Assembly (NCBI GenBank): GCA_965223945.1
Contig: CBDCXW010000008.1
Span: 422,485 to 486,484, forward strand
Source: Dehalococcoidia bacterium
Lineage (GTDB): Bacteria; Chloroflexota; Dehalococcoidia; Lucifugimonadales; CATQGZ01
Length of the DNA: 64,000 nt
Direction: 5' to 3'
Positions 1 to 64,000 of this stretch are shown piece by piece (the stretch's first letter is position 1; each line of letters begins with the position of its first letter). Below the pieces are notes generated by a model. It was not told the origin of the DNA. It was given only the letters and a program-made list of their open reading frames with translations, and ran no database searches. Position numbers and translations under genes: made by a program.

Positions 1-1
1 G

Positions 2-1063
2 CTGTTGGAGAGGCTATTGGGGGAGCAGTGCCACGTGGGCCGGCACAGGGACGGTCGTCCCGGAGCCGATGACGACGATGCGGAAGAGGGGAAGGTGCCG
101 ATCGCGCTAAAGGAGCCGAAGGAGGTGCGATCGTACTCGATGCAGACGCCGCACGACCCGGAGGTAACCTACAGCGGACACAAGGGGAAGGGGTACGAGG
201 TACAGGTGGCCGAGACGTGCGAAGAGGGGAACGCAATGCAGGTTATCACCCACGTGGAGGTGACGCCGTCGAGCGGCAGTGACGCCGGTGTGACGGTTGG
301 GGTGATAGACACGTTGAGAGAGCGTGGGATCGGTCCTTCGGAGCTGTGGTGCGACACTACGTATGGTTCCGGACACAACGGATGGGAGGCAGAGCGTAGG
401 GGGACGGAGTTGGTGAGCCCTGTCGGGGGCCGGGCGCCAGGGGAGGCCGATGAGGATGATGGGCTGGTGAGGCTGACGGCTGCTGACTTTGACATCGACG
501 TTACGGCAAGGAGGGCTGCGGTGTGTCCCGCGGGACATGAGGCCGTGTCCGAGTACGAGGATGAAGAGGCTCCCGAGCGAGTGGAGATGCACTTCGCCCG
601 GGAGGTGTGTGAACCCTGCTGGCTGCGCCCACGGTGTCCCGTGAGGTGGCGTCGTCGTCCTGAGCTCGGGGGAGAGTGGTCGCCGAGTGGAGCCTACGTG
701 CTGAGTGCGGACCTCGCCAGGGTGAACATCGGACGTAGGCGGAGGGCCGAGTCGGATGGACAATGGCGTAGACGGTACGGGTTGCGTGCGGGGATAGAGG
801 GTACGAACTCGGAGTTGAAACGGCGCCATGGTCTTGGCCGCCTACGGGTACGTGGAGGAGAGAGGGTCCGGCTCGCAGTCTACCTCAAGGCCCTGGCGTG
901 TAACGTCAAGCGAATGGTCCGGGCACGGTTGGACGAGATGTTGGTCCCACCGTGTCAAGGGCGGAGAGAAATCAGGCCGTGTGGCGGAGCAAAAGTGTAC
1001 CACTTGAGCGGCGATGTTCAGCGAAAATGTCCGCCTGCGACGGGCGTCATCAGGAGCCCTTAG
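2..1063 (+). CDS. IS1182-family (IS5-like) DDE transposase, 5' end cut by window edge
   Basis: Reading frame is open to the window start. The C-terminal motif GIEGTNSELKRRHGLGRLRVRG...LAVYLKALACNVKRM and the Cys cluster CPAGH...CEPCWLRPRCP are typical of IS1182/IS5-type transposase C-termini. Confidence 0.75.
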   Translation: MLERLLGEQCHVGRHRDGRPGADDDDAEEGKVPIALKEPKEVRSYSMQTPHDPEVTYSGHKGKGYEVQVAETCEEGNAMQVITHVEVTPSSGSDAGVTVGVIDTLRERGIGPSELWCDTTYGSGHNGWEAERRGTELVSPVGGRAPGEADEDDGLVRLTAADFDIDVTARRAAVCPAGHEAVSEYEDEEAPERVEMHFAREVCEPCWLRPRCPVRWRRRPELGGEWSPSGAYVLSADLARVNIGRRRRAESDGQWRRRYGLRAGIEGTNSELKRRHGLGRLRVRGGERVRLAVYLKALACNVKRMVRARLDEMLVPPCQGRREIRPCGGAKVYHLSGDVQRKCPPATGVIRSP

Positions 1064-1084
1064 TGGCAGCGAGTGCGGTGGAGT

Positions 1085-1867
1085 CTAGGCGTCAGGGGAA
1101 CCGCTGGCTGAGCGCGTGGTGACGGCCTGCCTACTCTGCTTGAGGCGGTAGCTCTCCCCGTTCATCTCCAGGATGTGGACGCGGTGAGTAAGGCGGTCCA
1201 GCAGGGCGCCGGTCAGCCTCTCAGAGCCGAAGACCTCGGTCCACTCGTCGAAGGGCAGGTTGGTGGTGACCAGGACCGAACCTCTCTCGTAGCGCTGGCT
1301 GAAGACCTCGAAGAGGAGCTCCGCGCCGGTCTTGGAGAGTGGAACGAAGCCCAGCTCGTCGATGATGAGCAGCTTGAGTCGGGCCAGCTTCTTCTGGAGG
1401 TTGAGTAGTCGTCGCTCATCCCTGGCCTCGATCAGCTCGTGTACCAGCGATGCGGCGGTGGTGAAGCCGACCGACAGCCCCCTCTGGCAGGCGGCGAGTC
1501 CCAGGCCGAGGGCCACATGGGTCTTGCCTGTACCGCTGTTGCCGACGGCGATGACGTTCTCCCGCCGGTCGACGTACTCGCAGCGTGCCAGCTGCATGAC
1601 CAGGTGCTTGTTCACCGACGGCATGGCCAGAAAGTCGAAGGTGTCGAGGCTCTTGGTGGCGGGGAAGCGCGCCGCCTTGATCCTGCGGTCCACCATGCGA
1701 TGATGGCGGTCTATCAACTCGAGCTCAGCTAGCCTCAACAGGTATCCCGGATGGTCTACGCCCTCGGCGGCGCACTGGCCGGCCACCTTGCCGTACTCCC
1801 TCAGGAAGGTCGGCAGCTTCAGCTCCTTGAGGTGATGCTCCAGCAGCACCGTCGACCTGTTGCTCAC
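1085..1867 (-). CDS. istB: IS21-family helper ATPase IstB
   Basis: Walker A GNSGTGKTH, Walker B LLIIDELG, and a C-terminal DRLTHRVHILEMNGESYRLKQS. Likely GTG start at 1867, overlapping the istA stop (GTGA), as is usual in IS21. Confidence 0.9.
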   Translation of the reverse strand: MSNRSTVLLEHHLKELKLPTFLREYGKVAGQCAAEGVDHPGYLLRLAELELIDRHHRMVDRRIKAARFPATKSLDTFDFLAMPSVNKHLVMQLARCEYVDRRENVIAVGNSGTGKTHVALGLGLAACQRGLSVGFTTAASLVHELIEARDERRLLNLQKKLARLKLLIIDELGFVPLSKTGAELLFEVFSQRYERGSVLVTTNLPFDEWTEVFGSERLTGALLDRLTHRVHILEMNGESYRLKQSRQAVTTRSASGSPDA

Positions 1868-2700
1868 CGCCTGCTCCCCGACATGAGCGCCATGTAGTCG
1901 CTGGCTGATGTCTTCGTCACAGTGACCCTGGGCAGGTAGGGGTACAGCTCCAGGTCGAGTCTCTGAGGACGACCCTCCATCCTGCACAGCACCAGGTGCT
2001 TGACTGCGTCGAAGCTTATGGCGCCGAGCCTGAGGGCATCACGCACGGCCTCGTACACCTCCTGCGTCCGGAAGTTCTCCACCAACCGCAGCACCTGCAC
2101 GAACTCCCGCTTGCCGCGCCTGCCCATCCTCGACTCCAGCAGTCTGCGCAGCACACCGAACTCCTCCGGCAAATCCCACCCGACCAGAGGAGCGGCCTGG
2201 TCCAGCGCTCCCGTCTTGCGCTCCAGCAGCGGCAGGTAGTGGACAGGGTCGAAGATGAAGTCGTCGCGTTCGTATGAGCGCGGATGCCGGGCTATCATCT
2301 CTACCCCGCAGCTGATCACCACCTCGCCAACATAGCCGCGCACCACAACCTCCCTGTGACCATAGGCCACTGGCACCGAGTAGTCGTTGGTCCGGTACCG
2401 CACCAGGGACAGGGAGCTGACACGGCTCACGTGCTTGTCGCTGGCATCGTATGGCACGTCGGGGAGCGCCAGCAGGGCTCCCAGGTCACGCTCCATCCGC
2501 TGGCCTATCGTCTCCCTGTGCCCACGCAGCTGTCTCCCCATCCGTTCCAGGCACCGCTCCTCCAGGTAGGCGTTGAGGGCATCGAAGCTCGGGAACGACG
2601 GTACAGGCACCAGGAAGTTCCGGCGAGCATATCCCACCAGCCCCTCCACCTTGCCCTTGTCGTTGCCCTTGCCGGGACGGCCGAACCGGATGCTCCTATA
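1864..2700 (-). pseudogene. istA: IS21-family transposase IstA, C-terminal fragment only
   Basis: Homology begins at RFGRPGKGNDKGKVEGLVGYARRNFLVPVP (around the catalytic E of the DDE triad). The upstream HTH and DD part is absent; the sequence 5' of it belongs to the IS110 element. Confidence 0.8.
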
Positions 2701-3949
2701 GATGTCAAGGAGTGCTGTGGGATAGGGCTGAGTTCCGTAGGACGGAGAAGACCTCGCGAGCGACATAGCGTTTGAGGCAGCGGATCACCTCAGCCTTGCT
2801 CATTCCCTCGGTGGTGCGACGACGCATGTATGCCTGGGTCCGCTCATCATGACGAAGTCTGACGACAACAATGCGATGGAGTGCCGCGTTGGCCTGGCGG
2901 TGGCCGCCTCGGTTGAGCCGATGCCTGGTGGTCTTGCCGGAGGAAGCAGGGATGGGATTGACACCGCACAGGGAGGCGAAGGCAGCCTCGGAGTGGAGGC
3001 GGTCCGGGTTACTCCCTGCAGCAATGAGGAGGGTCGCCGCCGTGTCTGGTCCTATGCCGAAGCCATCCACCAGGGCTGGGGCTGCCGTCCGTGTGAGTCT
3101 TTGGATCTCGGCCTCCAGGTCCTGTATCTCATTACCGAGTTGACGGTAGCGACGGGCAAGGGAGCGAAGAGCATACTTGGCCGCCGCGGTGGGACCCTCC
3201 ATACGACCAGGCCGGAAGCTCTTGGACCGGGTGACAAGGGCAGCAGCGGTGAGGCCAGTGAGGTGCTCACGAAGCCGGGCCGGGGCCGTGACAACCAGGG
3301 CCTTCATCTGGTTGATTGCCTGGGTGCGAGCCTTGACGGCCGAGTCCTTGGTGCTCTTGAACATACGGATCATTTCGACTTCACCCTCACCTGACTTGGG
3401 AGTGGCATCGGCTACTCCGGCAAGCACAGCACGCGCTGCCATCTCCGCATCAGTGGAATCGCTCTTCCCCTTCCGATAGCGGGTTGACCGGTCGGGCCGG
3501 TTGACCTCCACTACGGTATGGCCCCTACTGGTCAGGAATCGGGCGACTCCGGCACCGTAGGAACCGGTGCCTTCAATCCCGAAGGCATGAATCTCTCCCA
3601 GGCCCCGGGACCACCGTTCGAGCTCCTCATACCCATGGGTGGTCGCCACTGTGTGAAGCTCCCCCAGGCGGACCCCCTGACGGTCAATGGCCACCGCCAC
3701 ATGCTCATCCTGGTGGGTGTCGACTCCGACGACCAGCTCAACACCACGACTACCTTCATGACCGACGACTCCTGTCATTTCTACCTCCCGGAGGATTGCG
3801 CGCCGGCCAGGTGAGCGGACAAGACTGCGATGGGGCGTGGGGCCAGGCTCCTATAAGGTCACTGCTCGCCTTGCCAAAGGCACTTCGGCTGCCACCTCGA
3901 CTCGAGTCGACAGATCAGGCTGAAGGCATGATGCCAGTCTCAGAAAGGG
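2690..3949 (-). mobile_element. IS110-family insertion sequence (approximate ends)
   Basis: A single DEDD-type transposase with a 171-nt non-coding left end and a very short right end. No terminal inverted repeats, as expected for IS110. Boundaries are inferred from the flanking istA homology and the selenoprotein stop. Confidence 0.6.
2705..3778 (-). CDS. IS110-family transposase (DEDD N-domain + Transposase_20 C-domain)
   Basis: N-terminus VVGVDTHQDEHVAVAID...FGIEGTGSYG. C-terminus GIGPDTAATLLIAAG...FASLCGVNPIPASSGKTTRHRLNRGGHRQANAALH. Confidence 0.9.
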   Translation of the reverse strand: MTGVVGHEGSRGVELVVGVDTHQDEHVAVAIDRQGVRLGELHTVATTHGYEELERWSRGLGEIHAFGIEGTGSYGAGVARFLTSRGHTVVEVNRPDRSTRYRKGKSDSTDAEMAARAVLAGVADATPKSGEGEVEMIRMFKSTKDSAVKARTQAINQMKALVVTAPARLREHLTGLTAAALVTRSKSFRPGRMEGPTAAAKYALRSLARRYRQLGNEIQDLEAEIQRLTRTAAPALVDGFGIGPDTAATLLIAAGSNPDRLHSEAAFASLCGVNPIPASSGKTTRHRLNRGGHRQANAALHRIVVVRLRHDERTQAYMRRRTTEGMSKAEVIRCLKRYVAREVFSVLRNSALSHSTP

Positions 3950-4576
3950 TCAGGCCCGAGCCGAGGTGGCCCAGGATTCATCATCGCAGTCCTCGCCCTC
4001 AAAGCGGTAGGCCTGCTCCGTCGGACTATCGTCGAACGGACCATCGCCGTCGGCGGTGAGCATGCCGACCAGGTCGTCGAATGCGGGCTCGGTGTTGCTG
4101 ATCGACTCGGCCGGGGACAGGTTGCGGTAGATGCGGGGCACGATGACGAAGCGCAGAGCGGGCATGCCGAAGGCGCGGCTACTGGCGATGGCGTCGCCCT
4201 CAAACCGGCCGGAGATGATGGGCACCGCGGGCTTGCCCATCCGCTCGACCTCGATCATGTCGTGGACCATCCACGACGCGCACGTCCCTCAGTCGCCGGT
4301 CGCTCCGATGACGGCGTCGCACTCGTCAGCCGCCTGCTTGAGGATGTGCGGCGGATTGGGGTAGTTGCCGCCCGTGTAGAACCTCGTCTCGACGCCCGCG
4401 AAGCGCTCTTGGAGCATCTCGCCGACGCGGTTGAGCGCGACGTCGCCGCCGTGGGTTCCGCTCCATACCAGGCCGATCGTCTTGCCGTCGAGCCGGTTGA
4501 GCCGTGGGTTGGTGGCCGCGACGTTCTCCATCGCGCGCTGCCTTGCGACGGGGTTCATGACCTCCAGTAGATGCAT
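3950..4576 (-). CDS. UGSC-family-like selenoprotein (UxxC redox motif; in-frame TGA at 4289-4291 read as Sec)
   Basis: ORFs 4289..4657 and 3950..4270 are in the same frame and separated by a single TGA. Read-through gives ...DAVIGATGD-U-GTCASWMVHDMIEVER... Start ATG at 4576 is preceded by GGAAGGAAAG. A SECIS-like hairpin lies 11 nt after the TGA. Confidence 0.7.
4259..4277 (-). promoter_or_regulatory. Candidate bacterial SECIS hairpin
   Basis: mRNA reads UGA-GGGACGUGCGC-GUCGUGG-AUGGU-CCACGAC: a perfect 7-bp stem with a 5-nt loop containing GU, starting exactly 11 nt after the UGA. The fdhF-type minimal SECIS has the same spacing. Confidence 0.55.
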
Positions 4577-4906
4577 GCGGTACACTTTCCTTCCGCCACG
4601 GGCAGGTCCGCACGCCCGCGACGCACCGAGTCTAGAATCGACGCCACTCCGTGTCAACCAATGTGGGCGGCGTAGACGCGCCGTTTTCTAAGACAGCTGA
4701 GACTCCGATGGCCGGTCATCGCTGTGCCTCGCATCGGGTACCGCCTGTTGATAGCGCAAACGCCTAGAACGGGACCACGCGCAGGAGGCCCAACTTCTGA
4801 GCTCCTTCTGATGTCATATGCGACGCTAATGGGTACCCGGTCACCGTCTCTCAACTAGGGATTGGGGACGTTGCGGCATTAGATCACAAGGCCGGAACGG
4901 AAAATG

Positions 4907-4988
4907 TGGGGAAGCCGGGACTCGAACCCGGACGCCTTGCGGCACATGATCCTAAATCATGCTCGTCTACCAGTTCCGACACTCCCCC
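4907..4988 (-). tRNA. tRNA-Leu (anticodon UAG), class II with long variable arm
   Basis: Acceptor GGGGGAG/CUUCCCC, anticodon stem CAUGA/UCAUG with loop UUUAGGA, variable arm UGCCGCAAGGCGU, T-arm CCGGG-UUCGAGU-CCCGG, discriminator A. CCA is not encoded. Confidence 0.9.
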
Positions 4989-5096
4989 ACGGAGCAGGAG
5001 GACCCCGCCTCTGATGAGGCGCGAGCCGGCAGCGTAGCCTCTCAATTATACTGTACGGAGGCTTGGACCCGTGATCAGGACAGCCTGCCGAGGCTG

Positions 5097-6080
5097 CTAG
5101 TCCCAGGCGGACATCTCGGCTCGGAGCTCCGAGCTGAGTCCCTGCTCGTATGACTCTATCGCGTTGTCGACGTGGGAGGTGGTCCGGGCGCCGACCAGCA
5201 CCGCCGTCACGTCCGGGTGAGTCATGGACCAGGCCATGGCCAGGCGGACCATCGGAACGTCCATCTCCGCCGCTTTTGCCCGCAGGCGGTCGACGACACG
5301 GAAGTTACGGTCGCTGAAGTAGATATCGGCGTGGCCGGGTGATATGTCGTAGCGGGTGCCCTTCGGAAAGCTTGACTTGTCCGGCGTGTACTTGCCGGCC
5401 AGAAAGCCTGCCGCCAGAGGGCTGTAGGGCGTGACCGCGATCCCCTCCTGTGTGCACAGTGGGAAGATGTCCCTCTCGGCATCCGGTAACCCCAGGCTGT
5501 ACGGCGGTTGCATGATCTGAAACCTGGCGTACCCGGCCGCGTCGCTGGCTTCCAGCGCCTGTTGTATCTGCTCAGCCGAGTAGTTGCTTCCCCCGATGAT
5601 GCGCACGCGTCCGGCCTTGACCTCCTCGTTGAGGGCCGCCAGGGTCTCTGCGATCGGCACGCTTTCATCCGGATTGTGGACCTTGTAAATGTCGACGCAG
5701 TCGGTCTGAAGGCGCTCGAGGCTGTCGCCTACCACCCTTCCGATGTTCTCCGGGCTCGCGCCGCTGCTCACCTTGGTGCACAGAGTAACCTCTCCGCGGC
5801 AACCCCGGTCTCGCATCCAGTCGCCGATGATCCGCTCAGAAGAGCTCATCTCTCCCGAGACCTCTCGCTCGTCATCGACTCCCATGCTGTCCAGGCGGCC
5901 CTGACGGGACTGTCCTCCTCCATACGCCTCGGCCGTATCCAGGAAGGTGATGCCCTTCTCCATCGCGTAGTCGAGCACCAGGCGCGACGTTTCTTCGTCT
6001 ATCTCTCGTCCGAAGGTGACGCATCCTAGGCCAATGGCGCTGATCGTGCGCCCCGAACGTCCCAAAGGTTTCTGGTCCAC
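5097..6080 (-). CDS. Aldo/keto reductase
   Basis: N-terminus LGRSGRTISAIGLGCVTFG...FLDTAEAYGGG. Typical AKR length (327 aa). Confidence 0.85.
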   Translation of the reverse strand: MDQKPLGRSGRTISAIGLGCVTFGREIDEETSRLVLDYAMEKGITFLDTAEAYGGGQSRQGRLDSMGVDDEREVSGEMSSSERIIGDWMRDRGCRGEVTLCTKVSSGASPENIGRVVGDSLERLQTDCVDIYKVHNPDESVPIAETLAALNEEVKAGRVRIIGGSNYSAEQIQQALEASDAAGYARFQIMQPPYSLGLPDAERDIFPLCTQEGIAVTPYSPLAAGFLAGKYTPDKSSFPKGTRYDISPGHADIYFSDRNFRVVDRLRAKAAEMDVPMVRLAMAWSMTHPDVTAVLVGARTTSHVDNAIESYEQGLSSELRAEMSAWD

Positions 6081-6096
6081 TATGGGGCCTCCTTCC

Positions 6097-6894
6097 TCAG
6101 TCCCTGACCCAATGCCTGAACAGCGGCTTTACCTTTTCTGGCAGCCCGTTGAAGACGTCCCTGGGCACAGGGGTCTGCTGCGGCTCCTTTGCGCCGACCT
6201 CGTCAACCATGCGGTTGCGCTGGTCGGAGCCCGGCATCAGCACGTCCACGTTCAACCACCACGGGGCGAAGCGCACCGCGACGCCGACCCTGGGCCTGTC
6301 GCCGTGGTTCGTGGCAGTGGCGTGCCATAGGCGGCTGTCGAACAGCAGCACGCTGCCGGGCTCGCCGGTCGCCTGCATCTCGGTGGGGTAGGGGGCCATC
6401 GGATCGACACCGTTGTCGCCGGTGGGGTTGTTGCTGGCCCGGTGGCTGCCCGGCACGATGAGGGTGCCGCCCGTCTCCGCCGAGAAAGGCGACAGCATCC
6501 AGATCGTCGTCAGGTGCGTCACCGCGTCGTGGTACGGCGCCGGGATGTGGCCGGCGTTCCTCTGGTTGAACGGCCAGTCCGAATGCCAACCACCGCGGGC
6601 GTTACCCGGGTTGTTGATGATGGCGGTGGTGAAGGAGACCCGCACGTGGGGCCCGAAGAGCGCCTCTGCCAGGCCCAGTATGCGATCATCGACCAGGTAG
6701 GGAGCGAGACTCTGGTCCTTACCAATCAGACCGGTCTCGGCATCGACTCCCATGATGTCCGCACCCTTCGTCGACAGGTCGCTGGTCGCCTGGATGCTCT
6801 CGCGCACCGACTCGACTTTGTCGGCAGGGATCACCCTCCGCTCCACGTGCCAGCCGTCCATTCGGATATGCCGCAATGTATCCTCTATAGACAT
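6097..6894 (-). CDS. Phytanoyl-CoA dioxygenase (PhyH) family Fe(II)/2-oxoglutarate oxygenase
   Basis: GWHSDWPF ... LWHATATN motifs (HxD...H facial triad context), 265 aa. Confidence 0.75.
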   Translation of the reverse strand: MSIEDTLRHIRMDGWHVERRVIPADKVESVRESIQATSDLSTKGADIMGVDAETGLIGKDQSLAPYLVDDRILGLAEALFGPHVRVSFTTAIINNPGNARGGWHSDWPFNQRNAGHIPAPYHDAVTHLTTIWMLSPFSAETGGTLIVPGSHRASNNPTGDNGVDPMAPYPTEMQATGEPGSVLLFDSRLWHATATNHGDRPRVGVAVRFAPWWLNVDVLMPGSDQRNRMVDEVGAKEPQQTPVPRDVFNGLPEKVKPLFRHWVRD

Positions 6895-6924
6895 GACTCC
6901 TCCTTGATCACGATCAACTAGGGA

Positions 6925-8244
6925 CTACTCAGCCGCCAGCGCCTCACCTATCGTCTCGACCAGTCCATCGATATGTTCAGGCCCCATGGGAGCGCAGAGG
7001 CAGAGCCCGAGCCCCGCCGCTATGAAGTACCCCTTGAGCAGCGCCTCCATCCGAACCAGGTCGAACGTCTCCCGGTCGGTTGCCGCCATACTCCGATAGT
7101 CTGTCACCGGGCGGTCTCCCAGGTCAAAGCTCACGATAGATCCGACGCCCCTCACCTGGGCCTGCACACCTGCTCTGCGGAAGACCCCGCGCAGCCCGGA
7201 GACCAGCCGCTCCCGGAGCGCGTCGAGGTGCTCGTAGACCTCTGGCGTCAGCGCCCGGAGCGTGGCCAGTCCGGCCGCCAGGGTGAGATGGTTTCCCGAG
7301 AAGGTCCCACTCTGGTTCAGGTATGTGCCGGAGCTGCTGTCCAGCAGGTCCATGAACTCCGAGCTGCCTCCGATGACACCGCCCGGCATCCCGCCGCCCA
7401 TGATCTTTGCGAAGAGTGTCAGGTCGGGCTCTACCCCTGACAGGGACTGGTACCCGCCGTAGCCCGACCTGAAGCTGACCACCTCGTCCATGACCATGAC
7501 CATCCCCAGCTCTCGGGTAAGGTCGCGGAGCAGGTGGACAAGTCCCGGGTCGACGTCGTAGATGCCGGGCTTGCCGTCGAAGAAGACTGCCGCGATCTCG
7601 TCCTTCTGTTCGCGTAGTATCAGCTCCACGGACTCCAGCTGCCCGTAGGGCAGGATCACCACGTCCTCCTCCGAGCTCTGAGCCATGCCCGGCCACGAGG
7701 CCACGGAGTTGGGGGAGTCGTCCGGGCCGGCCTTGTCGATAGGAGGCGCCACGCTCACCTCCAGCGCGTCGTGGCTGCCGTGGTACGCTCCCTCAAACTT
7801 TGCCACCTTCGGCCTGCCAGTGACCGCGCGGGCCATCCTGGTGGCATGCAGGGAGGACTCGGTACCGGAGTTCGTGAACCGCACCTTTTCGATGGACGGG
7901 AAGCGCCTCACGATCTCCTCGGCCATCTCCGCCTCCAGGGTGGATGGAAAACCAAACCCCAGCCCGCTGGCCACCGCCTGGTTGAGGGCCTCGATAACTG
8001 TGGGCGGGCTGTGGCCGAGGACCATGGCGGTGTGGTGGTTGGTGAAGTCGACGTACCGTCGCCCGTCGATGTCCCACAGGTAGCACTCCTCGGCCCGCTT
8101 CACGTATATGGGATGAGGGGTCATCGAGTAGGCGCCCTTGATGACGCCGCCGGGCATCGTAGCCTGTCCACGCTCCCACTGGGCGCGCGACCTGGGGGTC
8201 ACCCGCCTGATCTCCTCCTCAAGGACTTCTTTGGGTCTTGGCAT
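6925..8244 (-). CDS. Class-III PLP aminotransferase (glutamate-1-semialdehyde aminomutase-like)
   Basis: FEGAYHGSHD, MDEVVSFRSGYGG and LFAKIMGGGMPGG (PLP-lysine context) resemble the HemL/omega-aminotransferase family. Confidence 0.85.
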   Translation of the reverse strand: MPRPKEVLEEEIRRVTPRSRAQWERGQATMPGGVIKGAYSMTPHPIYVKRAEECYLWDIDGRRYVDFTNHHTAMVLGHSPPTVIEALNQAVASGLGFGFPSTLEAEMAEEIVRRFPSIEKVRFTNSGTESSLHATRMARAVTGRPKVAKFEGAYHGSHDALEVSVAPPIDKAGPDDSPNSVASWPGMAQSSEEDVVILPYGQLESVELILREQKDEIAAVFFDGKPGIYDVDPGLVHLLRDLTRELGMVMVMDEVVSFRSGYGGYQSLSGVEPDLTLFAKIMGGGMPGGVIGGSSEFMDLLDSSSGTYLNQSGTFSGNHLTLAAGLATLRALTPEVYEHLDALRERLVSGLRGVFRRAGVQAQVRGVGSIVSFDLGDRPVTDYRSMAATDRETFDLVRMEALLKGYFIAAGLGLCLCAPMGPEHIDGLVETIGEALAAE

Positions 8245-8381
8245 CAGTGCTCTCCTGTGATGTGCACCAGCATGCTGCGGAGAAACTCCCTTCCTGGATC
8301 AGGGAAGGGAAAAGTTAGACCTGAAGGACACCCTCAGACTCCCGGCAAGGGGCTCTGCCCCTCTGCACACCCCGTATTTCA

Positions 8382-9155
8382 TCAGCCTGTTGTTCTACGG
8401 TCAAGTCCGAGCAGCTTGATCGCGTTCAGGCCCAGGACCTTGACCTTTGCCTCGTCTGAGATGTCCGCCGTAACGATCCTCCCGACCTGGAGCCGCGTGT
8501 CCATTAGCGGCATGTCGGAGCCGTAGAGCACGCGGTCCTCCCCCGCGCCGTTCACAAGGAACTCTATGGAATCGTGCTCGCCCATGGAGGTACACGTCTC
8601 AAGGTAGACGTTCGAGCAGGCTGCGGCAGCCGCCACGGCCAGCTCCTGCCCCTGGCGAATGTTGCCGGAGTGCGCAAGTACCCAATTGACCCGCGGGTAG
8701 CGCCGAGCCAGCCCGACGAAGCGGTCGGGGCGCGTAAGCTGATCGTCGTCCGAAATATACGACGAGTGGCTCATTATCACGATGGACCTCTCGTCTGCCC
8801 ACTCGAAGATAGGGTCGTAAGAGGGGTCGTCTATGGGCTTGTCCAGGTATGTCGGATAGAGCTTCAGGGACCTGAAGCCCAGCACGTCGAAACACCTCTC
8901 CAGCTCCGCCAGAGCCTCGTCTGGATATCTTGGCGTAACGTATGCCACCCCGACGAACCGGTCCGGGTGCTCGGCGACGAACCGGGCAACACGGTCATTG
9001 CCCCGGCGGGCCTCGCCGAAGTTTATGCAGTTGATGCAGGCCTTGTCGACGCCGGCGGCATCCATGAGGCGCACGTAGTCCGACAGGTCGTCGTTCATGC
9101 CAAACCTGCCCCATCGGCCCACGTGACAGTGGAAGTCAATAACTGGAGTATCCAA
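8382..9155 (-). CDS. Amidohydrolase-2 family metal-dependent hydrolase
   Basis: VIDFHCHVG N-terminal metal motif, SHS, AHSG and a C-terminal YGSDMP. TTG start. Confidence 0.8.
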   Translation of the reverse strand: MDTPVIDFHCHVGRWGRFGMNDDLSDYVRLMDAAGVDKACINCINFGEARRGNDRVARFVAEHPDRFVGVAYVTPRYPDEALAELERCFDVLGFRSLKLYPTYLDKPIDDPSYDPIFEWADERSIVIMSHSSYISDDDQLTRPDRFVGLARRYPRVNWVLAHSGNIRQGQELAVAAAAACSNVYLETCTSMGEHDSIEFLVNGAGEDRVLYGSDMPLMDTRLQVGRIVTADISDEAKVKVLGLNAIKLLGLDRRTTG

Positions 9156-9158
9156 GCT

Positions 9159-9914
9159 TCACCCTTGAGACAGCAAGCGGTCGAGATTGCCAGCGCAGAC
9201 GGTCGCGAGTACCGCCTCGTCCAAGCCGCAGCGATGAAGGCTGTACAGCTGCGGGGCCATCGGCGAGTCGGGAAACCTCGATCCGAACAGGACGCGCTCG
9301 TACCCTGCCTCGTCGATCAGCCCGGTCAGGCCGTCGGGGACGACGAACCGCGAGATCTCGACGTGCACGTTGGGGAGGCTCCTCAGCATGGGGAATATCC
9401 ACGGGACGTGTACATAGTGCACCTCGCTGAGGACGACCGCTACTCCGGGGTGCTCGCACAGCGTGTCATGCAGCTCGCCCGGATCGAATTCGGGCGCGGG
9501 CAGCCAGAGCGGCAGGCCCTCCGACGCGAGCCACTCAAGCCACGGTCCGACGACCCAGCTCCTGAACGGATAGTTTCCCGTCGCGGGAAACATCCGGACC
9601 GACCTGACGCCGAGCTCTTCCACCTGAGCCGCGAACCGGTCAAGGTCGTCCACTGCTGGACTGCACGCGAGCTGGGGGACCAAGTTGCTGGCCCCCGCCA
9701 CCATCTCCATCAGGTAGTCGTTGCCGTCCCGCGTATCGAACGCGGCCGAGTGGGCGGAGTAGACGAGGGCCCGATCGATCCCGGCCCTCCGCATCTCGGA
9801 CTGCACCGAGTCGACCGTATCGGCCGTCACGCGACGGTCATGACGGCGCCCGAGCGCCACGTTAGCGTCGAAAACGGGCACCTCGGGCCTGAAGTGGAGG
9901 TCTACTTCTCCCAT
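9159..9914 (-). CDS. Amidohydrolase-2 family protein (paralogue of the downstream gene)
   Basis: 251 aa with FGSRFP at the C-terminus, the same fold family as 8382..9155. The N-terminal HxH is degenerate (FDANVALG). Confidence 0.65.
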   Translation of the reverse strand: MGEVDLHFRPEVPVFDANVALGRRHDRRVTADTVDSVQSEMRRAGIDRALVYSAHSAAFDTRDGNDYLMEMVAGASNLVPQLACSPAVDDLDRFAAQVEELGVRSVRMFPATGNYPFRSWVVGPWLEWLASEGLPLWLPAPEFDPGELHDTLCEHPGVAVVLSEVHYVHVPWIFPMLRSLPNVHVEISRFVVPDGLTGLIDEAGYERVLFGSRFPDSPMAPQLYSLHRCGLDEAVLATVCAGNLDRLLSQG

Positions 9915-10091
9915 AGCCGTGTCCTGCTACACCCCTCCAAGGATAACGCGGCCATTCTAACAGACTGTGCCGAGGGAGAGTCAGGCTCTCTTATCGAGGG
10001 ACACGGGGCCACTTCCTAGGTCTCTTTCAGTGAAAAGTGTCGCAAACTGTTGGATTTCTGTTGGATTCAGCTTTGGGCGTCGCCGACGTAC

Positions 10092-10164
10092 GCAACGGTT
10101 CTGCCACGTATATGCCGCACTTGTGCAACGGGTCCGCGACAGCGACACAACAGTATTGCAACGG
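10092..10164. repeat. Three direct GCAACGG(T/G) repeats at exact 33-bp spacing
   Basis: Copies at 10092, 10125 and 10158. Flanked by tandem CTGTTGGATT x2 (10047, 10058) and GTGTTGAAYGG x2 (10317, 10329). Confidence 0.7.
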
Positions 10165-10369
10165 TACCCACGGCGGCGCCTTCAGCGCTGGTGGGGCTGT
10201 CTGTGTTCGGGTTGAGCATGGGGTTCATTGTACGAACACCAGTTCGGCACGTCAAGGGGGTTGGGCGCTCACGCGGACCCACTTTCATGGCGGACAGGCA
10301 GGCAGACGAGGACACAGGTGTTGAACGGAGTGTTGAATGGTGAAGTGACGGTGGGCTGAGGGCGACTCA

Positions 10370-11409
10370 TCACCCCGGCAGTGAGATTGCCGTCCGAACA
10401 GCTTCTAGCAGTGTTGACCTCCGCTCCTCCGAGGTAAAGGATGCGAGGATACTCTGCCTGGTGAACGACAACAGGTCATCCATTCCGAAGCCTAAGGCCG
10501 CGGCCTGTTCGTACTCGCGTTCGATGGAGGTGCACAGCCGTACCGGGTCATCGGTGCTCAGGGTGACGGGTACTCCCACTTCGGCGAGGCGTCGAATCGG
10601 ATGCTCCTCCAGCGACGGGACCGCGCCCAGGGTCAGGTTCGAGGTCAGGCAGCATTCGACGGTGACCCCAGAGTCTACGACTCGTTGCAGCAGCTTGTCG
10701 GTGGCAGTCGCGTACACCCCGTGGCCGATTCGGCTAATACCCGGGAGCTGCAGGGCTGCCGCAATGTTGGCGGTCGAGAACTCTCCGGCATGGACGGTGA
10801 TACCCAACCCGGCCTCGGCCGCCCTCTCCGCCCACACGGCGGCCTCCGTCCAGTCAGCCTCGGAGTCGTAGGGGTCCGGGATGAAGTCGATTCCCGCCAG
10901 TCCTGCTCGCGCGCCCGCAGGCAGGACTCGAGTGCCTCGGGCGGGCTGGCCGTCGAGAGACGCATCACCCCTATGGCTTCGGCGTAGAAGAGAGGGTGAC
11001 GCTCGCGGACGCGCCGCTCCGCCTCCCTGAACAGGGTCATGTGGCACGGCCCCAGTCCAGCCCCGACCCCGAATCGGACCTCGACGAGCACGGCTCCGTC
11101 TCTCGCGGCGCCTTCCAGCATAGCCGACACCCATGGGACGAAATGTGCATAGCCCACAGCGAGGGCGTTCAGCTCGGCGGTGTCGAGACCGCCGTTGAGT
11201 CGAGTGAGGCGGGGCATCCCGGGAGGCAGCTCAGCCAGGCTCTCGAGGGAGCTCTCCCAATCATAGGGAGGTCGGTCATCCCGCTCGGCGAGCAGGCGGT
11301 CCAGGTGGGCGTACGTCTCGGCGTGACGATGGAGATCGGCCTTCGGGAGCCTTCGTAGAGGCTGGCGGGGTCTCCGTGGTCCGAGCCCTTGCGGGGAATC
11401 AAGGGGCAA
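10370..11409 (-). pseudogene. add: Adenosine deaminase family gene with a single-nt frameshift near 10912
   Basis: The N-terminal part (LPKADLHRHAE...) is in ORF 10675..11409. The C-terminal part (LAGIDF...VHAGE...TLSTDDP) is in ORF 10370..11134. The frames join if one G is added to a GG run. Confidence 0.75.
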
Positions 11410-11517
11410 GCTGTGTCTACTCCTTGGGCTTCGTCTGTATATAGGGATGGGCGTAGCAGAGAAGGCTGACTCTTAGATACAGAATGCCACAAGAGGGACC
11501 TGCGGCATGCAGCCGGC

Positions 11518-12360
11518 TCAGGTTCTCGGCGGCCCTTCGGCGATCCATGCCTTCACGTCGGCCACAGCGCCCAAATTGGGGCCGATGGGAGCCGCGTACC
11601 AGGTTGCCCCGACCTCCGCGTATGCCGCCGCCGTGTCGTCCAGCCTCGTTCGGTCAAGGCCCAGCAGGGCCCCCGCGGCCACGACGTCGAACGAGCCCAT
11701 ATCGCCACGGTGCTCGCCGACGTATTCGACGATAGCCTTCATTATATCCGGCGTCATGGCATTGACTTCGCCCTTCCAGTAGATCGGGTAGACGCCGTCC
11801 CAACGGGCCGCCCTGCGCAGCGGCGCTTTATTGGGCCACTGTCCGCCCGCCCAGATGGGAATCCTGGGCCGCTGCACGGGCTGGGGCAGGAACCACGCGC
11901 CATCGACGCGGAAGTGCTCTCCCTGGTACGAGAACGGCTCGCCCGACCACAGCCCTGTAAGCACTTCCAGGCCCTCGTCGAGCTTCGCCGCGCGGGTCCT
12001 GAGCGCCCCATCCTCGCCGAACCTCTCGTACTCTGAATCGGCAGGCTCGCCGAGCCCCACGCCCAGGGTGAGCCTGCCGCCCGACAGGCGGTCCACCGAG
12101 ACGGTCTCGCGCGCCAGCTTCCAGGGCCGCCGCCGGGGAATCGGGGTAACCGCGGTGCCGATGCGGATCCTCTCCGTCCTCGCCGCCATGACAGACAGGG
12201 CCACCCAGGGGTCGACGATGGGCTGCATCCCGTCTATGGACAGGTGGTCCCAGATGAAGAAGCCGTCCCAGCCGGACTGCTCGGCCAGGTGTGCCAGCTC
12301 GCCGAGGAGCCGGGGGTCCGAATAGTCGCCGGAGATCGGCGAGTCGATGGCGTATAGCAA
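11518..12360 (-). CDS. LLM-class (luciferase-like) flavin/F420-dependent oxidoreductase
   Basis: 280 aa with GWDGFFIWDH, RLTLGVGLG and other typical LLM TIM-barrel motifs. Confidence 0.8.
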   Translation of the reverse strand: MLYAIDSPISGDYSDPRLLGELAHLAEQSGWDGFFIWDHLSIDGMQPIVDPWVALSVMAARTERIRIGTAVTPIPRRRPWKLARETVSVDRLSGGRLTLGVGLGEPADSEYERFGEDGALRTRAAKLDEGLEVLTGLWSGEPFSYQGEHFRVDGAWFLPQPVQRPRIPIWAGGQWPNKAPLRRAARWDGVYPIYWKGEVNAMTPDIMKAIVEYVGEHRGDMGSFDVVAAGALLGLDRTRLDDTAAAYAEVGATWYAAPIGPNLGAVADVKAWIAEGPPRT

Positions 12361-12373
12361 CGGCAGGGAGTCC

Positions 12374-13234
12374 CTAGCTCTCCGAGGCCCCCAGGCCTGA
12401 AATCCGGCGGATGTGCTCGGAGGGCATCTCTCTCGCCCGCTCTAGGCTGCGGTCGGCCACGATTATCCTCGGCAGCACCTCGGGCTTCTCTCTGACGAAC
12501 GACTCCGCGTACATCACTCCTGCGTACCAGCCTATGTTGCCCAGGGTGACCGCGATCCGTCTCCGGGCGAACTCGTCGGTGTGTCCCTGGGACCTGAAGG
12601 CCATTTCGGCCTGTACGCGGCGCTCGAACGAGTCGGTAATGTCTACGTAGAAGTCGTACTGGTCCTTTTCGAAGTAGACGCCCGGGAAGTAGGTGGCGGC
12701 GATGCGGTGCGGAGGCTCGTCGGAGCCGTATCGTACTGTCGCCGCTTGATTCCTGGCCTCCAGGCTCGCGTAGGCCACCTCAGAGTGGTCGTCGGCCGCA
12801 CCGCTCTGGAGACGGGGATGGCCGGTAAAAAATGGGCTCTGAGTGATCATCACGTGGGGGCGCAGCTCGAGGATGATGTCGCAAAGCTGGTCGACGACCT
12901 CCGGCGAGCGCGTGACGCGGAACGGCTCTTCCGTACCAAGTATGCGGACATCCTCGATACCGAAGAACGAGCAGGCCTCCTGAAGCTCGCGCTCCTTGGT
13001 CTCCGAGTACGCTTCCGGGCCCTGGTCCAGCACAGACCGGTCTCGCTCCTCGGCGGGCTTCATCAGCTCGGTGTGCAGCTGCTCGTTGTGAGTGTAGACG
13101 CCGTGAGCGACGGAGACGACGGTGACCTCGTCTCCGCGCGCGACGTGGATGCCGCACGTTGCAGCGGAGTGCGTGAAGTCATGCGGATGGGCGGTAACCG
13201 AGAGGATTCTTAGCTTCTGCTCACTCATGCTCAA
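12374..13234 (-). CDS. PIG-L/LmbE family deacetylase
   Basis: LRILSVTAHPHDFTH...GDEVTVVSVAHG matches the LmbE-type metal-binding N-terminus. Confidence 0.75.
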   Translation of the reverse strand: MSMSEQKLRILSVTAHPHDFTHSAATCGIHVARGDEVTVVSVAHGVYTHNEQLHTELMKPAEERDRSVLDQGPEAYSETKERELQEACSFFGIEDVRILGTEEPFRVTRSPEVVDQLCDIILELRPHVMITQSPFFTGHPRLQSGAADDHSEVAYASLEARNQAATVRYGSDEPPHRIAATYFPGVYFEKDQYDFYVDITDSFERRVQAEMAFRSQGHTDEFARRRIAVTLGNIGWYAGVMYAESFVREKPEVLPRIIVADRSLERAREMPSEHIRRISGLGASES

Positions 13235-13539
13235 GCCTCATAGACTGGCGTCCTAGTTTCCTCGACCGACTGGCGGAAGTACGGGTTACTGACGGCCGAG
13301 TCTACGACTAAATCGACCGACTGTCCGAAAAGTAGCTCAAGGGATTCCAGCAGACCAAAGTAGGCGTCGGCATATGTGCCTGCTGGCAGTGGTTGGAACT
13401 CAACCACAAAGTCGAGGTCGCTTTCCTCAGCATGGTACCGGCCGGTCGCCGCCGAGCCGAACAGGTCGAGCCGCGTGACATGGTGACGGAGGCAGAGCTG
13501 CTTCAACTCGGCGTTCCGTTCTTCGATGACTGAGTTCAT
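13231..13539 (-). CDS. Nucleotidyltransferase-domain protein (MNT-type antitoxin-like), no HEPN partner
   Basis: LDLFGSAATGRYHAEESDLDFVVEF (the GS...DxD motif of minimal nucleotidyltransferases). ATG at 13539. The longer ORF to 13830 overlaps the dipeptidase gene and is rejected. Confidence 0.75.
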   Translation of the reverse strand: MNSVIEERNAELKQLCLRHHVTRLDLFGSAATGRYHAEESDLDFVVEFQPLPAGTYADAYFGLLESLELLFGQSVDLVVDSAVSNPYFRQSVEETRTPVYEA

Positions 13540-13594
13540 CAGGTGTTCTTCCGTTCCGTATGCCGGGTGGGCGCATCGCCATTCATCCCCCGCA

Positions 13595-14701
13595 CTATTC
13601 CGGCAGCCACTTCTCGTAGAAGCGCTGCCAGTTGCGGTGCATGATGTTCGAGACGTCCTCCTCGCTGTGCCCCCGCTTCTCGAGCACTGCCGCGATCTTA
13701 TGGTAGTCGGCGGCCGAGTCCACTCCATGGGGCGCCCCGCTCCACCCGACGCCGCCGCCCAGATCACTGCCCAGTGCGGCGTGCAGGGAGTTGCCGGCGA
13801 GCTGGCACACGTAGTCCATGTGGTCGGCAACGTCCTTCAGGGTGACCTCTTCCCTGGCATAGGTCTTCCGTCGGTCGGGAATATCGACCCAGTCGATTCC
13901 AGGCCTGTAGAGCATGAAAGCGTCCAGCGAGGTGCCTATCACGCCTCCGCGCTCGATCACGCGGTTCAGCAGCTCGTCCGGGAACTGTCTCTCGCCGGGC
14001 ACAAGCGCGCGGCAGTTCTGATGAGTGGCGACGACGGGCCCGCCGAAGATGTCCATCGCCTGTCTGACCGACTCGTCCGACGTGTGAGTAACGTCGAGAA
14101 TCATGCCCAGCGTCTCCATCTCGCGAAGCAGGTATTTCGCTGGTGCAAACAGCCCTCCCTCGGTGCCGGTGGACGTGCCGTGCGAGTAGGTGCTGACGCC
14201 GTAGTGGGACAGGCTCACCACCCTGACGCCGACGTCCCACCACTCGTGGACCTGCTCCGGCCATAGAATAGGGTCGGCGCCCTCTATCCCTATGATCATG
14301 CCGACGGGCAACCGGGAGTAGTCGCCGGCCGCGGCCCACTCCGCCATGTGCTCCCTGAGCTGGCCGTTCGTCTCGATGACCCGCGCCTCGCCCCTCGTGT
14401 CGAGAATCCGGTAGTAGGCCGCCTGTCCGCGGGCCATTGCGTAGGCGATGTCTCCGGTCCGGTATCCCCAAAGGGGACTGCCCGGTCGATATATCCGGCC
14501 TGAAAGCTTCGCCACTATGACGGCGACCCCTCCACGCCGGAAATCCGGAAGCGACACGACCGCCTCCGAGTCGGGGATGCTCGGGACCCAGCTGCGTCCC
14601 GACGGTGACGCGGCGCGTATTTTCTCCAACGGCAGAGTCAGGTCGCGGTCGCGCTCCATCGCCCCAAGCATGAATGCGCAGTCGCCGTCGATTATCAGCA
14701 T
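13595..14701 (-). CDS. Membrane dipeptidase (peptidase M19) family protein
   Basis: MLIIDGD..., VVSLSHYG, LDVTHTSDESV and ATHQNCRAL motifs. Paralogue of 60181..61284. Confidence 0.85.
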   Translation of the reverse strand: MLIIDGDCAFMLGAMERDRDLTLPLEKIRAASPSGRSWVPSIPDSEAVVSLPDFRRGGVAVIVAKLSGRIYRPGSPLWGYRTGDIAYAMARGQAAYYRILDTRGEARVIETNGQLREHMAEWAAAGDYSRLPVGMIIGIEGADPILWPEQVHEWWDVGVRVVSLSHYGVSTYSHGTSTGTEGGLFAPAKYLLREMETLGMILDVTHTSDESVRQAMDIFGGPVVATHQNCRALVPGERQFPDELLNRVIERGGVIGTSLDAFMLYRPGIDWVDIPDRRKTYAREEVTLKDVADHMDYVCQLAGNSLHAALGSDLGGGVGWSGAPHGVDSAADYHKIAAVLEKRGHSEEDVSNIMHRNWQRFYEKWLPE

Positions 14702-14860
14702 GGCCCATGACCTCGAAATGTCCTCACGGTTGTGCCGCGACCATTCTACTGCACCCCGAGACCTGGTGCGTCTACGGGGGAAGCTCGCTGGGTGTTGTCA
14801 AAATATTCCAGCAAGTAAAGCCGTGTTGATAAGCGTACCGGTACACGGTATTATAGGTCG

Positions 14861-15138
14861 ATGATCAGAACCTTCCGCCATCGAGGCCTGAAGCGACTCT
14901 ATGAGCGGGATGACCCTAGTAGAGTGGGGGCTGACTTGGCGAATCGGATCGCTCTAGCTCTAGCGGACCTTGATGATGCCAGTAAGCTTGGGGACATCGC
15001 TTTGCCAGGGTACAGACTTCACCCTTTCAAGGGTGATATGAAGGGGCTATGGAGATCTCGATTTCCTGCAACTGGCGGATCACGTTCTGGTTCGAGGGCG
15101 GCGACGTGCACGATGTCGACCTGGTCGACTATCACTAG
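14861..15138 (+). pseudogene. higB: HigB (RelE/ParE-superfamily killer) toxin with a -1 frameshift near 15051-15053
   Basis: [14 protein letters not shown]...[17 protein letters not shown] then shifts. The native C-terminus [28 protein letters not shown] is readable in the -1 frame and ends at TAG 15136-15138. The site is a GG run that would be GGG in an intact gene. Confidence 0.8.
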
Positions 15139-15154
15139 TGAGAGGATGAGGACT

Positions 15155-15451
15155 ATGGCTATGAAGAATCCGCCACATCCTGGACGCAGCATCAAGGAGA
15201 ACTGCCTGGACCCCCTTGGCCTGACCGTCACAGAGGCCGCCAAGGTGCTTGGCGTGGCTCGGCACACACTCTCGCGCGTAGTGAACGGCCATGCCGCTGT
15301 CTCGCCTGAGATGGCGATTCGTCTTGAAAAGGCCGGTTGGTCCGATGCTGAGTTCTGGCTGAGACGACAGACTTCATACAATCTGGCACAGGCGCGCAGG
15401 AGTGACGATCAGATAAGAGTCGAACGGTACCAGCCACGGCCTACGACTTAG
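15155..15451 (+). CDS. higA: HigA antitoxin (XRE-type HTH)
   Basis: [45 protein letters not shown].... SD GAGAGGA lies upstream of ATG 15155. Confidence 0.9.
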
Positions 15452-17164
15452 CCCGAATCCACCGAAGGAGGGCGTCGGGTCAGTGTCCTGAAGCGGCAAG
15501 AGGGTGCTCCTGTGAATCTGGGATAATGGTTTTGAAACAGCAAAGCCGACCCCAGAACAAGGAGCACCCGATAGATGCTAGCACGCAACCATCCCGACCG
15601 CATCCGTATCGCCTTCGACGACCACCGCCTGGTGGCCAATGCTGGGCTGCTCCTCCCGGTGACCCTAGCCCAGCACCTGGGCCTGCGTGAAGTCGTCGAC
15701 AGCCACGTCGACCTGGGAGACGCGCCGGGGCGAGCGAACCCAGGAGACAAGATGCTGACCCTGGTGGCCTCGGCGCTGGCTGGGGGCGACTTCATTGACG
15801 ACGCCGACGTGTTGCGTACCGGCGGGACAGCTGGCGCCATCGGCTGCGTAGTCAAGGCGCCATCCACCCTGGGAACTTTCCTGCGCAGCTTCCGGTGGGG
15901 CCACGTCCGCCAGTTGGATCGGGTGAGCCGGGAGTTGCTGTCCCGGGCCTGGGCCGCTGGTGCGGGACCCGGCGAAGGGCCGTTGACCATCGACTTGGAC
16001 TCCACCATGTGCGAGACCTACGGACTGGCCAAGGAGGGGGCGCGTCACCATGGTTACACTGGCCAGCGGGGCTATCACCCGCTGCTGGCCATCGCCGCCG
16101 GCACCGGCGACGTGCTGATGTCTCGGCTGCGCGAGGGCCGCGCCAACACCGTTCGGGGCGCCGCCCACTTCCTGCGGGAGACCGTGGGCCGGGTGCGCCA
16201 TGCTGGGGCTACAGGACAACTCACGGTGCGGGCCGACAGCGGCTTCTATGCCCACGCCCTGGTCGTCGTCTGCCGCAAGATGGATGTCCGCTTCTCCATC
16301 ACCATCCGCCAACACGCCCGCCTCAGGGAGTTGATTGAGGCGATTCCCGAGGAGGACTGGACGCCCGTCCCCTACTGGATGGACGGCGGCGCCGACGTGG
16401 CCGAGACCACCTACACTCCCTTCCAGGGTGAGCCCGAAGCCGCCCCAGTGCGGCTCATCGTCCGGCGGGTGAAGCCCACGCCCGGTTCCCAACTGGCCCT
16501 CTTCGCCAGCTACAGCTATCACGGCTTCATCACCGACCGGGACGGGGAAACCCTGGAACTGGAGGCCGACCATCGCCGCCACGCCGAGATTGAGAATGCT
16601 ATCCGAGACCTCAAGCACGGCGTCGGCCTCAACCATCTCCCCTCGGGCCGCTTCCCCGCCAACGGCGCATGGCTGGCCGTCCAGGTGCTGGCCCATAACC
16701 TGGCCCGCTGGACCGCGCGCATCGGTCTGGACGAGGGGGTGGTGACCACCAAGACCCTCCGGCGGCGCTTCTTCTCCCTGGCCGGACGGCTCACCCGCTC
16801 GGCCCGCCGCCTCACTTTGCATCTGCCACAGGGCTGGCCTTGGGAAACCCAGTTCACTCGCGCGCTGGCTCGATTGCGAGCCCTGCCATTGCCTGCCTGA
16901 CGGCACCGACGGCGCCTGACACGTCCACCAGACTACCCAACCGACCCACAGAGTCGCACCGGCCCGGTCCGCGATTGTCTTCCCCTGCATGCTGTCCCGC
17001 CGACCCCGCCCCAGCGCCGCTGCCCAGGACCGCCATCGGCGCCCCCAACGACAACCAAAGGCCGCCACCGGCCCCATTTATCGGAATCGAGCGCGGACCG
17101 TCGCGTCCCACGGCCCTCACCCCTTGTTCCAACCCCAAGGCCGCTCCGCATCGGTGGATTCGGG
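15452..17164 (+). mobile_element. Intact IS1380-family insertion sequence (1713 bp)
   Basis: Perfect 14-bp terminal inverted repeats: CCCGAATCCACCGA (15452-15465) and TCGGTGGATTCGGG (17151-17164). Flanked by a 5-bp direct repeat CTTAG (15447-15451 and 17165-17169). Confidence 0.9.
15575..16900 (+). CDS. IS1380-family DDE transposase
   Basis: 441 aa. N-terminus FDDHRLVANAGLLLPVTLAQHLGL; C-terminus HAEIENAIRDLKHGVGLNHLPSGRFPANGAWL, typical of IS1380. Confidence 0.9.
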   Translation: MLARNHPDRIRIAFDDHRLVANAGLLLPVTLAQHLGLREVVDSHVDLGDAPGRANPGDKMLTLVASALAGGDFIDDADVLRTGGTAGAIGCVVKAPSTLGTFLRSFRWGHVRQLDRVSRELLSRAWAAGAGPGEGPLTIDLDSTMCETYGLAKEGARHHGYTGQRGYHPLLAIAAGTGDVLMSRLREGRANTVRGAAHFLRETVGRVRHAGATGQLTVRADSGFYAHALVVVCRKMDVRFSITIRQHARLRELIEAIPEEDWTPVPYWMDGGADVAETTYTPFQGEPEAAPVRLIVRRVKPTPGSQLALFASYSYHGFITDRDGETLELEADHRRHAEIENAIRDLKHGVGLNHLPSGRFPANGAWLAVQVLAHNLARWTARIGLDEGVVTTKTLRRRFFSLAGRLTRSARRLTLHLPQGWPWETQFTRALARLRALPLPA

Positions 17165-17242
17165 CTTAGGGAACCGTAGCAGGCAGGATAGACGAGGGGT
17201 AACCAATCAGACCGTCGCAGTCGCAGACTGTCGGGATGGAGA

Positions 17243-17595
17243 TGGTGGAGACGGGGGAGGGTCGAACTCCCCGTCCAGAAGACGCTCGGCGAGGATATGC
17301 TACAGGCTTAGCTGGTACTTGGTTTCTCGCTCCCGGCGGTCCCTACCAGCAAGGCCCGCCGAGGGCCAGCCGATGAGTCTTTGGCCCGCCACCCTATCGG
17401 CGTCAGTCGGGCCGCACCTCGATTTGCGTCGCCCAGCCGCCTCCTTCGAGGAGAGGAGACGGTGAACGTGGCCGCCTAGGCGGCCAGGGCTAGCTCGTTG
17501 TTGCCAGCTATTGTTTTGCCACCTTTTTACGAGGTGTGATGGCGCCTCGGCCTGCAATCCTGCGGAGACATCCCCTGTCGAACCCACGCGTCCCC
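17243..17595 (-). ncRNA. ssrA: tmRNA (SsrA)
   Basis: 5' GGGGACG pairs with 3' CGUCUCC-A-CCA, including the G3:U alanine identity pair. T-arm GGGAG-UUCGACC-CUCCC. The internal tag ORF (17476-17520) ends ...NNELALAA-UAG. Confidence 0.9.
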
Positions 17596-17607
17596 ACATC
17601 TACCACG

Positions 17608-17616
17608 ATTATACCA
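17608..17616 (-). promoter_or_regulatory. Extended -10 promoter element for ssrA
   Basis: Minus strand reads TGgTATAAT, ending 12 nt upstream of the mature tmRNA 5' end. No good -35 hexamer. Confidence 0.5.
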
Positions 17617-17786
17617 CTGTGCGGCCCGGGGCATGTTGGGGACGGTCACAGGGTGCGGCTGAGCCCTATCACGACGGCGACCGCTATGACTATCGCAAGG
17701 ACAGCCCAGCGAACCGCTCGATCCCGGGAACCTAGCAGGCGGCGCTGGGCCTCTCTTCTTCGCCTTCGATTCGAGCTCAGCGGCGC

Positions 17787-19748
17787 CTACTCCTCTTGGG
17801 AGGAAGGGACCACCGGGTTGAGCTCCCACTGCCACTCGATGCCCTCGTTCTTCGGAGTCTTGAGCACAGACCCACTCTTGGCCACGTGGACCGCGAACGA
17901 GATCAGATCGTCCGCGCAGGCTTCGCAGTAACCGAAGTTTTCGATGAGGCGACTGTAGACCGCGCTGCGGAGCCGCCGCCACTCGATTCGCTGGCGCGAG
18001 CGGGGGCGGGTGAGCGTACGATCGATAGTGCGCCTGTCTGTGAACAGTCTGGCTTCTATCGCCGCCTTCAGCCGGGACTCCGAGGAATAGCCGTAGGCCA
18101 CACCCGGTGACCTCAGGTTCGCGAAGTAGCGGTTCATCTCATGCCGGAAGTCCGACCTGTCTTTGTCGGCTATGCCCGCCTGCTTTTCGATGTCTCTCAT
18201 GTCGCGCTCGATGTGGTCCAGGCCCGAGCAGAACGCCTCTACATTAGTAAGGTAGTCGTCGAGGAGGTCCTTGGCGGTTGTTTCGAAACCTTCCTTGTAG
18301 GCGCGTTGAATGTCGCGTACGGCCAGGCCCCCGTACTCTTCGACGGCAGCCCGGATGAAGTCAAGGTACTTCGTCCGGCTCGCGGAGTCCAAATTGACGT
18401 TTTCCTTTAACCCTTCCCAGAGCGCGTCAAGGGCCCTCAGTGGGGACAGACAGGCGATGGAAGAGTCGCTCGCGACCCCGCTCAGTCGGTTCATCACATA
18501 GCGCGGTGATATGCCCTGCATGCCCTCGTTGGGATGGTGGCGCCTCATCTCCTTCACGTCATCCGACGAAACGTGCTGCAGCACCTGCCCGTCGTACACA
18601 CGAAGCTTATCGAGCAGGGTCATTCCCTGTCGGTCCGGTGCCTCGAGACGGGACAGCACGGCAAACGTACTCGCAGTCGCGAGGGCCAGCGGAGCCATGT
18701 GTGCCTTCTGCGAGATGCTGCCCGACAGCATCTTCTCGTATATCTTGATCTCGTCCTGGACCCTCACGTTGTAGGGGATCTGGATTGCGATGATCCGGTC
18801 CTTGAGCGCCTCGGAGCTCTCGTCTTTCATGAAGGCGTCGAAGTCACCCTCGTTGGAGTGGGCGATCACGACCTCGTCAACGTATACGGACCCGAAGCGC
18901 TCCATCTTAATGAGCTGTTCTTGGGCGAGCCCGAGTAGTGTAGTGAGAAGATGCCGGTCGGACTTGAAAATCTCCCCGAACTCGACGATGCCCCGGTTCG
19001 CAACGTTCAGCTCGCCGTCCATCCTGAACGCCTTGCCGGCGACTTCCACCCTGTCGCCGCCCAGCTGGCTGAGGTCAATGCTGCCGACGAGTAGGGAGGC
19101 ATCCGACGGGTTGGGATTCGTGGCGACGTAGAACCCGATACCGACAGCCTCCTGCTCGGAGAAGACGACGCGGCTCACCGGCATCTCGCCGACGCGGCCC
19201 TGGTGCTCCGATCGGAGGACGTATCGGCACCTTGGGCACAGGTCGCCCTCTACGTAGATGCCGAACTCCTCCATAAGCCTGGGCCTCACGTCGTTGGGGA
19301 TGAGGTGGAGAGGCTCTTCCTGCATGGGACAGCCCTTGATCGCGTAGGCGGCGCCGGCATCAGTGCGGGTGTACCGCTCAAGGGCGCGCTTGAGCAGGGC
19401 CGTGATCGTCGATTTGCCGCCTGCGGGCGGTCCGATCATAAGCAGTATTCGCTTCCGTATCGCTAACCTGTTGGCGCCGGAGGCGAAGTACTGGACTATG
19501 CGCTCCAGCTGGTCCTCCAGGCCGTATATCTCGCCACTGAAGAGCTCGTAGATCGGGGCTCCTGTGGGCGACTCTTCAATGCCGACGTCCGCGATGGAGT
19601 CGTACACAAGCTTGTGCGAAAGCCGCGATATCTCAGGGTTGCCGGCCACGAGCCTTAGGTAGTCGGCGAATGTCGCTTCCGACGAGTAGCGGGCAGAAAC
19701 TCGCTCACTCTCGGCGAGAATGTCCTGTATTGAAGGTGTGTCGACCAC
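17787..19748 (-). CDS. prkA: PrkA family serine protein kinase (AAA-type N-domain)
   Basis: 653 aa with LLMIGPPAGGKST (P-loop) and high overall similarity to the PrkA/YeaG architecture. Confidence 0.9.
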   Translation of the reverse strand: MVDTPSIQDILAESERVSARYSSEATFADYLRLVAGNPEISRLSHKLVYDSIADVGIEESPTGAPIYELFSGEIYGLEDQLERIVQYFASGANRLAIRKRILLMIGPPAGGKSTITALLKRALERYTRTDAGAAYAIKGCPMQEEPLHLIPNDVRPRLMEEFGIYVEGDLCPRCRYVLRSEHQGRVGEMPVSRVVFSEQEAVGIGFYVATNPNPSDASLLVGSIDLSQLGGDRVEVAGKAFRMDGELNVANRGIVEFGEIFKSDRHLLTTLLGLAQEQLIKMERFGSVYVDEVVIAHSNEGDFDAFMKDESSEALKDRIIAIQIPYNVRVQDEIKIYEKMLSGSISQKAHMAPLALATASTFAVLSRLEAPDRQGMTLLDKLRVYDGQVLQHVSSDDVKEMRRHHPNEGMQGISPRYVMNRLSGVASDSSIACLSPLRALDALWEGLKENVNLDSASRTKYLDFIRAAVEEYGGLAVRDIQRAYKEGFETTAKDLLDDYLTNVEAFCSGLDHIERDMRDIEKQAGIADKDRSDFRHEMNRYFANLRSPGVAYGYSSESRLKAAIEARLFTDRRTIDRTLTRPRSRQRIEWRRLRSAVYSRLIENFGYCEACADDLISFAVHVAKSGSVLKTPKNEGIEWQWELNPVVPSSQEE

Positions 19749-19847
19749 TCTCTGCTCCGTGGGCCGCCACGCTCCGGCCTCTGGCTTAAGCCGAGGCGGA
19801 GCGCAGGCCGTTCAGGTGGACTTGAAACCCAGTGCCGGGCAGGGGTC

Positions 19848-20456
19848 TCAAATCAACGATACATTAATTGCCGTAGTCCCTATGAGTATTCCTACAATGG
19901 CGACGGCGACTGATCCCACGAGGGTGAACCACCCGGCGACCGGCCGAAGGCCGTTGAACGGTATGGCAAGGTAGAAGAACAGCATGGCTGCCACTACCGA
20001 TAGGATCAGAGTTGCGGCGGAGAGGGCGATGACGACGTCTTCACCGTACGGCTTTGACAGGGAGCTCGCGAAGAGGATCAGGGTGAACACGCTGATCACG
20101 GCCACGATGGCGCTATAGAAGCCTATCGCCCGCTCGTCGTAGTCCCCAATAGCCTGGGCCCCGACCCCCACCGCGTACACGGCCCAACCTATGATGAGGG
20201 TCTTCATCATGGTGGTCTCGGCCAGCCCGGAGGCTATCGAGTACGCCTTGTGCCCGGCATTTCCACCCGCATCCGCGATCGCTTCAGCGTTTCCTCCTAT
20301 TAGGAGCATCGGGTCCAGCGTAGTGGCGATAAGGGCCGCCAGGCCGAGGGCACCTACATAGACGCCTACCATACGCCCATCTGGATACAACCCAAGAATA
20401 TGCCATGAGTGGCAGAACAGCGCACCCGCGATCAGAATGAGTCCTAAGGCCTCCAT
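19848..20456 (-). CDS. Polytopic membrane protein, possibly an AmiS/UreI-family channel
   Basis: About six hydrophobic segments. The N-terminus LGLILIAGALFCHSWHILGL resembles the AmiS/UreI N-terminus by eye; no search was run. Confidence 0.45.
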   Translation of the reverse strand: MEALGLILIAGALFCHSWHILGLYPDGRMVGVYVGALGLAALIATTLDPMLLIGGNAEAIADAGGNAGHKAYSIASGLAETTMMKTLIIGWAVYAVGVGAQAIGDYDERAIGFYSAIVAVISVFTLILFASSLSKPYGEDVVIALSAATLILSVVAAMLFFYLAIPFNGLRPVAGWFTLVGSVAVAIVGILIGTTAINVSLI

Positions 20457-20685
20457 CTCTCCTCCTTATTGACTATGCTGGTTGCTCTTCGACGAACGGA
20501 CCTGTGCCATCGCGTGAAGTTGTCGGGCTTGCGGCGTCTCTCGCCCCGCGACAGGGTATGACAAGACGTGATTGCTTGTCCAGTGGCCGCGCACCAGAAC
20601 TGAAGGACGCAGATAGAAGAGACTGAGACGGTCTGTCTGGCGGCTGGAGCTCACCAAGCGTTGCGGCGGAAGAATCACTCGCCCG

Positions 20686-21177
20686 CTATGCGCATGCCGG
20701 CACCGAGTCGGCAGACCATTCGGCCTCGTGAGGCTGTGCGATCGAAATCCTGGCGGCGGTGACACCGGAGAAGAACCTCAGCCGCTCCACCATCTCCCCC
20801 CGGTTGTAGTCGACTCCCCACTTGGGGTCCCTCCAGACGAAGTCACCAGCTTCGGTGAAAGGCTGGGCCGTCTGCTGGGACTCCGGCGGCCATAGCGTAG
20901 GCTTCTCTTTGCCCGAGCGGGAGCGCCGGTCCTCATCGAGCAGGGTGTACATGGTACCGCCCTTTTCGACGCTGAAGTCTATCTCGCCCGCCCACGCGTA
21001 GTCGTTGAGATTTCTGATGTAGAGCTTGGCGTCGCGGCCTTCGCCCTCGACGCACACCTGGGCAGCCACCGGCTCAGACGGCGTCGTCTCGGTCGTTTGC
21101 GACGCCCCGCCGCCGCCGCAGGCGGCCAGCACCACGACGGCCAAAGCCGGGACGAGCGAGGCCAGCCCCTTCCGCAA
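20686..21177 (-). CDS. Lipoprotein of unknown function
   Basis: TTG start gives LRKGLASLVPALAVVVLAAC-GGG (a lipobox). The longer ORF to 21339 overlaps the upstream permease gene. Confidence 0.55.
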   Translation of the reverse strand: MRKGLASLVPALAVVVLAACGGGGASQTTETTPSEPVAAQVCVEGEGRDAKLYIRNLNDYAWAGEIDFSVEKGGTMYTLLDEDRRSRSGKEKPTLWPPESQQTAQPFTEAGDFVWRDPKWGVDYNRGEMVERLRFFSGVTAARISIAQPHEAEWSADSVPACA

Positions 21178-21179
21178 AG

Positions 21180-22013
21180 CTACATCCGCCCTCTGAGCCG
21201 CGGGTCCATTACGTCCCGCACCCAATCGCCGAACAGGTTCGCTGCTAGAACGACCATGGCTATGGCGACACCCGGAGCGATCGACGGAGCCCAGGAAAAC
21301 AGGATGTTGTCCCGCGCGTCTGCCAGCATCCGCCCCCACGACGGTTCATTGGGACTGGCCCCGAATCCAAGGTAGCTGAGGCTGGCCTCGGCAAGAATGA
21401 TCCAGCCGAACCCGAGCGTAACGCCGACAATCAGGGGAGCCATTACGTTGGGGAGGATATGGCGCACCATGATCCTTATGTCGCCGGCGCCGACTGAACG
21501 GGCTGCCAGTACGTACTCCATGTTCTTCGCTCTGAACACCTCGCCCCTGGTGACACGGCTGGCCGACAGAGCTGCGCTGATGCCGAAAAAGACGATCAGG
21601 TTCATTACGCCCTGGCCAAGGAACGCCATGACAGCCAGAAGCAGCACCAACGGGGGTAAGGCGGCGTTCATATCCGCGATACGCATGATGACGTCGTCCA
21701 CCCATCCGCCATAGTAGGCGGCAACTAGACCCGGCCCCACGTTCAAGACCAGGTACAGCAACGTGACGCTGACTCCGACGAGCATGGAGATTCTCGCGCC
21801 AAGGATGATACCGCTGGCAATGTCCCTGCCTATAACGTCGGTCCCCAACAAGCCGACGCCCTCGTCTTGATCCAGCCAGATGGGTTTGCGGTGACGTTCC
21901 TTGAGGCTGATTTCGGAATAGTCCTCGGGGGTGATCCACGGACCAAAGACGGCGATGAAGATGAACACCAGGAAGAATCCGCCGCCCAGTATGCCCATGC
22001 GGTGCTTCCACAC
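21180..22013 (-). CDS. ABC transporter permease (DppC/OppC-like)
   Basis: 277 aa with six predicted TM segments and an EAA-like loop ...AARSVGAGDIRIMVRHILPN.... Confidence 0.85.
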   Translation of the reverse strand: MWKHRMGILGGGFFLVFIFIAVFGPWITPEDYSEISLKERHRKPIWLDQDEGVGLLGTDVIGRDIASGIILGARISMLVGVSVTLLYLVLNVGPGLVAAYYGGWVDDVIMRIADMNAALPPLVLLLAVMAFLGQGVMNLIVFFGISAALSASRVTRGEVFRAKNMEYVLAARSVGAGDIRIMVRHILPNVMAPLIVGVTLGFGWIILAEASLSYLGFGASPNEPSWGRMLADARDNILFSWAPSIAPGVAIAMVVLAANLFGDWVRDVMDPRLRGRM

Positions 22014-22114
22014 GGTCTGCCAGAAGGTCAGCTTGCCAGTCCACCCAACCTCAGCTTCAGATAGGGCTGAGGGGCTGCTCGTTACAATCGGACTACCTCC
22101 CTAGTGATTGGCGT

Positions 22115-23062
22115 TCAGGTGGCTGAGGTCCCGAACCTTATCCTGGGATCGGCCATTGCATACGTAAGGTCCAAGACCAGGAATATCAGGACGCTGATAG
22201 AGCCTAGAAGGATGGTAAGCATGAATACGACGGGATAGTCACGCACGCTCATGGACTGCACGAAGAGCTGGCCGATGCCCGGCCACGCGAAGATGTTCTC
22301 TATGATGATCGAGCCGCCAAGGATCGCCGTCGTAAGCGGCACCGTGATGCTCAACAGGGTGATCATGCCGTTCCTGAAGGCGTGCCTGACGACCACGGTA
22401 CGCTCGGCAAGACCCTTCGACCTCGCCGTGCGTATGTAGTCCTGGTTCATCACTTCGAGCATCCCGGAACGGGCGTACCTGGCCAGTACCGCAGTCCCTG
22501 CAACGCCGCCCGTTATCGTCGGGAGTATGTAGTGCTTCCAGCTTTCGTATCCTGAGCTGGGCAGCCATCCCAGCACTACGGCAAAGAGGATTATCAGCAG
22601 GATGCCCAACCAGAAGTTGGGAAAGATGAACCCCACCACCGATGCGGTGGTGGCTCCTGTATCGAAGAGAGACCCTCGTCTTAGCGCCGCCATGACGCCC
22701 AGGGGGAGACCCGTAACTATGGCGAAGACGTACTGGGCGAGTCCCAGCTGGATCGTGCGCGGGAGCCGTTCAAAGACAATGTCTCTTGTCGGCGCCTGGT
22801 ACCTGAAGGAATCTCGGAAGTCTAACCGCAGGACCCGCCATACGTACTTCGCGTACTGGATCGGCAGAGGATCGTTGAATCCCAGCCGCAGCCGGGCGTA
22901 GTTCAACTCGAGGTCAACACGTTCCTCGTCCCATTCAAGGTCGATGTCGACGAAGAAGGCAGCCGGATCGCCGGATAGCCTGATGAGGAAGAATGTCAAG
23001 GTCATGACGCCAAACATGACCATAACGGCCTGAATCATGCGCCGGATGACGTACCTAGTCAC
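22115..23062 (-). CDS. ABC transporter permease (DppB/OppB-like)
   Basis: MTRYVIRRMIQAVMVMFGVMTLTFFLIRLSGDP... and YIRTARSKGLAERTVVVRHAFRN are typical. Confidence 0.9.
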   Translation of the reverse strand: MTRYVIRRMIQAVMVMFGVMTLTFFLIRLSGDPAAFFVDIDLEWDEERVDLELNYARLRLGFNDPLPIQYAKYVWRVLRLDFRDSFRYQAPTRDIVFERLPRTIQLGLAQYVFAIVTGLPLGVMAALRRGSLFDTGATTASVVGFIFPNFWLGILLIILFAVVLGWLPSSGYESWKHYILPTITGGVAGTAVLARYARSGMLEVMNQDYIRTARSKGLAERTVVVRHAFRNGMITLLSITVPLTTAILGGSIIIENIFAWPGIGQLFVQSMSVRDYPVVFMLTILLGSISVLIFLVLDLTYAMADPRIRFGTSAT

Positions 23063-23131
23063 CTGTCCCCGTCCCTAGCTCTGTCCATATGAGCCAACAC
23101 AAGACACCGATTCCCCGGTGTACGCGAGTAA

Positions 23132-23845
23132 TCACTCCCTCCGGATCCTCTGATCGATTATCTTCGCAAGGTCTCGAAGTCCCGCGGTGTCAGTCAGCGG
23201 CTCTGCTCCTTCAGACATTCCCGTGTGAAGGGTGACCAGTATATCCGATCTCAAGAAGACGATGTTGGACCCGATCCCCGCCGCGTTGGCCACCATCTGG
23301 GCGGACGCGTGGCCGATTGGCGTCGTCATGACCTCCAGCTCGGGTGCCGTCTGCTCCTTGATCTCCTCATACTGGTTCGACGCGGCGACAGTGGACTCCA
23401 GGTCGAAGACACCCAGCCTGATACTCTTGCTCCCATCGTGGTTTATAAAGAATATCGAGAAGCCACTGTCCATTGGAAAGGTCTGCTGGACGTCCCTGCT
23501 GTCCATCAGTTTCTTTATGTCCAGAAACTGGGTTTCCTTCAGGCCCTGACTCTCGGTTAGGACTCCCTGGACCTCCTGGACAGTCAGGAGCGACCGGAAC
23601 TGCTCTGCGGTCAGAACGGCTCCGACCAGAGCCTCCGGCTCCTCGGCCTCCGGCTCCTCGGCCTCCGGCTCCTCGGCCTCCGGCTCCTCGGCCTCCGGCT
23701 CCTCAGCCTCTGGCTCCTCAGTCGGAGAGGTCTGCTCCCCGACGACATCGCGCTCCTGCTCCGTCGCTGGTGAGTCGTCGCTATCCGAGCAGGCTAGAAT
23801 CGACGCGATGAATACCACAACCAGAACTAACCCTATGTGTTTCAC
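23132..23845 (-). CDS. Lipoprotein with (EEPEA)x6 acidic linker
   Basis: Signal/lipobox VVVFIASILAC-SDS, followed by six tandem EEPEA units. The C-terminal domain is unassigned. Confidence 0.7.
   Translation of the reverse strand: MKHIGLVLVVVFIASILACSDSDDSPATEQERDVVGEQTSPTEEPEAEEPEAEEPEAEEPEAEEPEAEEPEALVGAVLTAEQFRSLLTVQEVQGVLTESQGLKETQFLDIKKLMDSRDVQQTFPMDSGFSIFFINHDGSKSIRLGVFDLESTVAASNQYEEIKEQTAPELEVMTTPIGHASAQMVANAAGIGSNIVFLRSDILVTLHTGMSEGAEPLTDTAGLRDLAKIIDQRIRRE
23631..23720. repeat. Six tandem 15-bp units (GCCTCCGGCTCCTCG) encoding EEPEA
   Basis: Four identical units, then two with 1-2 substitutions, in frame within CDS 23132..23845. Confidence 0.9.
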
Positions 23846-23888
23846 AGTGCCCCCGAGTTTCCAAGTCGTGCCATGACTCTCTGGCCTC

Positions 23889-26057
23889 CTAACCTTCTGG
23901 CTCCGTGATCAGCAGGACCTGATCGACCGAAACGCTGCTTAGCATCTGCTTTCTACCGCTGGGCCACAGGATGGTGATCTCCTCGACCTCTGTAGCTCCC
24001 CCGACGCCGAATTCGAGGTCCACGCTGTCCATGGACAGGTAGCTGGAGCCGGCTCGCACCTCCTGTACCTGTACCTGGGGCTGCCCTGACTGTCCAGGAA
24101 CGGTCTTGATGTATACACGAGCGCCTATGCCGTCGGCGTTGCTCCCGGTACCGTCGATCGCCATGCGGCCCTGTAGCCGAAGCGTCAGCCAGTGGTTTGG
24201 TCCCCCGCCGTTTATCCATACCATCACGGGGCCTGCGGCTCGTCGGCTCAGCTGTGCTATCAAGGGGTTGTCACCGACCTTCGGATCGCCGCTGTTGGTT
24301 CCGACGAGGTCCAGGTAGCCGTCGCCATTCAGGTCTCCATGCGCGAGTCCCTTGCCGTTCTCGTGGAACTTGATCCGAAAGTTCCTCATCGTGGAGGCGA
24401 TGTTGGCGTTTTGCAGATCCAGCGTATCGTAATTGAGTCGCATGATGTCGAGTAGTCGGGCTCGAACTGTGACATCCTCGAACAGGCCCTGCCCATCGCC
24501 CCTGAGCATGCGCCCCACGCCCGGGAAGATGCTGCCGCCGGGCATTGGACCTCGCGCGATGGTGGAGCCAAGCCAGTACAGGTCCTGATCGCCGTCGTTG
24601 TCGCTGTCGAAGAAGGTCGTTCCGAATCCGAACTCGTAGGCGGCAAGGCCGGTTGGAACGCTCCAATATGGGTGGATCAAATCAGGGTAGAGCGTGTCGG
24701 GCGGCATGAATGGCGACGGTGTTACGCTGGTCGACTGGGCCACGTCGGTGAACATGCCCAGAGTACCGTAGCTCGGAACATCCCTGACACCGTCGTTCCG
24801 CAGCAGGAAGTGGAGACACGTGCCCCATGAGAAGGTCTCGTGGTATGCGCAGGAGCCTCCCGGTTCGGAAGGCGGGACATCCCTCCGAAGATGGTACCCG
24901 ATATTTGTGACGAAGATGTCCAGATCGGCATCACCGTCGTAGTCCCCGACAGCAAAGCCCATCCAGGCGCCAACTCTGTCTATTCCCATCGCTCGGGCCA
25001 CCGGCGTAAATCGAATGCGGCCCGGAGACGAATCGTTGCGGTAGACATGCAGCCGATCGCCGTCGTTCGCGACCCATAGATCGGGATCGCCGTCATCGTC
25101 CTGGTCGAAGAACAGGACGGCGTGCGTCTGTCCTGTTGGCTCTCCAACGCGGTTCCCCTGCCGATCGGTGACCTTCGGGTCGTACCCTTCGTACGACTGC
25201 CCCGTCTCTGGGTCCCTGAATACGATAGCCTGACCACCGGCCCCCCTCATGACTACTTGGGGACCCTTCACACCAGCCTCCTCCGAAACGTCGGTGAAGG
25301 TCATGTCCCCATTGTTCCTATAGAGAACGTTGTAGTGGCCGGGATGGTTGGCGCTGTCGAAGTCACGGAAGTCCTCATCCGCCAGGTTGCCAACGTAGAT
25401 GTCGAGCCACCCGTCTCCGTCAACGTCGGCGCAGGCGATGCTCGCGGCGGAACGAATATTTGCCTGACTTCCGAAGGCAGCCTCGGTTATATCCTCGAAC
25501 CGGCCATCGCCCAGATTGAGAAAGAGGCTGTCCCTGTTTCCCTGGAGCTCGGCAGGCGATCGAAAATCGAGGCCATCATTTGGGTGGCCCCAGGCGCCGA
25601 CATACAGGTCCTGGTCCCCGTCGTTGTCCAAGTCGCAAGCCACCGCCCCGGTGCTGTGGCTGTCAACGGCAGCCACCCCTGACTCCTTGGCGACATCGAC
25701 AAGGACCAGGTCTCCATCGTTGCGGTACAGGCGATTGGGGAAGCCTCCAAGCTCGGTGACATAGAAATCCAGGTCGCCGTCGCGGTCATAGTCGAAGACG
25801 ACTGCAGATGGTCGGTCGTTCCAGACCGAGAAGTCGAACGGATAGCGCTCCCTGGCTATGTTCGTGAAGGGAGTTACGGGGGCAAGTTCGCTTGAAAGCG
25901 ATGGGGGGGCCAGTACACCTTCGATCTGATCGCCAACGGTCGCCTCACCATCTTGAGGGTGCACGGTGGCGGAACCAATCGTGGCGGTTTCGTCAACCTC
26001 GTCGCCGCAGGCCATAACTGCGAAGAGTATGATCAGGCATCCCCACAGTAGTTTCAT
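23889..26057 (-). CDS. CRTAC1-family protein (FG-GAP/VCBS repeats + ASPIC/UnbV C-terminal domain)
   Basis: Repeated DxDGDGxxD(L/I)(Y/F)V motifs. C-terminus GIGARVYIK...VRAGSSYLSMDSVDLEFGVG. N-terminal signal peptide with Cys. Confidence 0.85.
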   Translation of the reverse strand: MKLLWGCLIILFAVMACGDEVDETATIGSATVHPQDGEATVGDQIEGVLAPPSLSSELAPVTPFTNIARERYPFDFSVWNDRPSAVVFDYDRDGDLDFYVTELGGFPNRLYRNDGDLVLVDVAKESGVAAVDSHSTGAVACDLDNDGDQDLYVGAWGHPNDGLDFRSPAELQGNRDSLFLNLGDGRFEDITEAAFGSQANIRSAASIACADVDGDGWLDIYVGNLADEDFRDFDSANHPGHYNVLYRNNGDMTFTDVSEEAGVKGPQVVMRGAGGQAIVFRDPETGQSYEGYDPKVTDRQGNRVGEPTGQTHAVLFFDQDDDGDPDLWVANDGDRLHVYRNDSSPGRIRFTPVARAMGIDRVGAWMGFAVGDYDGDADLDIFVTNIGYHLRRDVPPSEPGGSCAYHETFSWGTCLHFLLRNDGVRDVPSYGTLGMFTDVAQSTSVTPSPFMPPDTLYPDLIHPYWSVPTGLAAYEFGFGTTFFDSDNDGDQDLYWLGSTIARGPMPGGSIFPGVGRMLRGDGQGLFEDVTVRARLLDIMRLNYDTLDLQNANIASTMRNFRIKFHENGKGLAHGDLNGDGYLDLVGTNSGDPKVGDNPLIAQLSRRAAGPVMVWINGGGPNHWLTLRLQGRMAIDGTGSNADGIGARVYIKTVPGQSGQPQVQVQEVRAGSSYLSMDSVDLEFGVGGATEVEEITILWPSGRKQMLSSVSVDQVLLITEPEG

Positions 26058-26255
26058 CTGGCCGAGCCCCGACGATCAGAGTCCAGCGACCTCGCTCGCT
26101 CGCGAGGTCCGGGCAGGAGGGGGCGGTAGTGCAACTCAGTCAAGCTGGCAGGGAAGACCTGCGCAGAACTCGGGCTGAATTCTCTCGATGCCACACGCTC
26201 GCACCGCTGCATTCAAACGGCGCGAGCGTGTGATATTGGTCAGAAGGGCGAAACC

Positions 26256-27929
26256 CTACTGAGTGGGTATCTCCATCTCGAAGATGCCGTTGAACGTAAT
26301 GTCGGGAAGGTCTCCGCTGAGACCGTAAACGGAAGGTACGGTCCATATCCAGTAGCCGTACGCCTCGTCGCAGTACAGCTCGGCCAAGTCCCTGATCAGA
26401 CCCTCTCGTGTGTCATCGTCCAAAGTAATCTTGATTTGAGCCCGCAGCTCGTCCACTCGCGAGTCCAGGCCACCGCTTCTCATGCTGCCGGAGTTGTCAG
26501 CCAGCCAGAAGTTGAGGTCCATGTTCATAACCGCTGGCAGCACGTTGGCAATGAGGGCATCCAGCCATGCGGCCGCCTCCATGAACTGAAGGTCCATCTT
26601 GATGCCGACGGCATCCCAGTAGGCCTGAACAGCCGTGAAGACCTCTTTGTCACGGAACGTCCACTCTCGTGTTGAGACGCCCGCTGTCTCAAAGCCGTCG
26701 GCATAGCCCGCCTCCGCGAGGAGCGCCTTGGCCTTGTCTGGATCGTATGGGTAGGAAGTGATGTCGGGGTTGTGACCGAACCAGCCATCCGGAACGAACT
26801 GGCATTCCAGCTTCGTGCCGTAGCCTCCCCCTATCTCCGTGAAGATCGCGTCGCTATCGATCGCGTAAAGAGCGGCCTGCCGCACCCGCTTGTCGGACCA
26901 CTCCTCAGTGAGACCCTGGTAGTCCATCCATATTCCCAAGCCCTGCATGATGTCGGCAACGTAGACACGGTGCCCCTGCTTGGCCATGGTGGGAACGTCT
27001 TCTGGTCGAAGCACCGCGGCGATGTCGAATTCGCCCGTCAGCACGCCAGCGACGCGTACAGCGCCCTCGGGAATGTGCCTGAACGTGATCGACTTCACGA
27101 CAGGCTTCGCCAGTGGGTAGTCCTCCCAGCGGTCCATGGAGACGTAGGAGTCTCGCTCCCACCCCGCCCACTTGAAGGGGCCCGCGCCGACCGCGTCATC
27201 GGCGTATCCGTCAACGCCGACCTCGTTGAGGTGGTCCGGATCCAGCATCATCGTGCGAGGGAATATGCGCCAGTAGTTGGGGTCCGGCTGGGCTATCTGG
27301 TACTCGAAGGTGTACTTGTCAGTAGCTTCCCAAGACTGAGCGCCCCCGAATCCGCCGTAGCTCCATGAGAATCTCAGGGGCTCAGCGCTGGTGAGGTACT
27401 CAATCATCCCGGTCAACGCGGGCGCCGTAACCTCTTTGCCGTTGTGGAAGACCAGACCCTCCTCGAACTTGACCTCTATGGTGTCGTCCGAGAGAAGCTC
27501 CCATGACTTGGCTATGTCCGGTACCCACTCGCCAAAGCCGCCGCCAGACCTGTCCAGCCTGGAGAGGCTCCGATAAATCTGAGTGGAGACGACTCGGTCT
27601 TGAAGCGACGGGATCAGGTTGCCAACGACATGAACAGGGATGCCGCTCAAAGCTACGGTGAGATGCTCCACCTCTCCCGTTTCCGCCTCTATGGTCTTGG
27701 TGACCTCAACTACCCTGTCAACGGGTACCTCCTTGATCACCTCCTTCTCCACCACCCTCTCAACTTCTACCTCTACCACCACCTCCTTCTCCACCACTCT
27801 CTCGACTTCGACAGTCTCTACCACTGTCTCGGTCCCGCCGCACGCCAGGTTGGCGACCATCACCAACCCTACAGCCAATGCTATAAGCGGTGAACTCGCG
27901 CGGACGATCGACTTCCTACTCATCGACAA
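26256..27929 (-). CDS. ABC transporter substrate-binding protein, family 5 (peptide/nickel type)
   Basis: Signal peptide plus Cys (ANLAC-GG), a V/E-rich repeat linker (VERVVEKEV...), then an SBP_bac_5-like body. Confidence 0.85.
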   Translation of the reverse strand: MSMSRKSIVRASSPLIALAVGLVMVANLACGGTETVVETVEVERVVEKEVVVEVEVERVVEKEVIKEVPVDRVVEVTKTIEAETGEVEHLTVALSGIPVHVVGNLIPSLQDRVVSTQIYRSLSRLDRSGGGFGEWVPDIAKSWELLSDDTIEVKFEEGLVFHNGKEVTAPALTGMIEYLTSAEPLRFSWSYGGFGGAQSWEATDKYTFEYQIAQPDPNYWRIFPRTMMLDPDHLNEVGVDGYADDAVGAGPFKWAGWERDSYVSMDRWEDYPLAKPVVKSITFRHIPEGAVRVAGVLTGEFDIAAVLRPEDVPTMAKQGHRVYVADIMQGLGIWMDYQGLTEEWSDKRVRQAALYAIDSDAIFTEIGGGYGTKLECQFVPDGWFGHNPDITSYPYDPDKAKALLAEAGYADGFETAGVSTREWTFRDKEVFTAVQAYWDAVGIKMDLQFMEAAAWLDALIANVLPAVMNMDLNFWLADNSGSMRSGGLDSRVDELRAQIKITLDDDTREGLIRDLAELYCDEAYGYWIWTVPSVYGLSGDLPDITFNGIFEMEIPTQ

Positions 27930-28044
27930 CTCCTTCTCAATGCCGGTACTAGCCGTTCCATCTCAACTCATGATTCGATATTCCAGACCCGAAATTCCGA
28001 ACCGGAAGATAACATATCACCGGGCGGCGTGCAATGCTTAGATA

Positions 28045-29451
28045 TCAGCACGCTGGCTCCACGGTGTGCCACGTTGTGGCGTCCTGGTATGCCTTCGCCA
28101 CCCTCAGTACCGTTGCGTCGCCAAATGCTCTGCCCACGATCTGCATGCCGACCGGCATGCCGGATCGGGTGAAGCCGCACGGTACCGTCACCGCAGGAGA
28201 CCCCGTTGCGTTGAAAGGCCCTGCCAGGCTGGAAAGCGACGGGTAGTGACTTTCCGACCCGGAGGCCTCGGAGGTTAATGCGTCCTTGATGGTAGGGGCC
28301 GTGATCCGCTCAGTCGGGCCCACCAACACGTCGAACCGGTCCCATATCTTCGCGAACTCCCTGTTGAAGCGGGTACGTTCTCGGTGAGCGTTGACATAGT
28401 CGACGCCGGTGACGAAGAGTCCGGCCTCGATGACTTCGCGGGCCTGCTTGCTGATTTCGTCGGCCCGCCTGCGGTAGGTGTCAAGGTGGACCGCTGTGTA
28501 TTCGGCCAGCATGATGGAACCCAAGAATCCCTCCCGTCCCATGAGGGCGATGGATGTGTGGTCGACCAGGGCACCCACGTCGCCTAGTACGGTCACGGCC
28601 CCCGTCGCCAATTCGCCCACCTCGCCCTGGACCACAGCCGAGAAGGCCTCCTCCAGAACTCCAACTCGGATTCCCTCTATCCCGTCATCCAACTCAGCGG
28701 TATAGTCCTCGGGCGGCCGCAGGCTGGTCGAAAGGTCCCGCCGGTCGTGGCCCGCGATCGCGTTGAGCATGAGCGCGGCGTCCTGGACCGTTCGCGTCAT
28801 AGGGCCCACGGTATCCAGGGTCCAGCTCACCGGCAGCACCCCGAACCTGCTGACCAGCCCAAAGGTGGGCTTCAGGCCCACGATTCCGCTGAGCGCCGCC
28901 GGCACTCGTATGGACCCGCCCGTGTCGCTGCCCATCGAGCCCATGCAAAGTCTCGCCGCCACGGCCGCGGCCGAACCCCCGCTCGAGCCTCCAGTTATGC
29001 GCCGTGTGTCCCAGGGATTGCGGGCCGGACCGTCGTATGAATTCACGGAGGTGGCGCCCATTGCGAACTCGTCCATCTGCAGCTTTCCGACGATGACGGC
29101 GCCTGCCTCTTTGAACCGCTGGGCGACCGCAGAATCGGTATCGGGGATGCAGTCTCTCATCACTCGAGACCCGGCGGCCGTACGTACCCCCTTTGTGGAG
29201 AACAAGTCCTTGAGCGCGATGGGGATGCCATGCAGAGGCCCCCTGTAGTCCCCTCTCTGTATCTCCGCTTCAGCAGATCTGGCCGCGTCGGCCGCAGAGT
29301 CGATCATGGTAACGAAGGAGTTTAGCTTCCCGTCGATCTTCTCGATGCGGCGCAAATGGGCAGCCAGAAGCTCGGTGGGGGCGATCTCTTTCCTTGCAAT
29401 GAGGTCTGAAGCCTCGGAGATTGAAAGTGAGCAGAGTTCTGTGGAGCTCAA
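28045..29451 (-). CDS. Amidase (amidase-signature family, GatA-like)
   Basis: GGSSGGSAAAVAA signature and the GSDTGGSIRVPAA Ser-cisSer-Lys context. Confidence 0.9.
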   Translation of the reverse strand: MSSTELCSLSISEASDLIARKEIAPTELLAAHLRRIEKIDGKLNSFVTMIDSAADAARSAEAEIQRGDYRGPLHGIPIALKDLFSTKGVRTAAGSRVMRDCIPDTDSAVAQRFKEAGAVIVGKLQMDEFAMGATSVNSYDGPARNPWDTRRITGGSSGGSAAAVAARLCMGSMGSDTGGSIRVPAALSGIVGLKPTFGLVSRFGVLPVSWTLDTVGPMTRTVQDAALMLNAIAGHDRRDLSTSLRPPEDYTAELDDGIEGIRVGVLEEAFSAVVQGEVGELATGAVTVLGDVGALVDHTSIALMGREGFLGSIMLAEYTAVHLDTYRRRADEISKQAREVIEAGLFVTGVDYVNAHRERTRFNREFAKIWDRFDVLVGPTERITAPTIKDALTSEASGSESHYPSLSSLAGPFNATGSPAVTVPCGFTRSGMPVGMQIVGRAFGDATVLRVAKAYQDATTWHTVEPAC

Positions 29452-29681
29452 GATGTCCTCTCGTCAATGGGGGATGCCGTCAACGGGCCTGTGTCACGTA
29501 GCGTGTCTGGACAGGCGGCGAACGTGCCTGGGTGAAATTCCACGCCGGTCCTGAGACGGATGGTATTTAGACGCGACGGAACCGTCAAGTTTAAGTCGGA
29601 TCTTGCCATCCCCCCGCAAGAGCCAGACTTCGGTACCGCTGCTCTGACAGGTCTACTGCGGGCTGATAGGATACGAGGGCG

Positions 29682-30155
29682 ATGGGCATGGCCAACAGAA
29701 AGACCGTATATCTTGCCAACCCCTATGGGTTTTCGGCGCAGCAGAGGGCGTTGCTGCTGCCGCAGATCGTTGAGGCTCTCGAAGCGCTCGAACTGGAGGT
29801 CTGGGAGCCGTTCGAGCGCAACAACCAGGTCGACCTGTCGGAGCCGGGCTGGGCGTACCGAATCGGTCAGGCCGACCTCAGGGACGCTCGTGAGGCGGAC
29901 GCCATCTTCGCCGTGGTGAACGGAGTCCCGCCGGACGAGGGGGTCATGGTGGAGCTTGGGATAGCGGTCGCGCTTGGTAAGCCGACGTTCCTCTTTCGGG
30001 ACGACTTCCGGCGAGCCACCGACAGCGAGGAGTACCCACTGAACCTTATGCTGTTCACCGGGATGCCCCGCCAGGGCTGGCGGGACTACTACTACACGTC
30101 CATCGAAGAGATCGGGGCCCCGGACAAGGCCCTGGCGCGGTGGGCCAGGGGTTGA
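29682..30155 (+). CDS. Nucleoside 2-deoxyribosyltransferase family protein
   Basis: TVYLANPYGF...ADAIFAVVNG...DEGVMVELGIAVALGKP, typical of the family. Confidence 0.8.
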   Translation: MGMANRKTVYLANPYGFSAQQRALLLPQIVEALEALELEVWEPFERNNQVDLSEPGWAYRIGQADLRDAREADAIFAVVNGVPPDEGVMVELGIAVALGKPTFLFRDDFRRATDSEEYPLNLMLFTGMPRQGWRDYYYTSIEEIGAPDKALARWARG

Positions 30156-30203
30156 GGGCGGGGACCGGGTGCCGGCCTTTGCGGGGGTGACGGCTGGCGA
30201 ATC

Positions 30204-30231
30204 GTGACTATGGTCATGACCATGCTACAAT
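30204..30231 (+). promoter_or_regulatory. Putative phd-vapC promoter with embedded perfect 14-bp palindrome
   Basis: GTGACT-N16-TACAAT. The spacer contains ATGGTCATGACCAT (30210-30223), and a further TGGTCAT half-site lies at 30234-30240. Confidence 0.5.
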
Positions 30232-30261
30232 AGTGGTCATATCGCCGCGAAGGAGCGCGAC

Positions 30262-30540
30262 ATGTCTACTGATGGCAGCACGGTGGCAGCACCCAGGACG
30301 ATCAAGGCGTCCGAGTTCAAGGCCAGGTGCCTCAAGCTCATGGACGAGGTGGCCGAGACCGGCGAGGAGATCGTCATCACCAAGCACGGTCGCCCGGTCT
30401 CGAAACTGGCGCCCTACAGGGAAAAGACGGAGCTGCCATTCGGTCGGAACCGGGACAACATTCGAATCCTCGGCGACATCGTCTCTCCCATGCCTGCCGA
30501 CTGGTATGACGACGATGACGATAGAGAGGACCTGTTTTGA
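30262..30540 (+). CDS. Phd/YefM-family antitoxin
   Basis: IKASEFKARCLKLMDEVAETGEEIVITKHGRPVSKLAPY. Confidence 0.85.
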   Translation: MSTDGSTVAAPRTIKASEFKARCLKLMDEVAETGEEIVITKHGRPVSKLAPYREKTELPFGRNRDNIRILGDIVSPMPADWYDDDDDREDLF

Positions 30541-30935
30541 TACTGGTCGACACTCACGTTCTCGTGTGGCAGGAGCAAGGCGAGCAGAAAATGGGACCGC
30601 AGACGCGCCGTACATTTGAGCGCGCGTTACAGGAAGACGCTCTTGCAGTTTCGGCCATTTCCTTCTGGGAAGTGGGGATGAGGGTCCAGAAGGGCCAGCT
30701 CGATTTCCGACTCAACCTGAAAGCCTGGCGCAGGGATCTTCTGCGACAGGGGTTGGTCGAGATTCCCGTAAATGGAGAAATCGCCGCCAGCGCCAGCCTT
30801 CTTCCGCACATGCACGGCGACCCCGCCGACCGCATCATCGTCGCCACGGCCCTGGAAGGCCACACGCTCATGACGGGAGACGGGCTGATACTCGACTGGC
30901 CAGGGGATCTGAGCAGGCTGGACGCCACAAGGTAA
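30537..30935 (+). CDS. vapC: PIN-domain toxin VapC
   Basis: TTG start overlapping the phd stop (TTGA). ILVDTHVLVW..., ...DPADRIIVATAL. Confidence 0.85.
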   Translation: MILVDTHVLVWQEQGEQKMGPQTRRTFERALQEDALAVSAISFWEVGMRVQKGQLDFRLNLKAWRRDLLRQGLVEIPVNGEIAASASLLPHMHGDPADRIIVATALEGHTLMTGDGLILDWPGDLSRLDATR

Positions 30936-30996
30936 TCGAGGAATCGAAGGCTTACAAGAGCGGCCCTTACGAGCACATTCGACACTGTGATATGCG

Positions 30997-31287
30997 ATGA
31001 ATAGAGACGAAGTCCTCGACATGCTCCGAACGCATAAGCCGACACTTGCGCAACGCTTTGGCGTGACTGGCCTAGCCCTGTACGGCTCCTTTGCCAGGGA
31101 CCAGGCTACATCCGAGAGCGACGTCGATGTCCTCGTGGAGTTCGACGCCCCACCGGATTGGCATCGGTACTTCGGAGCCCAGTTCTACCTGGAAGACCTG
31201 CTTGGGAGACGGGTGGATCTGTCAACCGACGGAGAAGTGCGCGGCGAAGTACGGCCTTACGTGGAACGGGACGCAATTGATGTGTGA
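30997..31287 (+). CDS. MNT-type nucleotidyltransferase antitoxin
   Basis: LALYGSFARDQATSESDVDVLVEF (GS...DxD). Confidence 0.85.
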   Translation: MNRDEVLDMLRTHKPTLAQRFGVTGLALYGSFARDQATSESDVDVLVEFDAPPDWHRYFGAQFYLEDLLGRRVDLSTDGEVRGEVRPYVERDAIDV

Positions 31288-31639
31288 CGCCGAGCACGAG
31301 GACCGGGAGTGGCGCTTCTACGTTCAGGACATGCTGGAGTTCGGCGAAAAGGTGCTTTCCTTTACGGATGGGCTGGACCAGGAGGCGTTCACAGCCGATG
31401 TGCTGACCTACGACGCTACGCTGCGCAACATCCAGCTTATGGGCGAGGCGGCAACCCACATCCCTGCCAGGGTCCGTGAGTCGCATTCCGATATTCCATG
31501 GCGCGCGATCGTGGGAGCCCGGAACCGCCTGGCGCACAGCTACCTGCACATCAGCGACAGCGTGATCTGGTCTATAGTTCAAGACGCAATCCCAGACCTG
31601 TTGCCCAAACTGCGCCGCCTGCTGGCCGCCGTCGGATAG
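31280..31639 (+). CDS. HEPN (DUF86) toxin partner of MNT
   Basis: ATG at 31280 overlaps the MNT stop by 8 nt. Rx4H motif RNRLAHSY. Confidence 0.85.
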   Translation: MCDAEHEDREWRFYVQDMLEFGEKVLSFTDGLDQEAFTADVLTYDATLRNIQLMGEAATHIPARVRESHSDIPWRAIVGARNRLAHSYLHISDSVIWSIVQDAIPDLLPKLRRLLAAVG

Positions 31640-31855
31640 GAGCGGACATGACCTCCCCCTCCAGGCTCAACTAGCGCAACAGCGCCGAGGAGTCGGCGCG
31701 TTCGCTGTTGGAGCAGCTGGGACGGACGTAGGTGGTCCGCGACGTTCCGGCGGCCCTCCACTGGAGCGGTCGGGACGGTTCGTTGTGGGGTCAAATGGGG
31801 CGTGCTAGAATCCGGCCCAGTCGGTGGCCCTGAGCGGGGCCGAGGAGCAACCAAG

Positions 31856-33019
31856 ATGGCACTGCCTGCCCGGATGAAGTTTGGGATATTTCTGGCGCCC
31901 TTCCACTGGCTCGGGGAGAATCCCACGCTGGGACTGGAGCGCGACCTGGAGACGCTCCAGTGGCTCGACTACCTGGGATACGATGAGGCCTGGATCGGGG
32001 AACACCACAGCGCCGGATGGGAAACCATAGCCTCGCCGGAGCTGTTCATCGCCACGGCCGCCGAGCGCACGAAGCATCTCAAGCTCGGCACAGGAGTCAT
32101 CAGCCTGCCGTACCACCATCCGCTCATGGTTGCCAACCGCATGGTGCAGCTCGATCACCTCACGCGGGGCCGTGTGATGCTGGGAGTCGGGCCGGGAGCC
32201 CTCGTGTCCGACGCCTACATGCTGGGCATCGATCCGCCCACTCAGCGCCCCCGCATGGACGAGTCCCTCGGGGTCATCATGCGGCTGCTGACCGAGACGG
32301 AGCCGGTCACGCACGAGTCGAGCTGGTTCACGCTTCGAGAGGCGCGCATCCACCTCAGGCCGTACACCCAGCCCCACTTCCCCATCGCGGTGGCGGCCGC
32401 GCAGTCGCCGTCGGGGATGGTGCTGGCCGGGAAGCACGGCACCGCGGTCCTGTCGATCAGCGTCCTCCGCGGGGGTGCGGTGTCGACCAATCTGAAGGAC
32501 TTCTGGAAGATCGCTGAGCAGACCGCCGCTGAGTACGGCAACACGATGGACCGCAGCGAGTGGCGCCTCGTCATGCCGGTGCACATCGCCGAGAGCCGCA
32601 AGGAGGCGATCGAACAAGCCAGGATCGGGGCCGCCAGGTTCCAGAGGGACTACTTCGAGGACACGATGGGTTTCGAGTCGGTCTTCGACGGCCCCGCCGA
32701 GAAGATCATCGACAAGATGGTCGACGAGGGCGCCTGGTGCGTGGGAACGCCCGACGACCTTGTGGACGCCATCAAGAGACTGGACGAGGCGAGCGACGGC
32801 TTCGGAGGCCTGCTCATCCAGGCCACTGAGTGGGGGACCCGTGAGCAGGTGCTCCACAGCTATGAGCTCATCGCGCGATACGTGATGCCGGTATTCCAGG
32901 GCTCGCTCACGAACCTGGAGTCGTCCCAGCAATGGGCGGCTGAGAAACGCCACGACCTCATGGCATTGCGCACTAGGTCGGTGAAGAAGGCCACCAGCGA
33001 CTACGAGCAGAGAAACTAG
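31856..33019 (+). CDS. LLM-class flavin-dependent oxidoreductase
   Basis: MKFGIFLAPFH...GYDEAWIGEHH.... Start chosen at MALPARMKFG. Confidence 0.8.
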   Translation: MALPARMKFGIFLAPFHWLGENPTLGLERDLETLQWLDYLGYDEAWIGEHHSAGWETIASPELFIATAAERTKHLKLGTGVISLPYHHPLMVANRMVQLDHLTRGRVMLGVGPGALVSDAYMLGIDPPTQRPRMDESLGVIMRLLTETEPVTHESSWFTLREARIHLRPYTQPHFPIAVAAAQSPSGMVLAGKHGTAVLSISVLRGGAVSTNLKDFWKIAEQTAAEYGNTMDRSEWRLVMPVHIAESRKEAIEQARIGAARFQRDYFEDTMGFESVFDGPAEKIIDKMVDEGAWCVGTPDDLVDAIKRLDEASDGFGGLLIQATEWGTREQVLHSYELIARYVMPVFQGSLTNLESSQQWAAEKRHDLMALRTRSVKKATSDYEQRN

Positions 33020-33115
33020 GGGCGGCGCCGCTGCGCTATTTGCTGGCGACCCGCGCCGCGTGGCGCTTGCCTTGTACCGATGAAGAGACGGTTCTTTCGC
33101 GGGGGACTGCGGGGA

Positions 33116-33145
33116 TTGAACTGTCTGACATCATGATGGTATGCT
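33116..33145 (+). promoter_or_regulatory. Putative vapBC promoter with 10-bp palindrome
   Basis: TTGAAC-N18-TATGCT. CATCATGATG (33129-33138) lies within the spacer. Confidence 0.4.
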
Positions 33146-33173
33146 GTCCTCATGTACTAGGAGACAGCCCATT

Positions 33174-33422
33174 ATGAAGCGGACCCAGATCCAGCTGGAC
33201 GAGTCCACCTATAAACTGGCGCGGCAGAAGGCCTTTGACGAAGGAACCTCCATGGCAGCCGTGGTCCGGGAGGCGCTGGCCCAGTACCTCACTACCGATC
33301 TCGCCCCGGCCCTGACCATAGAGGACCTGGGATTCGTCGGTGTCGGAAGCTCGGACCAGGGAGACCTGAGCCCGGTTTCCGAGCGGCACGACGAGGCCCT
33401 GGACCAGGCCTCGGGACATTGA
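33174..33422 (+). CDS. vapB: Ribbon-helix-helix (CopG/VapB-like) antitoxin
   Basis: MKRTQIQLDESTYKLARQKAFDEGTSMAAVVREAL, an RHH pattern. Confidence 0.75.
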   Translation: MKRTQIQLDESTYKLARQKAFDEGTSMAAVVREALAQYLTTDLAPALTIEDLGFVGVGSSDQGDLSPVSERHDEALDQASGH

Positions 33423-33817
33423 TCTTCCTGGACACCTCCGCGGCCTACGCCATCGCCGACTCCGCCGACCCCAACCACGATCATGCATCCGATTGGATCC
33501 GGTCCGTTCTCCAACGACACGAGACGGTGCTGACTCACAACTACGCCCTCATCGAGAGCGCTGCCCTCATACAGCGCAGGCTCGGGTTGCAAGCCGCCCT
33601 GGTCTTCATCAGGGGAACAGGCCTGCTCCGGGTACACTGGGTCACGCGGGACGAGCACCGGATGGCCGTCGATCTCCTGGAGCAGCGCGACGAGCGCACC
33701 CTCAGCCTCGTGGACTGCGTGAGCTTCGTAGTCATGAGAGCGCTCAACGTAAGTGCCGCTCTCGCCTATGACTCGGACTTCGAGCGCGAGGGATTCACGA
33801 CTTCAGGGAGCGCCTGA
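33419..33817 (+). CDS. vapC: PIN-domain toxin VapC
   Basis: TTG start overlapping the antitoxin stop (TTGA). IFLDTSAAYAI...SLVDCVSFVVM...DSDF. Confidence 0.85.
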   Translation: MIFLDTSAAYAIADSADPNHDHASDWIRSVLQRHETVLTHNYALIESAALIQRRLGLQAALVFIRGTGLLRVHWVTRDEHRMAVDLLEQRDERTLSLVDCVSFVVMRALNVSAALAYDSDFEREGFTTSGSA

Positions 33818-33842
33818 CGGCCGGCCCCTTGCCACTCGATCC

Positions 33843-34718
33843 ATGACCACTACAGCCCTGATGTTGGTTCTCCTCTCCTCCGTGGCCCACGTCGGTTGGA
33901 ACTTCCTCATGAAGCGGGCGCGGGACCACGAGGCCTTCGTATGGTGGATGCAGGCCGCTATCACGGTGCTGTTTCTCCCCATGGCGGTCTTCATCGCGGT
34001 GGTCGACCCGATGGAGAGCCGGGGCTGGCTGTTCGTCGTCGGGACAGGGATCCTGCACGCCTTCTACTTCGTCCTCCTAGGCCGCGGATACGCCCGCGGC
34101 GACCTCTCCCAGGTCTACCCGATAGCCCGGGGGACCGGCCCCGCGCTGGTGCCGATCCTCGGTGTCCTGCTGCTCGGCGAGTCGGTCTCGCCTCCGGCGG
34201 TAGGCGGCATCATTGCCATCGTCGTGGGTATACTCGTCGTCTATTGGTCGGGGCGATTGGCCCTGATGTTCAAGAGTCCGCTGATGTTCCTGAAGGAGCC
34301 AGGCACGCTCTACGCGCTGGCGACCGGGCTGTTCATAGCCGCCTACTCGATCTGGGACAAGGTCGGCGTGAGGTATGTGTCTCCGTTCCTCTACATGTAC
34401 CTGATGGCGCTCGGTACGGGGATCATCATAACCCCGTACATATTCAGAAGCAGGGGTGTGGCCGCGGTGCGGGAAGAGTGGCGGGTGAACGCGCGGACTA
34501 TCGTAGCCGTGGGGGCGTTGACCTTCCTGGCCTATGGACTCGTCCTATCCGCGCTGGAGTTCTCGAGGGTGAGCTACGTGTGGCCGGTGAGGGAGATCGG
34601 GATAGTGGTCGCGGTGCTGCTGGGCAGCGTGGTATTGAAGGAGCCCTTCGGCCGAGGACGCGTTCTCGGGTCGTGTTTCATCGTTCTGGGCGTAGTCGCC
34701 ATCGCGCTCGCGCCTTGA
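33843..34718 (+). CDS. EamA/DMT-family transporter
   Basis: Ten hydrophobic segments. Start chosen at MTTTALMLVLLSSVAHVGWNF. Confidence 0.75.
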   Translation: MTTTALMLVLLSSVAHVGWNFLMKRARDHEAFVWWMQAAITVLFLPMAVFIAVVDPMESRGWLFVVGTGILHAFYFVLLGRGYARGDLSQVYPIARGTGPALVPILGVLLLGESVSPPAVGGIIAIVVGILVVYWSGRLALMFKSPLMFLKEPGTLYALATGLFIAAYSIWDKVGVRYVSPFLYMYLMALGTGIIITPYIFRSRGVAAVREEWRVNARTIVAVGALTFLAYGLVLSALEFSRVSYVWPVREIGIVVAVLLGSVVLKEPFGRGRVLGSCFIVLGVVAIALAP

Positions 34719-34758
34719 CGATGCGCCCGTCCGTCGTTGCGGCTGCAGAGCCCAGCCC

Positions 34759-35859
34759 TTACGCGAGCTTGAACGGTATCTCCAGCTCGGCGCACGTGTC
34801 GCGGAACCAGTCCACGACCTCCGGGTGCAGCGGTATGCCGTTCGCCCTGCGGTCGGCCTCGTCTTCCGCTTCCGGCAGGCCTGGGTAGAAGACCCGGTCG
34901 TGGCCCGGGGCGGGCTTTGTCGTCCTCAGGTTCTCCAGCCACTCGTCCATCGTCTGCTTGAAGTCGGCCACGTCCATGAACGCGTCGATCCTGTATGCGG
35001 CGACGCTGTGGCCGAAGTTGGGGCGCCCCGGGTTCATTCCATAGCCGCCGCCCGAAAGGATGCCGCCCAGTATCTCCACGATGCAGGCCCAGCCGTAGCC
35101 CTTGTGCGACCCCAGCTCGCGCGTGGCCCCCACAGGCAGTAGGAGGGTAGGGTTAGCGGTCGCGGAGGAGAGGTCGGGGGTCGGGATGTCCTCCATTATT
35201 GGAGATCCGTCCTCGTCGGCCAGCCAGCCCGGCAGGATGTCGTTGCCGAGTCGCCTGGCCAGGACGAGCTTGTTGCCCGCGACGGCCGTCGTGGCCGCGT
35301 CGAAGACGAAGGGGGCCTCCTTGCCGGCCGGAGCTGCCAGGGCGATGGGGTTCGTTCCCAGCCTCGGCTCGGCGCCGAAGGTCGGCACCATGATCGGAGG
35401 TGCCGAAGTCATGCACATGCCGATCATGTCGTGATCGAGGGCCATCATCGCGTGGTACGCGGCCATGCCCAGGTGGCGCCCGTTGCTCATGGTCACCATT
35501 CCCATGCCGACCGACTCCGCCTTGGCAATGGCGATCTCCATCGCTTTGGGGGCGACCACCAGGCCGATTCCGGCGTCGCAGTCGATTGTGGCCGTAGACG
35601 GGCTCTCCCGTACGATCCGCCAGTCGGGCCTCGGGTTGATCTCGCCCACGGAATAGGCGCTCAGGTAGTCCCGGGGCGTGTTCGACACGCCGTGAGTCTC
35701 GACTCCGCGAAGGTCGGCCACCACCAGCACGTCCGTCGCGAGGGCGGCATCGTCAGGTGTGAGGCCCATCCGCTCGAAGAAGGCGGCTACGGTCTCCCTG
35801 AGACCGGACTCGGGGACCCTGATAGCGTCTTCCTCTTGTACCTTGAACTGCTGTAGCAC
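34759..35859 (-). CDS. Ldh_2 family (malate/L-lactate/ureidoglycolate-type) oxidoreductase
   Basis: LVVADLRGVETHGV... and 366 aa, typical of Ldh_2. Confidence 0.8.
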   Translation of the reverse strand: MLQQFKVQEEDAIRVPESGLRETVAAFFERMGLTPDDAALATDVLVVADLRGVETHGVSNTPRDYLSAYSVGEINPRPDWRIVRESPSTATIDCDAGIGLVVAPKAMEIAIAKAESVGMGMVTMSNGRHLGMAAYHAMMALDHDMIGMCMTSAPPIMVPTFGAEPRLGTNPIALAAPAGKEAPFVFDAATTAVAGNKLVLARRLGNDILPGWLADEDGSPIMEDIPTPDLSSATANPTLLLPVGATRELGSHKGYGWACIVEILGGILSGGGYGMNPGRPNFGHSVAAYRIDAFMDVADFKQTMDEWLENLRTTKPAPGHDRVFYPGLPEAEDEADRRANGIPLHPEVVDWFRDTCAELEIPFKLA

Positions 35860-35975
35860 CCGTCGGCCTCCGTGCGTGTTATTCGGTGGGTATTGTATTG
35901 ACGGCTTCGAATGCGCGCAACACGAGCCGGCGGAGTCATGCTGGGCCGCTGGCAGTTGCTATAATGTGGGTACGC

Positions 35976-36299
35976 TCAGATGGCCCCGCCCTGCTTGAAC
36001 ATCGCGTCGTCGACCCGGATCCACTTGGGATCGGGCCCCGTAAGCGTTGCTCCGGATGCCGACACGTACTGGTGAGCGTAGCATAGTACCCAGTCATTGA
36101 CGGCCAGCTTGATTCTGACCATACGGCTGCGTGTCCCTGGTGGAAAGTCTCCCTTGGGCGGTCCAGCCATGATCCTGGCTTCTTCGATGTAAGCTTGACC
36201 GTTTTCAAGCTTTCTCTTAACATCCAGCACGCTGTACAGTTCATACCGCTCGCTATCGGTTACGGGTATAGAAACCGGCTGATCGGATGAGGTTGACAT
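35976..36299 (-). CDS. Hypothetical protein (about 107 aa) in low-GC islet
   Basis: An ORF with plausible amino-acid composition. ATG at 36299 shares a CATG with the divergent gene start. No family recognised. Confidence 0.45.
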   Translation of the reverse strand: MSTSSDQPVSIPVTDSERYELYSVLDVKRKLENGQAYIEEARIMAGPPKGDFPPGTRSRMVRIKLAVNDWVLCYAHQYVSASGATLTGPDPKWIRVDDAMFKQGGAI

Positions 36300-36555
36300 G
36301 AACAACAGAGTCCTTGACGCATTGAGGCTCTATCTAATAGGCGAGATTGACTTCGAGTCTCTCGAGGACCGTGTCATTCCACTCGCGTGGGACGCCAAGT
36401 GTGACGACCGAGACCTAGTCGACCAAGTCGCGGTTGAGATATCTTATGTCAAAGATGCGGTGTCCGACGAGGTCTTGTTCAGGTCTCGAATAGCTGAGCT
36501 CGCGGCTCCAGAGGCTGATCTCGTCATTGGGGCTATGCAGTCGAAGATACGCTGA
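36298..36555 (+). CDS. Hypothetical acidic protein (85 aa) in low-GC islet
   Basis: ORF MNNRVLDALRLYLIGEIDFESLEDRVIPLAWD.... No family recognised. Confidence 0.45.
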   Translation: MNNRVLDALRLYLIGEIDFESLEDRVIPLAWDAKCDDRDLVDQVAVEISYVKDAVSDEVLFRSRIAELAAPEADLVIGAMQSKIR

Positions 36556-36653
36556 AGTGCCGAGAAACTTGGGCTGCTGTCAGCACCTGTGGACGTAGCA
36601 TAATCTTCAACACCCCGGCGCCTCCCTCACCCCGGCTGGAGGCCCGCACCTGA

Positions 36654-37709
36654 ATGGCTATGGATCGAGTGAGGCCAGACATATCGGTCGGACCCGCGAG
36701 CGGAGTCTCACACAATCCGGCATCTCCGAGCGACGAGCAGCTTCTGGAGATGTACCGTCAGATGCTGCTCTGCCGCACGCTCGACGAACGCGTCTGGATG
36801 CTCAACCGCCAGGGGAAGGCCGCCATCGTCGCCTCTGCGCAGGGTCACGAGGCAGCCCAGATCAGCAGCGTGCACGCGCTTCGCCCCGGGCGCGACCTCT
36901 TCTACACGTACTACCGTGACCTGGCGGTGCTCCTGGCCCTTGGCATGACGCCCGCGGAGGTGTTGCTCGGCTTCCTTGCCAAAGACGGTGAGCGCATGAG
37001 CGGCGCGCGTCAGTTTCCCCTCCACGGCGCTTACCCTGACCTGGGAGCCGTCAACCTGTCCAACGTAGTCGGCACGCAGGCCCCCCAGGCGGTCGGGGCG
37101 GCGCTGGCCGCTCGGATGCGCGGGGAGGACACCGTCGTGATCGTCTACTTCGGCGACGGCGCGTCCAGCGTCGGCGACTGTCACGAGGCGATGAACTTCG
37201 CGGGCGTTCACAGGCTGCCCGTCATCTTCTTCTGCGAAAACAACGGCTATGCCATATCTGTCCCCAAGTCGCGCCAGATGGCGGTGGAGAACGTCGCCGG
37301 CCGGGCCGAGGGCTACGGAATGCCGGGCGTAATCGTCGACGGGTGTGACGTCGTCGCCATATACGAAGCGACCACCGAAGCCGCGGCCAGGGCCCGCTCC
37401 GGCCGGGGGCCCACGCTGATCGAGGCGATGGTGGAGCGCTATCTTCCGCACACCAGTGACGACGACGACCGGCGGTACCGAGAGGCGCGGGAGATAGAGG
37501 CCGCGAGAGAGCGAGACCCTCTCAGAATCCTTAGAGACAGGCTACTGGAGCTGGGGGCACTCTCAGAAGAGACGGACGAGAAGCTGCGCGCCGCTGCCAG
37601 GCGCGAGGTCAACGAGGCCACGGACTTCGCCGAGTCCGCCGGTTATCCCGGCGCCCAGTCCTTCTACGACCACGTCTACGCCGATACAGGAGGGCAATCA
37701 TCGCCGTAA
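36654..37709 (+). CDS. 2-oxoacid (pyruvate/branched-chain) dehydrogenase E1 alpha subunit, TPP-dependent
   Basis: YFGDGASSVGDCHEAMNFA...VIFFCENNGYAIS, a TPP motif. Confidence 0.9.
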   Translation: MAMDRVRPDISVGPASGVSHNPASPSDEQLLEMYRQMLLCRTLDERVWMLNRQGKAAIVASAQGHEAAQISSVHALRPGRDLFYTYYRDLAVLLALGMTPAEVLLGFLAKDGERMSGARQFPLHGAYPDLGAVNLSNVVGTQAPQAVGAALAARMRGEDTVVIVYFGDGASSVGDCHEAMNFAGVHRLPVIFFCENNGYAISVPKSRQMAVENVAGRAEGYGMPGVIVDGCDVVAIYEATTEAAARARSGRGPTLIEAMVERYLPHTSDDDDRRYREAREIEAARERDPLRILRDRLLELGALSEETDEKLRAAARREVNEATDFAESAGYPGAQSFYDHVYADTGGQSSP

Positions 37710-37738
37710 AGACGGTCATCGAGGCGGTCAGGGACGGC

Positions 37739-38683
37739 ATGCGCGAGGAGCTCGCGAGGGACGAGCGCGTCTTTGTCCTGGGCGAGGACGTGGGTCGCCG
37801 CGGCGGCGTATTCCTGGCGACCGACGGCTTCGTGGACGAGTTCGGAGAAGACCGGATCATCGACACCCCCCTCGCGGAGTCATCCATCGCGGGAATCGCC
37901 CTCGGCGCGGCTATGAACGGGATGCGGCCGATCGCCGAGATACAGTTCGCCGACTTCATCTGGCCCACCTTCAACCAGCTTCTGGGCGAGGCCGCAAAGG
38001 CGCGGTACGGGTCCGAGGGCAGGGTAGGGGCGCCCCTGGTCGCCAGGACGCCGTACGGCGGCGGCGTGCGAGGAGGCCTGTACCACTCCCAGAGCGTCGA
38101 GGCCTTCTTCACCCACAGCCCTGGTATCAAGGTGGTCGCGCCCGCGACTCCATACGATGCCAAGGGCCTGCTAAAGAGCGCGGTGCGGGACGACGACCCG
38201 GTGGTATTCCTGGAGCACAAGCGGACATATCGGCTGGTGCGAGGAGAGGTCCCCGACGAGGAATACACAGTCCCGATTGGCGAGGCCGATGTCAAGATCG
38301 AGGGCGAGCACCTGAGCGTCATCACCTACGGTCTGATGCTCCACCACTGCGCGGAGGCCGCGCGGAGCCTCGTCGCCGAGGGCATCAGCGTCGAGGTGGT
38401 CGACCTGAGGACGCTCTTCCCGATGGACACGGCGACCGTTCTCGACTCGGTGAGGAAGACCGGAAAGGCTCTCGTAGTGCACGAGGACTCCAAGACCGGA
38501 GGCGTGGGCGGAGAGGTTGCCGCCGTGATCGCGGAGGAGGCTTTCGACTACCTGGACGGGCCCATCGTGCGGCTCGCCGGTCCCGACGTTCCAGCCATGC
38601 CCTTCAGCCCGCCCTTGGAGGCCGAGTTCATGCTGAACACCGAGAAGATATCGGCGGCCATCCGGCAGCTTGCAAGCTACTGA
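37739..38683 (+). CDS. 2-oxoacid dehydrogenase E1 beta subunit (conserved N-terminus extends upstream of the first ATG)
   Basis: ERVFVLGEDVG..., transketolase-like pyrimidine-binding and C-terminal domains. The conserved VKTVIEAVRDG lies upstream of ATG 37739 with no canonical start (see finding). Confidence 0.85.
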   Translation: MREELARDERVFVLGEDVGRRGGVFLATDGFVDEFGEDRIIDTPLAESSIAGIALGAAMNGMRPIAEIQFADFIWPTFNQLLGEAAKARYGSEGRVGAPLVARTPYGGGVRGGLYHSQSVEAFFTHSPGIKVVAPATPYDAKGLLKSAVRDDDPVVFLEHKRTYRLVRGEVPDEEYTVPIGEADVKIEGEHLSVITYGLMLHHCAEAARSLVAEGISVEVVDLRTLFPMDTATVLDSVRKTGKALVVHEDSKTGGVGGEVAAVIAEEAFDYLDGPIVRLAGPDVPAMPFSPPLEAEFMLNTEKISAAIRQLASY

Positions 38684-38703
38684 CGGGTGATAGGGAACAC
38701 CAC

Positions 38704-39942
38704 ATGAAGATAGAGCTGCCACACGTAGGCGAGTCGGTCACAGAGGGAATCATAGGCCGGTGGCTCGTTTCGCCGGGCGACAGGGTCGAGAAGTACGATC
38801 CATTGGTCGAGGTCATCACCGACAAGGTGAGCATGGAGATGCCCTCTCCGGCGACCGGAACGATGTCGAAGATACTGGTCCAGGAGGGCGAGACGGTTCC
38901 TATGGGGACCGTGATCGCCGAGATGGAAGTCGAGGGGGAACAGGCCCACGACATCCCTGCGCAAACCGTAGCGGCGGTCGGGCCGTCCGCAATCGACAGG
39001 CTGGGCGTGCTGGTCGAGGGCGTGGCCCCTGTGGGTCCGACCGGGTCGGGCGGTGTGGACGCCTCCGTTCCCACCGACGCGAGCCCCGGCCCCAGGCAGC
39101 GGTACTCTCCCGCCGTTCAGCGCCTCGCGGACCAGCATGGCATCGACCTTGCCCTGATCTCCGGCACTGGAGTCGGCGGCCGCGTCACGCGGGCGGACGT
39201 TCAGGCCCACATAGACGCCGGCGCTCCGGTCCCTGATCCCGCTAAGTCGGATGAAGAGCGAGTCCCCCTGACGCCGGTCCGGCGCATGATCGCGCAAAAC
39301 ATGGTCAGGAGCTCGACCGAGATTCCGCAGGCGTGGAGCTCCGTCGAGGTCGACGTGACCCGCTTGGTCGCGCTGCGCGAGGCGGTCAAGGGCGACTTCC
39401 GGGCGCGGGAGGGCGTGAACCTTACCTACCTGGCCTTCATGCTGAGCGCCGTGGCGGCCGCGCTCAAGGAGAACCCCCTGCTCAACTCCTCATGGGACGA
39501 CGAGGCGATCATCGTGAAGCGTCGGATCGACATCGGCATAGCCGTCGCCGCCCCGCAGGGCCTGGTGGTCCCGGTCATCCGCCGCGCTGACAGGTTGACG
39601 GTCACCGAGCTGGCGAGAGCCGTGGACCGGCTGTCCGAAAAGGCGCGGGCCGGAAAACTCGCCATCGAAGACGTCAGGGACGGCACCTTCACGGTCAACA
39701 ATACGGGCGTGCTGGGCTCGGTGGTCTCGCGAGCCCTCGTGAACCCGCCGCAGGCGGCGATCCTGACGACCGAGGCGATAGTCAAGCGCCCGGTGGTCAT
39801 CGACGACGCCATAGCGATCCGGTCGATGATGAACCTGGGTCTCACATTCGACCACCGCATAGTAGACGGCGCCGAGGCGGGAGCGTTCTCCACCTCCGTC
39901 AAGAGGCTTCTCGAAGAAGTGGGCCCCGATTCTCGGGTATGA
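38704..39942 (+). CDS. Dihydrolipoamide acyltransferase E2
   Basis: Lipoyl domain (VITDKVSMEMPSP), PSBD (PAVQRLADQHGIDLALISGTG) and a catalytic DHRIVDG. Confidence 0.9.
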   Translation: MKIELPHVGESVTEGIIGRWLVSPGDRVEKYDPLVEVITDKVSMEMPSPATGTMSKILVQEGETVPMGTVIAEMEVEGEQAHDIPAQTVAAVGPSAIDRLGVLVEGVAPVGPTGSGGVDASVPTDASPGPRQRYSPAVQRLADQHGIDLALISGTGVGGRVTRADVQAHIDAGAPVPDPAKSDEERVPLTPVRRMIAQNMVRSSTEIPQAWSSVEVDVTRLVALREAVKGDFRAREGVNLTYLAFMLSAVAAALKENPLLNSSWDDEAIIVKRRIDIGIAVAAPQGLVVPVIRRADRLTVTELARAVDRLSEKARAGKLAIEDVRDGTFTVNNTGVLGSVVSRALVNPPQAAILTTEAIVKRPVVIDDAIAIRSMMNLGLTFDHRIVDGAEAGAFSTSVKRLLEEVGPDSRV

Positions 39943-40604
39943 GCAACCCCGAGGCGGACAGATGTGTCTGCATCTTCGCCGGCCGCGTCGCGTTCCTTCG
40001 CGCCTGGGACTTGCAGAAGACGCTCCATCGCTGGGTCGCCGCCGGACTCCTGCCCGACCACCTCATTCTCCTGGAGCACCCGCACGTCTACACCCTCGGA
40101 CGCCGCGGGTCGGAGGCGGACATCCTCGCGTCCCGTGATGAGCTTGAACGGCTTGGGGCCGAGGTCCACCACATAGACCGGGGCGGACAGGCCACCTACC
40201 ACGGGCCCGGTCAGCTGGTCGCCTACCCCATAGTCGACCTGCGCAGGTGGGGCTGGGGCCCGCTGGAATACGTCCGCAGGCTCGAGGAGGCAGTGGCCGC
40301 CACGCTGGGTGAGTTCGGGATTCCCGCCCAGAGAGCCCGCCGGCCCACGGGCGTGTGGGTACGCGAATCGAAGATCGCGGCCATCGGCGTAAGAATCAGC
40401 CGTGGGGTGACGATGCACGGCCTCGCCCTCAACGTCCATACCGATAGGCCGTACTTCGACCACATCGTACCGTGCGGGATGCCCGACGCCGGGATCACCA
40501 CCATGGCCTCCGAGCTGTCGACCGACATTACCGTCCAGGAGGTAGCCCCGGTCCTGATGCGTCACTTCGGGAATGCCTTCGGGTGGCGGATGGAAGGCGC
40601 ATAG
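39939..40604 (+). CDS. lipB: Octanoyl/lipoyl transferase LipB
   Basis: LLEHPHVYTLGRRG...IDRGGQATYHGPGQLVAYP...KIAAIGVR. Start overlaps the E2 stop. Confidence 0.9.
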   Translation: MSNPEADRCVCIFAGRVAFLRAWDLQKTLHRWVAAGLLPDHLILLEHPHVYTLGRRGSEADILASRDELERLGAEVHHIDRGGQATYHGPGQLVAYPIVDLRRWGWGPLEYVRRLEEAVAATLGEFGIPAQRARRPTGVWVRESKIAAIGVRISRGVTMHGLALNVHTDRPYFDHIVPCGMPDAGITTMASELSTDITVQEVAPVLMRHFGNAFGWRMEGA

Positions 40605-40796
40605 CTTCCCTACAGGCGACTGGCACCGTCGTTCCGGCGCAGGCCGGAACCCAGTCTTCGGCCCTGGCCCTCTGGCCCGTGTCGAATACGGGGCTGGCTG
40701 TACCTGGCGTGACGAGGACCGTCGTGGTTCCCTGAAGGCAAGCTGAATCTCAATTCGTGATATAATCAGTGGGTTGACACCCGTGCGGAGGCGTCG

Positions 40797-42041
40797 TTGA
40801 GGATCACCCAGGAAGAGGTCGTAGACCACCAGGCCGTTCTTCAGATTGAGCTGGAGAGTTCAGACCTTGATCCCTATCTCGACCGGGGCTATCGACAGCT
40901 CGCTCCCCGCACCGTGATTCCGGGATTCCGCAAGGGCAAGGCGCCCAGGCGGATCGTCGAGGGCTTTCTGGGCCGAGAGAGGCTTCTCAGCGAAGTGCTC
41001 GACTCGATGGCCCCCGAAGTCGCCGAGCGCGCCATCGAAGAGCAGGACCTGGACGCCTTCGGCCATCCCCGAATCGAGCTCGTCGACCTCGACCCGTTCA
41101 CTCTGAAGGCTACTGTGCCATTGACTCCGGAGGCCGACCTCTCTTACTACACGGGCATCAGGGTCGAGATGGAAACGGTCGAGGTCACTGAAGAGGACGT
41201 GGACGGGCGTATCGAAGAGATGCGGAACAGAGACGGGACCTGGGAGCCCGTCGACCGCCCGGTAGCACTCGGAGACATGGTGGTCCTGGACGTGGAGGGA
41301 AGTGCGGAGGATAAGACCATCGTGGACCAGAAGGATGTCAACTACGTCGTCAGTGAAGACGGCGCCCCGACTCTGCCAGGCTTCTCAGAGAACCTCGTGG
41401 GCCTGAAGGTCGACACTCCGGGCGAGTTCGTTCTGAGCATTCCCGAGGACAATCCGGACAAGCAGGTCGCGGGCAAAGAGGCCAGCTTCCGGGTCAGCGT
41501 GAAGGAGATCAAGGAGTTCAAGCTCCCCGACCTGGACGACGAATTCGCGAAGGGTGTCGGGGACGGCTACGACGACCTGGCGGCCCTGCGCGACAGTGTG
41601 CGGGACGAGCTGGCGGAGAGAGGCGAGCAGCTGAAGACCCTCGAACACCGTGAGAAGGTCTTGGACGCCCTGCTCGACGGCTTGAGCGTCGAGATGCCGC
41701 CGGTCATGGTCGAGCGGGGGATCGAGCAGCGGGAGGCGGAGCGCGGAGCTTTCCTCCAGCGGCTCAACATCCGCGTGGACGACTACCTGCGGTCCGTCGA
41801 AAAGACCGAGGAAGAGGCGCGGAGCGAGATGGAGGAGGAGGTTGCGAGGCGGCTCCGCCTCACCTTCGCCATGTCGAAGGTCGCAGAGTTGGAGGGCGTG
41901 GAGGTTTCAGACGATGAGCTCGATGCCCGCGTCGACGCCATGAAGTCCAGAGGAAACGGTGAAGTATCTGCCGAAGCCGCCCGTGAGTCCCTGCTGGCCG
42001 AAAAGGCCGTGGACAGGCTGGTCGAGATCGCCAGGGGTTAG
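40797..42041 (+). CDS. tig: Trigger factor
   Basis: IPGFRKGKAPRRIVE motif, with FKBP-like and C-terminal domains. TTG start. Confidence 0.9.
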   Translation: MRITQEEVVDHQAVLQIELESSDLDPYLDRGYRQLAPRTVIPGFRKGKAPRRIVEGFLGRERLLSEVLDSMAPEVAERAIEEQDLDAFGHPRIELVDLDPFTLKATVPLTPEADLSYYTGIRVEMETVEVTEEDVDGRIEEMRNRDGTWEPVDRPVALGDMVVLDVEGSAEDKTIVDQKDVNYVVSEDGAPTLPGFSENLVGLKVDTPGEFVLSIPEDNPDKQVAGKEASFRVSVKEIKEFKLPDLDDEFAKGVGDGYDDLAALRDSVRDELAERGEQLKTLEHREKVLDALLDGLSVEMPPVMVERGIEQREAERGAFLQRLNIRVDDYLRSVEKTEEEARSEMEEEVARRLRLTFAMSKVAELEGVEVSDDELDARVDAMKSRGNGEVSAEAARESLLAEKAVDRLVEIARG

Positions 42042-42091
42042 ACGGCGGCGGTCGAAGGCTCGGCAAGACCTGAGAATACGGAGGTGAACCT

Positions 42092-42712
42092 ATGATGCAA
42101 AGACCTGAAAGCCTGATCCCGATGGTCGTGGAGTCCGGGGCGCGTGGAGAGAGGGCCTACGACATCTACTCGCTGCTTCTCAAAGAGAGGATTATCTTCC
42201 TGGGGACTCCGATAGTCGACCAGGTGGCGAATAGCATAATCGCCCAGTTGCTCTTCCTCGACCGGGAAGACCCGGAGCGCGACATCTCTATCTACATAAA
42301 CTCGCCGGGAGGCATCATCACCGCGGGACTCGCGATATACGACTCGATGCAGCTGATCCGCCCGGACATCTCGACCATATGCGTCGGTGGGGCCGCCAGC
42401 TTCGGCACGGTACTCCTCTGCTCCGGCGCCAAGGGAAAGCGCTACGCGACGCCCAACTCGACCATCCACATGCACCAGCCGATGGGAGGTGCCCAGGGAC
42501 AGGCCTCCGACATCGAGATACAGGCCCGCGAGTTGCTCAGGCTTCAGGACAAGCTCTACCAGATCATCGCCGAGAACACGGGGCAGTCCTACGAGAGAGT
42601 CGCCAGGGACAGCGACCGCGATTACTATCTGACCGCGGAACAGGCCAGGACCTACGGACTGATCGACGACGTGTACACACAGGCCTCGGACAACGGCAAC
42701 GAGTCCGCCTAG
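42092..42712 (+). CDS. clpP: ATP-dependent Clp protease proteolytic subunit
   Basis: [19 protein letters not shown]...GGAASFG...IHMHQP (Ser/His context). Confidence 0.95.
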
Positions 42713-42730
42713 AGAACGGCCCCTTCTAGA

Positions 42731-44020
42731 ATGACCGGACGCACCACAGCCGACTATCAGTGCTCCTTCTGCGCCAAGCCGCAAGGGCAGGTGAAGCGCC
42801 TGATTGCCGGGAATGACCGGGTCTTCATCTGCGACGAGTGCGTCGCCCTATGCGACCAGATCATCACCGAGGAGAGCCCAGCTCATCCGCGCGACGCGTC
42901 TGGGCTCATGGCCAGGGGCCTGAATCCCAAGTGGATCTACCAGAGGCTCGAGGAGTACGTGGTCGGACAGGAGCAGGCCAAGAAGGTCGTCAGCGTTGCC
43001 GTCTACAACCACTATAAGCGCGTCTGGTCTACCAGAAAGCACGAGGACGTCGAGATCCAGAAGGCCAACATCCTGCTTCTCGGTCCCTCAGGCTGCGGTA
43101 AGACACACATCGCGCAGGCCCTCGCCAGGATACTGGAGGTGCCGTTCGCGATAGCCGACGCGACGTCGCTGACGGAAGCGGGATACGTGGGCGAGGATGT
43201 CGAGAATATCCTCCTCCGTCTTCTGCAGGCCGCCGACTTCGATGTGGCACGAGCAGAGCAGGGCATCATATACATCGACGAGATCGACAAGATCGCTCGG
43301 AAGAGCACCATGAACCCGTCGATCACAAGGGACGTCTCTGGCGAGGGCGTGCAGCAGGCCCTCTCGAAGATTATCGAAGGCTGCATCGCCAACGTCCCGC
43401 CTCAAGGCGGCCGCAAGCATCCGCACCAGGAATTCCTCCAGATCAACACCGAGAACATACTCTTCATCTGCGGCGGCGCCTTCGAAGGCGTGGAAGAGAT
43501 CATCGAGAAGCGGGTCTTCAAGAACAAGCAGAGCATCGGGTTCAACCGCGTGGACACCGGAGACTCTCAGGAGCACAGGGACGCCATCCTCAAGCACGTC
43601 AGCGCGGACGACCTGCTCGACTATGGCTTCATAGTCGAGTTCGTCGGCAGGCTGCCGGTAATATCGGCGCTCAAGGGCCTCAACAAGGCAGACCTCGTGC
43701 GGGTGCTCAGGGAGCCCAGAAACGCCTTCGTCAGACAGTATATGTCCCTCTTCAAGATGGACGACGTCGAGCTCACCTTCACGGACGAAGCCCTCGAGGC
43801 CGCGGCCGATCAGGCCCTGAAGCGCAAGACGGGCGCGCGTGGTCTGAGGGCGATCCTGGAGGAGACCCTCCTAGACGTCATGTATGAGCTTCCCAGCATG
43901 ACCGGCGTGACCGGATGCCTCGTGGACGCCGACGCTATCGCCGGCAGGGCCGGCGTATCTCTCTTCATGAGCAACGGCGACTCCGTCCCGATGCCCATGT
44001 TCGAGCAAAAGTCCGCCTGA
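42731..44020 (+). CDS. clpX: ATP-dependent Clp protease ATP-binding subunit ClpX
   Basis: Zn-finger CSFCAK...CDEC, Walker [10 protein letters not shown], Walker [10 protein letters not shown]. Confidence 0.95.
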
Positions 44021-44033
44021 TCGACCTCTTGCT

Positions 44034-44056
44034 CCTTCTCCCCTCGTGGGAGAAGG
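44034..44056 (+). terminator. Hairpin after clpX (9-bp perfect stem, no U tract)
   Basis: CCTTCTCCC-ctcgt-GGGAGAAGG, starting 14 nt after the clpX stop. Confidence 0.4.
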
Positions 44057-44136
44057 CTGGGATGAGGGGCTTGACGGCCCCAGCCGTCACCTCCCCGGCC
44101 CCCTCCCATCAATCAATGTGGAGGATGAGAGCGGCC

Positions 44137-44757
44137 ATGAAGCGGATACGCCTGGGGTCCCTCGCCTCAGGCGGCGGCACCAACCTCCAGGCGATCATCG
44201 ATGCTGCCGCGAGCGGCGAGCTTCACGCCGACGTGGCCGTCGTGATCAGCAACAACTCGACCTCAGGCGCCCTCCGGCGCGCCCGGAACGCTGGCATACC
44301 CGGCTTCCACCTCAGCGGGGCCACCCACCCGGAGGACGCCGCCCTCGACTCGGCGATTCTCGGCACGCTGCAAGACCACGGGGTGGACGTGGTAGTGCTG
44401 GCGGGCTACATGAAGATGCTGGGGCCGGCGGTGTTGTCGCGGTACGAAGGGCGGGTGCTGAACGTACACCCCGCGCTGCTGCCGAAGTTCGGCGGGAAGG
44501 GGATGTACGGCCGGCGAGTCCACGAGGCCGTGCTGGCTGCCGGAGACTCGATTACCGGAGCGACCGTCCACGTCGTCGACTCAGAGTACGATCACGGGCC
44601 GGTCGTCGCTCAGAGCGAGGTGCCGGTGCTCCCCGGCGACACGGTCGAGTCGCTCAGCGCCAGGGTGCTACAGCGCGAGCACGGGCTTCTCGTGGAAACG
44701 CTTCAGAAGGTCGCCAGCGGAGAGATCGACCTGGGCCTGTTCGGGGCCTCACGGTAA
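44137..44757 (+). CDS. purN: Phosphoribosylglycinamide formyltransferase
   Basis: MKRIRLGSLASGGGTNLQAIIDA...VVLAGYMKMLG...NVHPALLPKFGG. Confidence 0.9.
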   Translation: MKRIRLGSLASGGGTNLQAIIDAAASGELHADVAVVISNNSTSGALRRARNAGIPGFHLSGATHPEDAALDSAILGTLQDHGVDVVVLAGYMKMLGPAVLSRYEGRVLNVHPALLPKFGGKGMYGRRVHEAVLAAGDSITGATVHVVDSEYDHGPVVAQSEVPVLPGDTVESLSARVLQREHGLLVETLQKVASGEIDLGLFGASR

Positions 44758-44881
44758 CCCGCAGGGGTCATAGCCCTTCAGGCCGCATGAGCAAAGCCAC
44801 GACAGGAACGGGTTGAAAACCTTGATCGCTTACCGAACATCGGAAGGTAGACCGTATGAATCGGGTATCAAGCCGCGTGGA

Positions 44882-45790
44882 CTAAACTACGTCCAGAAGT
44901 GGCCCATAGAGTTCCGGGAGCCGTTTCAGATACATAGGGTGGTGAAGGTCAATCTGCACGTCCGGTACGTCGCTATAACCTGGCTCGACGTCACCAGGAT
45001 CGAAGACGACGTGCTCGACCTCACAAATCAACCTGCCCAGAGACTGAATCCTGGGATGTGTCCTAATGTCGATGTTCCTAACAGCCCGCTGGAATGCTTT
45101 GCTCTTGCTGTCGAACTTGGAGTTTAGCTCTTCAAGTTCTCGCTCTAGATCTCGCTGCGTCTTCCTCTTATCTGCTCGCACGCTCCGATAATCCCATAGT
45201 AGCCGGAGGGCTTCTGTCCTCGGTTTCATGCCAAGCCCTAGGAGAATGAGCGCCAGCGGTAGCGCTAATACCGTCATGGCAGCCCAGCGACCTAATGACC
45301 TAGCGGTCGGGCCTGAGACCTCCTTGTTCAATTCTTCCGATGCTCGTCTTCTCTTCAATTCCAAACTCTCTAGGGCAACCTCACCAGCCTGAACCAAGCT
45401 TTCTCTAGCCGCCTCGAATTGACCTACGAACTCCTGCTTTAGCTCTCGTCCTAAGTGCTCTGGATCGTAGTTGACAGCCCTAGCTGACAATACTTCGAAC
45501 TTCGGCCTCACGAACATGCCGGACTTCAGGTCGTCGAGTATCTCGTCAAGTCGAAATACGAGGGCGTAATCTTCGGGGCTAGGCCCGGTGGGCAACATGA
45601 ACACGGGCACTGGGCATTCGGGGAAGACCTTGTCCACAGCATTCCTTGAACTGGCCTGGGTCTGTTCGAGCACTGCTTCCAGTGCCCCTTTAGATACCTT
45701 TCTTATTTGTCGGGCGGCTTCGGAAGTATCCCGAGATTTGTCTACCACCGAGTCTCGGATTCTCTTCAAGGCTTTAGGTCGATCCATCAT
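44882..45790 (-). CDS. Hypothetical protein with central TM helix and coiled-coil-like flanks (low-GC islet)
   Basis: 302 aa. TM segment AAMTVLALPLALILLGLGM. No family recognised. GC is visibly lower than in the flanks. Confidence 0.55.
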   Translation of the reverse strand: MMDRPKALKRIRDSVVDKSRDTSEAARQIRKVSKGALEAVLEQTQASSRNAVDKVFPECPVPVFMLPTGPSPEDYALVFRLDEILDDLKSGMFVRPKFEVLSARAVNYDPEHLGRELKQEFVGQFEAARESLVQAGEVALESLELKRRRASEELNKEVSGPTARSLGRWAAMTVLALPLALILLGLGMKPRTEALRLLWDYRSVRADKRKTQRDLERELEELNSKFDSKSKAFQRAVRNIDIRTHPRIQSLGRLICEVEHVVFDPGDVEPGYSDVPDVQIDLHHPMYLKRLPELYGPLLDVV

Positions 45791-45906
45791 CTGCTCTCAG
45801 CGTTGCCCGTATGCACTCAGTAAGACCCTTCATGTGGTCGACAGCCCAATTGTCTCTCCCGAATACTCTAGCCGGCCGTGGCTGACTGCGCCTCTGTAAG
45901 CCTCAA

Positions 45907-46497
45907 CTACGCGTCGAACACCTCGCTCACCGCGCAGGTGAAACCGGGCAGCGTATCCAGCCCGTCGAGTGCGTCATTCTCGGTGAGCGTCGCGGCCGCG
46001 CGGCCCTCCCGATACATGTCCACAGAGCGCGTGGACGGGTTCACCACCCACACCAGGCGCACCCCGTAGCTCAGCCACATCAACGCCTTGTCGTTGACCT
46101 CCCGTATACTGTTGTTGGGAGACACCACCTCCACCACTAGGTCGGGGACCACCTCCGCGTAGCCTGGGACCCGAACCCCCAGGGGTATCTTCTCTGACGA
46201 GAAGTACGCTACGTCGGGCTCGCGCACGGTGTCCGGGTCGTGCTCCAGCCAGACGCCGGAGTCCGAGGCCGTTAGGCTCCCCAGCTTTCGGGACTTGACG
46301 AAGCTCCCCAACAGAATGGTCAGATTCGCCACGGTCTTGCCGTGCTCATACCCTGTAGGCATCGTTTCGCAGAGCACCCCCCGGATCAGTTCGCCGCGAA
46401 CTCCCTCGCTGTACAGCCTAAGCAGGTCGTCGGCGGTCAGCCGTTTCGTTCCCGCATTCGCGATTGTCATGTCCGGCCCCCTTCGCTGAGACCCCAT
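45907..46497 (-). CDS. Uma2-family (DUF820) PD-(D/E)xK endonuclease-like protein
   Basis: ...EPDVAYFS...PDLVVEVVSPNNS...KALMWLSYGVRLVWVVNP. The start may be MTIANAG at 46470. Confidence 0.8.
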   Translation of the reverse strand: MGSQRRGPDMTIANAGTKRLTADDLLRLYSEGVRGELIRGVLCETMPTGYEHGKTVANLTILLGSFVKSRKLGSLTASDSGVWLEHDPDTVREPDVAYFSSEKIPLGVRVPGYAEVVPDLVVEVVSPNNSIREVNDKALMWLSYGVRLVWVVNPSTRSVDMYREGRAAATLTENDALDGLDTLPGFTCAVSEVFDA

Positions 46498-46617
46498 GAT
46501 AACACTGAACCGAAAAAGTACGGCCCGCTTCGGTCATCCCAAGGCGAGAGTTTGCAGCTCGCAGGAAAACGGGTGGCGAGTCAACCCCTCCCCACCGACT
46601 GTGGCTGGACCGCCAGG

Positions 46618-47628
46618 CTACGCCTTCGTCAGCCTGACCATGCGGCCGCCAATCAGCCACTCGGCGACGTAGATGTTGCCCTCCGCGTCCACCGTCATCC
46701 CGTGCGGGCTGTTGAACTTGCCCGGCTCCAGCAGGCTCGTCGCCACCGTGTTGCCGTCGTCGTCCAGGTTGTTGGGCCAGCCGGGCACGTCGCACACCTG
46801 CTCGTTACCGCCCAGGTAGGCGACAGGCCCGTCGGCGATGTCCAGGATGGTCAGACGGGCGCGGAGCTCGGCGACTACCATCAGGTCGCCGTGGGTCGCA
46901 AAGCCGCTTGGGCTCGTCAGGAAGTCCGAGCCGAAGCCTCGCTTGAACCCGCCCTCCAAGTCGTAGACCTGCACCCTGCCGTTGCCGCGGTCGGCGACGT
47001 AGAGTTCATGGTCCGGCTTGCGCGTGTCGACGAAAATGGCGTGTGGGCAGTTGAAGGGTCCTACCGTACCCTCCTCGCCGTTGATGCTCGATATGTAGCT
47101 GCCGTCCCTGTCGTACCGGTGGACATGGTTCGCCCCATACCCGTCGGCGACCCAGACATCCCCGTTGCCGCCGTTCCGTTCCTCGTTGACCGCGACCCAG
47201 GTCGGCATGTAGTCGACTTCCCCGTAGACCGGGAGCGGTGGCGTGTCCAGCCTCATGACCGTCTCGCCGGTGAGCGTGGTCTTGACCACCTGGCCCGTGA
47301 CCTTCGAGGTCGAGTCCGGGTAGTCGTAGTCGGTGTGCGGCCCGCGCTTGCGACCGTTGTCGGCGATCCACAGGTACTCGGTGTCGCCGTCCTTGACCAG
47401 CGTGATCCCGTGGGCCTCGTTCAGGCCCAGGTCCCAGGAGCGCTCCACCGTGCCGTCCGGGTCCATCTCCATCATCTTGAGATCGCCCTGGTGAAGCGTG
47501 ATGATCTTGCCGGCCTCCGTCACGACGATGCCGTGGTGAGACCACCCGGCTTTAGCACTCTCCGGGTTGGGCAGCGTGGCCCAGCTGTCGTTCCAGTGGT
47601 AGGTGTGCTCTCCTGTGCCTATTCGCAT
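46618..47628 (-). CDS. NHL-repeat beta-propeller protein (peptidyl-alpha-hydroxyglycine lyase-like)
   Basis: Repeated ...PHG(I/M)(T/A)VD..GN(I/L)YVAD... NHL-type blades. Confidence 0.75.
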   Translation of the reverse strand: MRIGTGEHTYHWNDSWATLPNPESAKAGWSHHGIVVTEAGKIITLHQGDLKMMEMDPDGTVERSWDLGLNEAHGITLVKDGDTEYLWIADNGRKRGPHTDYDYPDSTSKVTGQVVKTTLTGETVMRLDTPPLPVYGEVDYMPTWVAVNEERNGGNGDVWVADGYGANHVHRYDRDGSYISSINGEEGTVGPFNCPHAIFVDTRKPDHELYVADRGNGRVQVYDLEGGFKRGFGSDFLTSPSGFATHGDLMVVAELRARLTILDIADGPVAYLGGNEQVCDVPGWPNNLDDDGNTVATSLLEPGKFNSPHGMTVDAEGNIYVAEWLIGGRMVRLTKA

Positions 47629-47721
47629 GGGTCACTCCCTTTCGCGGGGCTTGTCGCGAGTCTCAGGGCCACAAGATACGCGCGGCCCCAAACACTGTCA
47701 ATCGAGAATGCGGCCCCCGAT

Positions 47722-47913
47722 TCAATCGGGGTCGAATATGTCCTCGATCGGTTGGCCCACCAACCTGGCGATCTTGAACGCCAGCGGGAGGCTGGGGGCG
47801 TACTTGCCCGTCTCGATGGCGTTCACCGTCTGCCTCGACACCTCCAGCAGTTCAGCCAGGTTCTTCTGTGACCACTGCCGCTCAGCGCGGATGACCCTCA
47901 GCCGGTTCTTCAT
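47722..47913 (-). CDS. Small XRE-family HTH transcriptional regulator
   Basis: MKNRLRVIRAERQWSQKNLAELLEVSRQTVNAIETGKYAPSLPLAFKIA. ATG overlaps the upstream stop (ATGA). Confidence 0.9.
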   Translation of the reverse strand: MKNRLRVIRAERQWSQKNLAELLEVSRQTVNAIETGKYAPSLPLAFKIARLVGQPIEDIFDPD

Positions 47914-48284
47914 CGGTACCGTCTCTTGGCGACGGCCATCCCGACGAACCAGAGTGCTGTCATCAACGTGCCTACCCAGAGCCCGTTCAGGCCCGGCAGA
48001 CCCGCACGCTGAAGGAGGCCGTAGGCGGATGTCCCGATCATCGTCCCGAAGAATGCGATCACCAGGGCCTCCAGCATGATGCGCCGTCCGAGCTCGTCCG
48101 CTAGTCGCCTGACCTGGGCCACGAGCATCAGCAGGATGATCACGAACGTGAACATCGGGGCCAGCGCGACAGCGAAGCGCCACACGGCGTCCTCGTTGCG
48201 GTCCAATATCAAGCCGACAGACACAACAACGGCGACGTGCGCAGCCACCAGTCCGAAGAAGCCGATGGAGTAGGTCCTAGTCAT
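47910..48284 (-). CDS. Small 4-TM membrane protein co-transcribed with the XRE regulator
   Basis: ATG 48284 is preceded by GAGAGGAG. Four hydrophobic segments. Confidence 0.65.
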   Translation of the reverse strand: MTRTYSIGFFGLVAAHVAVVVSVGLILDRNEDAVWRFAVALAPMFTFVIILLMLVAQVRRLADELGRRIMLEALVIAFFGTMIGTSAYGLLQRAGLPGLNGLWVGTLMTALWFVGMAVAKRRYR

Positions 48285-48342
48285 GACGGATGCTCCTCTC
48301 ACCCCGAGATGCGCTCAGCGACAGCAATAATGTAAAAGTACC

Positions 48343-48357
48343 TTGACTATATGTCAA
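48343..48357. promoter_or_regulatory. Palindromic operator candidate TTGAC-N5-GTCAA
   Basis: Overlaps a minus-strand TTGACA -35-like hexamer upstream of the membrane-protein/XRE operon. Confidence 0.4.
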
Positions 48358-48388
48358 TCAAGAGCGACTTACAATAGCGGACAGGGAC

Positions 48389-48417
48389 TTGACAAAGCAA
48401 ACAACAGTTCGCATAAT
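48389..48417 (+). promoter_or_regulatory. Strong sigma70-like promoter TTGACA-N17-CATAAT
   Basis: Perfect -35, 5/6 -10 and a 17-nt spacer, about 330 nt upstream of the next plus-strand CDS start (48756). Confidence 0.5.
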
Positions 48418-48556
48418 GGTGAGAGTCACCCCACAACGCCAAGGCTGGCCCCGTAGCCCGACAGTGATGAATGGGACAAATGGGGCAAAATGGAACAATT
48501 TCACGGAAAATCGCGGCCCCGCCCCGAACGAAAAGGCCCCGATTAGCTACGAATCC

Positions 48557-48642
48557 AACTGTTCCATATCAACCCAAAACTGTTCCTAATCCTCCCATAA
48601 CTGGTCCTTGACCTTACCGAAACGGTCCTCCCTATGTCCACG
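48557..48642 (+). repeat. Four phased direct repeats AAC(T)G(T/G)TCC at a 21-22-bp period
   Basis: Copies start at 48557, 48578, 48599 and 48621. The first two 9-mers are identical (AACTGTTCC). Confidence 0.7.
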
Positions 48643-48755
48643 CCGCAGCCCCGCCCCGGAAGGACGCCGGTCAGTTCCCCGTTTTGCTCCACTAGGCAAG
48701 AGGTCTTCCCCGGCCTGCTAGAATGGGCGGCGAAACGACTTGCGGAGGACGGGAC

Positions 48756-51203
48756 ATGACCGATTCACTGCCGGACAGAGCGCGCGTCGTGGTGATTGGC
48801 GGAGGCATCGCGGGTGCCAGTGTGGCCTACCACCTGACCAGGCTGGGCTGGACAGACGTCGCAGTCCTTGAGCGAAGAGAGTTGACCGGCGGGACCACCT
48901 GGCACGCCGCCGGCTTGGTCACCCAGCTTCGCGCCTCTCAGACCCTGATCGAGCTGGCCAGAGACGCCGTCAACCTGTACGCGACGCTTGAGGCCGAGAC
49001 GGGAAGGCCAACGGGCTTCAGGCAGACCGGCAGCATCACGGTCGCCCGCACCCAGGGGCGGATGGACGAGCTCAGGCACATCGTCTCCTTAGGGCGCGTG
49101 TTTGGCATCGAGATACATGAGATTAGCCCGCGGGAGGCCGGCGAGAGGCTGCCCCTGATCGTCACCGACGACATTGTGGGCGCCATATACATCCCGAAGG
49201 ACGGCCTGGCCGTTCCGGGAGACGCCGCGATGGCGATGGCCGCAGCTGCCGAGAGCGCGGGCGCGTCCATCTTCGAGGAGACCAAGGTCACGGCCATCCA
49301 CCGGAGGAACGGCGCCGTCTCAGGCGTCTCGACCCCAAGGGGCGACGTCGAGTGCGAGTACGTCGTCAACTGCGCCGGCATGTGGGCCAGGGAGGTTGGC
49401 CTCATGTGCGGGGTAGCCGTGCCGTCGCAGGCGGCCGAGCACATGTACCTCGTCACCAAGCCCATGGGAATCCCAAGGGACATGAGCTGTCTCCGCGACC
49501 CGGACGGCCACATCTACTTCCGGCGTGACATCCAGGAAGAGGGCGCCATCCTCATGGGCGGGTTCGAGCCGCACGCGAAGCCGTGGGGCATGGACGGCAT
49601 CTCCGACGATAACAACTTCAGCCTGCTGGACCCCGACTGGGACCACTTCAAGCCGTTCTGGCACGCCGCCGTGGAGCGAATGCCGTCGATAGAGGAGGCC
49701 GGGATCGACCGCTTCAACGTGGGCGCCGAGAGCTTCACCCCGGACAACATGTTCATCATGGGAGAGGCCCCGGAGGTCAGGAACTTCTTCGTGGCCGCGG
49801 GGCTCAACTCGACCGGCATTTCGAACGCGCCCGGCGTAGGCAAGGCCGTCGCCGAGTGGATGATCGAGGGCGCTCCGACGATGGACCTGACAGAGGTGGA
49901 CATCAGGCGTTTCAGCCCCTTCCAGAACGGCGCAAGCTACCTCTACGACCGCACGGTGGAGACCGTCGGAACGATCTACGGCATGCACTGGCCCCAGAAG
50001 GAGTTCGAGACGGCCCGCCCCGCCCGGCGCTCGGCGCTGCACGATCGGCTTGCGGCGCTCCGGGCCTGCTTCGGCGTCGCCGCGGGGTGGGAGCGCCCCA
50101 ACTGGTACGCGCCGGAGGGGGTAGAGCCCAGGGACGTGTACTCCTTCGGGCGGCAGAACTGGTTCCCGTACACGGCCGAGGAGCACCGCGCGGTGAGGGA
50201 CACCGTCGGTCTCTTCGACCAGTCCTCGTTCGCCAAGTTCCTTCTCCAGGGCCGGGATGCTGAGGCCGTCCTGCAGCGCATCTGCTCCAACGACGTCGGT
50301 GTGGAGCCCGGCAGAGTGGTCTACACGGCCATGCTCAATCGGAGCGGCGGAATCGAGGCGGACCTCACGGTCACCAGGATGTCTGAGGACGCATACATGA
50401 TCGTGACCGGCGGCACGACCGCCACGCGCACCCGTAACTGGGTTGGACGGAATATCCCCGTCGACGCCCGAGCCGTCCTCACCGACGTTACCTCGGGATA
50501 CGGAGTGCTCGGACTCATGGGCCCGCGGTCGCGGGAGTTGCTGTCAGCTGTCACAGGCGCTGACATGTCCAACGAAGGCTTCCCCTTCCTGTCGACGCGC
50601 GAGATCGAGATCGGGTACGCCCCCGTTCGGGCCTCGCGCATCACCTACGTCGGCGAGCTGGGCTGGGAGCTGTATGTTCCCACAGAGTTCATGTTGGGGG
50701 TCTACGACCGCATAGTCGAGGCGGGCTCCGCTCTTGGGCTGCGGCACGCTGGGTACCGCTCGATGGACTCGCTGCGTCTCGAGAAGGGGTACCGGGCGTG
50801 GGGGCTGGACCTTACCGACCAGGACACGCCGCTCGAGGCCGGACTGGGGTTTGCGGTCGCGTTCGACAAGGGCGTGGACTTCATCGGACGCGACGCTCTG
50901 CTGAGCCAGCGCGACGCCGGTCTGGAGAGGCGGCTCGCCATGTTCGTGCTGGACGACCCGGAGCCGTACATACTCGGCAACGAGCCGGTGTACCGCGACG
51001 GCGAGGTAGTCGGCCGGATCACGTCCGGGTTCTTCGGACACACCGTGGGCAGGTCCGTGGGAATGGGCTACGTGCGCGTCGAGCCCGGCGCCGGACCCAT
51101 CGCGTCCGGCTCATACGAGCTGGAGATGTCCACGGAGCGGTTCCCGGCAACCGCAAGCCTCCGCCCGCCCTACGACCCCAGGAGCCTCCGGGTACGGGGC
51201 TAG
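48756..51203 (+). CDS. FAD-dependent oxidoreductase fused to GcvT-like folate-binding domain (dimethylglycine/sarcosine dehydrogenase family)
   Basis: VVVIGGGIAGASVAYHL (a dinucleotide fold), and a C-terminal GcvT-like domain YVGELGWELY.... Start chosen at MTDSLPD. Confidence 0.9.
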   Translation: MTDSLPDRARVVVIGGGIAGASVAYHLTRLGWTDVAVLERRELTGGTTWHAAGLVTQLRASQTLIELARDAVNLYATLEAETGRPTGFRQTGSITVARTQGRMDELRHIVSLGRVFGIEIHEISPREAGERLPLIVTDDIVGAIYIPKDGLAVPGDAAMAMAAAAESAGASIFEETKVTAIHRRNGAVSGVSTPRGDVECEYVVNCAGMWAREVGLMCGVAVPSQAAEHMYLVTKPMGIPRDMSCLRDPDGHIYFRRDIQEEGAILMGGFEPHAKPWGMDGISDDNNFSLLDPDWDHFKPFWHAAVERMPSIEEAGIDRFNVGAESFTPDNMFIMGEAPEVRNFFVAAGLNSTGISNAPGVGKAVAEWMIEGAPTMDLTEVDIRRFSPFQNGASYLYDRTVETVGTIYGMHWPQKEFETARPARRSALHDRLAALRACFGVAAGWERPNWYAPEGVEPRDVYSFGRQNWFPYTAEEHRAVRDTVGLFDQSSFAKFLLQGRDAEAVLQRICSNDVGVEPGRVVYTAMLNRSGGIEADLTVTRMSEDAYMIVTGGTTATRTRNWVGRNIPVDARAVLTDVTSGYGVLGLMGPRSRELLSAVTGADMSNEGFPFLSTREIEIGYAPVRASRITYVGELGWELYVPTEFMLGVYDRIVEAGSALGLRHAGYRSMDSLRLEKGYRAWGLDLTDQDTPLEAGLGFAVAFDKGVDFIGRDALLSQRDAGLERRLAMFVLDDPEPYILGNEPVYRDGEVVGRITSGFFGHTVGRSVGMGYVRVEPGAGPIASGSYELEMSTERFPATASLRPPYDPRSLRVRG

Positions 51204-51229
51204 GGAAGGTTGTTCGTTGCCGAGCGGCG

Positions 51230-51258
51230 TTGGAATGGGCGGGCACTTGGCGTATGAT
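51230..51258 (+). promoter_or_regulatory. Putative promoter of the HEPN-DUF499 gene
   Basis: TTGGAA-N17-TATGAT, 42 nt upstream of ATG 51300. Confidence 0.4.
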
Positions 51259-51299
51259 ACCCGCGTTTTGGGGGACACCACGCTGGGGGTCGGCTCGGA

Positions 51300-54200
51300 A
51301 TGACCACGGTAGAACGCCCGAACAACGATGCGCTCACCCAAGCGGTCAATATCTACCGGGACGCAATGCGCCCATTCATCGTGCGCTGTCTCAGGCAGGT
51401 TCGCGGCAGCAAAGCCGATGACCTGATTCGCGGGGCCCTTCGCGACCGTCAAGCCGAAGACTTCGACTCCAGACTCAAGTGGCATAGTGGCAACGTCGAG
51501 GCGTCCATAGATGTCGACGACTTCCCGACAATCATCCAGAAGCTCTGGAGACTGGCTTTCGAGAGGCAGCTCGCAGAAGACCGGACTATACTCAACCGCT
51601 TCTGGCTGGTGAAGGCCGCACGCGATCAGGTTTCTCACCCCGGCGCCACAGACCTGCAGACGGCCGACACAGTCAACCACCTATACCAGATATCGACAGT
51701 CCTGCGCCAGATCAGCGCGCCTCAGGAGGCAGACGCGGTTCAGTCCATAAGCGACAAGGTCCAGCGCCCCGAGCAGACAGGCGGAGTCACTTCGCCGCCG
51801 GACCTGCCCATGGCCGACCTCGGCAAGCCCGAGCCGCCGCGGACCAATGGCAGCCTCGCACCCTGGAGGAACGTGATTCGACCCAACGTCGACGTTGCCC
51901 ATGGAACGTCGCAGGAAGCCGAGTTCGCGGCAGATCTGCAACAAGTGAAGGACGGGCGCGCCAGCGCCACGAGCTACGGTGACCCTGTGAAGTTCTTCGG
52001 CCAGACCTACGTCACGTCCGGGCTCAAGACGCTGCTGGTCAACGTGCTGAGCAGGATCGGCGGTACCGGCGGCGACCCTGTCATACAGACCAAGACCGGC
52101 TTCGGCGGCGGCAAGACGCACAGCCTGATCGCGCTGTACCATCTGGTCGAGAGCGTTAGCGCCCTGGTCAACGCCCCGGAGCAGGGCGGCGACTCCCGCG
52201 CCAGCTCGGAGATAAGGAAAATAATCGGTGAGGCCGGGCTCGACCCCGACGCGGTTCCCGAAGCCCGCATTGCCGTGATAGTCGGCACCTTCCACGCTCC
52301 GACCGACGTGGACACGACAGCCGGCGGCGATCCGCTCAACACCCTGTGGGGCCTGATGGCACACCAGTTGGGCGGACAGGACGGTTACGACATTATTGGA
52401 GAGGCTGCCCGGCAGGATACCGCGCCCAGCGGAAGACAGCTCGACGCTCTGTTCGAGCGCGTTGGCCCTTGTGTGATACTCATCGACGAGCTGGTAGCCT
52501 ACGTCCGCAACGTCCCTGGAGCGGCCGTCGATTCCATATACACGTTCGTTCAGACCCTAACGGAGTCGGTCCGACGCAGCAAGAACGCGGCGCTGGTGGT
52601 GACCCTGCCACAGAGCGACATTGAGGCCGGTGGCGAAGCCGGAGTCCAGGCGCTCGCCAGACTCGACCACATCCTGGGACGGATCGAGTCCGTGTGGCAG
52701 CCTCTGGAAGTCAACGAGACCTTTGAGGTCGTGCGCCGCCGCCTCTTCGAAAGCGCGATAGATGAGTCCGAGCGTGACCGCACATGTGAAGCGTTCGCCA
52801 GAATGTACTCCTCCTATCGGCGCGAGTATCCGCAGGGCGCCGGCGAATCCCAATACCTGCAACGCATGAAGGCCTGCTATCCGATACATCCTGAGATATT
52901 CGACCGGCTCTATTCGGACTGGTCGTCGATCCCACAGTTCCAGCGCACGCGCGGCGTGCTGCGGATGATGGCAAACTGCGTCAGCCGCCTCTATCTCAGC
53001 AATGACCCCTCGCCCCTGATCATGCCCGCGACTCTGCCACTCGACGACCCTGCGTTTGCCAACGAGTTCATCAGGCTGTTGCCCGGACAGTGGGACGCCG
53101 TGATCTCTGAAGTGGACAGCGATAGCTCCCGTACGGACGAAATCGACAGGTCGAACCCCCGGACGTTTGGCGACGTCGGCGGCGCCGCCCGACGCATAGC
53201 CCGAACGATATTCCTGGGCAGCGCGCCCGCTGGAGCCGTGAGGGGAATCGACGGTAGACAGATACATCTTGGCGTGGTGCAGCCCGGCCATGGGGTGTCC
53301 GCGTACAACGACGCGCTTGGCCGTATGTCCGGTGAGCTGTACTATCTGTACAGCGCCGGGGACAGACACTTCTTCAACGCCGAGCCGAACCTGAACCGTC
53401 TCGCCGCCGACCGCGCGGTCGCTCTGAGCGACGCCGATGTCACCCACCACGTCGTCGAACGCCTTGAGGAGGCGCGGGGAAGAAGGCAGGATGTTATCTC
53501 ATGTCCAGGAGACTCCGCCGACGTTCCCGACACAGACTCCGTGCGGCTGATCATCATCCCGCCGGACAGAACGCTCCCCACACGCTCGTCGGAGTCCGAC
53601 TTGGCGACCGATACCGCCTTGAGGCTGCTGACCGAACGGGGCGACGCCGGACGCACCCACAGGAACATGTTGCTGTTCCTCGCCGCCAAGTCAGACGAGG
53701 TACGCAATCTTAAGAGTGCGGTCAGAAGGCGGCTGGCATGGCACTCGATTCTCAACGGCGCCGACCGGGTTGAGAGCTTGTCAGGCGAGAGGGTGCGCCA
53801 AGCGAACGACAGCCTTCGGGCAGCTGATTCGGACGTGCGGAACGGTCTTGTAAGCGCCTACCGATGGGCGCTGTGGCCCGTGCAGGACGACCCGCAAAAT
53901 GATGAGTACAGCTTCAGGCAGGAGGTCACGGATCCGGCGGACACGGGCGACATCGTCTGGGGCGCATTCGAGAAGTTCGCTGAGAACGAGGCTTTGGTAA
54001 ACGGGATCACACCGGCGGCGCTCGCCACCATGCTGTCCCGGTACGTCTGGACCAACCAGGCATACCGGGATCACGTCAAAGTCGAAACGCTGTGGAGAAT
54101 GTTGACATCCAACGTCTACATGCACAGGCTCAAGAACCGATCGGTGCTCGAAACGTGCATCGATCAGGGTGTGACCGACGGCGCATTCGGCATCGCGGGG

Positions 54201-54683
54201 GGATACTCGGAGTCGGAAGGCAAGTACGCCGACTTGCGATTCAAGGAGTCACTAGACCCCGGCCTGTTGGGCATATCGGGCCTATCGGGTCGTCTGCTCA
54301 TAACTCCGGACATGGCGGAGCTGGTGAGGCAAGAATCCAGGCCGGAAACGACCACGACGCAGGACTGGGAAACGGACACGGGGAACGGTCCCGACGATCA
54401 GCACGGCCAGACACTACCTGATGATACGGAAGATCCGCCGACACCGACCCAGCCAGCGGGACCGAGAAGAATACTCGCCACCAAAACGTTCCAGGGCGAC
54501 CTGTCACTGGACGCCGTCGGTCAGCTTCGAGACGAAATCATCCGCAACCTGAACCACGATGGAGGCAGCGTGACCGTACAAATAACCATATCAGCGGAGA
54601 AGTCGGACGGATTCTCCGCTGGAATCACGCGGTCGGTGCGGGAAAACGGCCAGCAGCTCGGGCTGGACCTCTCATTCGACTAG
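51300..54683 (+). CDS. Swt1-like HEPN domain fused to DUF499-type P-loop ATPase (1127 aa)
   Basis: N-terminus AVNIYRDAMRPFIVRCL...ARDQVSH (Rx4H at aa 108-113). DUF499 signature APWRNVIRPNVDVAHG...AEFAADLQQV. Walker A GFGGGKTH (52098-52118). Walker B VILIDELVAY. Confidence 0.85.
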   Translation: MTTVERPNNDALTQAVNIYRDAMRPFIVRCLRQVRGSKADDLIRGALRDRQAEDFDSRLKWHSGNVEASIDVDDFPTIIQKLWRLAFERQLAEDRTILNRFWLVKAARDQVSHPGATDLQTADTVNHLYQISTVLRQISAPQEADAVQSISDKVQRPEQTGGVTSPPDLPMADLGKPEPPRTNGSLAPWRNVIRPNVDVAHGTSQEAEFAADLQQVKDGRASATSYGDPVKFFGQTYVTSGLKTLLVNVLSRIGGTGGDPVIQTKTGFGGGKTHSLIALYHLVESVSALVNAPEQGGDSRASSEIRKIIGEAGLDPDAVPEARIAVIVGTFHAPTDVDTTAGGDPLNTLWGLMAHQLGGQDGYDIIGEAARQDTAPSGRQLDALFERVGPCVILIDELVAYVRNVPGAAVDSIYTFVQTLTESVRRSKNAALVVTLPQSDIEAGGEAGVQALARLDHILGRIESVWQPLEVNETFEVVRRRLFESAIDESERDRTCEAFARMYSSYRREYPQGAGESQYLQRMKACYPIHPEIFDRLYSDWSSIPQFQRTRGVLRMMANCVSRLYLSNDPSPLIMPATLPLDDPAFANEFIRLLPGQWDAVISEVDSDSSRTDEIDRSNPRTFGDVGGAARRIARTIFLGSAPAGAVRGIDGRQIHLGVVQPGHGVSAYNDALGRMSGELYYLYSAGDRHFFNAEPNLNRLAADRAVALSDADVTHHVVERLEEARGRRQDVISCPGDSADVPDTDSVRLIIIPPDRTLPTRSSESDLATDTALRLLTERGDAGRTHRNMLLFLAAKSDEVRNLKSAVRRRLAWHSILNGADRVESLSGERVRQANDSLRAADSDVRNGLVSAYRWALWPVQDDPQNDEYSFRQEVTDPADTGDIVWGAFEKFAENEALVNGITPAALATMLSRYVWTNQAYRDHVKVETLWRMLTSNVYMHRLKNRSVLETCIDQGVTDGAFGIAGGYSESEGKYADLRFKESLDPGLLGISGLSGRLLITPDMAELVRQESRPETTTTQDWETDTGNGPDDQHGQTLPDDTEDPPTPTQPAGPRRILATKTFQGDLSLDAVGQLRDEIIRNLNHDGGSVTVQITISAEKSDGFSAGITRSVRENGQQLGLDLSFD

Positions 54684-54812
54684 GGGATGCCGACGACCTG
54701 CTTGACACAATGTCACGGGGAATAATGCCGATGCGCTGCCGGGCGTCTGGACCGCACATATACGCCATCGGCCAACCTAATCTATCAGTAGCGTAGGAAC
54801 GAAAACAGGCCC

Positions 54813-57594
54813 GTGACTACCGACGTACCCCGCAAGAAGCTCATAGAAGTCGATCTGCCCCTCGACGATATCAACCGCGAGTCAGCCCGCGAGAAGTCCA
54901 TCAGGCACGGACACCCATCCACCCTCCACCTATGGTGGGCCCGTCGACCTCTCGCAGCCTGCCGGGCAGTCATCTTCGCCAGTATGGTGGACGACCCATC
55001 CTCATGCCCCGAGTTCCGAACACCCGAGGCCCGGGATACTGAGCGTGAGCGACTCCACGACATCATCAAGCGGCTCGTGGTGTGGGAGAACGGCAATGAC
55101 GAGACCATGTTGGCCGAGGCCCGGTACGAGATTGCACGCTCCGTGGCGAGGTCGTGCGGCGAGACGGCCCCCACCGAGCCGGACGATGTGCTGCGCTACC
55201 TGAACGACAAGGCCCTGCCCGTCTACGACCCCTTCTGTGGCGGCGGCTCCATACCCCTGGAGGCACAGCGCCTCGGCCTGCGGGCCGTCGGCTCCGACCT
55301 CAACCCCATCGCCGTCCTCATCACCAAGGCCCTTATAGAGCTGCCGCCAAGGTTCAGAAACATGCCACCCGTCAATCCCGAAGCCGACCCGATGGGCATG
55401 ACGACGGGCAAGGGCATGAAGAAGAAGCAGGTGCCCTGGCGCGGCACAGCAGGACTCGCCGCCGACATCCGCTACTACGGGCGCTGGATGCGCGAGGAGG
55501 CGTTCAAGCGCGTCGGGCACCTCTACCCGAAGGCCAGGCTGCCCGACGGAAGCGAGGCCGCCGTCATCGCCTGGCTCTGGGCCCGCACCGTCCCATGCCC
55601 GAACCCCGCCTGCGGCATCGCCATGCCGCTCATGCGGACATTCCAGGTGTCGAAGAAGGGCAGCGGGCATAGAACCAGGCCGGTCGTGGACAGGGGCGCG
55701 AAGTCCGCCTCCTTCGTCGTGGAGCGCTACGACGAAGGCGTGGACGAAGGCGGCACCGTCAACCGCAACGGCGCGAAGTGCGTCGCCTGCGGCAGCGCGA
55801 CCCCGCTCGCTTACGTCCGCGAGCAGGCCAGGGCCGGCAGAATGGGCGAGCAGATGACCGCCATAGTCGCCGAGGGCGACCGCAGGCGCATCTTCCTGTC
55901 TCCCACCGACGAGCACGTCCAGACCGCGCTGAAGGCCAAACCTGGGTGGCGGCCTGCTGGCAGGCTGCCGGAGCAGGCGTTGGGTTTCAGGGTGCAGCGA
56001 TATGGGTTCACCCAGTGGCGCCAGCTTTTCACCGAAAGGCAACTGGTTGCGCTCACTACCTTCAGCGACCTGATGCCCGATGTTCGTTCCCTGATACTTG
56101 AACACGGATCGTCAACGGAGTACGCCGATGCCGTGGAAACGTACCTCGCGCTTGCTGTTGGCAGAGAAGCAGACATGTGTTCCAGCTTTAATAGATGGCA
56201 CAACTCCGGTGACTTTGTCACCGGAGTTTTCGGCCGTCAGGCCATTCCCATAATCTGGGATTTTGCAGAATCCAATCCGCTCTCCAACTCGACCGGAAAC
56301 TGGATGGCACATGTCGAGTGGGTTGCCAAGGTTGTCGATAAGCTGCCCATTGAAGCTTCTGGCGGGGAAGTGCATCAGGCAGACGCTTCCACTACGATAC
56401 ATGCAGTGAATGGCCCGGTAATCGTTACTGGCCCCCCCTACTATGACAACATCGGCTATGCTGACTTGTCAGACTTCTTCTACGTGTGGCTCCGCCCGCT
56501 GCTCCGTGACATCTACCCCGACCTGTTCTCCGGCATACTTGTCCCTAAAGACGAGGAGATGATTGCCACCCCGTTCCGGTTCAAGAATTCTCGACAGAGG
56601 TTTGAGGACTTGCTGAACAAGACACTGCGGCTGATACGCGAACGCTGTTCGCCTGAGTTCCCATCGTCCATCTTCTACGCCTACAAGCAGCAGCAGGAGG
56701 AGCGAGAGGGCAGGACCTCCTCCGGCTGGGAGACGATGCTGACCGCGCTGGTGAACGCGGGCTTCCGTATAATCGGCACTTGGCCGATGCGAACAGAGAT
56801 GTCAGTGCGCTCCAATGCTATGGCTGCCAACGCTCTCGCCTCGTCCGTCGTGCTCGTCTGCCGCCCACGTCCCGACGACGCGCCCGTCGCGACGCGGCGG
56901 CAATTTCTCGACGCGCTCGACAAAAGAGATGCCGGACAGGCTGGACCGCCTTACGCGGGAGAGTCACATCGCGCCGGTGGACCTGGCGCAGGCCGCCATC
57001 GGCCCCGGCATGGAGATATACTCGCGCTACGGACGTGTCGAGACGATAGGCGGCGAGCCGGTTCCGGTGCGGGAGGCGCTGGCTGCCATCAACAGGGCCA
57101 TCGACGACTACTCGGCGCGTCAGGAGGGCGATCTGGACTCCGAGTCCCGCTTCTGCCTCGCCTGGCTGAAGCAGCGCGGGTTTGCGGAAGGGCCCTACGG
57201 CGAGGCCGAGACGCTGGCACAGGCCAGGAACGTCGCCGTGGGGGAGCTGGGCCGCCTGCTGGTTGCGGAACGGGGCAACGTAAGGCTGCTGCCGATCAGC
57301 GCTTACGGTGAGGGTCGCCCACCTTCGTTCGGCATGACCGCGTGGGAGGGCTGCTTCCGCATGGCCTACCACTTCTTCGAGCGCGAGCGGGGCCACACCG
57401 TGGAGGGAGCGGCGCAGGTTGCCGGTGCAATGCGAGGAGGCGTCGATTCGGTCGAGCGTCTGGCGCGGATTCTCTACAACCACTTCGACCGGAGGAACGA
57501 CTCCGCGAACGCGGTGGCGTTCAACAGCCTGGTGACTTCGTGGAACGCCGTCATCGCGAAGGCTCAGAAAGAAGAGCAGGGCGGGTTGCTTTGA
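54813..57594 (+). CDS. DUF1156-family Zn-ribbon DNA methyltransferase, interrupted by a +1 frameshift at the A-run 56922-56925
   Basis: DUF1156 N-terminus LIEVDLPLDDINRESAREKSIRHGHPSTLHLWWARRPLAACRA. Motif I DPFCGGGS. Zn ribbon CPNPAC...CVAC. Motif IV reads GPPYYD. The conserved C-terminus (IAPVDLAQAAIGPGMEIYSRY...) continues in the +1 frame (ORF 56815..57594). GTG start. Confidence 0.85.
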
Positions 57595-57980
57595 CCGGCG
57601 GCGACTCCCACGAAGGCACGTCCACGTCGCTGCTCTCTCTGATGTACCGGCTGGAGCGCGAGTTGCGCCCGTTCAACAGCGCGGAGGTGAGGCAGCTACC
57701 CGAGAACCGCTTCGGCGTGTACGCGCTTTGGCTGCCAACTGGAATGGAGAACGCGCCTGAGTGCCTGTATGTCGGCGTCTCCACCACCTGTATCAGGAGG
57801 CGCCTGTTCGATCACCTCTTGCGCGAGAAGAACCCGATGCTCCGCACAGAGCTGCGGCTGTTCCGCGATAGTGTGCTGTTTTCGGTCGCGTTCACGTCTG
57901 AAGAGCAGGAGACCTTCGACCTGGAGACGGCGGTTATCCGGGAGTGGAAGCCGAGGACGAACCGTGCCAAGCTGGCATAG
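57591..57980 (+). CDS. Small GIY-YIG nuclease
   Basis: GVYALW-x13-LYVGVSTTCIRRRLFDHL...FDLETAVIREWKPRTN (GIY, YxG, Arg, Glu and Asn in canonical order). TTG 57591 overlaps the methyltransferase stop (TTGA). An alternative ATG is at 57642. Confidence 0.75.
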   Translation: MTGGDSHEGTSTSLLSLMYRLERELRPFNSAEVRQLPENRFGVYALWLPTGMENAPECLYVGVSTTCIRRRLFDHLLREKNPMLRTELRLFRDSVLFSVAFTSEEQETFDLETAVIREWKPRTNRAKLA

Positions 57981-57987
57981 ACACCCC

Positions 57988-58016
57988 TTGACAACACGAA
58001 CATACGTCCGTATAAT
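57988..58016 (+). promoter_or_regulatory. Perfect consensus sigma70 promoter TTGACA-N17-TATAAT
   Basis: 12/12 consensus positions with the optimal 17-nt spacer, 8 nt after the GIY-YIG stop. Confidence 0.6.
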
Positions 58017-58022
58017 TCCCTC

Positions 58023-58190
58023 ATGCACTACCCTTGCCGCGCCGGAGAGCCTGTCGCAACATCGCCGCGGAACCGCCGCGCCTCTATTGCATTCACGTTG
58101 CACAGTCGCCGCAAATCCGCTGCAAGAACCGGAACACTCAGCTACGAGATCCAACAAAAATACAACAGTTTGCAGCAATTTCGCCGCTAA
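58023..58190 (+). other. Candidate leaderless 55-aa basic ORF or about 170-nt ncRNA downstream of the consensus promoter
   Basis: ATG at 58023 lies 7 nt after the -10 (the expected transcription start). The ORF is MHYPCRAGEPVATSPRNRRASIAFTLHSRRKSAARTGTLSYEIQQKYNSLQQFRR*. The region also holds three GCAnnnTCGCCGC-like repeats in different codon phases. Confidence 0.3.
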
Positions 58191-60184
58191 CCCCTCGCCC
58201 GGAGCGCCTCCTCGAGGCCTGGGACCTGCTCCACGCCCGTAGGGACATCTATCGACGAGCCTTCGAAGTCGCCCCCGACCGGCTCGAATCGACCGCCCAG
58301 GTGCTCCGCCAGGAACGCTTCCGCGACGGCGGTGAACGAGATGTCGTTCTCGGGCCTACCGAAGCCGTGCCCTTCGTCAGGGTAGACGAGATAGGTCACG
58401 GGTATGCCCTTCTCCTTCATGGCGTCGACGATCTGGTCCGACTCGGCCCGTTTGACCCGCGCGTCGTTCGCCCCGTGGCCTATCAGCAGAGGCTTGATGA
58501 TGCGGTCCACGTGCGTCAGAGGCGACCGTTCGATTAGGAGCGCCCGGCCCCCTTCGGTCCTGGAGTCGCCAACGCGGGTCGCCTCCATCTCGATTGCCGG
58601 CTTCCAGTAGGGCGGGATAGTCTCTACCATCGTGATCAGGTTGGACGGCCCGACGAGGTCCACCCCGCAGGTGAAGACATCGGGCGTCATTGTGAGGCCG
58701 GCGAGAACGGCGTAGCCGCCGTAGCTGGCGCCCACGATCGCGACGCGCTCGGGATCGGCAATGCCCTCGGCGACGGCCCACTCCACCGCGTCGACCAGGT
58801 CGTCCTGCATCTTCCCGCCCCACTCCAGGTTGGCCGCGTTCATGAAGCCCTTGCCAAGCCCGCTGGACCCCCGGAAGTTGACGCTGAGCACGGCGTAGCC
58901 CCGGTTGGCGAGGTGCTGATGGATTGGATCGTAACCCCAGTCGTCCCGGCCCCACGGCCCTCCGTGGACGTTCAGCACCATCGGCAGCGGCCCCTGTCTC
59001 TCGCCGATGGGGAGCGTGTAGTAGCAGACCATTTCGAGCCCGTCGCGGCTATTGAACACCACCGGACGCATCCGGGCCAGCGGGAGCCCCTCTAGGTCGG
59101 AACGGTTCGTGAAGAGAAAGTCTGCTCTTCCCGCGTTGCGGTCGTACCGGTAGTATCGAACGGGCCCGTCGTCGACGAGGTACGCGACTATCCATGTCCT
59201 GTCGTCGAGAGTCCGGCTGACAACCTCGATGTCGCCGTCCGCCACCGAGCTGAGGCTCTCGAAGTCGGCGGCGATGCCGTCGTCGACCACCTGCCATCGC
59301 TTGCGCTCGTAGGTGAACGCCACGGCCTGGACATCGTTATCTGCCGGGTGGAGCATCACGTCGCTCACGTCGACCCTCGGGTCCACTGCGATGACGGTCT
59401 CCTCGCCAGTGTCGAGGTCGATGGCCGACATGGCGGAGGTGTCCCGGCCCCGGCTGTCGATCATGTACAGCGCGCCGCCCGTCTTGTCGAAGTCGAAGGG
59501 CATCGTCGTGAGAAGGTCTTCCATCTCCACCTTCATGAACGGCCGCCAGGAGCCCTCTCCGTCGAGCATGAGCAGGTCGCTGCCGCCGTCCGGAGTGATC
59601 CGGGCGCCCAGCCGGACCCGGTAGTCATCATCGATCAAGAGCTCGGCGAAGTCGTCGTTCCTCTGGATCAGCGTTCTCTCCGCCGTCAGGATGTCGACCC
59701 TGTACAGGTCGTGGTATGCGGGGTCGCGGTCATTGAGCCCGACGACTATCTCCTGTGGGGACCTGTGGCTGGCGCCCTGGATCTGCGCGTGGACGCCTTC
59801 CAGCGGGGTGAGGTCTATGGTCGTCCCCGCGTCGAGGTCGACCGAGTAGACGTGCCAGTCCTCATCCCCGGCCCTGTCCTGGAGGTACAGCACGTGCCGG
59901 GAGGTGTATGCCCAGAAGTAGATGCGGATGCCCCTCTCGCGGTCTTCGGTGACTGGACTCGCGGCCTTCGGATCGTCCGCAGGCCCCACCCAGACGTTGA
60001 GGACGCCGTCCACCGGGGCGAGGAAGGCCAGGCGGGCACCATCCGGGCTGATCTGCGGCGAGGTCCTGTCAGGATTCCCGAACAGAACCCGGCGGGGGAT
60101 TATAGGTATGGTCTCGCTACGAGACGTCCTATCGTGCTGCATCCTCTTGTGTCCTGACCGATGACGGTTGTGGGGTGGATTCAC
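58187..60184 (-). CDS. S9-family serine peptidase (prolyl oligopeptidase/acylaminoacyl-peptidase type)
   Basis: An N-terminal beta-propeller region and a C-terminal alpha/beta hydrolase with GASYGGY (GxSxGG). GTG start overlaps the upstream stop (GTGA). Confidence 0.9.
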   Translation of the reverse strand: MNPPHNRHRSGHKRMQHDRTSRSETIPIIPRRVLFGNPDRTSPQISPDGARLAFLAPVDGVLNVWVGPADDPKAASPVTEDRERGIRIYFWAYTSRHVLYLQDRAGDEDWHVYSVDLDAGTTIDLTPLEGVHAQIQGASHRSPQEIVVGLNDRDPAYHDLYRVDILTAERTLIQRNDDFAELLIDDDYRVRLGARITPDGGSDLLMLDGEGSWRPFMKVEMEDLLTTMPFDFDKTGGALYMIDSRGRDTSAMSAIDLDTGEETVIAVDPRVDVSDVMLHPADNDVQAVAFTYERKRWQVVDDGIAADFESLSSVADGDIEVVSRTLDDRTWIVAYLVDDGPVRYYRYDRNAGRADFLFTNRSDLEGLPLARMRPVVFNSRDGLEMVCYYTLPIGERQGPLPMVLNVHGGPWGRDDWGYDPIHQHLANRGYAVLSVNFRGSSGLGKGFMNAANLEWGGKMQDDLVDAVEWAVAEGIADPERVAIVGASYGGYAVLAGLTMTPDVFTCGVDLVGPSNLITMVETIPPYWKPAIEMEATRVGDSRTEGGRALLIERSPLTHVDRIIKPLLIGHGANDARVKRAESDQIVDAMKEKGIPVTYLVYPDEGHGFGRPENDISFTAVAEAFLAEHLGGRFEPVGGDFEGSSIDVPTGVEQVPGLEEALRARG

Positions 60185-61284
60185 TCAGGCAGCGAGGTCT
60201 CGAAGAAGCGCTGCCAGTTCCGGTACATCACGTTCTCGATGTCCTCCTGCTTGTAGCCCCGCCGCGCCATGACGTCGGCCACCCTCTGGTAGTCGGCGAC
60301 GGTATCGATCTCCAACGGGGCATTCTCCGTTCCTCCCTGGCCGTCGGTGTCCCCACCTATGGCCGAGTGCAAGGAGTTGCCAGCCAGCTGGCAGACGTGG
60401 TCGATGTGGTCGACGTAGTTCTCCAGGGTCACGTCCTCCTTGGTGAAGGGCTTCTTGGCCGGGAGGTTGATCCAGTCCAGTCCTGGCGGCCACAACATGT
60501 GGGCGTCCATCGAGTGGCCGATAACCGCTCCGCGCTCGATGAGCCTCCTGAGCTGGTGGTCGGGGAACTGACGCTCGCCGGGGCACACAGCCCGGCAGTT
60601 CTGGTGGCTGGCCAGCACCGGCCCTTCGAAGATGTCCAGCTCCTGCCGGACCGACTCGTCCGAGGTGTGGGACACGTCCAAGATCATTCCCAGAGAATCC
60701 ATCTCCCGGAGAAGCTCCTCGGCGCCATCCAGCAGGCCACCGCCAGTCCCCGTTCCGGTCCCGTGCGAGTATCTGCTGACCCCGTAATGGGACAGGCTTA
60801 TCACACGAAGGCCAGCCTCGAACCATTCGTGGACCTGCTGGGGCCAGACGATCGGATCGGCCCCCTCCATCCCCAACACCATACCGACGGGTAGGCGGTC
60901 ATAGTTGTCGGCACTTATCCAGGCTCCCATGTGCTCTTTGAACTCGCCAGGTGACTTCAGAAGCCGAGTCTCTCCCATCGTCTCGAGCATGTGATAGTAC
61001 CCAAGGAAGCCCCGTCCGGCCGCATAGGAGAGGATGTCGGTCCTGTGGTCGCCGTGCTCATGGCCCGGGCGCAGGATACAGCAATCGCCTACCTTCACCA
61101 GCGCGACCGCCAAGCCGCCCTTTCGCATCTCCGGAAGAGAGGCCATAGTGCCTTCGTCGGGCCAACCCCTCTCCCCGTGGACCTCTACTGTCCGAGCCCT
61201 GACCTGGTCAATGGGCAGGATCAGGTCGCGTTGCAGTTTCACCGCGCCAAACGTCATCGGGTAGTCGCCGTCGATGATCAACAT
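60181..61284 (-). CDS. Membrane dipeptidase (peptidase M19) family protein, paralogue 2
   Basis: MLIIDGDYP..., VISLSHYG, LDVSHTSDESV, ASHQNCRAV. Collinear with 13595..14701. Confidence 0.85.
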   Translation of the reverse strand: MLIIDGDYPMTFGAVKLQRDLILPIDQVRARTVEVHGERGWPDEGTMASLPEMRKGGLAVALVKVGDCCILRPGHEHGDHRTDILSYAAGRGFLGYYHMLETMGETRLLKSPGEFKEHMGAWISADNYDRLPVGMVLGMEGADPIVWPQQVHEWFEAGLRVISLSHYGVSRYSHGTGTGTGGGLLDGAEELLREMDSLGMILDVSHTSDESVRQELDIFEGPVLASHQNCRAVCPGERQFPDHQLRRLIERGAVIGHSMDAHMLWPPGLDWINLPAKKPFTKEDVTLENYVDHIDHVCQLAGNSLHSAIGGDTDGQGGTENAPLEIDTVADYQRVADVMARRGYKQEDIENVMYRNWQRFFETSLPE

Positions 61285-61322
61285 GTGGTGCCTCCGTTCC
61301 AGCTATGTGAACCCTACGATGC

Positions 61323-62147
61323 CTATCTCGCCTGAGCGATGCGGGCCTCTACCTGCGTCCTCGACGGGATGCCCTCGGTCCCCTCGGCCTCTACGCTGAA
61401 GGCCGCTGCGCAGGCCGCGAATCGGGCCGACTCTATGGGATCGGAGGTCTCCCCGTACCGTATCAGGTACGTCGCCGCGAAGACATCGCCCGCGCCGGTG
61501 GGATCGACCTCCCGCGCCCGGAACGCCGCGATCCTGTGCTCCCTGCCTTCGAGCAGCACCCACGCGCCGGCGGCTCCTTCAGTTACGATGAGCACGCGCG
61601 TCCTCTCCGCCCATCCGCGGACTGCGGCTGCGTCCTCAGGGTCATCCTTCGAGACCACGGCCGCGTCTACGAATGGCAGAATGCTTGCCCCATCCCATGA
61701 CGCCTGGCTGATCGAGCCGTCCGAGCTCCTGCGTCTGAGCCATCCCTGAAGCGAAGCCACTATCGTGGCCTCCGGGAACGCCTGCACCAGTTCTGCGTCG
61801 ACTTCGCCGAGCAGCGGGCCCAGCAGGACGAGCGGCGAGCCTCGGAAATCCTGAGGGACGTCCCGCACCGAGAGAGGCCCGGCGGTCGTCGCTACGCTCT
61901 GAGTCCTGGTACCGTCGTGGTAGTGGTTGCGGAAGACCGTGCTGACAGGCGCCGGGACCGAGTGGACGCTTGTCCCCGGCAGGGCGCTCGCCGCGTCGAG
62001 GTCAGGCCCAGTGCTGGTCAGCAACGCTGGTCTGAGGCCCATCCTTAGAGCGGTGATGGAGGCGTAAGCGGCGGTGCCTCCGAGTCTACGCCCCGACGCC
62101 GTCGTGTCCCAGGCGAGGTGGCCGACAGTGAGGAGGTCCGGGATCAC
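61323..62147 (-). CDS. PfkB-family carbohydrate/nucleoside kinase
   Basis: C-terminal DPTGAGDVFAATYL motif, 274 aa. Confidence 0.8.
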   Translation of the reverse strand: MIPDLLTVGHLAWDTTASGRRLGGTAAYASITALRMGLRPALLTSTGPDLDAASALPGTSVHSVPAPVSTVFRNHYHDGTRTQSVATTAGPLSVRDVPQDFRGSPLVLLGPLLGEVDAELVQAFPEATIVASLQGWLRRRSSDGSISQASWDGASILPFVDAAVVSKDDPEDAAAVRGWAERTRVLIVTEGAAGAWVLLEGREHRIAAFRAREVDPTGAGDVFAATYLIRYGETSDPIESARFAACAAAFSVEAEGTEGIPSRTQVEARIAQAR

Positions 62148-62806
62148 GGCCCGTTGCCCGGCTGCTCCTCCTTGAGGTACGCGACCACCTGGCGGGAGTC
62201 GCCGCTCCCCATGCTCTCCGTCGCCACTAGCGGATGGTCGGCCAGGGCCATGTGGACGACCCTGCGCTCGTTGGCCGGCATCGGCTCCAGCGTGATGGAG
62301 CGGCCCGAGTCGACGACGCGCTGCGCTACCCGCTCGGCCAGGTTCACCACCGACTTGTAACGCCGCGCCTGGTAGCCCTCCACGTCGAGCATGAGGTTAA
62401 CCCTGGACCCCAGCCGCCTGCTGGCCAGGTACCGCACGATGAACTGGAAGGCCTTCAGAGTCTCCCCGCGGCGGCCGATCAGGAGCCCCGCATCCTCGCC
62501 CTCGATCTCGAATACGGGGCCGTCGATGTCCTCATTATGGACCTGCTTGAGTCCTGCAAACGCCTCGACGTCCATCCTGTAGAGCAGGCTTGTCAAAATG
62601 TCGGTCGTGACGGAGACGAGCTCGTTCGGGGCCTCCAGGAGCGTGACGCGGACGCGAGCGGGCTCGCCTCCCAGGCCGAACAGGCCGGTCTTTCCGCGGC
62701 TAATGACGTCGACTTCGACCTCTGCCCGATCTGCGTCGAGCTCCCTTAACGCGAGCTCGATTGCCTCTTCCGCCGTCTTGGCCGTTGTCTCGATCTCTTT
62801 CGTCAT
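62144..62806 (-). CDS. jag: Jag/KhpB-type RNA-binding protein (Jag_N, KH, R3H)
   Basis: MTKEIETTAKTAEEAIELALRELDADRAEVEVDVISRGKTGLFGLGG.... The C-terminal R3H region ...ERRVVHMALADHP. SD GAGGAG lies 7 nt upstream of ATG 62806. Confidence 0.85.
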   Translation of the reverse strand: MTKEIETTAKTAEEAIELALRELDADRAEVEVDVISRGKTGLFGLGGEPARVRVTLLEAPNELVSVTTDILTSLLYRMDVEAFAGLKQVHNEDIDGPVFEIEGEDAGLLIGRRGETLKAFQFIVRYLASRRLGSRVNLMLDVEGYQARRYKSVVNLAERVAQRVVDSGRSITLEPMPANERRVVHMALADHPLVATESMGSGDSRQVVAYLKEEQPGNGP

Positions 62807-63614
62807 CGTTAGTCTCCTCGGCGGCCGGCGCTGCTTGCGGGGCCTCTTCCGATTCCTCCGCACGGCGCCTGAGCGGGTTCAGGGACATCAGCGGGCCCCA
62901 GCCGGTTATGAAGCCCTGCATTACGACGCCGACGACGTTGGATATCACCCAGTATACAGCGAGCCCGCTGGGGAACGTCGTTGTGAAGAAGCCGAACATC
63001 AACGGCATCATCCACAGCATCATCTGGTTGGTCGACTGCTGCCGTGGGTCGGCGGTTGGCATCGTGGTCATCTTCTGCATGATGAACATCGACGCCCCGA
63101 CGGCCACCGGCAGGATCGGCGTGCTGTCCGGGACGGCGAGGTCAAGCCACAGGAACGAGCTGTCGAGAGGCACCACCTCGTGCACCCTGGGCAGCCAGGA
63201 GTAAAGACGGTTTGAGAGGCCGACCAGGCTCTCCGGAGTCGACGGCAGCGTCTGCAGGATGGCCTGGTAGAGCCCGATCCAGATGGGGAACTGGATGAAG
63301 AAGGGGCCCAGGCACCCGATCGGGTTGACCCCGGCCTCCTTGTACACCTTCATGGTTTCGGAAGCCCGCCGCTGCCGGTCCTCGCCGTACTTTTGCTGGA
63401 TCTCCTTGAGCCTCGGCTGCAGCACCGTCATGGCCTTTAGCGCTCGGCTCTGCCTGACCGTCAGCGGGAACATGGCCCCGCGGATGAGAATGGTAAACAC
63501 CGCGATGGTGATGCCGAAGCTGAGGAAGAAGATGCTGTAGAGCATCACCAGGCTGTTGATCATCGGCTCGATGACCAGCGTGTTCCATACGGTGAGGATG
63601 ACTCCGAAATCCAT
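62700..63614 (-). CDS. yidC: Membrane protein insertase YidC (short form)
   Basis: ...FGITIAVFTILIRGAMFPLTVRQ...LQPRLKEIQQKYG...GVNPIGCLGPFFIQFPIWIGLYQAI. The basic C-tail overlaps jag. Confidence 0.9.
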   Translation of the reverse strand: MDFGVILTVWNTLVIEPMINSLVMLYSIFFLSFGITIAVFTILIRGAMFPLTVRQSRALKAMTVLQPRLKEIQQKYGEDRQRRASETMKVYKEAGVNPIGCLGPFFIQFPIWIGLYQAILQTLPSTPESLVGLSNRLYSWLPRVHEVVPLDSSFLWLDLAVPDSTPILPVAVGASMFIMQKMTTMPTADPRQQSTNQMMLWMMPLMFGFFTTTFPSGLAVYWVISNVVGVVMQGFITGWGPLMSLNPLRRRAEESEEAPQAAPAAEETNDDERDRDNGQDGGRGNRARVKGARRRSGRGRSRRH

Positions 63615-63631
63615 GGTCTAAGAGTGCCCCT

Positions 63632-64000
63632 CTAGCACGAGGTGCCGCTCAGCGCGTTCGCCTCTTTGGCGTCGAAGACCCATTCCTCGTCCAAGTCTCC
63701 GGAAGCCCCGATGGAGAGGGCGCGTATCGTATCGTCCTGGACGCTCAGGTAGACGGCTTCGCCGTCCGTGGCCAGGGAGCTTCTGATCTCGTTCTCGATG
63801 CTGCAGGCGCCTTCGAGGTCTCCGTCGGCGATGTTCGCTACGTGTACCTTCCCGTCGTCCGAGCCGACCACGACCAGGTCCCGCATGAGCGCAGGGGTAC
63901 CGACGATGCGGTCTCCGGTCCTGAGGGCCCACCGTAGCCTGCCGGTGCCAAGCTCCAGCGCGTACAGGCTGCCGTCCAGAGAGGGCGCGAAGACCGTGTT
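63632..64000 (-). CDS. PQQ-like beta-propeller repeat protein, 5' end outside window
   Basis: The frame is open to the window edge. It reads DGSLYALELGTGRLRWAL...VVVGSDDGKVHV, PQQ/BamB-type repeats. Confidence 0.65.
   Translation of the reverse strand, partial: NTVFAPSLDGSLYALELGTGRLRWALRTGDRIVGTPALMRDLVVVGSDDGKVHVANIADGDLEGACSIENEIRSSLATDGEAVYLSVQDDTIRALSIGASGDLDEEWVFDAKEANALSGTSC

What the first reader, a model, noticed from the sequence alone, without database searches (positions are those of the whole stretch)
57988..58190. Perfect consensus promoter (TTGACA-17-TATAAT) driving a leaderless 55-aa arginine-rich ORF or a repeat-containing ncRNA at the end of the defence island
A 12/12 consensus promoter is very unexpected by chance in a high-GC genome. 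It sits 8 nt after the GIY-YIG stop. The expected transcription start coincides with an ATG (58023), which opens a 55-aa, strongly basic ORF. The stop of that ORF overlaps the convergent peptidase stop. The same stretch contains GCAACATCGCCGC (58056), GCACAGTCGCCGC (58100) and GCAGCAATTTCGCCGC (58172). These lie in different codon phases, which favours an RNA- or DNA-level function. Candidates include a regulatory or antitoxin-like RNA for the adjacent nucleases, or protein-binding sites. The transcript would run antisense into the S9 peptidase 3' end unless it is terminated.
Basis: seen in the sequence. Interest (0 to 1): 0.6.

Follow-up and report, generated by a model that had tools for sequence, protein, structure and literature searches.

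The report
Orphan copy of repeat-built small-RNA unit
The perfect promoter is real, but what it drives looks like one copy of an undescribed, lineage-specific family of about 200-bp non-coding transcription units also found next to ordinary metabolic genes, not a peptide gene or a regulator of the neighbouring defence genes.

Summary
The promoter is beyond chance (0 of 200 shuffles).

The element (57988-58181, "A") is not unique. A paralogue B lies at 10255-10033 (-). A more divergent copy C lies at 48389-48586 (+). Relatives carry further copies: el1 and el2 in L156/L157, and two in L159.

Shared features:
- a near-consensus promoter with CATG at +1;
- a C>G-skewed, weakly structured body with 11-nt periodicity (L159 has nine clean tandem 11-mers);
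- an AGCTACGA box, 123 nt after the -10 in A and 122/124 nt in el1;
- an A/T-rich tail.

Reading frames are broken by 1-2-nt indels between homologues. Yet el1 is 90% conserved against 68-71% at flanking third codon positions. The family is therefore constrained and non-coding.

The other loci (B, C, el1/el2, L159_b and probably L159_a) sit upstream of metabolic genes. The two closest full Hma/GIY-YIG islands lack the element. A does lie inside the strain-specific segment 51204-58181, which replaces a vapBC cassette, and it ends exactly at the junction.

Verdict: a probable small non-coding RNA unit. A defence link is not supported and the function is unknown.

The parts
57988..58016 (+). Sigma-70-type promoter of element A: TTGACA (57988-57993), 17-nt spacer containing CGAAC, TATAAT (58011-58016).
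   Evidence: 12/12. (only 12/12 site in 64 kb; 0 of 200 shuffles). The TTGAC(A/G)-N2-4-CGAAC spacer is shared with B, el1 and L159_b.
58023..58181 (+). Predicted non-coding transcript of element A, about 160 nt. The start at the A of CATG is inferred. The end is inferred from the family tail and the synteny junction.
   Evidence: C>G skew -0.23 and A>T skew +0.21. MFE z -0.27. No Rfam match. Homology to B and el1 ends at ...CAATTT. Homology to relatives' core genome resumes at 58182.
58050..58135 (+). Body made of decayed units of about 11 nt (yCGyyGCAnnn). The third repeat (58175; 27-nt copy 58172-58198) lies in the tail and runs past the junction at 58181/58182.
   Evidence: Autocorrelation peak at lag 11 (z 3.7, harmonics at 22 and 33). 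L159 paralogues carry nine clean tandem 11-mers, TGTCGCATAAG / TGTCACAAAAG.
58140..58147 (+). AGCTACGA box, the family hallmark.
   Evidence: 123 nt after the -10 in A and 124/122 nt in el1 of L157/L156. Also present in C and in both L159 copies. B-type copies have AGCTGA instead.
58149..58181 (+). A/T-rich 3' block of three 11-nt units: ATCCAACAAAA | ATACAACAGTT | TGCAGCAATTT. It is the best-conserved part of the family and ends at the island/core junction.
   Evidence: 33-nt match to 10066-10034, E 8.5e-5. (ACAGTTT invariant in six sequences).
58108..58176 (+). Candidate long-range helix, GCCGCAAA (58108-58115) with TTTGCAGC (58169-58176). It encloses the box and is followed by AAUUU.
   Evidence: 97.6% of cells paired in six sequences, three pairs with changes on both sides, 1 of 500 shuffles as good, slid controls 29-40%. 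Not supported thermodynamically.
58023..58190 (+). 55-codon leaderless ORF. Judged not to be a conserved gene.
10033..10255 (-). Paralogue B: TTGACG-17-TACAAT (10255-10227), ATG at 10219, AGCTGA at 10072-10067, 3' block at 10066-10033. It lies upstream of the Amidohydro_2 gene 9159-9914 (-).
   Evidence: Orthologous el2 in L156/L157/L158 (nhmmer E 1e-23 to 5e-25).
48389..48586 (+). Divergent family member C: TTGACA-17-CATAAT (11/12), three 10-nt units at 48470-48499, AGCTACGA at 48545-48552, tail ...AACTGTTCC. It lies upstream of the dimethylglycine-dehydrogenase-like gene.
   Evidence: Present in L151/L152 and replaced by unrelated sequence in L153. Not detected by the family HMMs, so homology rests on the box, the promoter and the architecture.
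51204..58181 (+). Strain-specific segment that contains A. Contents: HmaC-like HEPN+DUF499 ATPase (51300-54683); HmaB-like DUF1156 methyltransferase (about 54984-57594, frameshifted near 56923); GIY-YIG nuclease (57591-57980); then element A.
   Evidence: Relatives L151-L154 carry a vapBC cassette here, and L150 carries a deleted version of it.

Best explanation
Element A (57988-58181) is a complete copy of an undescribed, lineage-specific family of self-contained transcription units of about 200 bp, found in this uncultured, probably Chloroflexota, clade.

Shown:
- Each unit has a near-consensus sigma-70-type promoter.
- The body is C-rich, G-poor and weakly structured, and is built from units of about 11 nt. 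These are clean tandem arrays in some paralogues and decayed in A.
- An AGCUACGA box follows, then an A/U-rich tail.
- The family is non-coding but under sequence constraint.
- The family is not tied to the Hma-like defence island.

Inferred:
- Transcription starts at the A of a CATG (58023).
- The transcript is about 160 nt and ends near 58181, either at a helix-plus-U tail or by Rho acting on the C>G-skewed, 11-nt-periodic RNA.
- The RNA acts as a small regulatory or decoy RNA, with the repeated 11-nt units as the working part (for example multivalent binding of a protein or RNA).

A is an orphan paralogue. It sits at the edge of a recombination hotspot and points into the 3' end of the convergent S9 peptidase gene.
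For: **Promoter.** It is 12/12 and beyond chance. The three best sigma-70 matches in the whole window are exactly A (12/12), C (11/12) and B (10/12).

**Paralogy.**
- A and B align from -35 to tail.
- nhmmer finds only these two in the window (E 7e-53 and 1e-75, by construction).
- It finds el1 and el2 in L156/L157/L158 and L159_b at E 9e-11.

**Fixed architecture.** The -10 to AGCTACGA distance is 123 nt in A and 124/122 nt in el1.

**Periodicity.** Lag 11 is the top autocorrelation lag in A (z 3.7), B (4.5) and L159_a/b (about 7), and is a close second to lag 21 in el1 (3.4 against 3.6). The 95th percentile of controls is 2.98. L159 copies carry nine tandem 11-mers.

**Strand asymmetry.** All nine members have C>G and A>T skew on the promoter strand, with MFE z between -1.8 and +1.0.

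**Constraint without coding.**
- el1 of L156 and L157 is 90.2% identical over 164 nt, with three 1-nt indels.
- Third codon positions of the flanking genes are 68-71% identical, with no indels.
- L159_a and L159_b share their 5' sequence but differ by a 2-nt indel.
- ORFs differ in frame, length and stop position.

**No link to the island.**
- L001 and L002 have GIY-YIG at 75-76% aa identity and full HmaC/HmaB. They lack the element.
- The other copies lie upstream of Amidohydro_2, dimethylglycine dehydrogenase, Aminotran_3 and probably purL.

**Candidate 3' helix.** It shows covariation.

**Rho geometry.** Rho's primary binding sites accept YC dimers with 9-13-nt linkers, a period of about 11 nt, in C>G-skewed unstructured RNA (PMC6144790).
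Against: - There is no expression data, so the start, the end and transcription itself are inferred.
- A has no orthologue, so constraint is shown for its paralogue class (el1), not for A. A could be a decaying orphan.
- No canonical intrinsic terminator is present.
- Overall folding is no better than shuffles.
- The helix rests on six sequences from three subfamilies and was predicted from the same alignment.
- The ATG at +1 is kept in five of six subfamilies.
- A permutation test gives weak frame-specific conservation in the ATG frame: p about 0.017 for el1 and 0.08 for B. Some translation cannot be excluded.
- The other loci (B, C, el1/el2, L159_b and probably L159_a) are co-directional with a downstream gene. 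This fits a cis-acting promoter or leader role as well as a trans-acting RNA.
- C is not recovered by the family HMMs.
- The family was seen only in the window and in about 170 kb from relatives.
Confidence: 0.6

Rival explanations
1. Cis-acting promoter or leader module (a 'mobile promoter', possibly a leader-peptide/Rho attenuator). The unit supplies a strong extra promoter, with a short leaderless ORF followed by a rut-like repeat array, to whatever gene lies downstream. A is a stranded copy with no gene to drive.
For: - B, C, el1/el2 and L159_b (and probably L159_a) lie upstream of, and co-directional with, non-homologous metabolic genes. This is the defining situation of putative mobile promoters (PMC3488235).
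- Presence varies between close relatives: C is absent in L153, el1/el2 are absent at that site in L159 and L155, and L159_b is at another intergenic site.
- CATG sits at +1 and short ORFs end near the box in B and in el1 of L157.
- The body is C>G-skewed with 11-nt periodicity.
Against: - The downstream genes keep their own conserved proximal promoter (...CTG(A/T)TAGAAT...). It is present even in L159, where no element lies upstream of Amidohydro_2.
- Paralogue identity (about 40-64%) is far below the 80% used to define mobile promoters.
- No terminal inverted repeats or target-site duplications were seen at the C or A boundaries.
- ORF stop positions are not conserved.
Confidence: 0.2
2. DNA-level element. 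The 11-bp-phased repeats and phased A/T tracts form a protein-binding array or an intrinsically bent segment, such as a nucleoid-protein or regulator docking site, and transcription is incidental.
For: - An 11-bp period is close to one helical turn.
- The tail consists of phased A/T tracts, rare in a genome of 63-65% G+C.
- The CGAAC motif in the promoter spacers could be an operator.
Against: - Unit sequences differ between paralogues (TGTCGCATAAG, TGGAACA, TCCAACA, ATGGGACAA), so a single sequence-specific protein is unlikely.
- Every copy keeps a strong promoter in the same orientation relative to the array, with the same strand skew.
- In el1 the transcribed part (90%) is better conserved than the promoter region (78%).
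Confidence: 0.08
3. Leaderless small-protein gene: the 55-aa basic peptide, with 34-50-aa counterparts in the paralogues.
For: - An ATG lies exactly at the predicted start in A, B, el1 and both L159 copies.
- Fewer substitutions fall at codon position 2 in B versus el2: 13/2/10 and 9/5/11 at positions 1, 2 and 3.
- The permutation test favours the ATG frame: p 0.017 for el1 and 0.08 for B.
- Leaderless genes exist in Chloroflexi, although they are a minority (PMC3160421).
Against: - Indels of 1 and 2 nt occur between orthologues and paralogues inside the ORFs, while 12 kb of flanking genes have none.
- Tandem 11-nt units, not a multiple of three, lie inside the ORFs.
- The peptides share no motif, and the stops fall before the conserved block in B and el1 but after it in A.
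- No Pfam or PADLOC hit.
- Only spurious hits among 1.84 billion representative proteins.
- The ORF length is what chance gives.
Confidence: 0.07
4. Component of the defence island: a regulatory or antitoxin-like RNA for the HEPN/GIY-YIG nucleases, or the island's recombination end or outward-facing promoter.
For: - A lies inside the strain-specific segment 51204-58181 and ends exactly at its right junction.
- It starts 7 nt after the GIY-YIG stop.
- Repeat-built antitoxin RNAs exist in type III toxin-antitoxin systems (my knowledge).
Against: - The closest homologous islands (L001, L002) lack it.
- Its paralogues sit at stable, syntenic, non-defence loci.
- Its units are 11 nt and degenerate, not the roughly 35-nt units that lie upstream of a toxin gene.
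- No gene follows on the same strand.
- The segment contains no recombinase or transposase.
- There is no complementarity to island genes above chance.
- The methyltransferase gene is itself frameshifted.
Confidence: 0.05

Closest known systems
Multi-copy bacterial small RNA families with paralogues, sometimes in tandem (for example Qrr1-5, PrrF1/PrrF2, OmrA/OmrB) and repeat-motif decoy RNAs (CsrB/RsmZ, CrcZ). Named from my own knowledge, not tested here.
   Same: - Short independent transcription units with strong promoters in intergenic regions.
- Several diverged paralogues per genome.
- A tandem pair, el1-el2, in relatives.
- A body made of a reiterated short motif.
   Different: - No sequence or structure match to any Rfam family.
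- The motif is not GGA or a CA motif, and it differs between paralogues.
- No stem-loops present the motifs.
- No canonical terminator.
- The binding partner is unknown.
Putative mobile promoters (Matus-Garcia et al. 2012, PMC3488235)
   Same: Homologous promoter-bearing non-coding DNA lies upstream of non-homologous genes, with presence varying between close relatives.
   Different: - Identity between copies is 40-64%, not at least 80% over 50-100 nt.
- The units are about 200 bp with a conserved transcribed part.
- Downstream genes keep their own promoters.
- A itself has no downstream gene.
Rho-utilisation (rut) regions of Rho-dependent terminators and attenuators (PMC6144790)
   Same: C>G-skewed, poorly structured RNA with pyrimidine-C dimers recurring at about 11 nt. 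This matches the YC + N9-13 geometry of Rho's six primary binding sites.
   Different: Natural rut sites are not known as clean tandem 11-mers with their own promoter. Nothing here shows Rho involvement. YC dimers are common in any G+C-rich sequence, so this feature discriminates poorly.
Type III toxin-antitoxin antitoxin RNAs (ToxI-like)
   Same: A strong promoter followed by a repeat-built non-coding RNA near nuclease genes.
   Different: - Units are 11 nt and decayed in A, not about 34-45 nt.
- No toxin gene follows on the same strand.
- Paralogues are not next to toxins.
- No PADLOC hit.

Membership tests
Sigma-70-type (housekeeping) promoter | -35 TTGACA and -10 TATAAT hexamers separated by 16-18 nt. 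| tested here: met
   12/12 with a 17-nt spacer. Unique in the window, and 0 of 200 shuffles reach it.
Sigma-70-type (housekeeping) promoter | Initiates transcription in vivo. | not testable with these tools
   No expression data. Indirect support: the paralogues keep 10-11/12 matches.
Any described RNA family (Rfam 15) | Score at or above the family gathering threshold. | tested here: not met
   Only tmRNA and a tRNA in the window. The best hit in the region is nadA at 14.3 bits against a threshold of 37.5, E 3.6. Nothing at B or at the copies in L156/L157/L159.
Structured non-coding RNA | Conserved secondary structure supported by covariation and stability. | tested here: inconclusive
   One 7-bp helix is 97.6% paired, with three pairs changed on both sides. 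However, MFE z is about 0, the consensus energy is only -9 kcal/mol, and duplex energies are no better than shuffles.
Protein-coding gene (leaderless small protein) | Reading frame, length and peptide conserved among homologues. | tested here: not met
   Frame-breaking indels and different stops. No credible protein homologues. A weak frame signal remains, p 0.017 and 0.08.
Hma (HmaA/B/C) candidate defence system accessory | Co-occurs with homologous HmaB/HmaC(/GIY-YIG) loci. | tested here: not met
   Absent from L001 and L002. L003/L004, which have only the GIY-YIG gene, also lack it. Only two full loci could be examined.
Type III toxin-antitoxin antitoxin RNA | Tandem repeats of about 34-45 nt directly upstream of the toxin gene on the same strand. 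| tested here: not met
   Units are about 11 nt. The next gene is convergent. No PADLOC model hit for the ORF or GIY-YIG.
Putative mobile promoter | At least 80% identity over 50-100 nt, upstream of non-homologous CDSs. | tested here: not met
   Copies are upstream of non-homologous genes. However, identity is 48-64% in the promoter region and 40-50% in the body. A has no downstream CDS.
Transposable element / MITE / island end | Terminal inverted repeats, target-site duplication, near-identical copies, or an adjacent recombinase. | tested here: not met
   No such repeats at the junctions. Copies are strongly diverged. No transposase or integrase in 51204-58181.
Rho-dependent terminator (rut region) | C>G-skewed, unstructured RNA with suitably spaced YC dimers, and dependence on Rho. 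| tested here: inconclusive
   Skew, low structure and 11-nt period are met. Rho dependence cannot be tested here.
CRISPR array | Regular direct repeats of at least 23 nt separated by unique spacers of similar length. | tested here: not met
   Three 27-nt copies at 67-70% identity with spacings of 44 and 75 nt. The true period is 11 nt.

The most novel reading that the evidence does not exclude
The units encode a new class of abundant, unstructured 'repeat-array' RNAs in uncultured Chloroflexota. Their reiterated 11-nt units would load or titrate an oligomeric RNA-binding factor; Rho, whose six primary sites fit a period of about 11 nt, is the obvious candidate. Each unit would then be a tunable decoy or insulator. 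Copies such as A, placed at the edge of a gene-exchange hotspot, would shield neighbouring genes from read-through or modulate termination genome-wide.
Probability: 0.15. Interest if true: 0.6.

Novelty: new member of a known kind. Interest (0 to 1): 0.35.

Why it matters
For the scan, this removes a tempting but unsupported story: a peptide or antitoxin RNA belonging to an Hma-like defence island. It shows instead that the eye-catching promoter belongs to a repeated genomic element.

For biology, it points to an undescribed non-coding family in an uncultured lineage where almost nothing is known about small RNAs. The family has unusually strong promoters and is under sequence constraint. Its architecture is unusual (11-nt repeat arrays, AGCUACGA box, A/U tail) and easy to search for and to test in metatranscriptomes.

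It also documents a recombination hotspot between two core genes. In relatives this site holds a vapBC cassette, and here it holds a partly degraded defence island.

Tried and rejected
- **Rfam, tRNA and tmRNA scans.** These covered the window, the region, B and the relatives' copies. No family matched.
- **BLAST of the 250-nt region against plasmid and phage collections.** Only short chance matches, E at least 0.2.
- **Genome-collection scan with the S9 peptidase.** The best relative was only 65% identical, too distant for intergenic comparison. Closer relatives came from the protein database instead.
- **Metagenome scan with AACANAAATNCAACAGTTTGC.** It gave 65 hits, all in contigs of 34-44% G+C and unrelated to the family. 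Most are one gut-metagenome locus.
- **A as a remnant of the vapBC cassette that relatives carry at this site.** No similarity was found.
- **Antisense target in the island.** No complementarity above chance.
- **Terminal inverted repeats or target duplications.** None were found at the A or C boundaries.
- **RNA duplex energies for a helix around the box.** They were no better than shuffles.
- **Search of 1.84 billion representative proteins with the 55-aa ORF.** Two hits were returned. Their scores are sums over 14-18 weak matches to internal repeats of giant proteins, so they are not homologues.
- **Ideas considered by eye and dropped.**
  - A sigma-54 promoter: the TGGCA-N-TTGC pattern occurs in B only and is not kept in A.
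  - DnaA-box arrays: the 11-mers differ from the reverse of TTATCCACA by an extra base.
  - PUF-type UGUNNNAUA sites in the L159 units: untested speculation.
  - A retron msr.
- **Literature searches for a described equivalent.** None was found.
Full report
**1.

- TTGACA (57988-57993), a 17-nt spacer and TATAAT (58011-58016) form a 12/12 promoter match.
- In a scan of the whole window it is the only 12/12 site. No 12/12 site arose in 200 block-shuffled windows, and sites at 11/12 or better averaged 0.075 per shuffle.
- The -35 begins 7 nt after the GIY-YIG stop.
- An ATG lies 7 nt after the -10. It opens a 55-codon ORF whose TAA overlaps the TAG of the convergent S9 peptidase.
- GCANNNTCGCCGC occurs at 58056, 58100 and 58175, giving 4 matches in the window against 0.46 expected. 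The repeat finder extends these to a 27-nt family of three copies at 67-70% identity.

**2. The surroundings**

- Upstream lie three genes:
  - a HEPN+DUF499 ATPase that matches PADLOC HmaC (E 5e-243);
  - a DUF1156 methyltransferase that matches HmaB (E 7e-239);
  - a GIY-YIG protein.
- Hma is a candidate defence system defined by PADLOC (PMC8565338). No HmaA helicase is present here.
- Homologues of the GIY-YIG protein are 117-149 aa long. The real gene is therefore 57591-57980, with a TTG start that overlaps the HmaB stop.
- The HmaB homologue changes reading frame near 56923.

**3. The element is not unique**

- A blastn search of the region against the window found a 33-nt match on the minus strand at about 10050 (E 8.5e-5).
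- Reading that site showed a full paralogue, B. It has:
  - CCCCTTGAC..CGAAC..GT.CGTA.AAT, a 10/12 promoter;
  - CATG at the start;
  - repeated GTTGCA motifs;
  - the 3' block ATCCAACAGAAATCCAACAGTTTGC.
- A third, more divergent copy, C, has an 11/12 promoter and the string AGCTACGAATCCAAC, almost identical to A's AGCTACGAGATCCAAC.
- A, C and B are the three best sigma-70 matches in the 64 kb.

**4. Relatives and synteny at the A locus**

- Protein searches with the S9 peptidase found relatives at 87-96% aa identity. Their contigs were fetched.
- Nucleotide homology to the window stops exactly at 51203, the stop of the dimethylglycine-dehydrogenase-like gene. It resumes exactly at 58182.
- Between these points L151-L154 carry a vapBC (PIN plus antitoxin) cassette. 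L150 carries an internally deleted version of it.
- Window 51204-58181 is therefore strain-specific. It consists of the Hma-like island plus element A, whose last family-homologous base (…CAATTT, 58181) is the junction.
- A shows no similarity to the vapBC cassette.

**5. The family in relatives**

- Contigs around the Amidohydro_2 gene next to B were fetched.
- L156, L157 and L158 keep B's orthologue, el2 (nhmmer E 1e-23 to 5e-25).
- Directly upstream, in tandem, they have a second unit, el1. It has its own promoter (TTGACGaacaCGAACgtccgtgcTATTAT), a CATG, the AGCTACGA box and the tail TGGAACAACTCTGGAACAGTTTGGAACAAAATTTC.
- The distance from the -10 to the box is 123 nt in A and 124/122 nt in el1.
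- L155, the closest relative at this locus, has an insertion sequence there and lacks B.
- L159, at 74% aa identity, has no unit at that site. It has L159_b between Amidohydro_2 and Aminotran_3 (E 9e-11) and L159_a in the gap before a purL-like gene.
- The two L159 copies carry nine clean tandem 11-nt units each (TGTCGCATAAG and TGTCACAAAAG). These are followed by CTCAGCTACGAAAT and an A/T-rich tail.
- C is present in L151 and L152 but is replaced by unrelated sequence in L153.
- No copy was found in about 1.2 Mb of more distant loci (L001-L084). The one metagenome pattern scan gave only chance hits.

**6. What the family has in common**

- Autocorrelation peaks at lag 11 in A (z 3.7), B (4.5) and L159_a/b (about 7), with harmonics at 22 and 33. 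In el1 lag 11 (3.4) is a close second to lag 21 (3.6). C peaks at lag 10 (3.0). The 95th percentile of random window pieces is 2.98.
- All nine members are C>G- and A>T-skewed on the promoter strand.
- None folds better than shuffles.
- RNAalifold on six sequences gives only -9 kcal/mol.
- One 7-bp helix stands out (GCCGCAAA 58108-58115 with TTTGCAGC 58169-58176). It is paired in 41 of 42 cells, and three pairs have changes on both sides. One of 500 shuffles is as good, and slid controls give 29-40%.
- The helix encloses the box and is followed by A/U-rich sequence with a short U run. This evidence is suggestive only: it rests on three subfamilies, the structure was derived from the same alignment, and duplex energies are not better than shuffles.

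**7. Coding or not**

Against coding:
- el1 of L156 and L157 differ by three 1-nt indels, two of them inside the ORF, while 12 kb of flanking genes show none.
- L159_a and L159_b share 5' nucleotides but differ by a 2-nt indel.
- The tandem units are 11 nt long, not a multiple of three.
- Stops fall before the conserved block in B, el1 and the L159 copies, but after it in A.
- The peptides share no motif.
- The ORF has no Pfam or PADLOC hit.
- It has only two hits among 1.84 billion representative proteins. Both are giant repeat proteins scored over 14-18 weak stretches.

For coding:
- The ATG at +1 is kept.
- A permutation test favours the ATG frame: p 0.017 for el1 and 0.08 for B.

I put coding at about 7%.

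**8. Functional constraint**

- Between L156 and L157 the el1 transcript is 90.2% identical over 164 nt and el2 is 83%. Third codon positions of the flanking genes are 68-71% identical.
- The el1 promoter region is less conserved (78%) than its transcribed part.
- The family is therefore under selection as non-coding sequence, and the pattern leans towards an RNA-level role.
- A itself has no orthologue, so its own constraint cannot be measured.

**9. Relation to the defence island**

- The closest full homologous islands are L001 and L002 (GIY-YIG 76% and 75% identical, with HmaC and HmaB present). They have 35 nt and about 160 nt of unrelated sequence after GIY-YIG. They have no consensus promoter and no family HMM hit.
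- The other family copies sit at non-defence loci.
- A shows no complementarity to island genes above chance.
Only two full homologous islands could be checked, and A does travel inside the strain-specific segment.

**10. Mechanism**

Shown:
- a near-perfect promoter;
- a conserved non-coding unit with a fixed architecture;
- 11-nt periodicity;
- strand skew.

Inferred:
- a leaderless-type start at 58023;
- a transcript of about 160 nt ending near 58181;
- action through the reiterated units.

The period and composition fit the geometry of Rho's primary binding sites: YC plus 9-13-nt linkers in C>G-skewed, unstructured RNA (PMC6144790). This could explain termination without a hairpin terminator, or a decoy role. 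Nothing here tests it.

The main rival is a cis-acting promoter or leader module, in the sense of putative mobile promoters (PMC3488235). The position of the other copies upstream of genes favours it. Against it, those genes have their own conserved proximal promoters (…CTGATAGAAT…), which are present even where no unit lies upstream.

**11. Verdict**

- The ncRNA reading is partly supported.
- The peptide and the defence-regulator readings are not supported.
- The element is a new, lineage-specific member of a known kind: a small non-coding transcription unit or promoter-bearing intergenic repeat. Its function is unknown.

Noticed in passing
window 54984-57594 (frame change near 56923-56924): The HmaB-like DUF1156 methyltransferase is split over two reading frames. 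L001's 867-aa homologue aligns to 54984-56924 in frame 1 and to 56923-57591 in frame 2. This is either a pseudogene or an assembly indel. In L001 it is HmaC that is split instead (800 + 295 aa).
   Followed up: partly
window 51204-58181 versus L150-L154: The gap between the dimethylglycine-dehydrogenase-like gene and the S9 peptidase is an exchange hotspot. Relatives hold a vapBC (PIN + 93-aa) cassette there, and L150 holds a deleted one. The window holds a 7-kb Hma-like island with GIY-YIG but no HmaA helicase.
   Followed up: yes
window 15452-17207, beside the tmRNA gene at 17243-17595 (-): About 1.75 kb absent from relatives L155-L158 lies next to the 3' end of the tmRNA gene. It encodes a DDE_Tnp_1_4 transposase (15575-16900), so it is an insertion sequence at a classic integration spot.
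   Followed up: partly
window 14861-15451 (+): A single 196-aa ORF carries both a HigB-like toxin domain and an HTH_3 antitoxin domain. In L157 these are two separate genes of 92 and 98 aa. This is a possible fusion or a frameshift.
   Followed up: no
window 10179-11526: This stretch has no counterpart in L155-L158. The ORF 10370-11134 (-) matches only the C-terminal half of the adenosine deaminase profile (positions 182-329 of 330), so the gene looks truncated or frameshifted. The same intergenic slot holds an HNH gene in L156 and an IS plus a 414-aa gene in L155.
   Followed up: partly
window 9953-9958 (-) and 48716-48721 (+); L156, L157, L159 upstream of Amidohydro_2: Several metabolic genes share a conserved proximal promoter-like string...CTG(A/T)TAGAATGG..., a short distance before the start codon. 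TAGAAT therefore seems to be a common -10 in this organism. The annotated ATG at 48723 lies inside it, and the real start of the dehydrogenase gene is probably near 48756.
   Followed up: no
window 44760-45880: A low-G+C stretch (51-56%) is absent from L151-L153. It carries a 302-aa ORF (44882-45790, -) with no Pfam match, and is another strain-specific insertion.
   Followed up: no
window 58042-58052 and 58199-58209: An 11-nt direct repeat, CCGGAGAGCCT / CCGGAGCGCCT, has one copy inside element A and the other inside the peptidase coding end. It is probably chance and could not be linked to the junction at 58181/58182.
   Followed up: no
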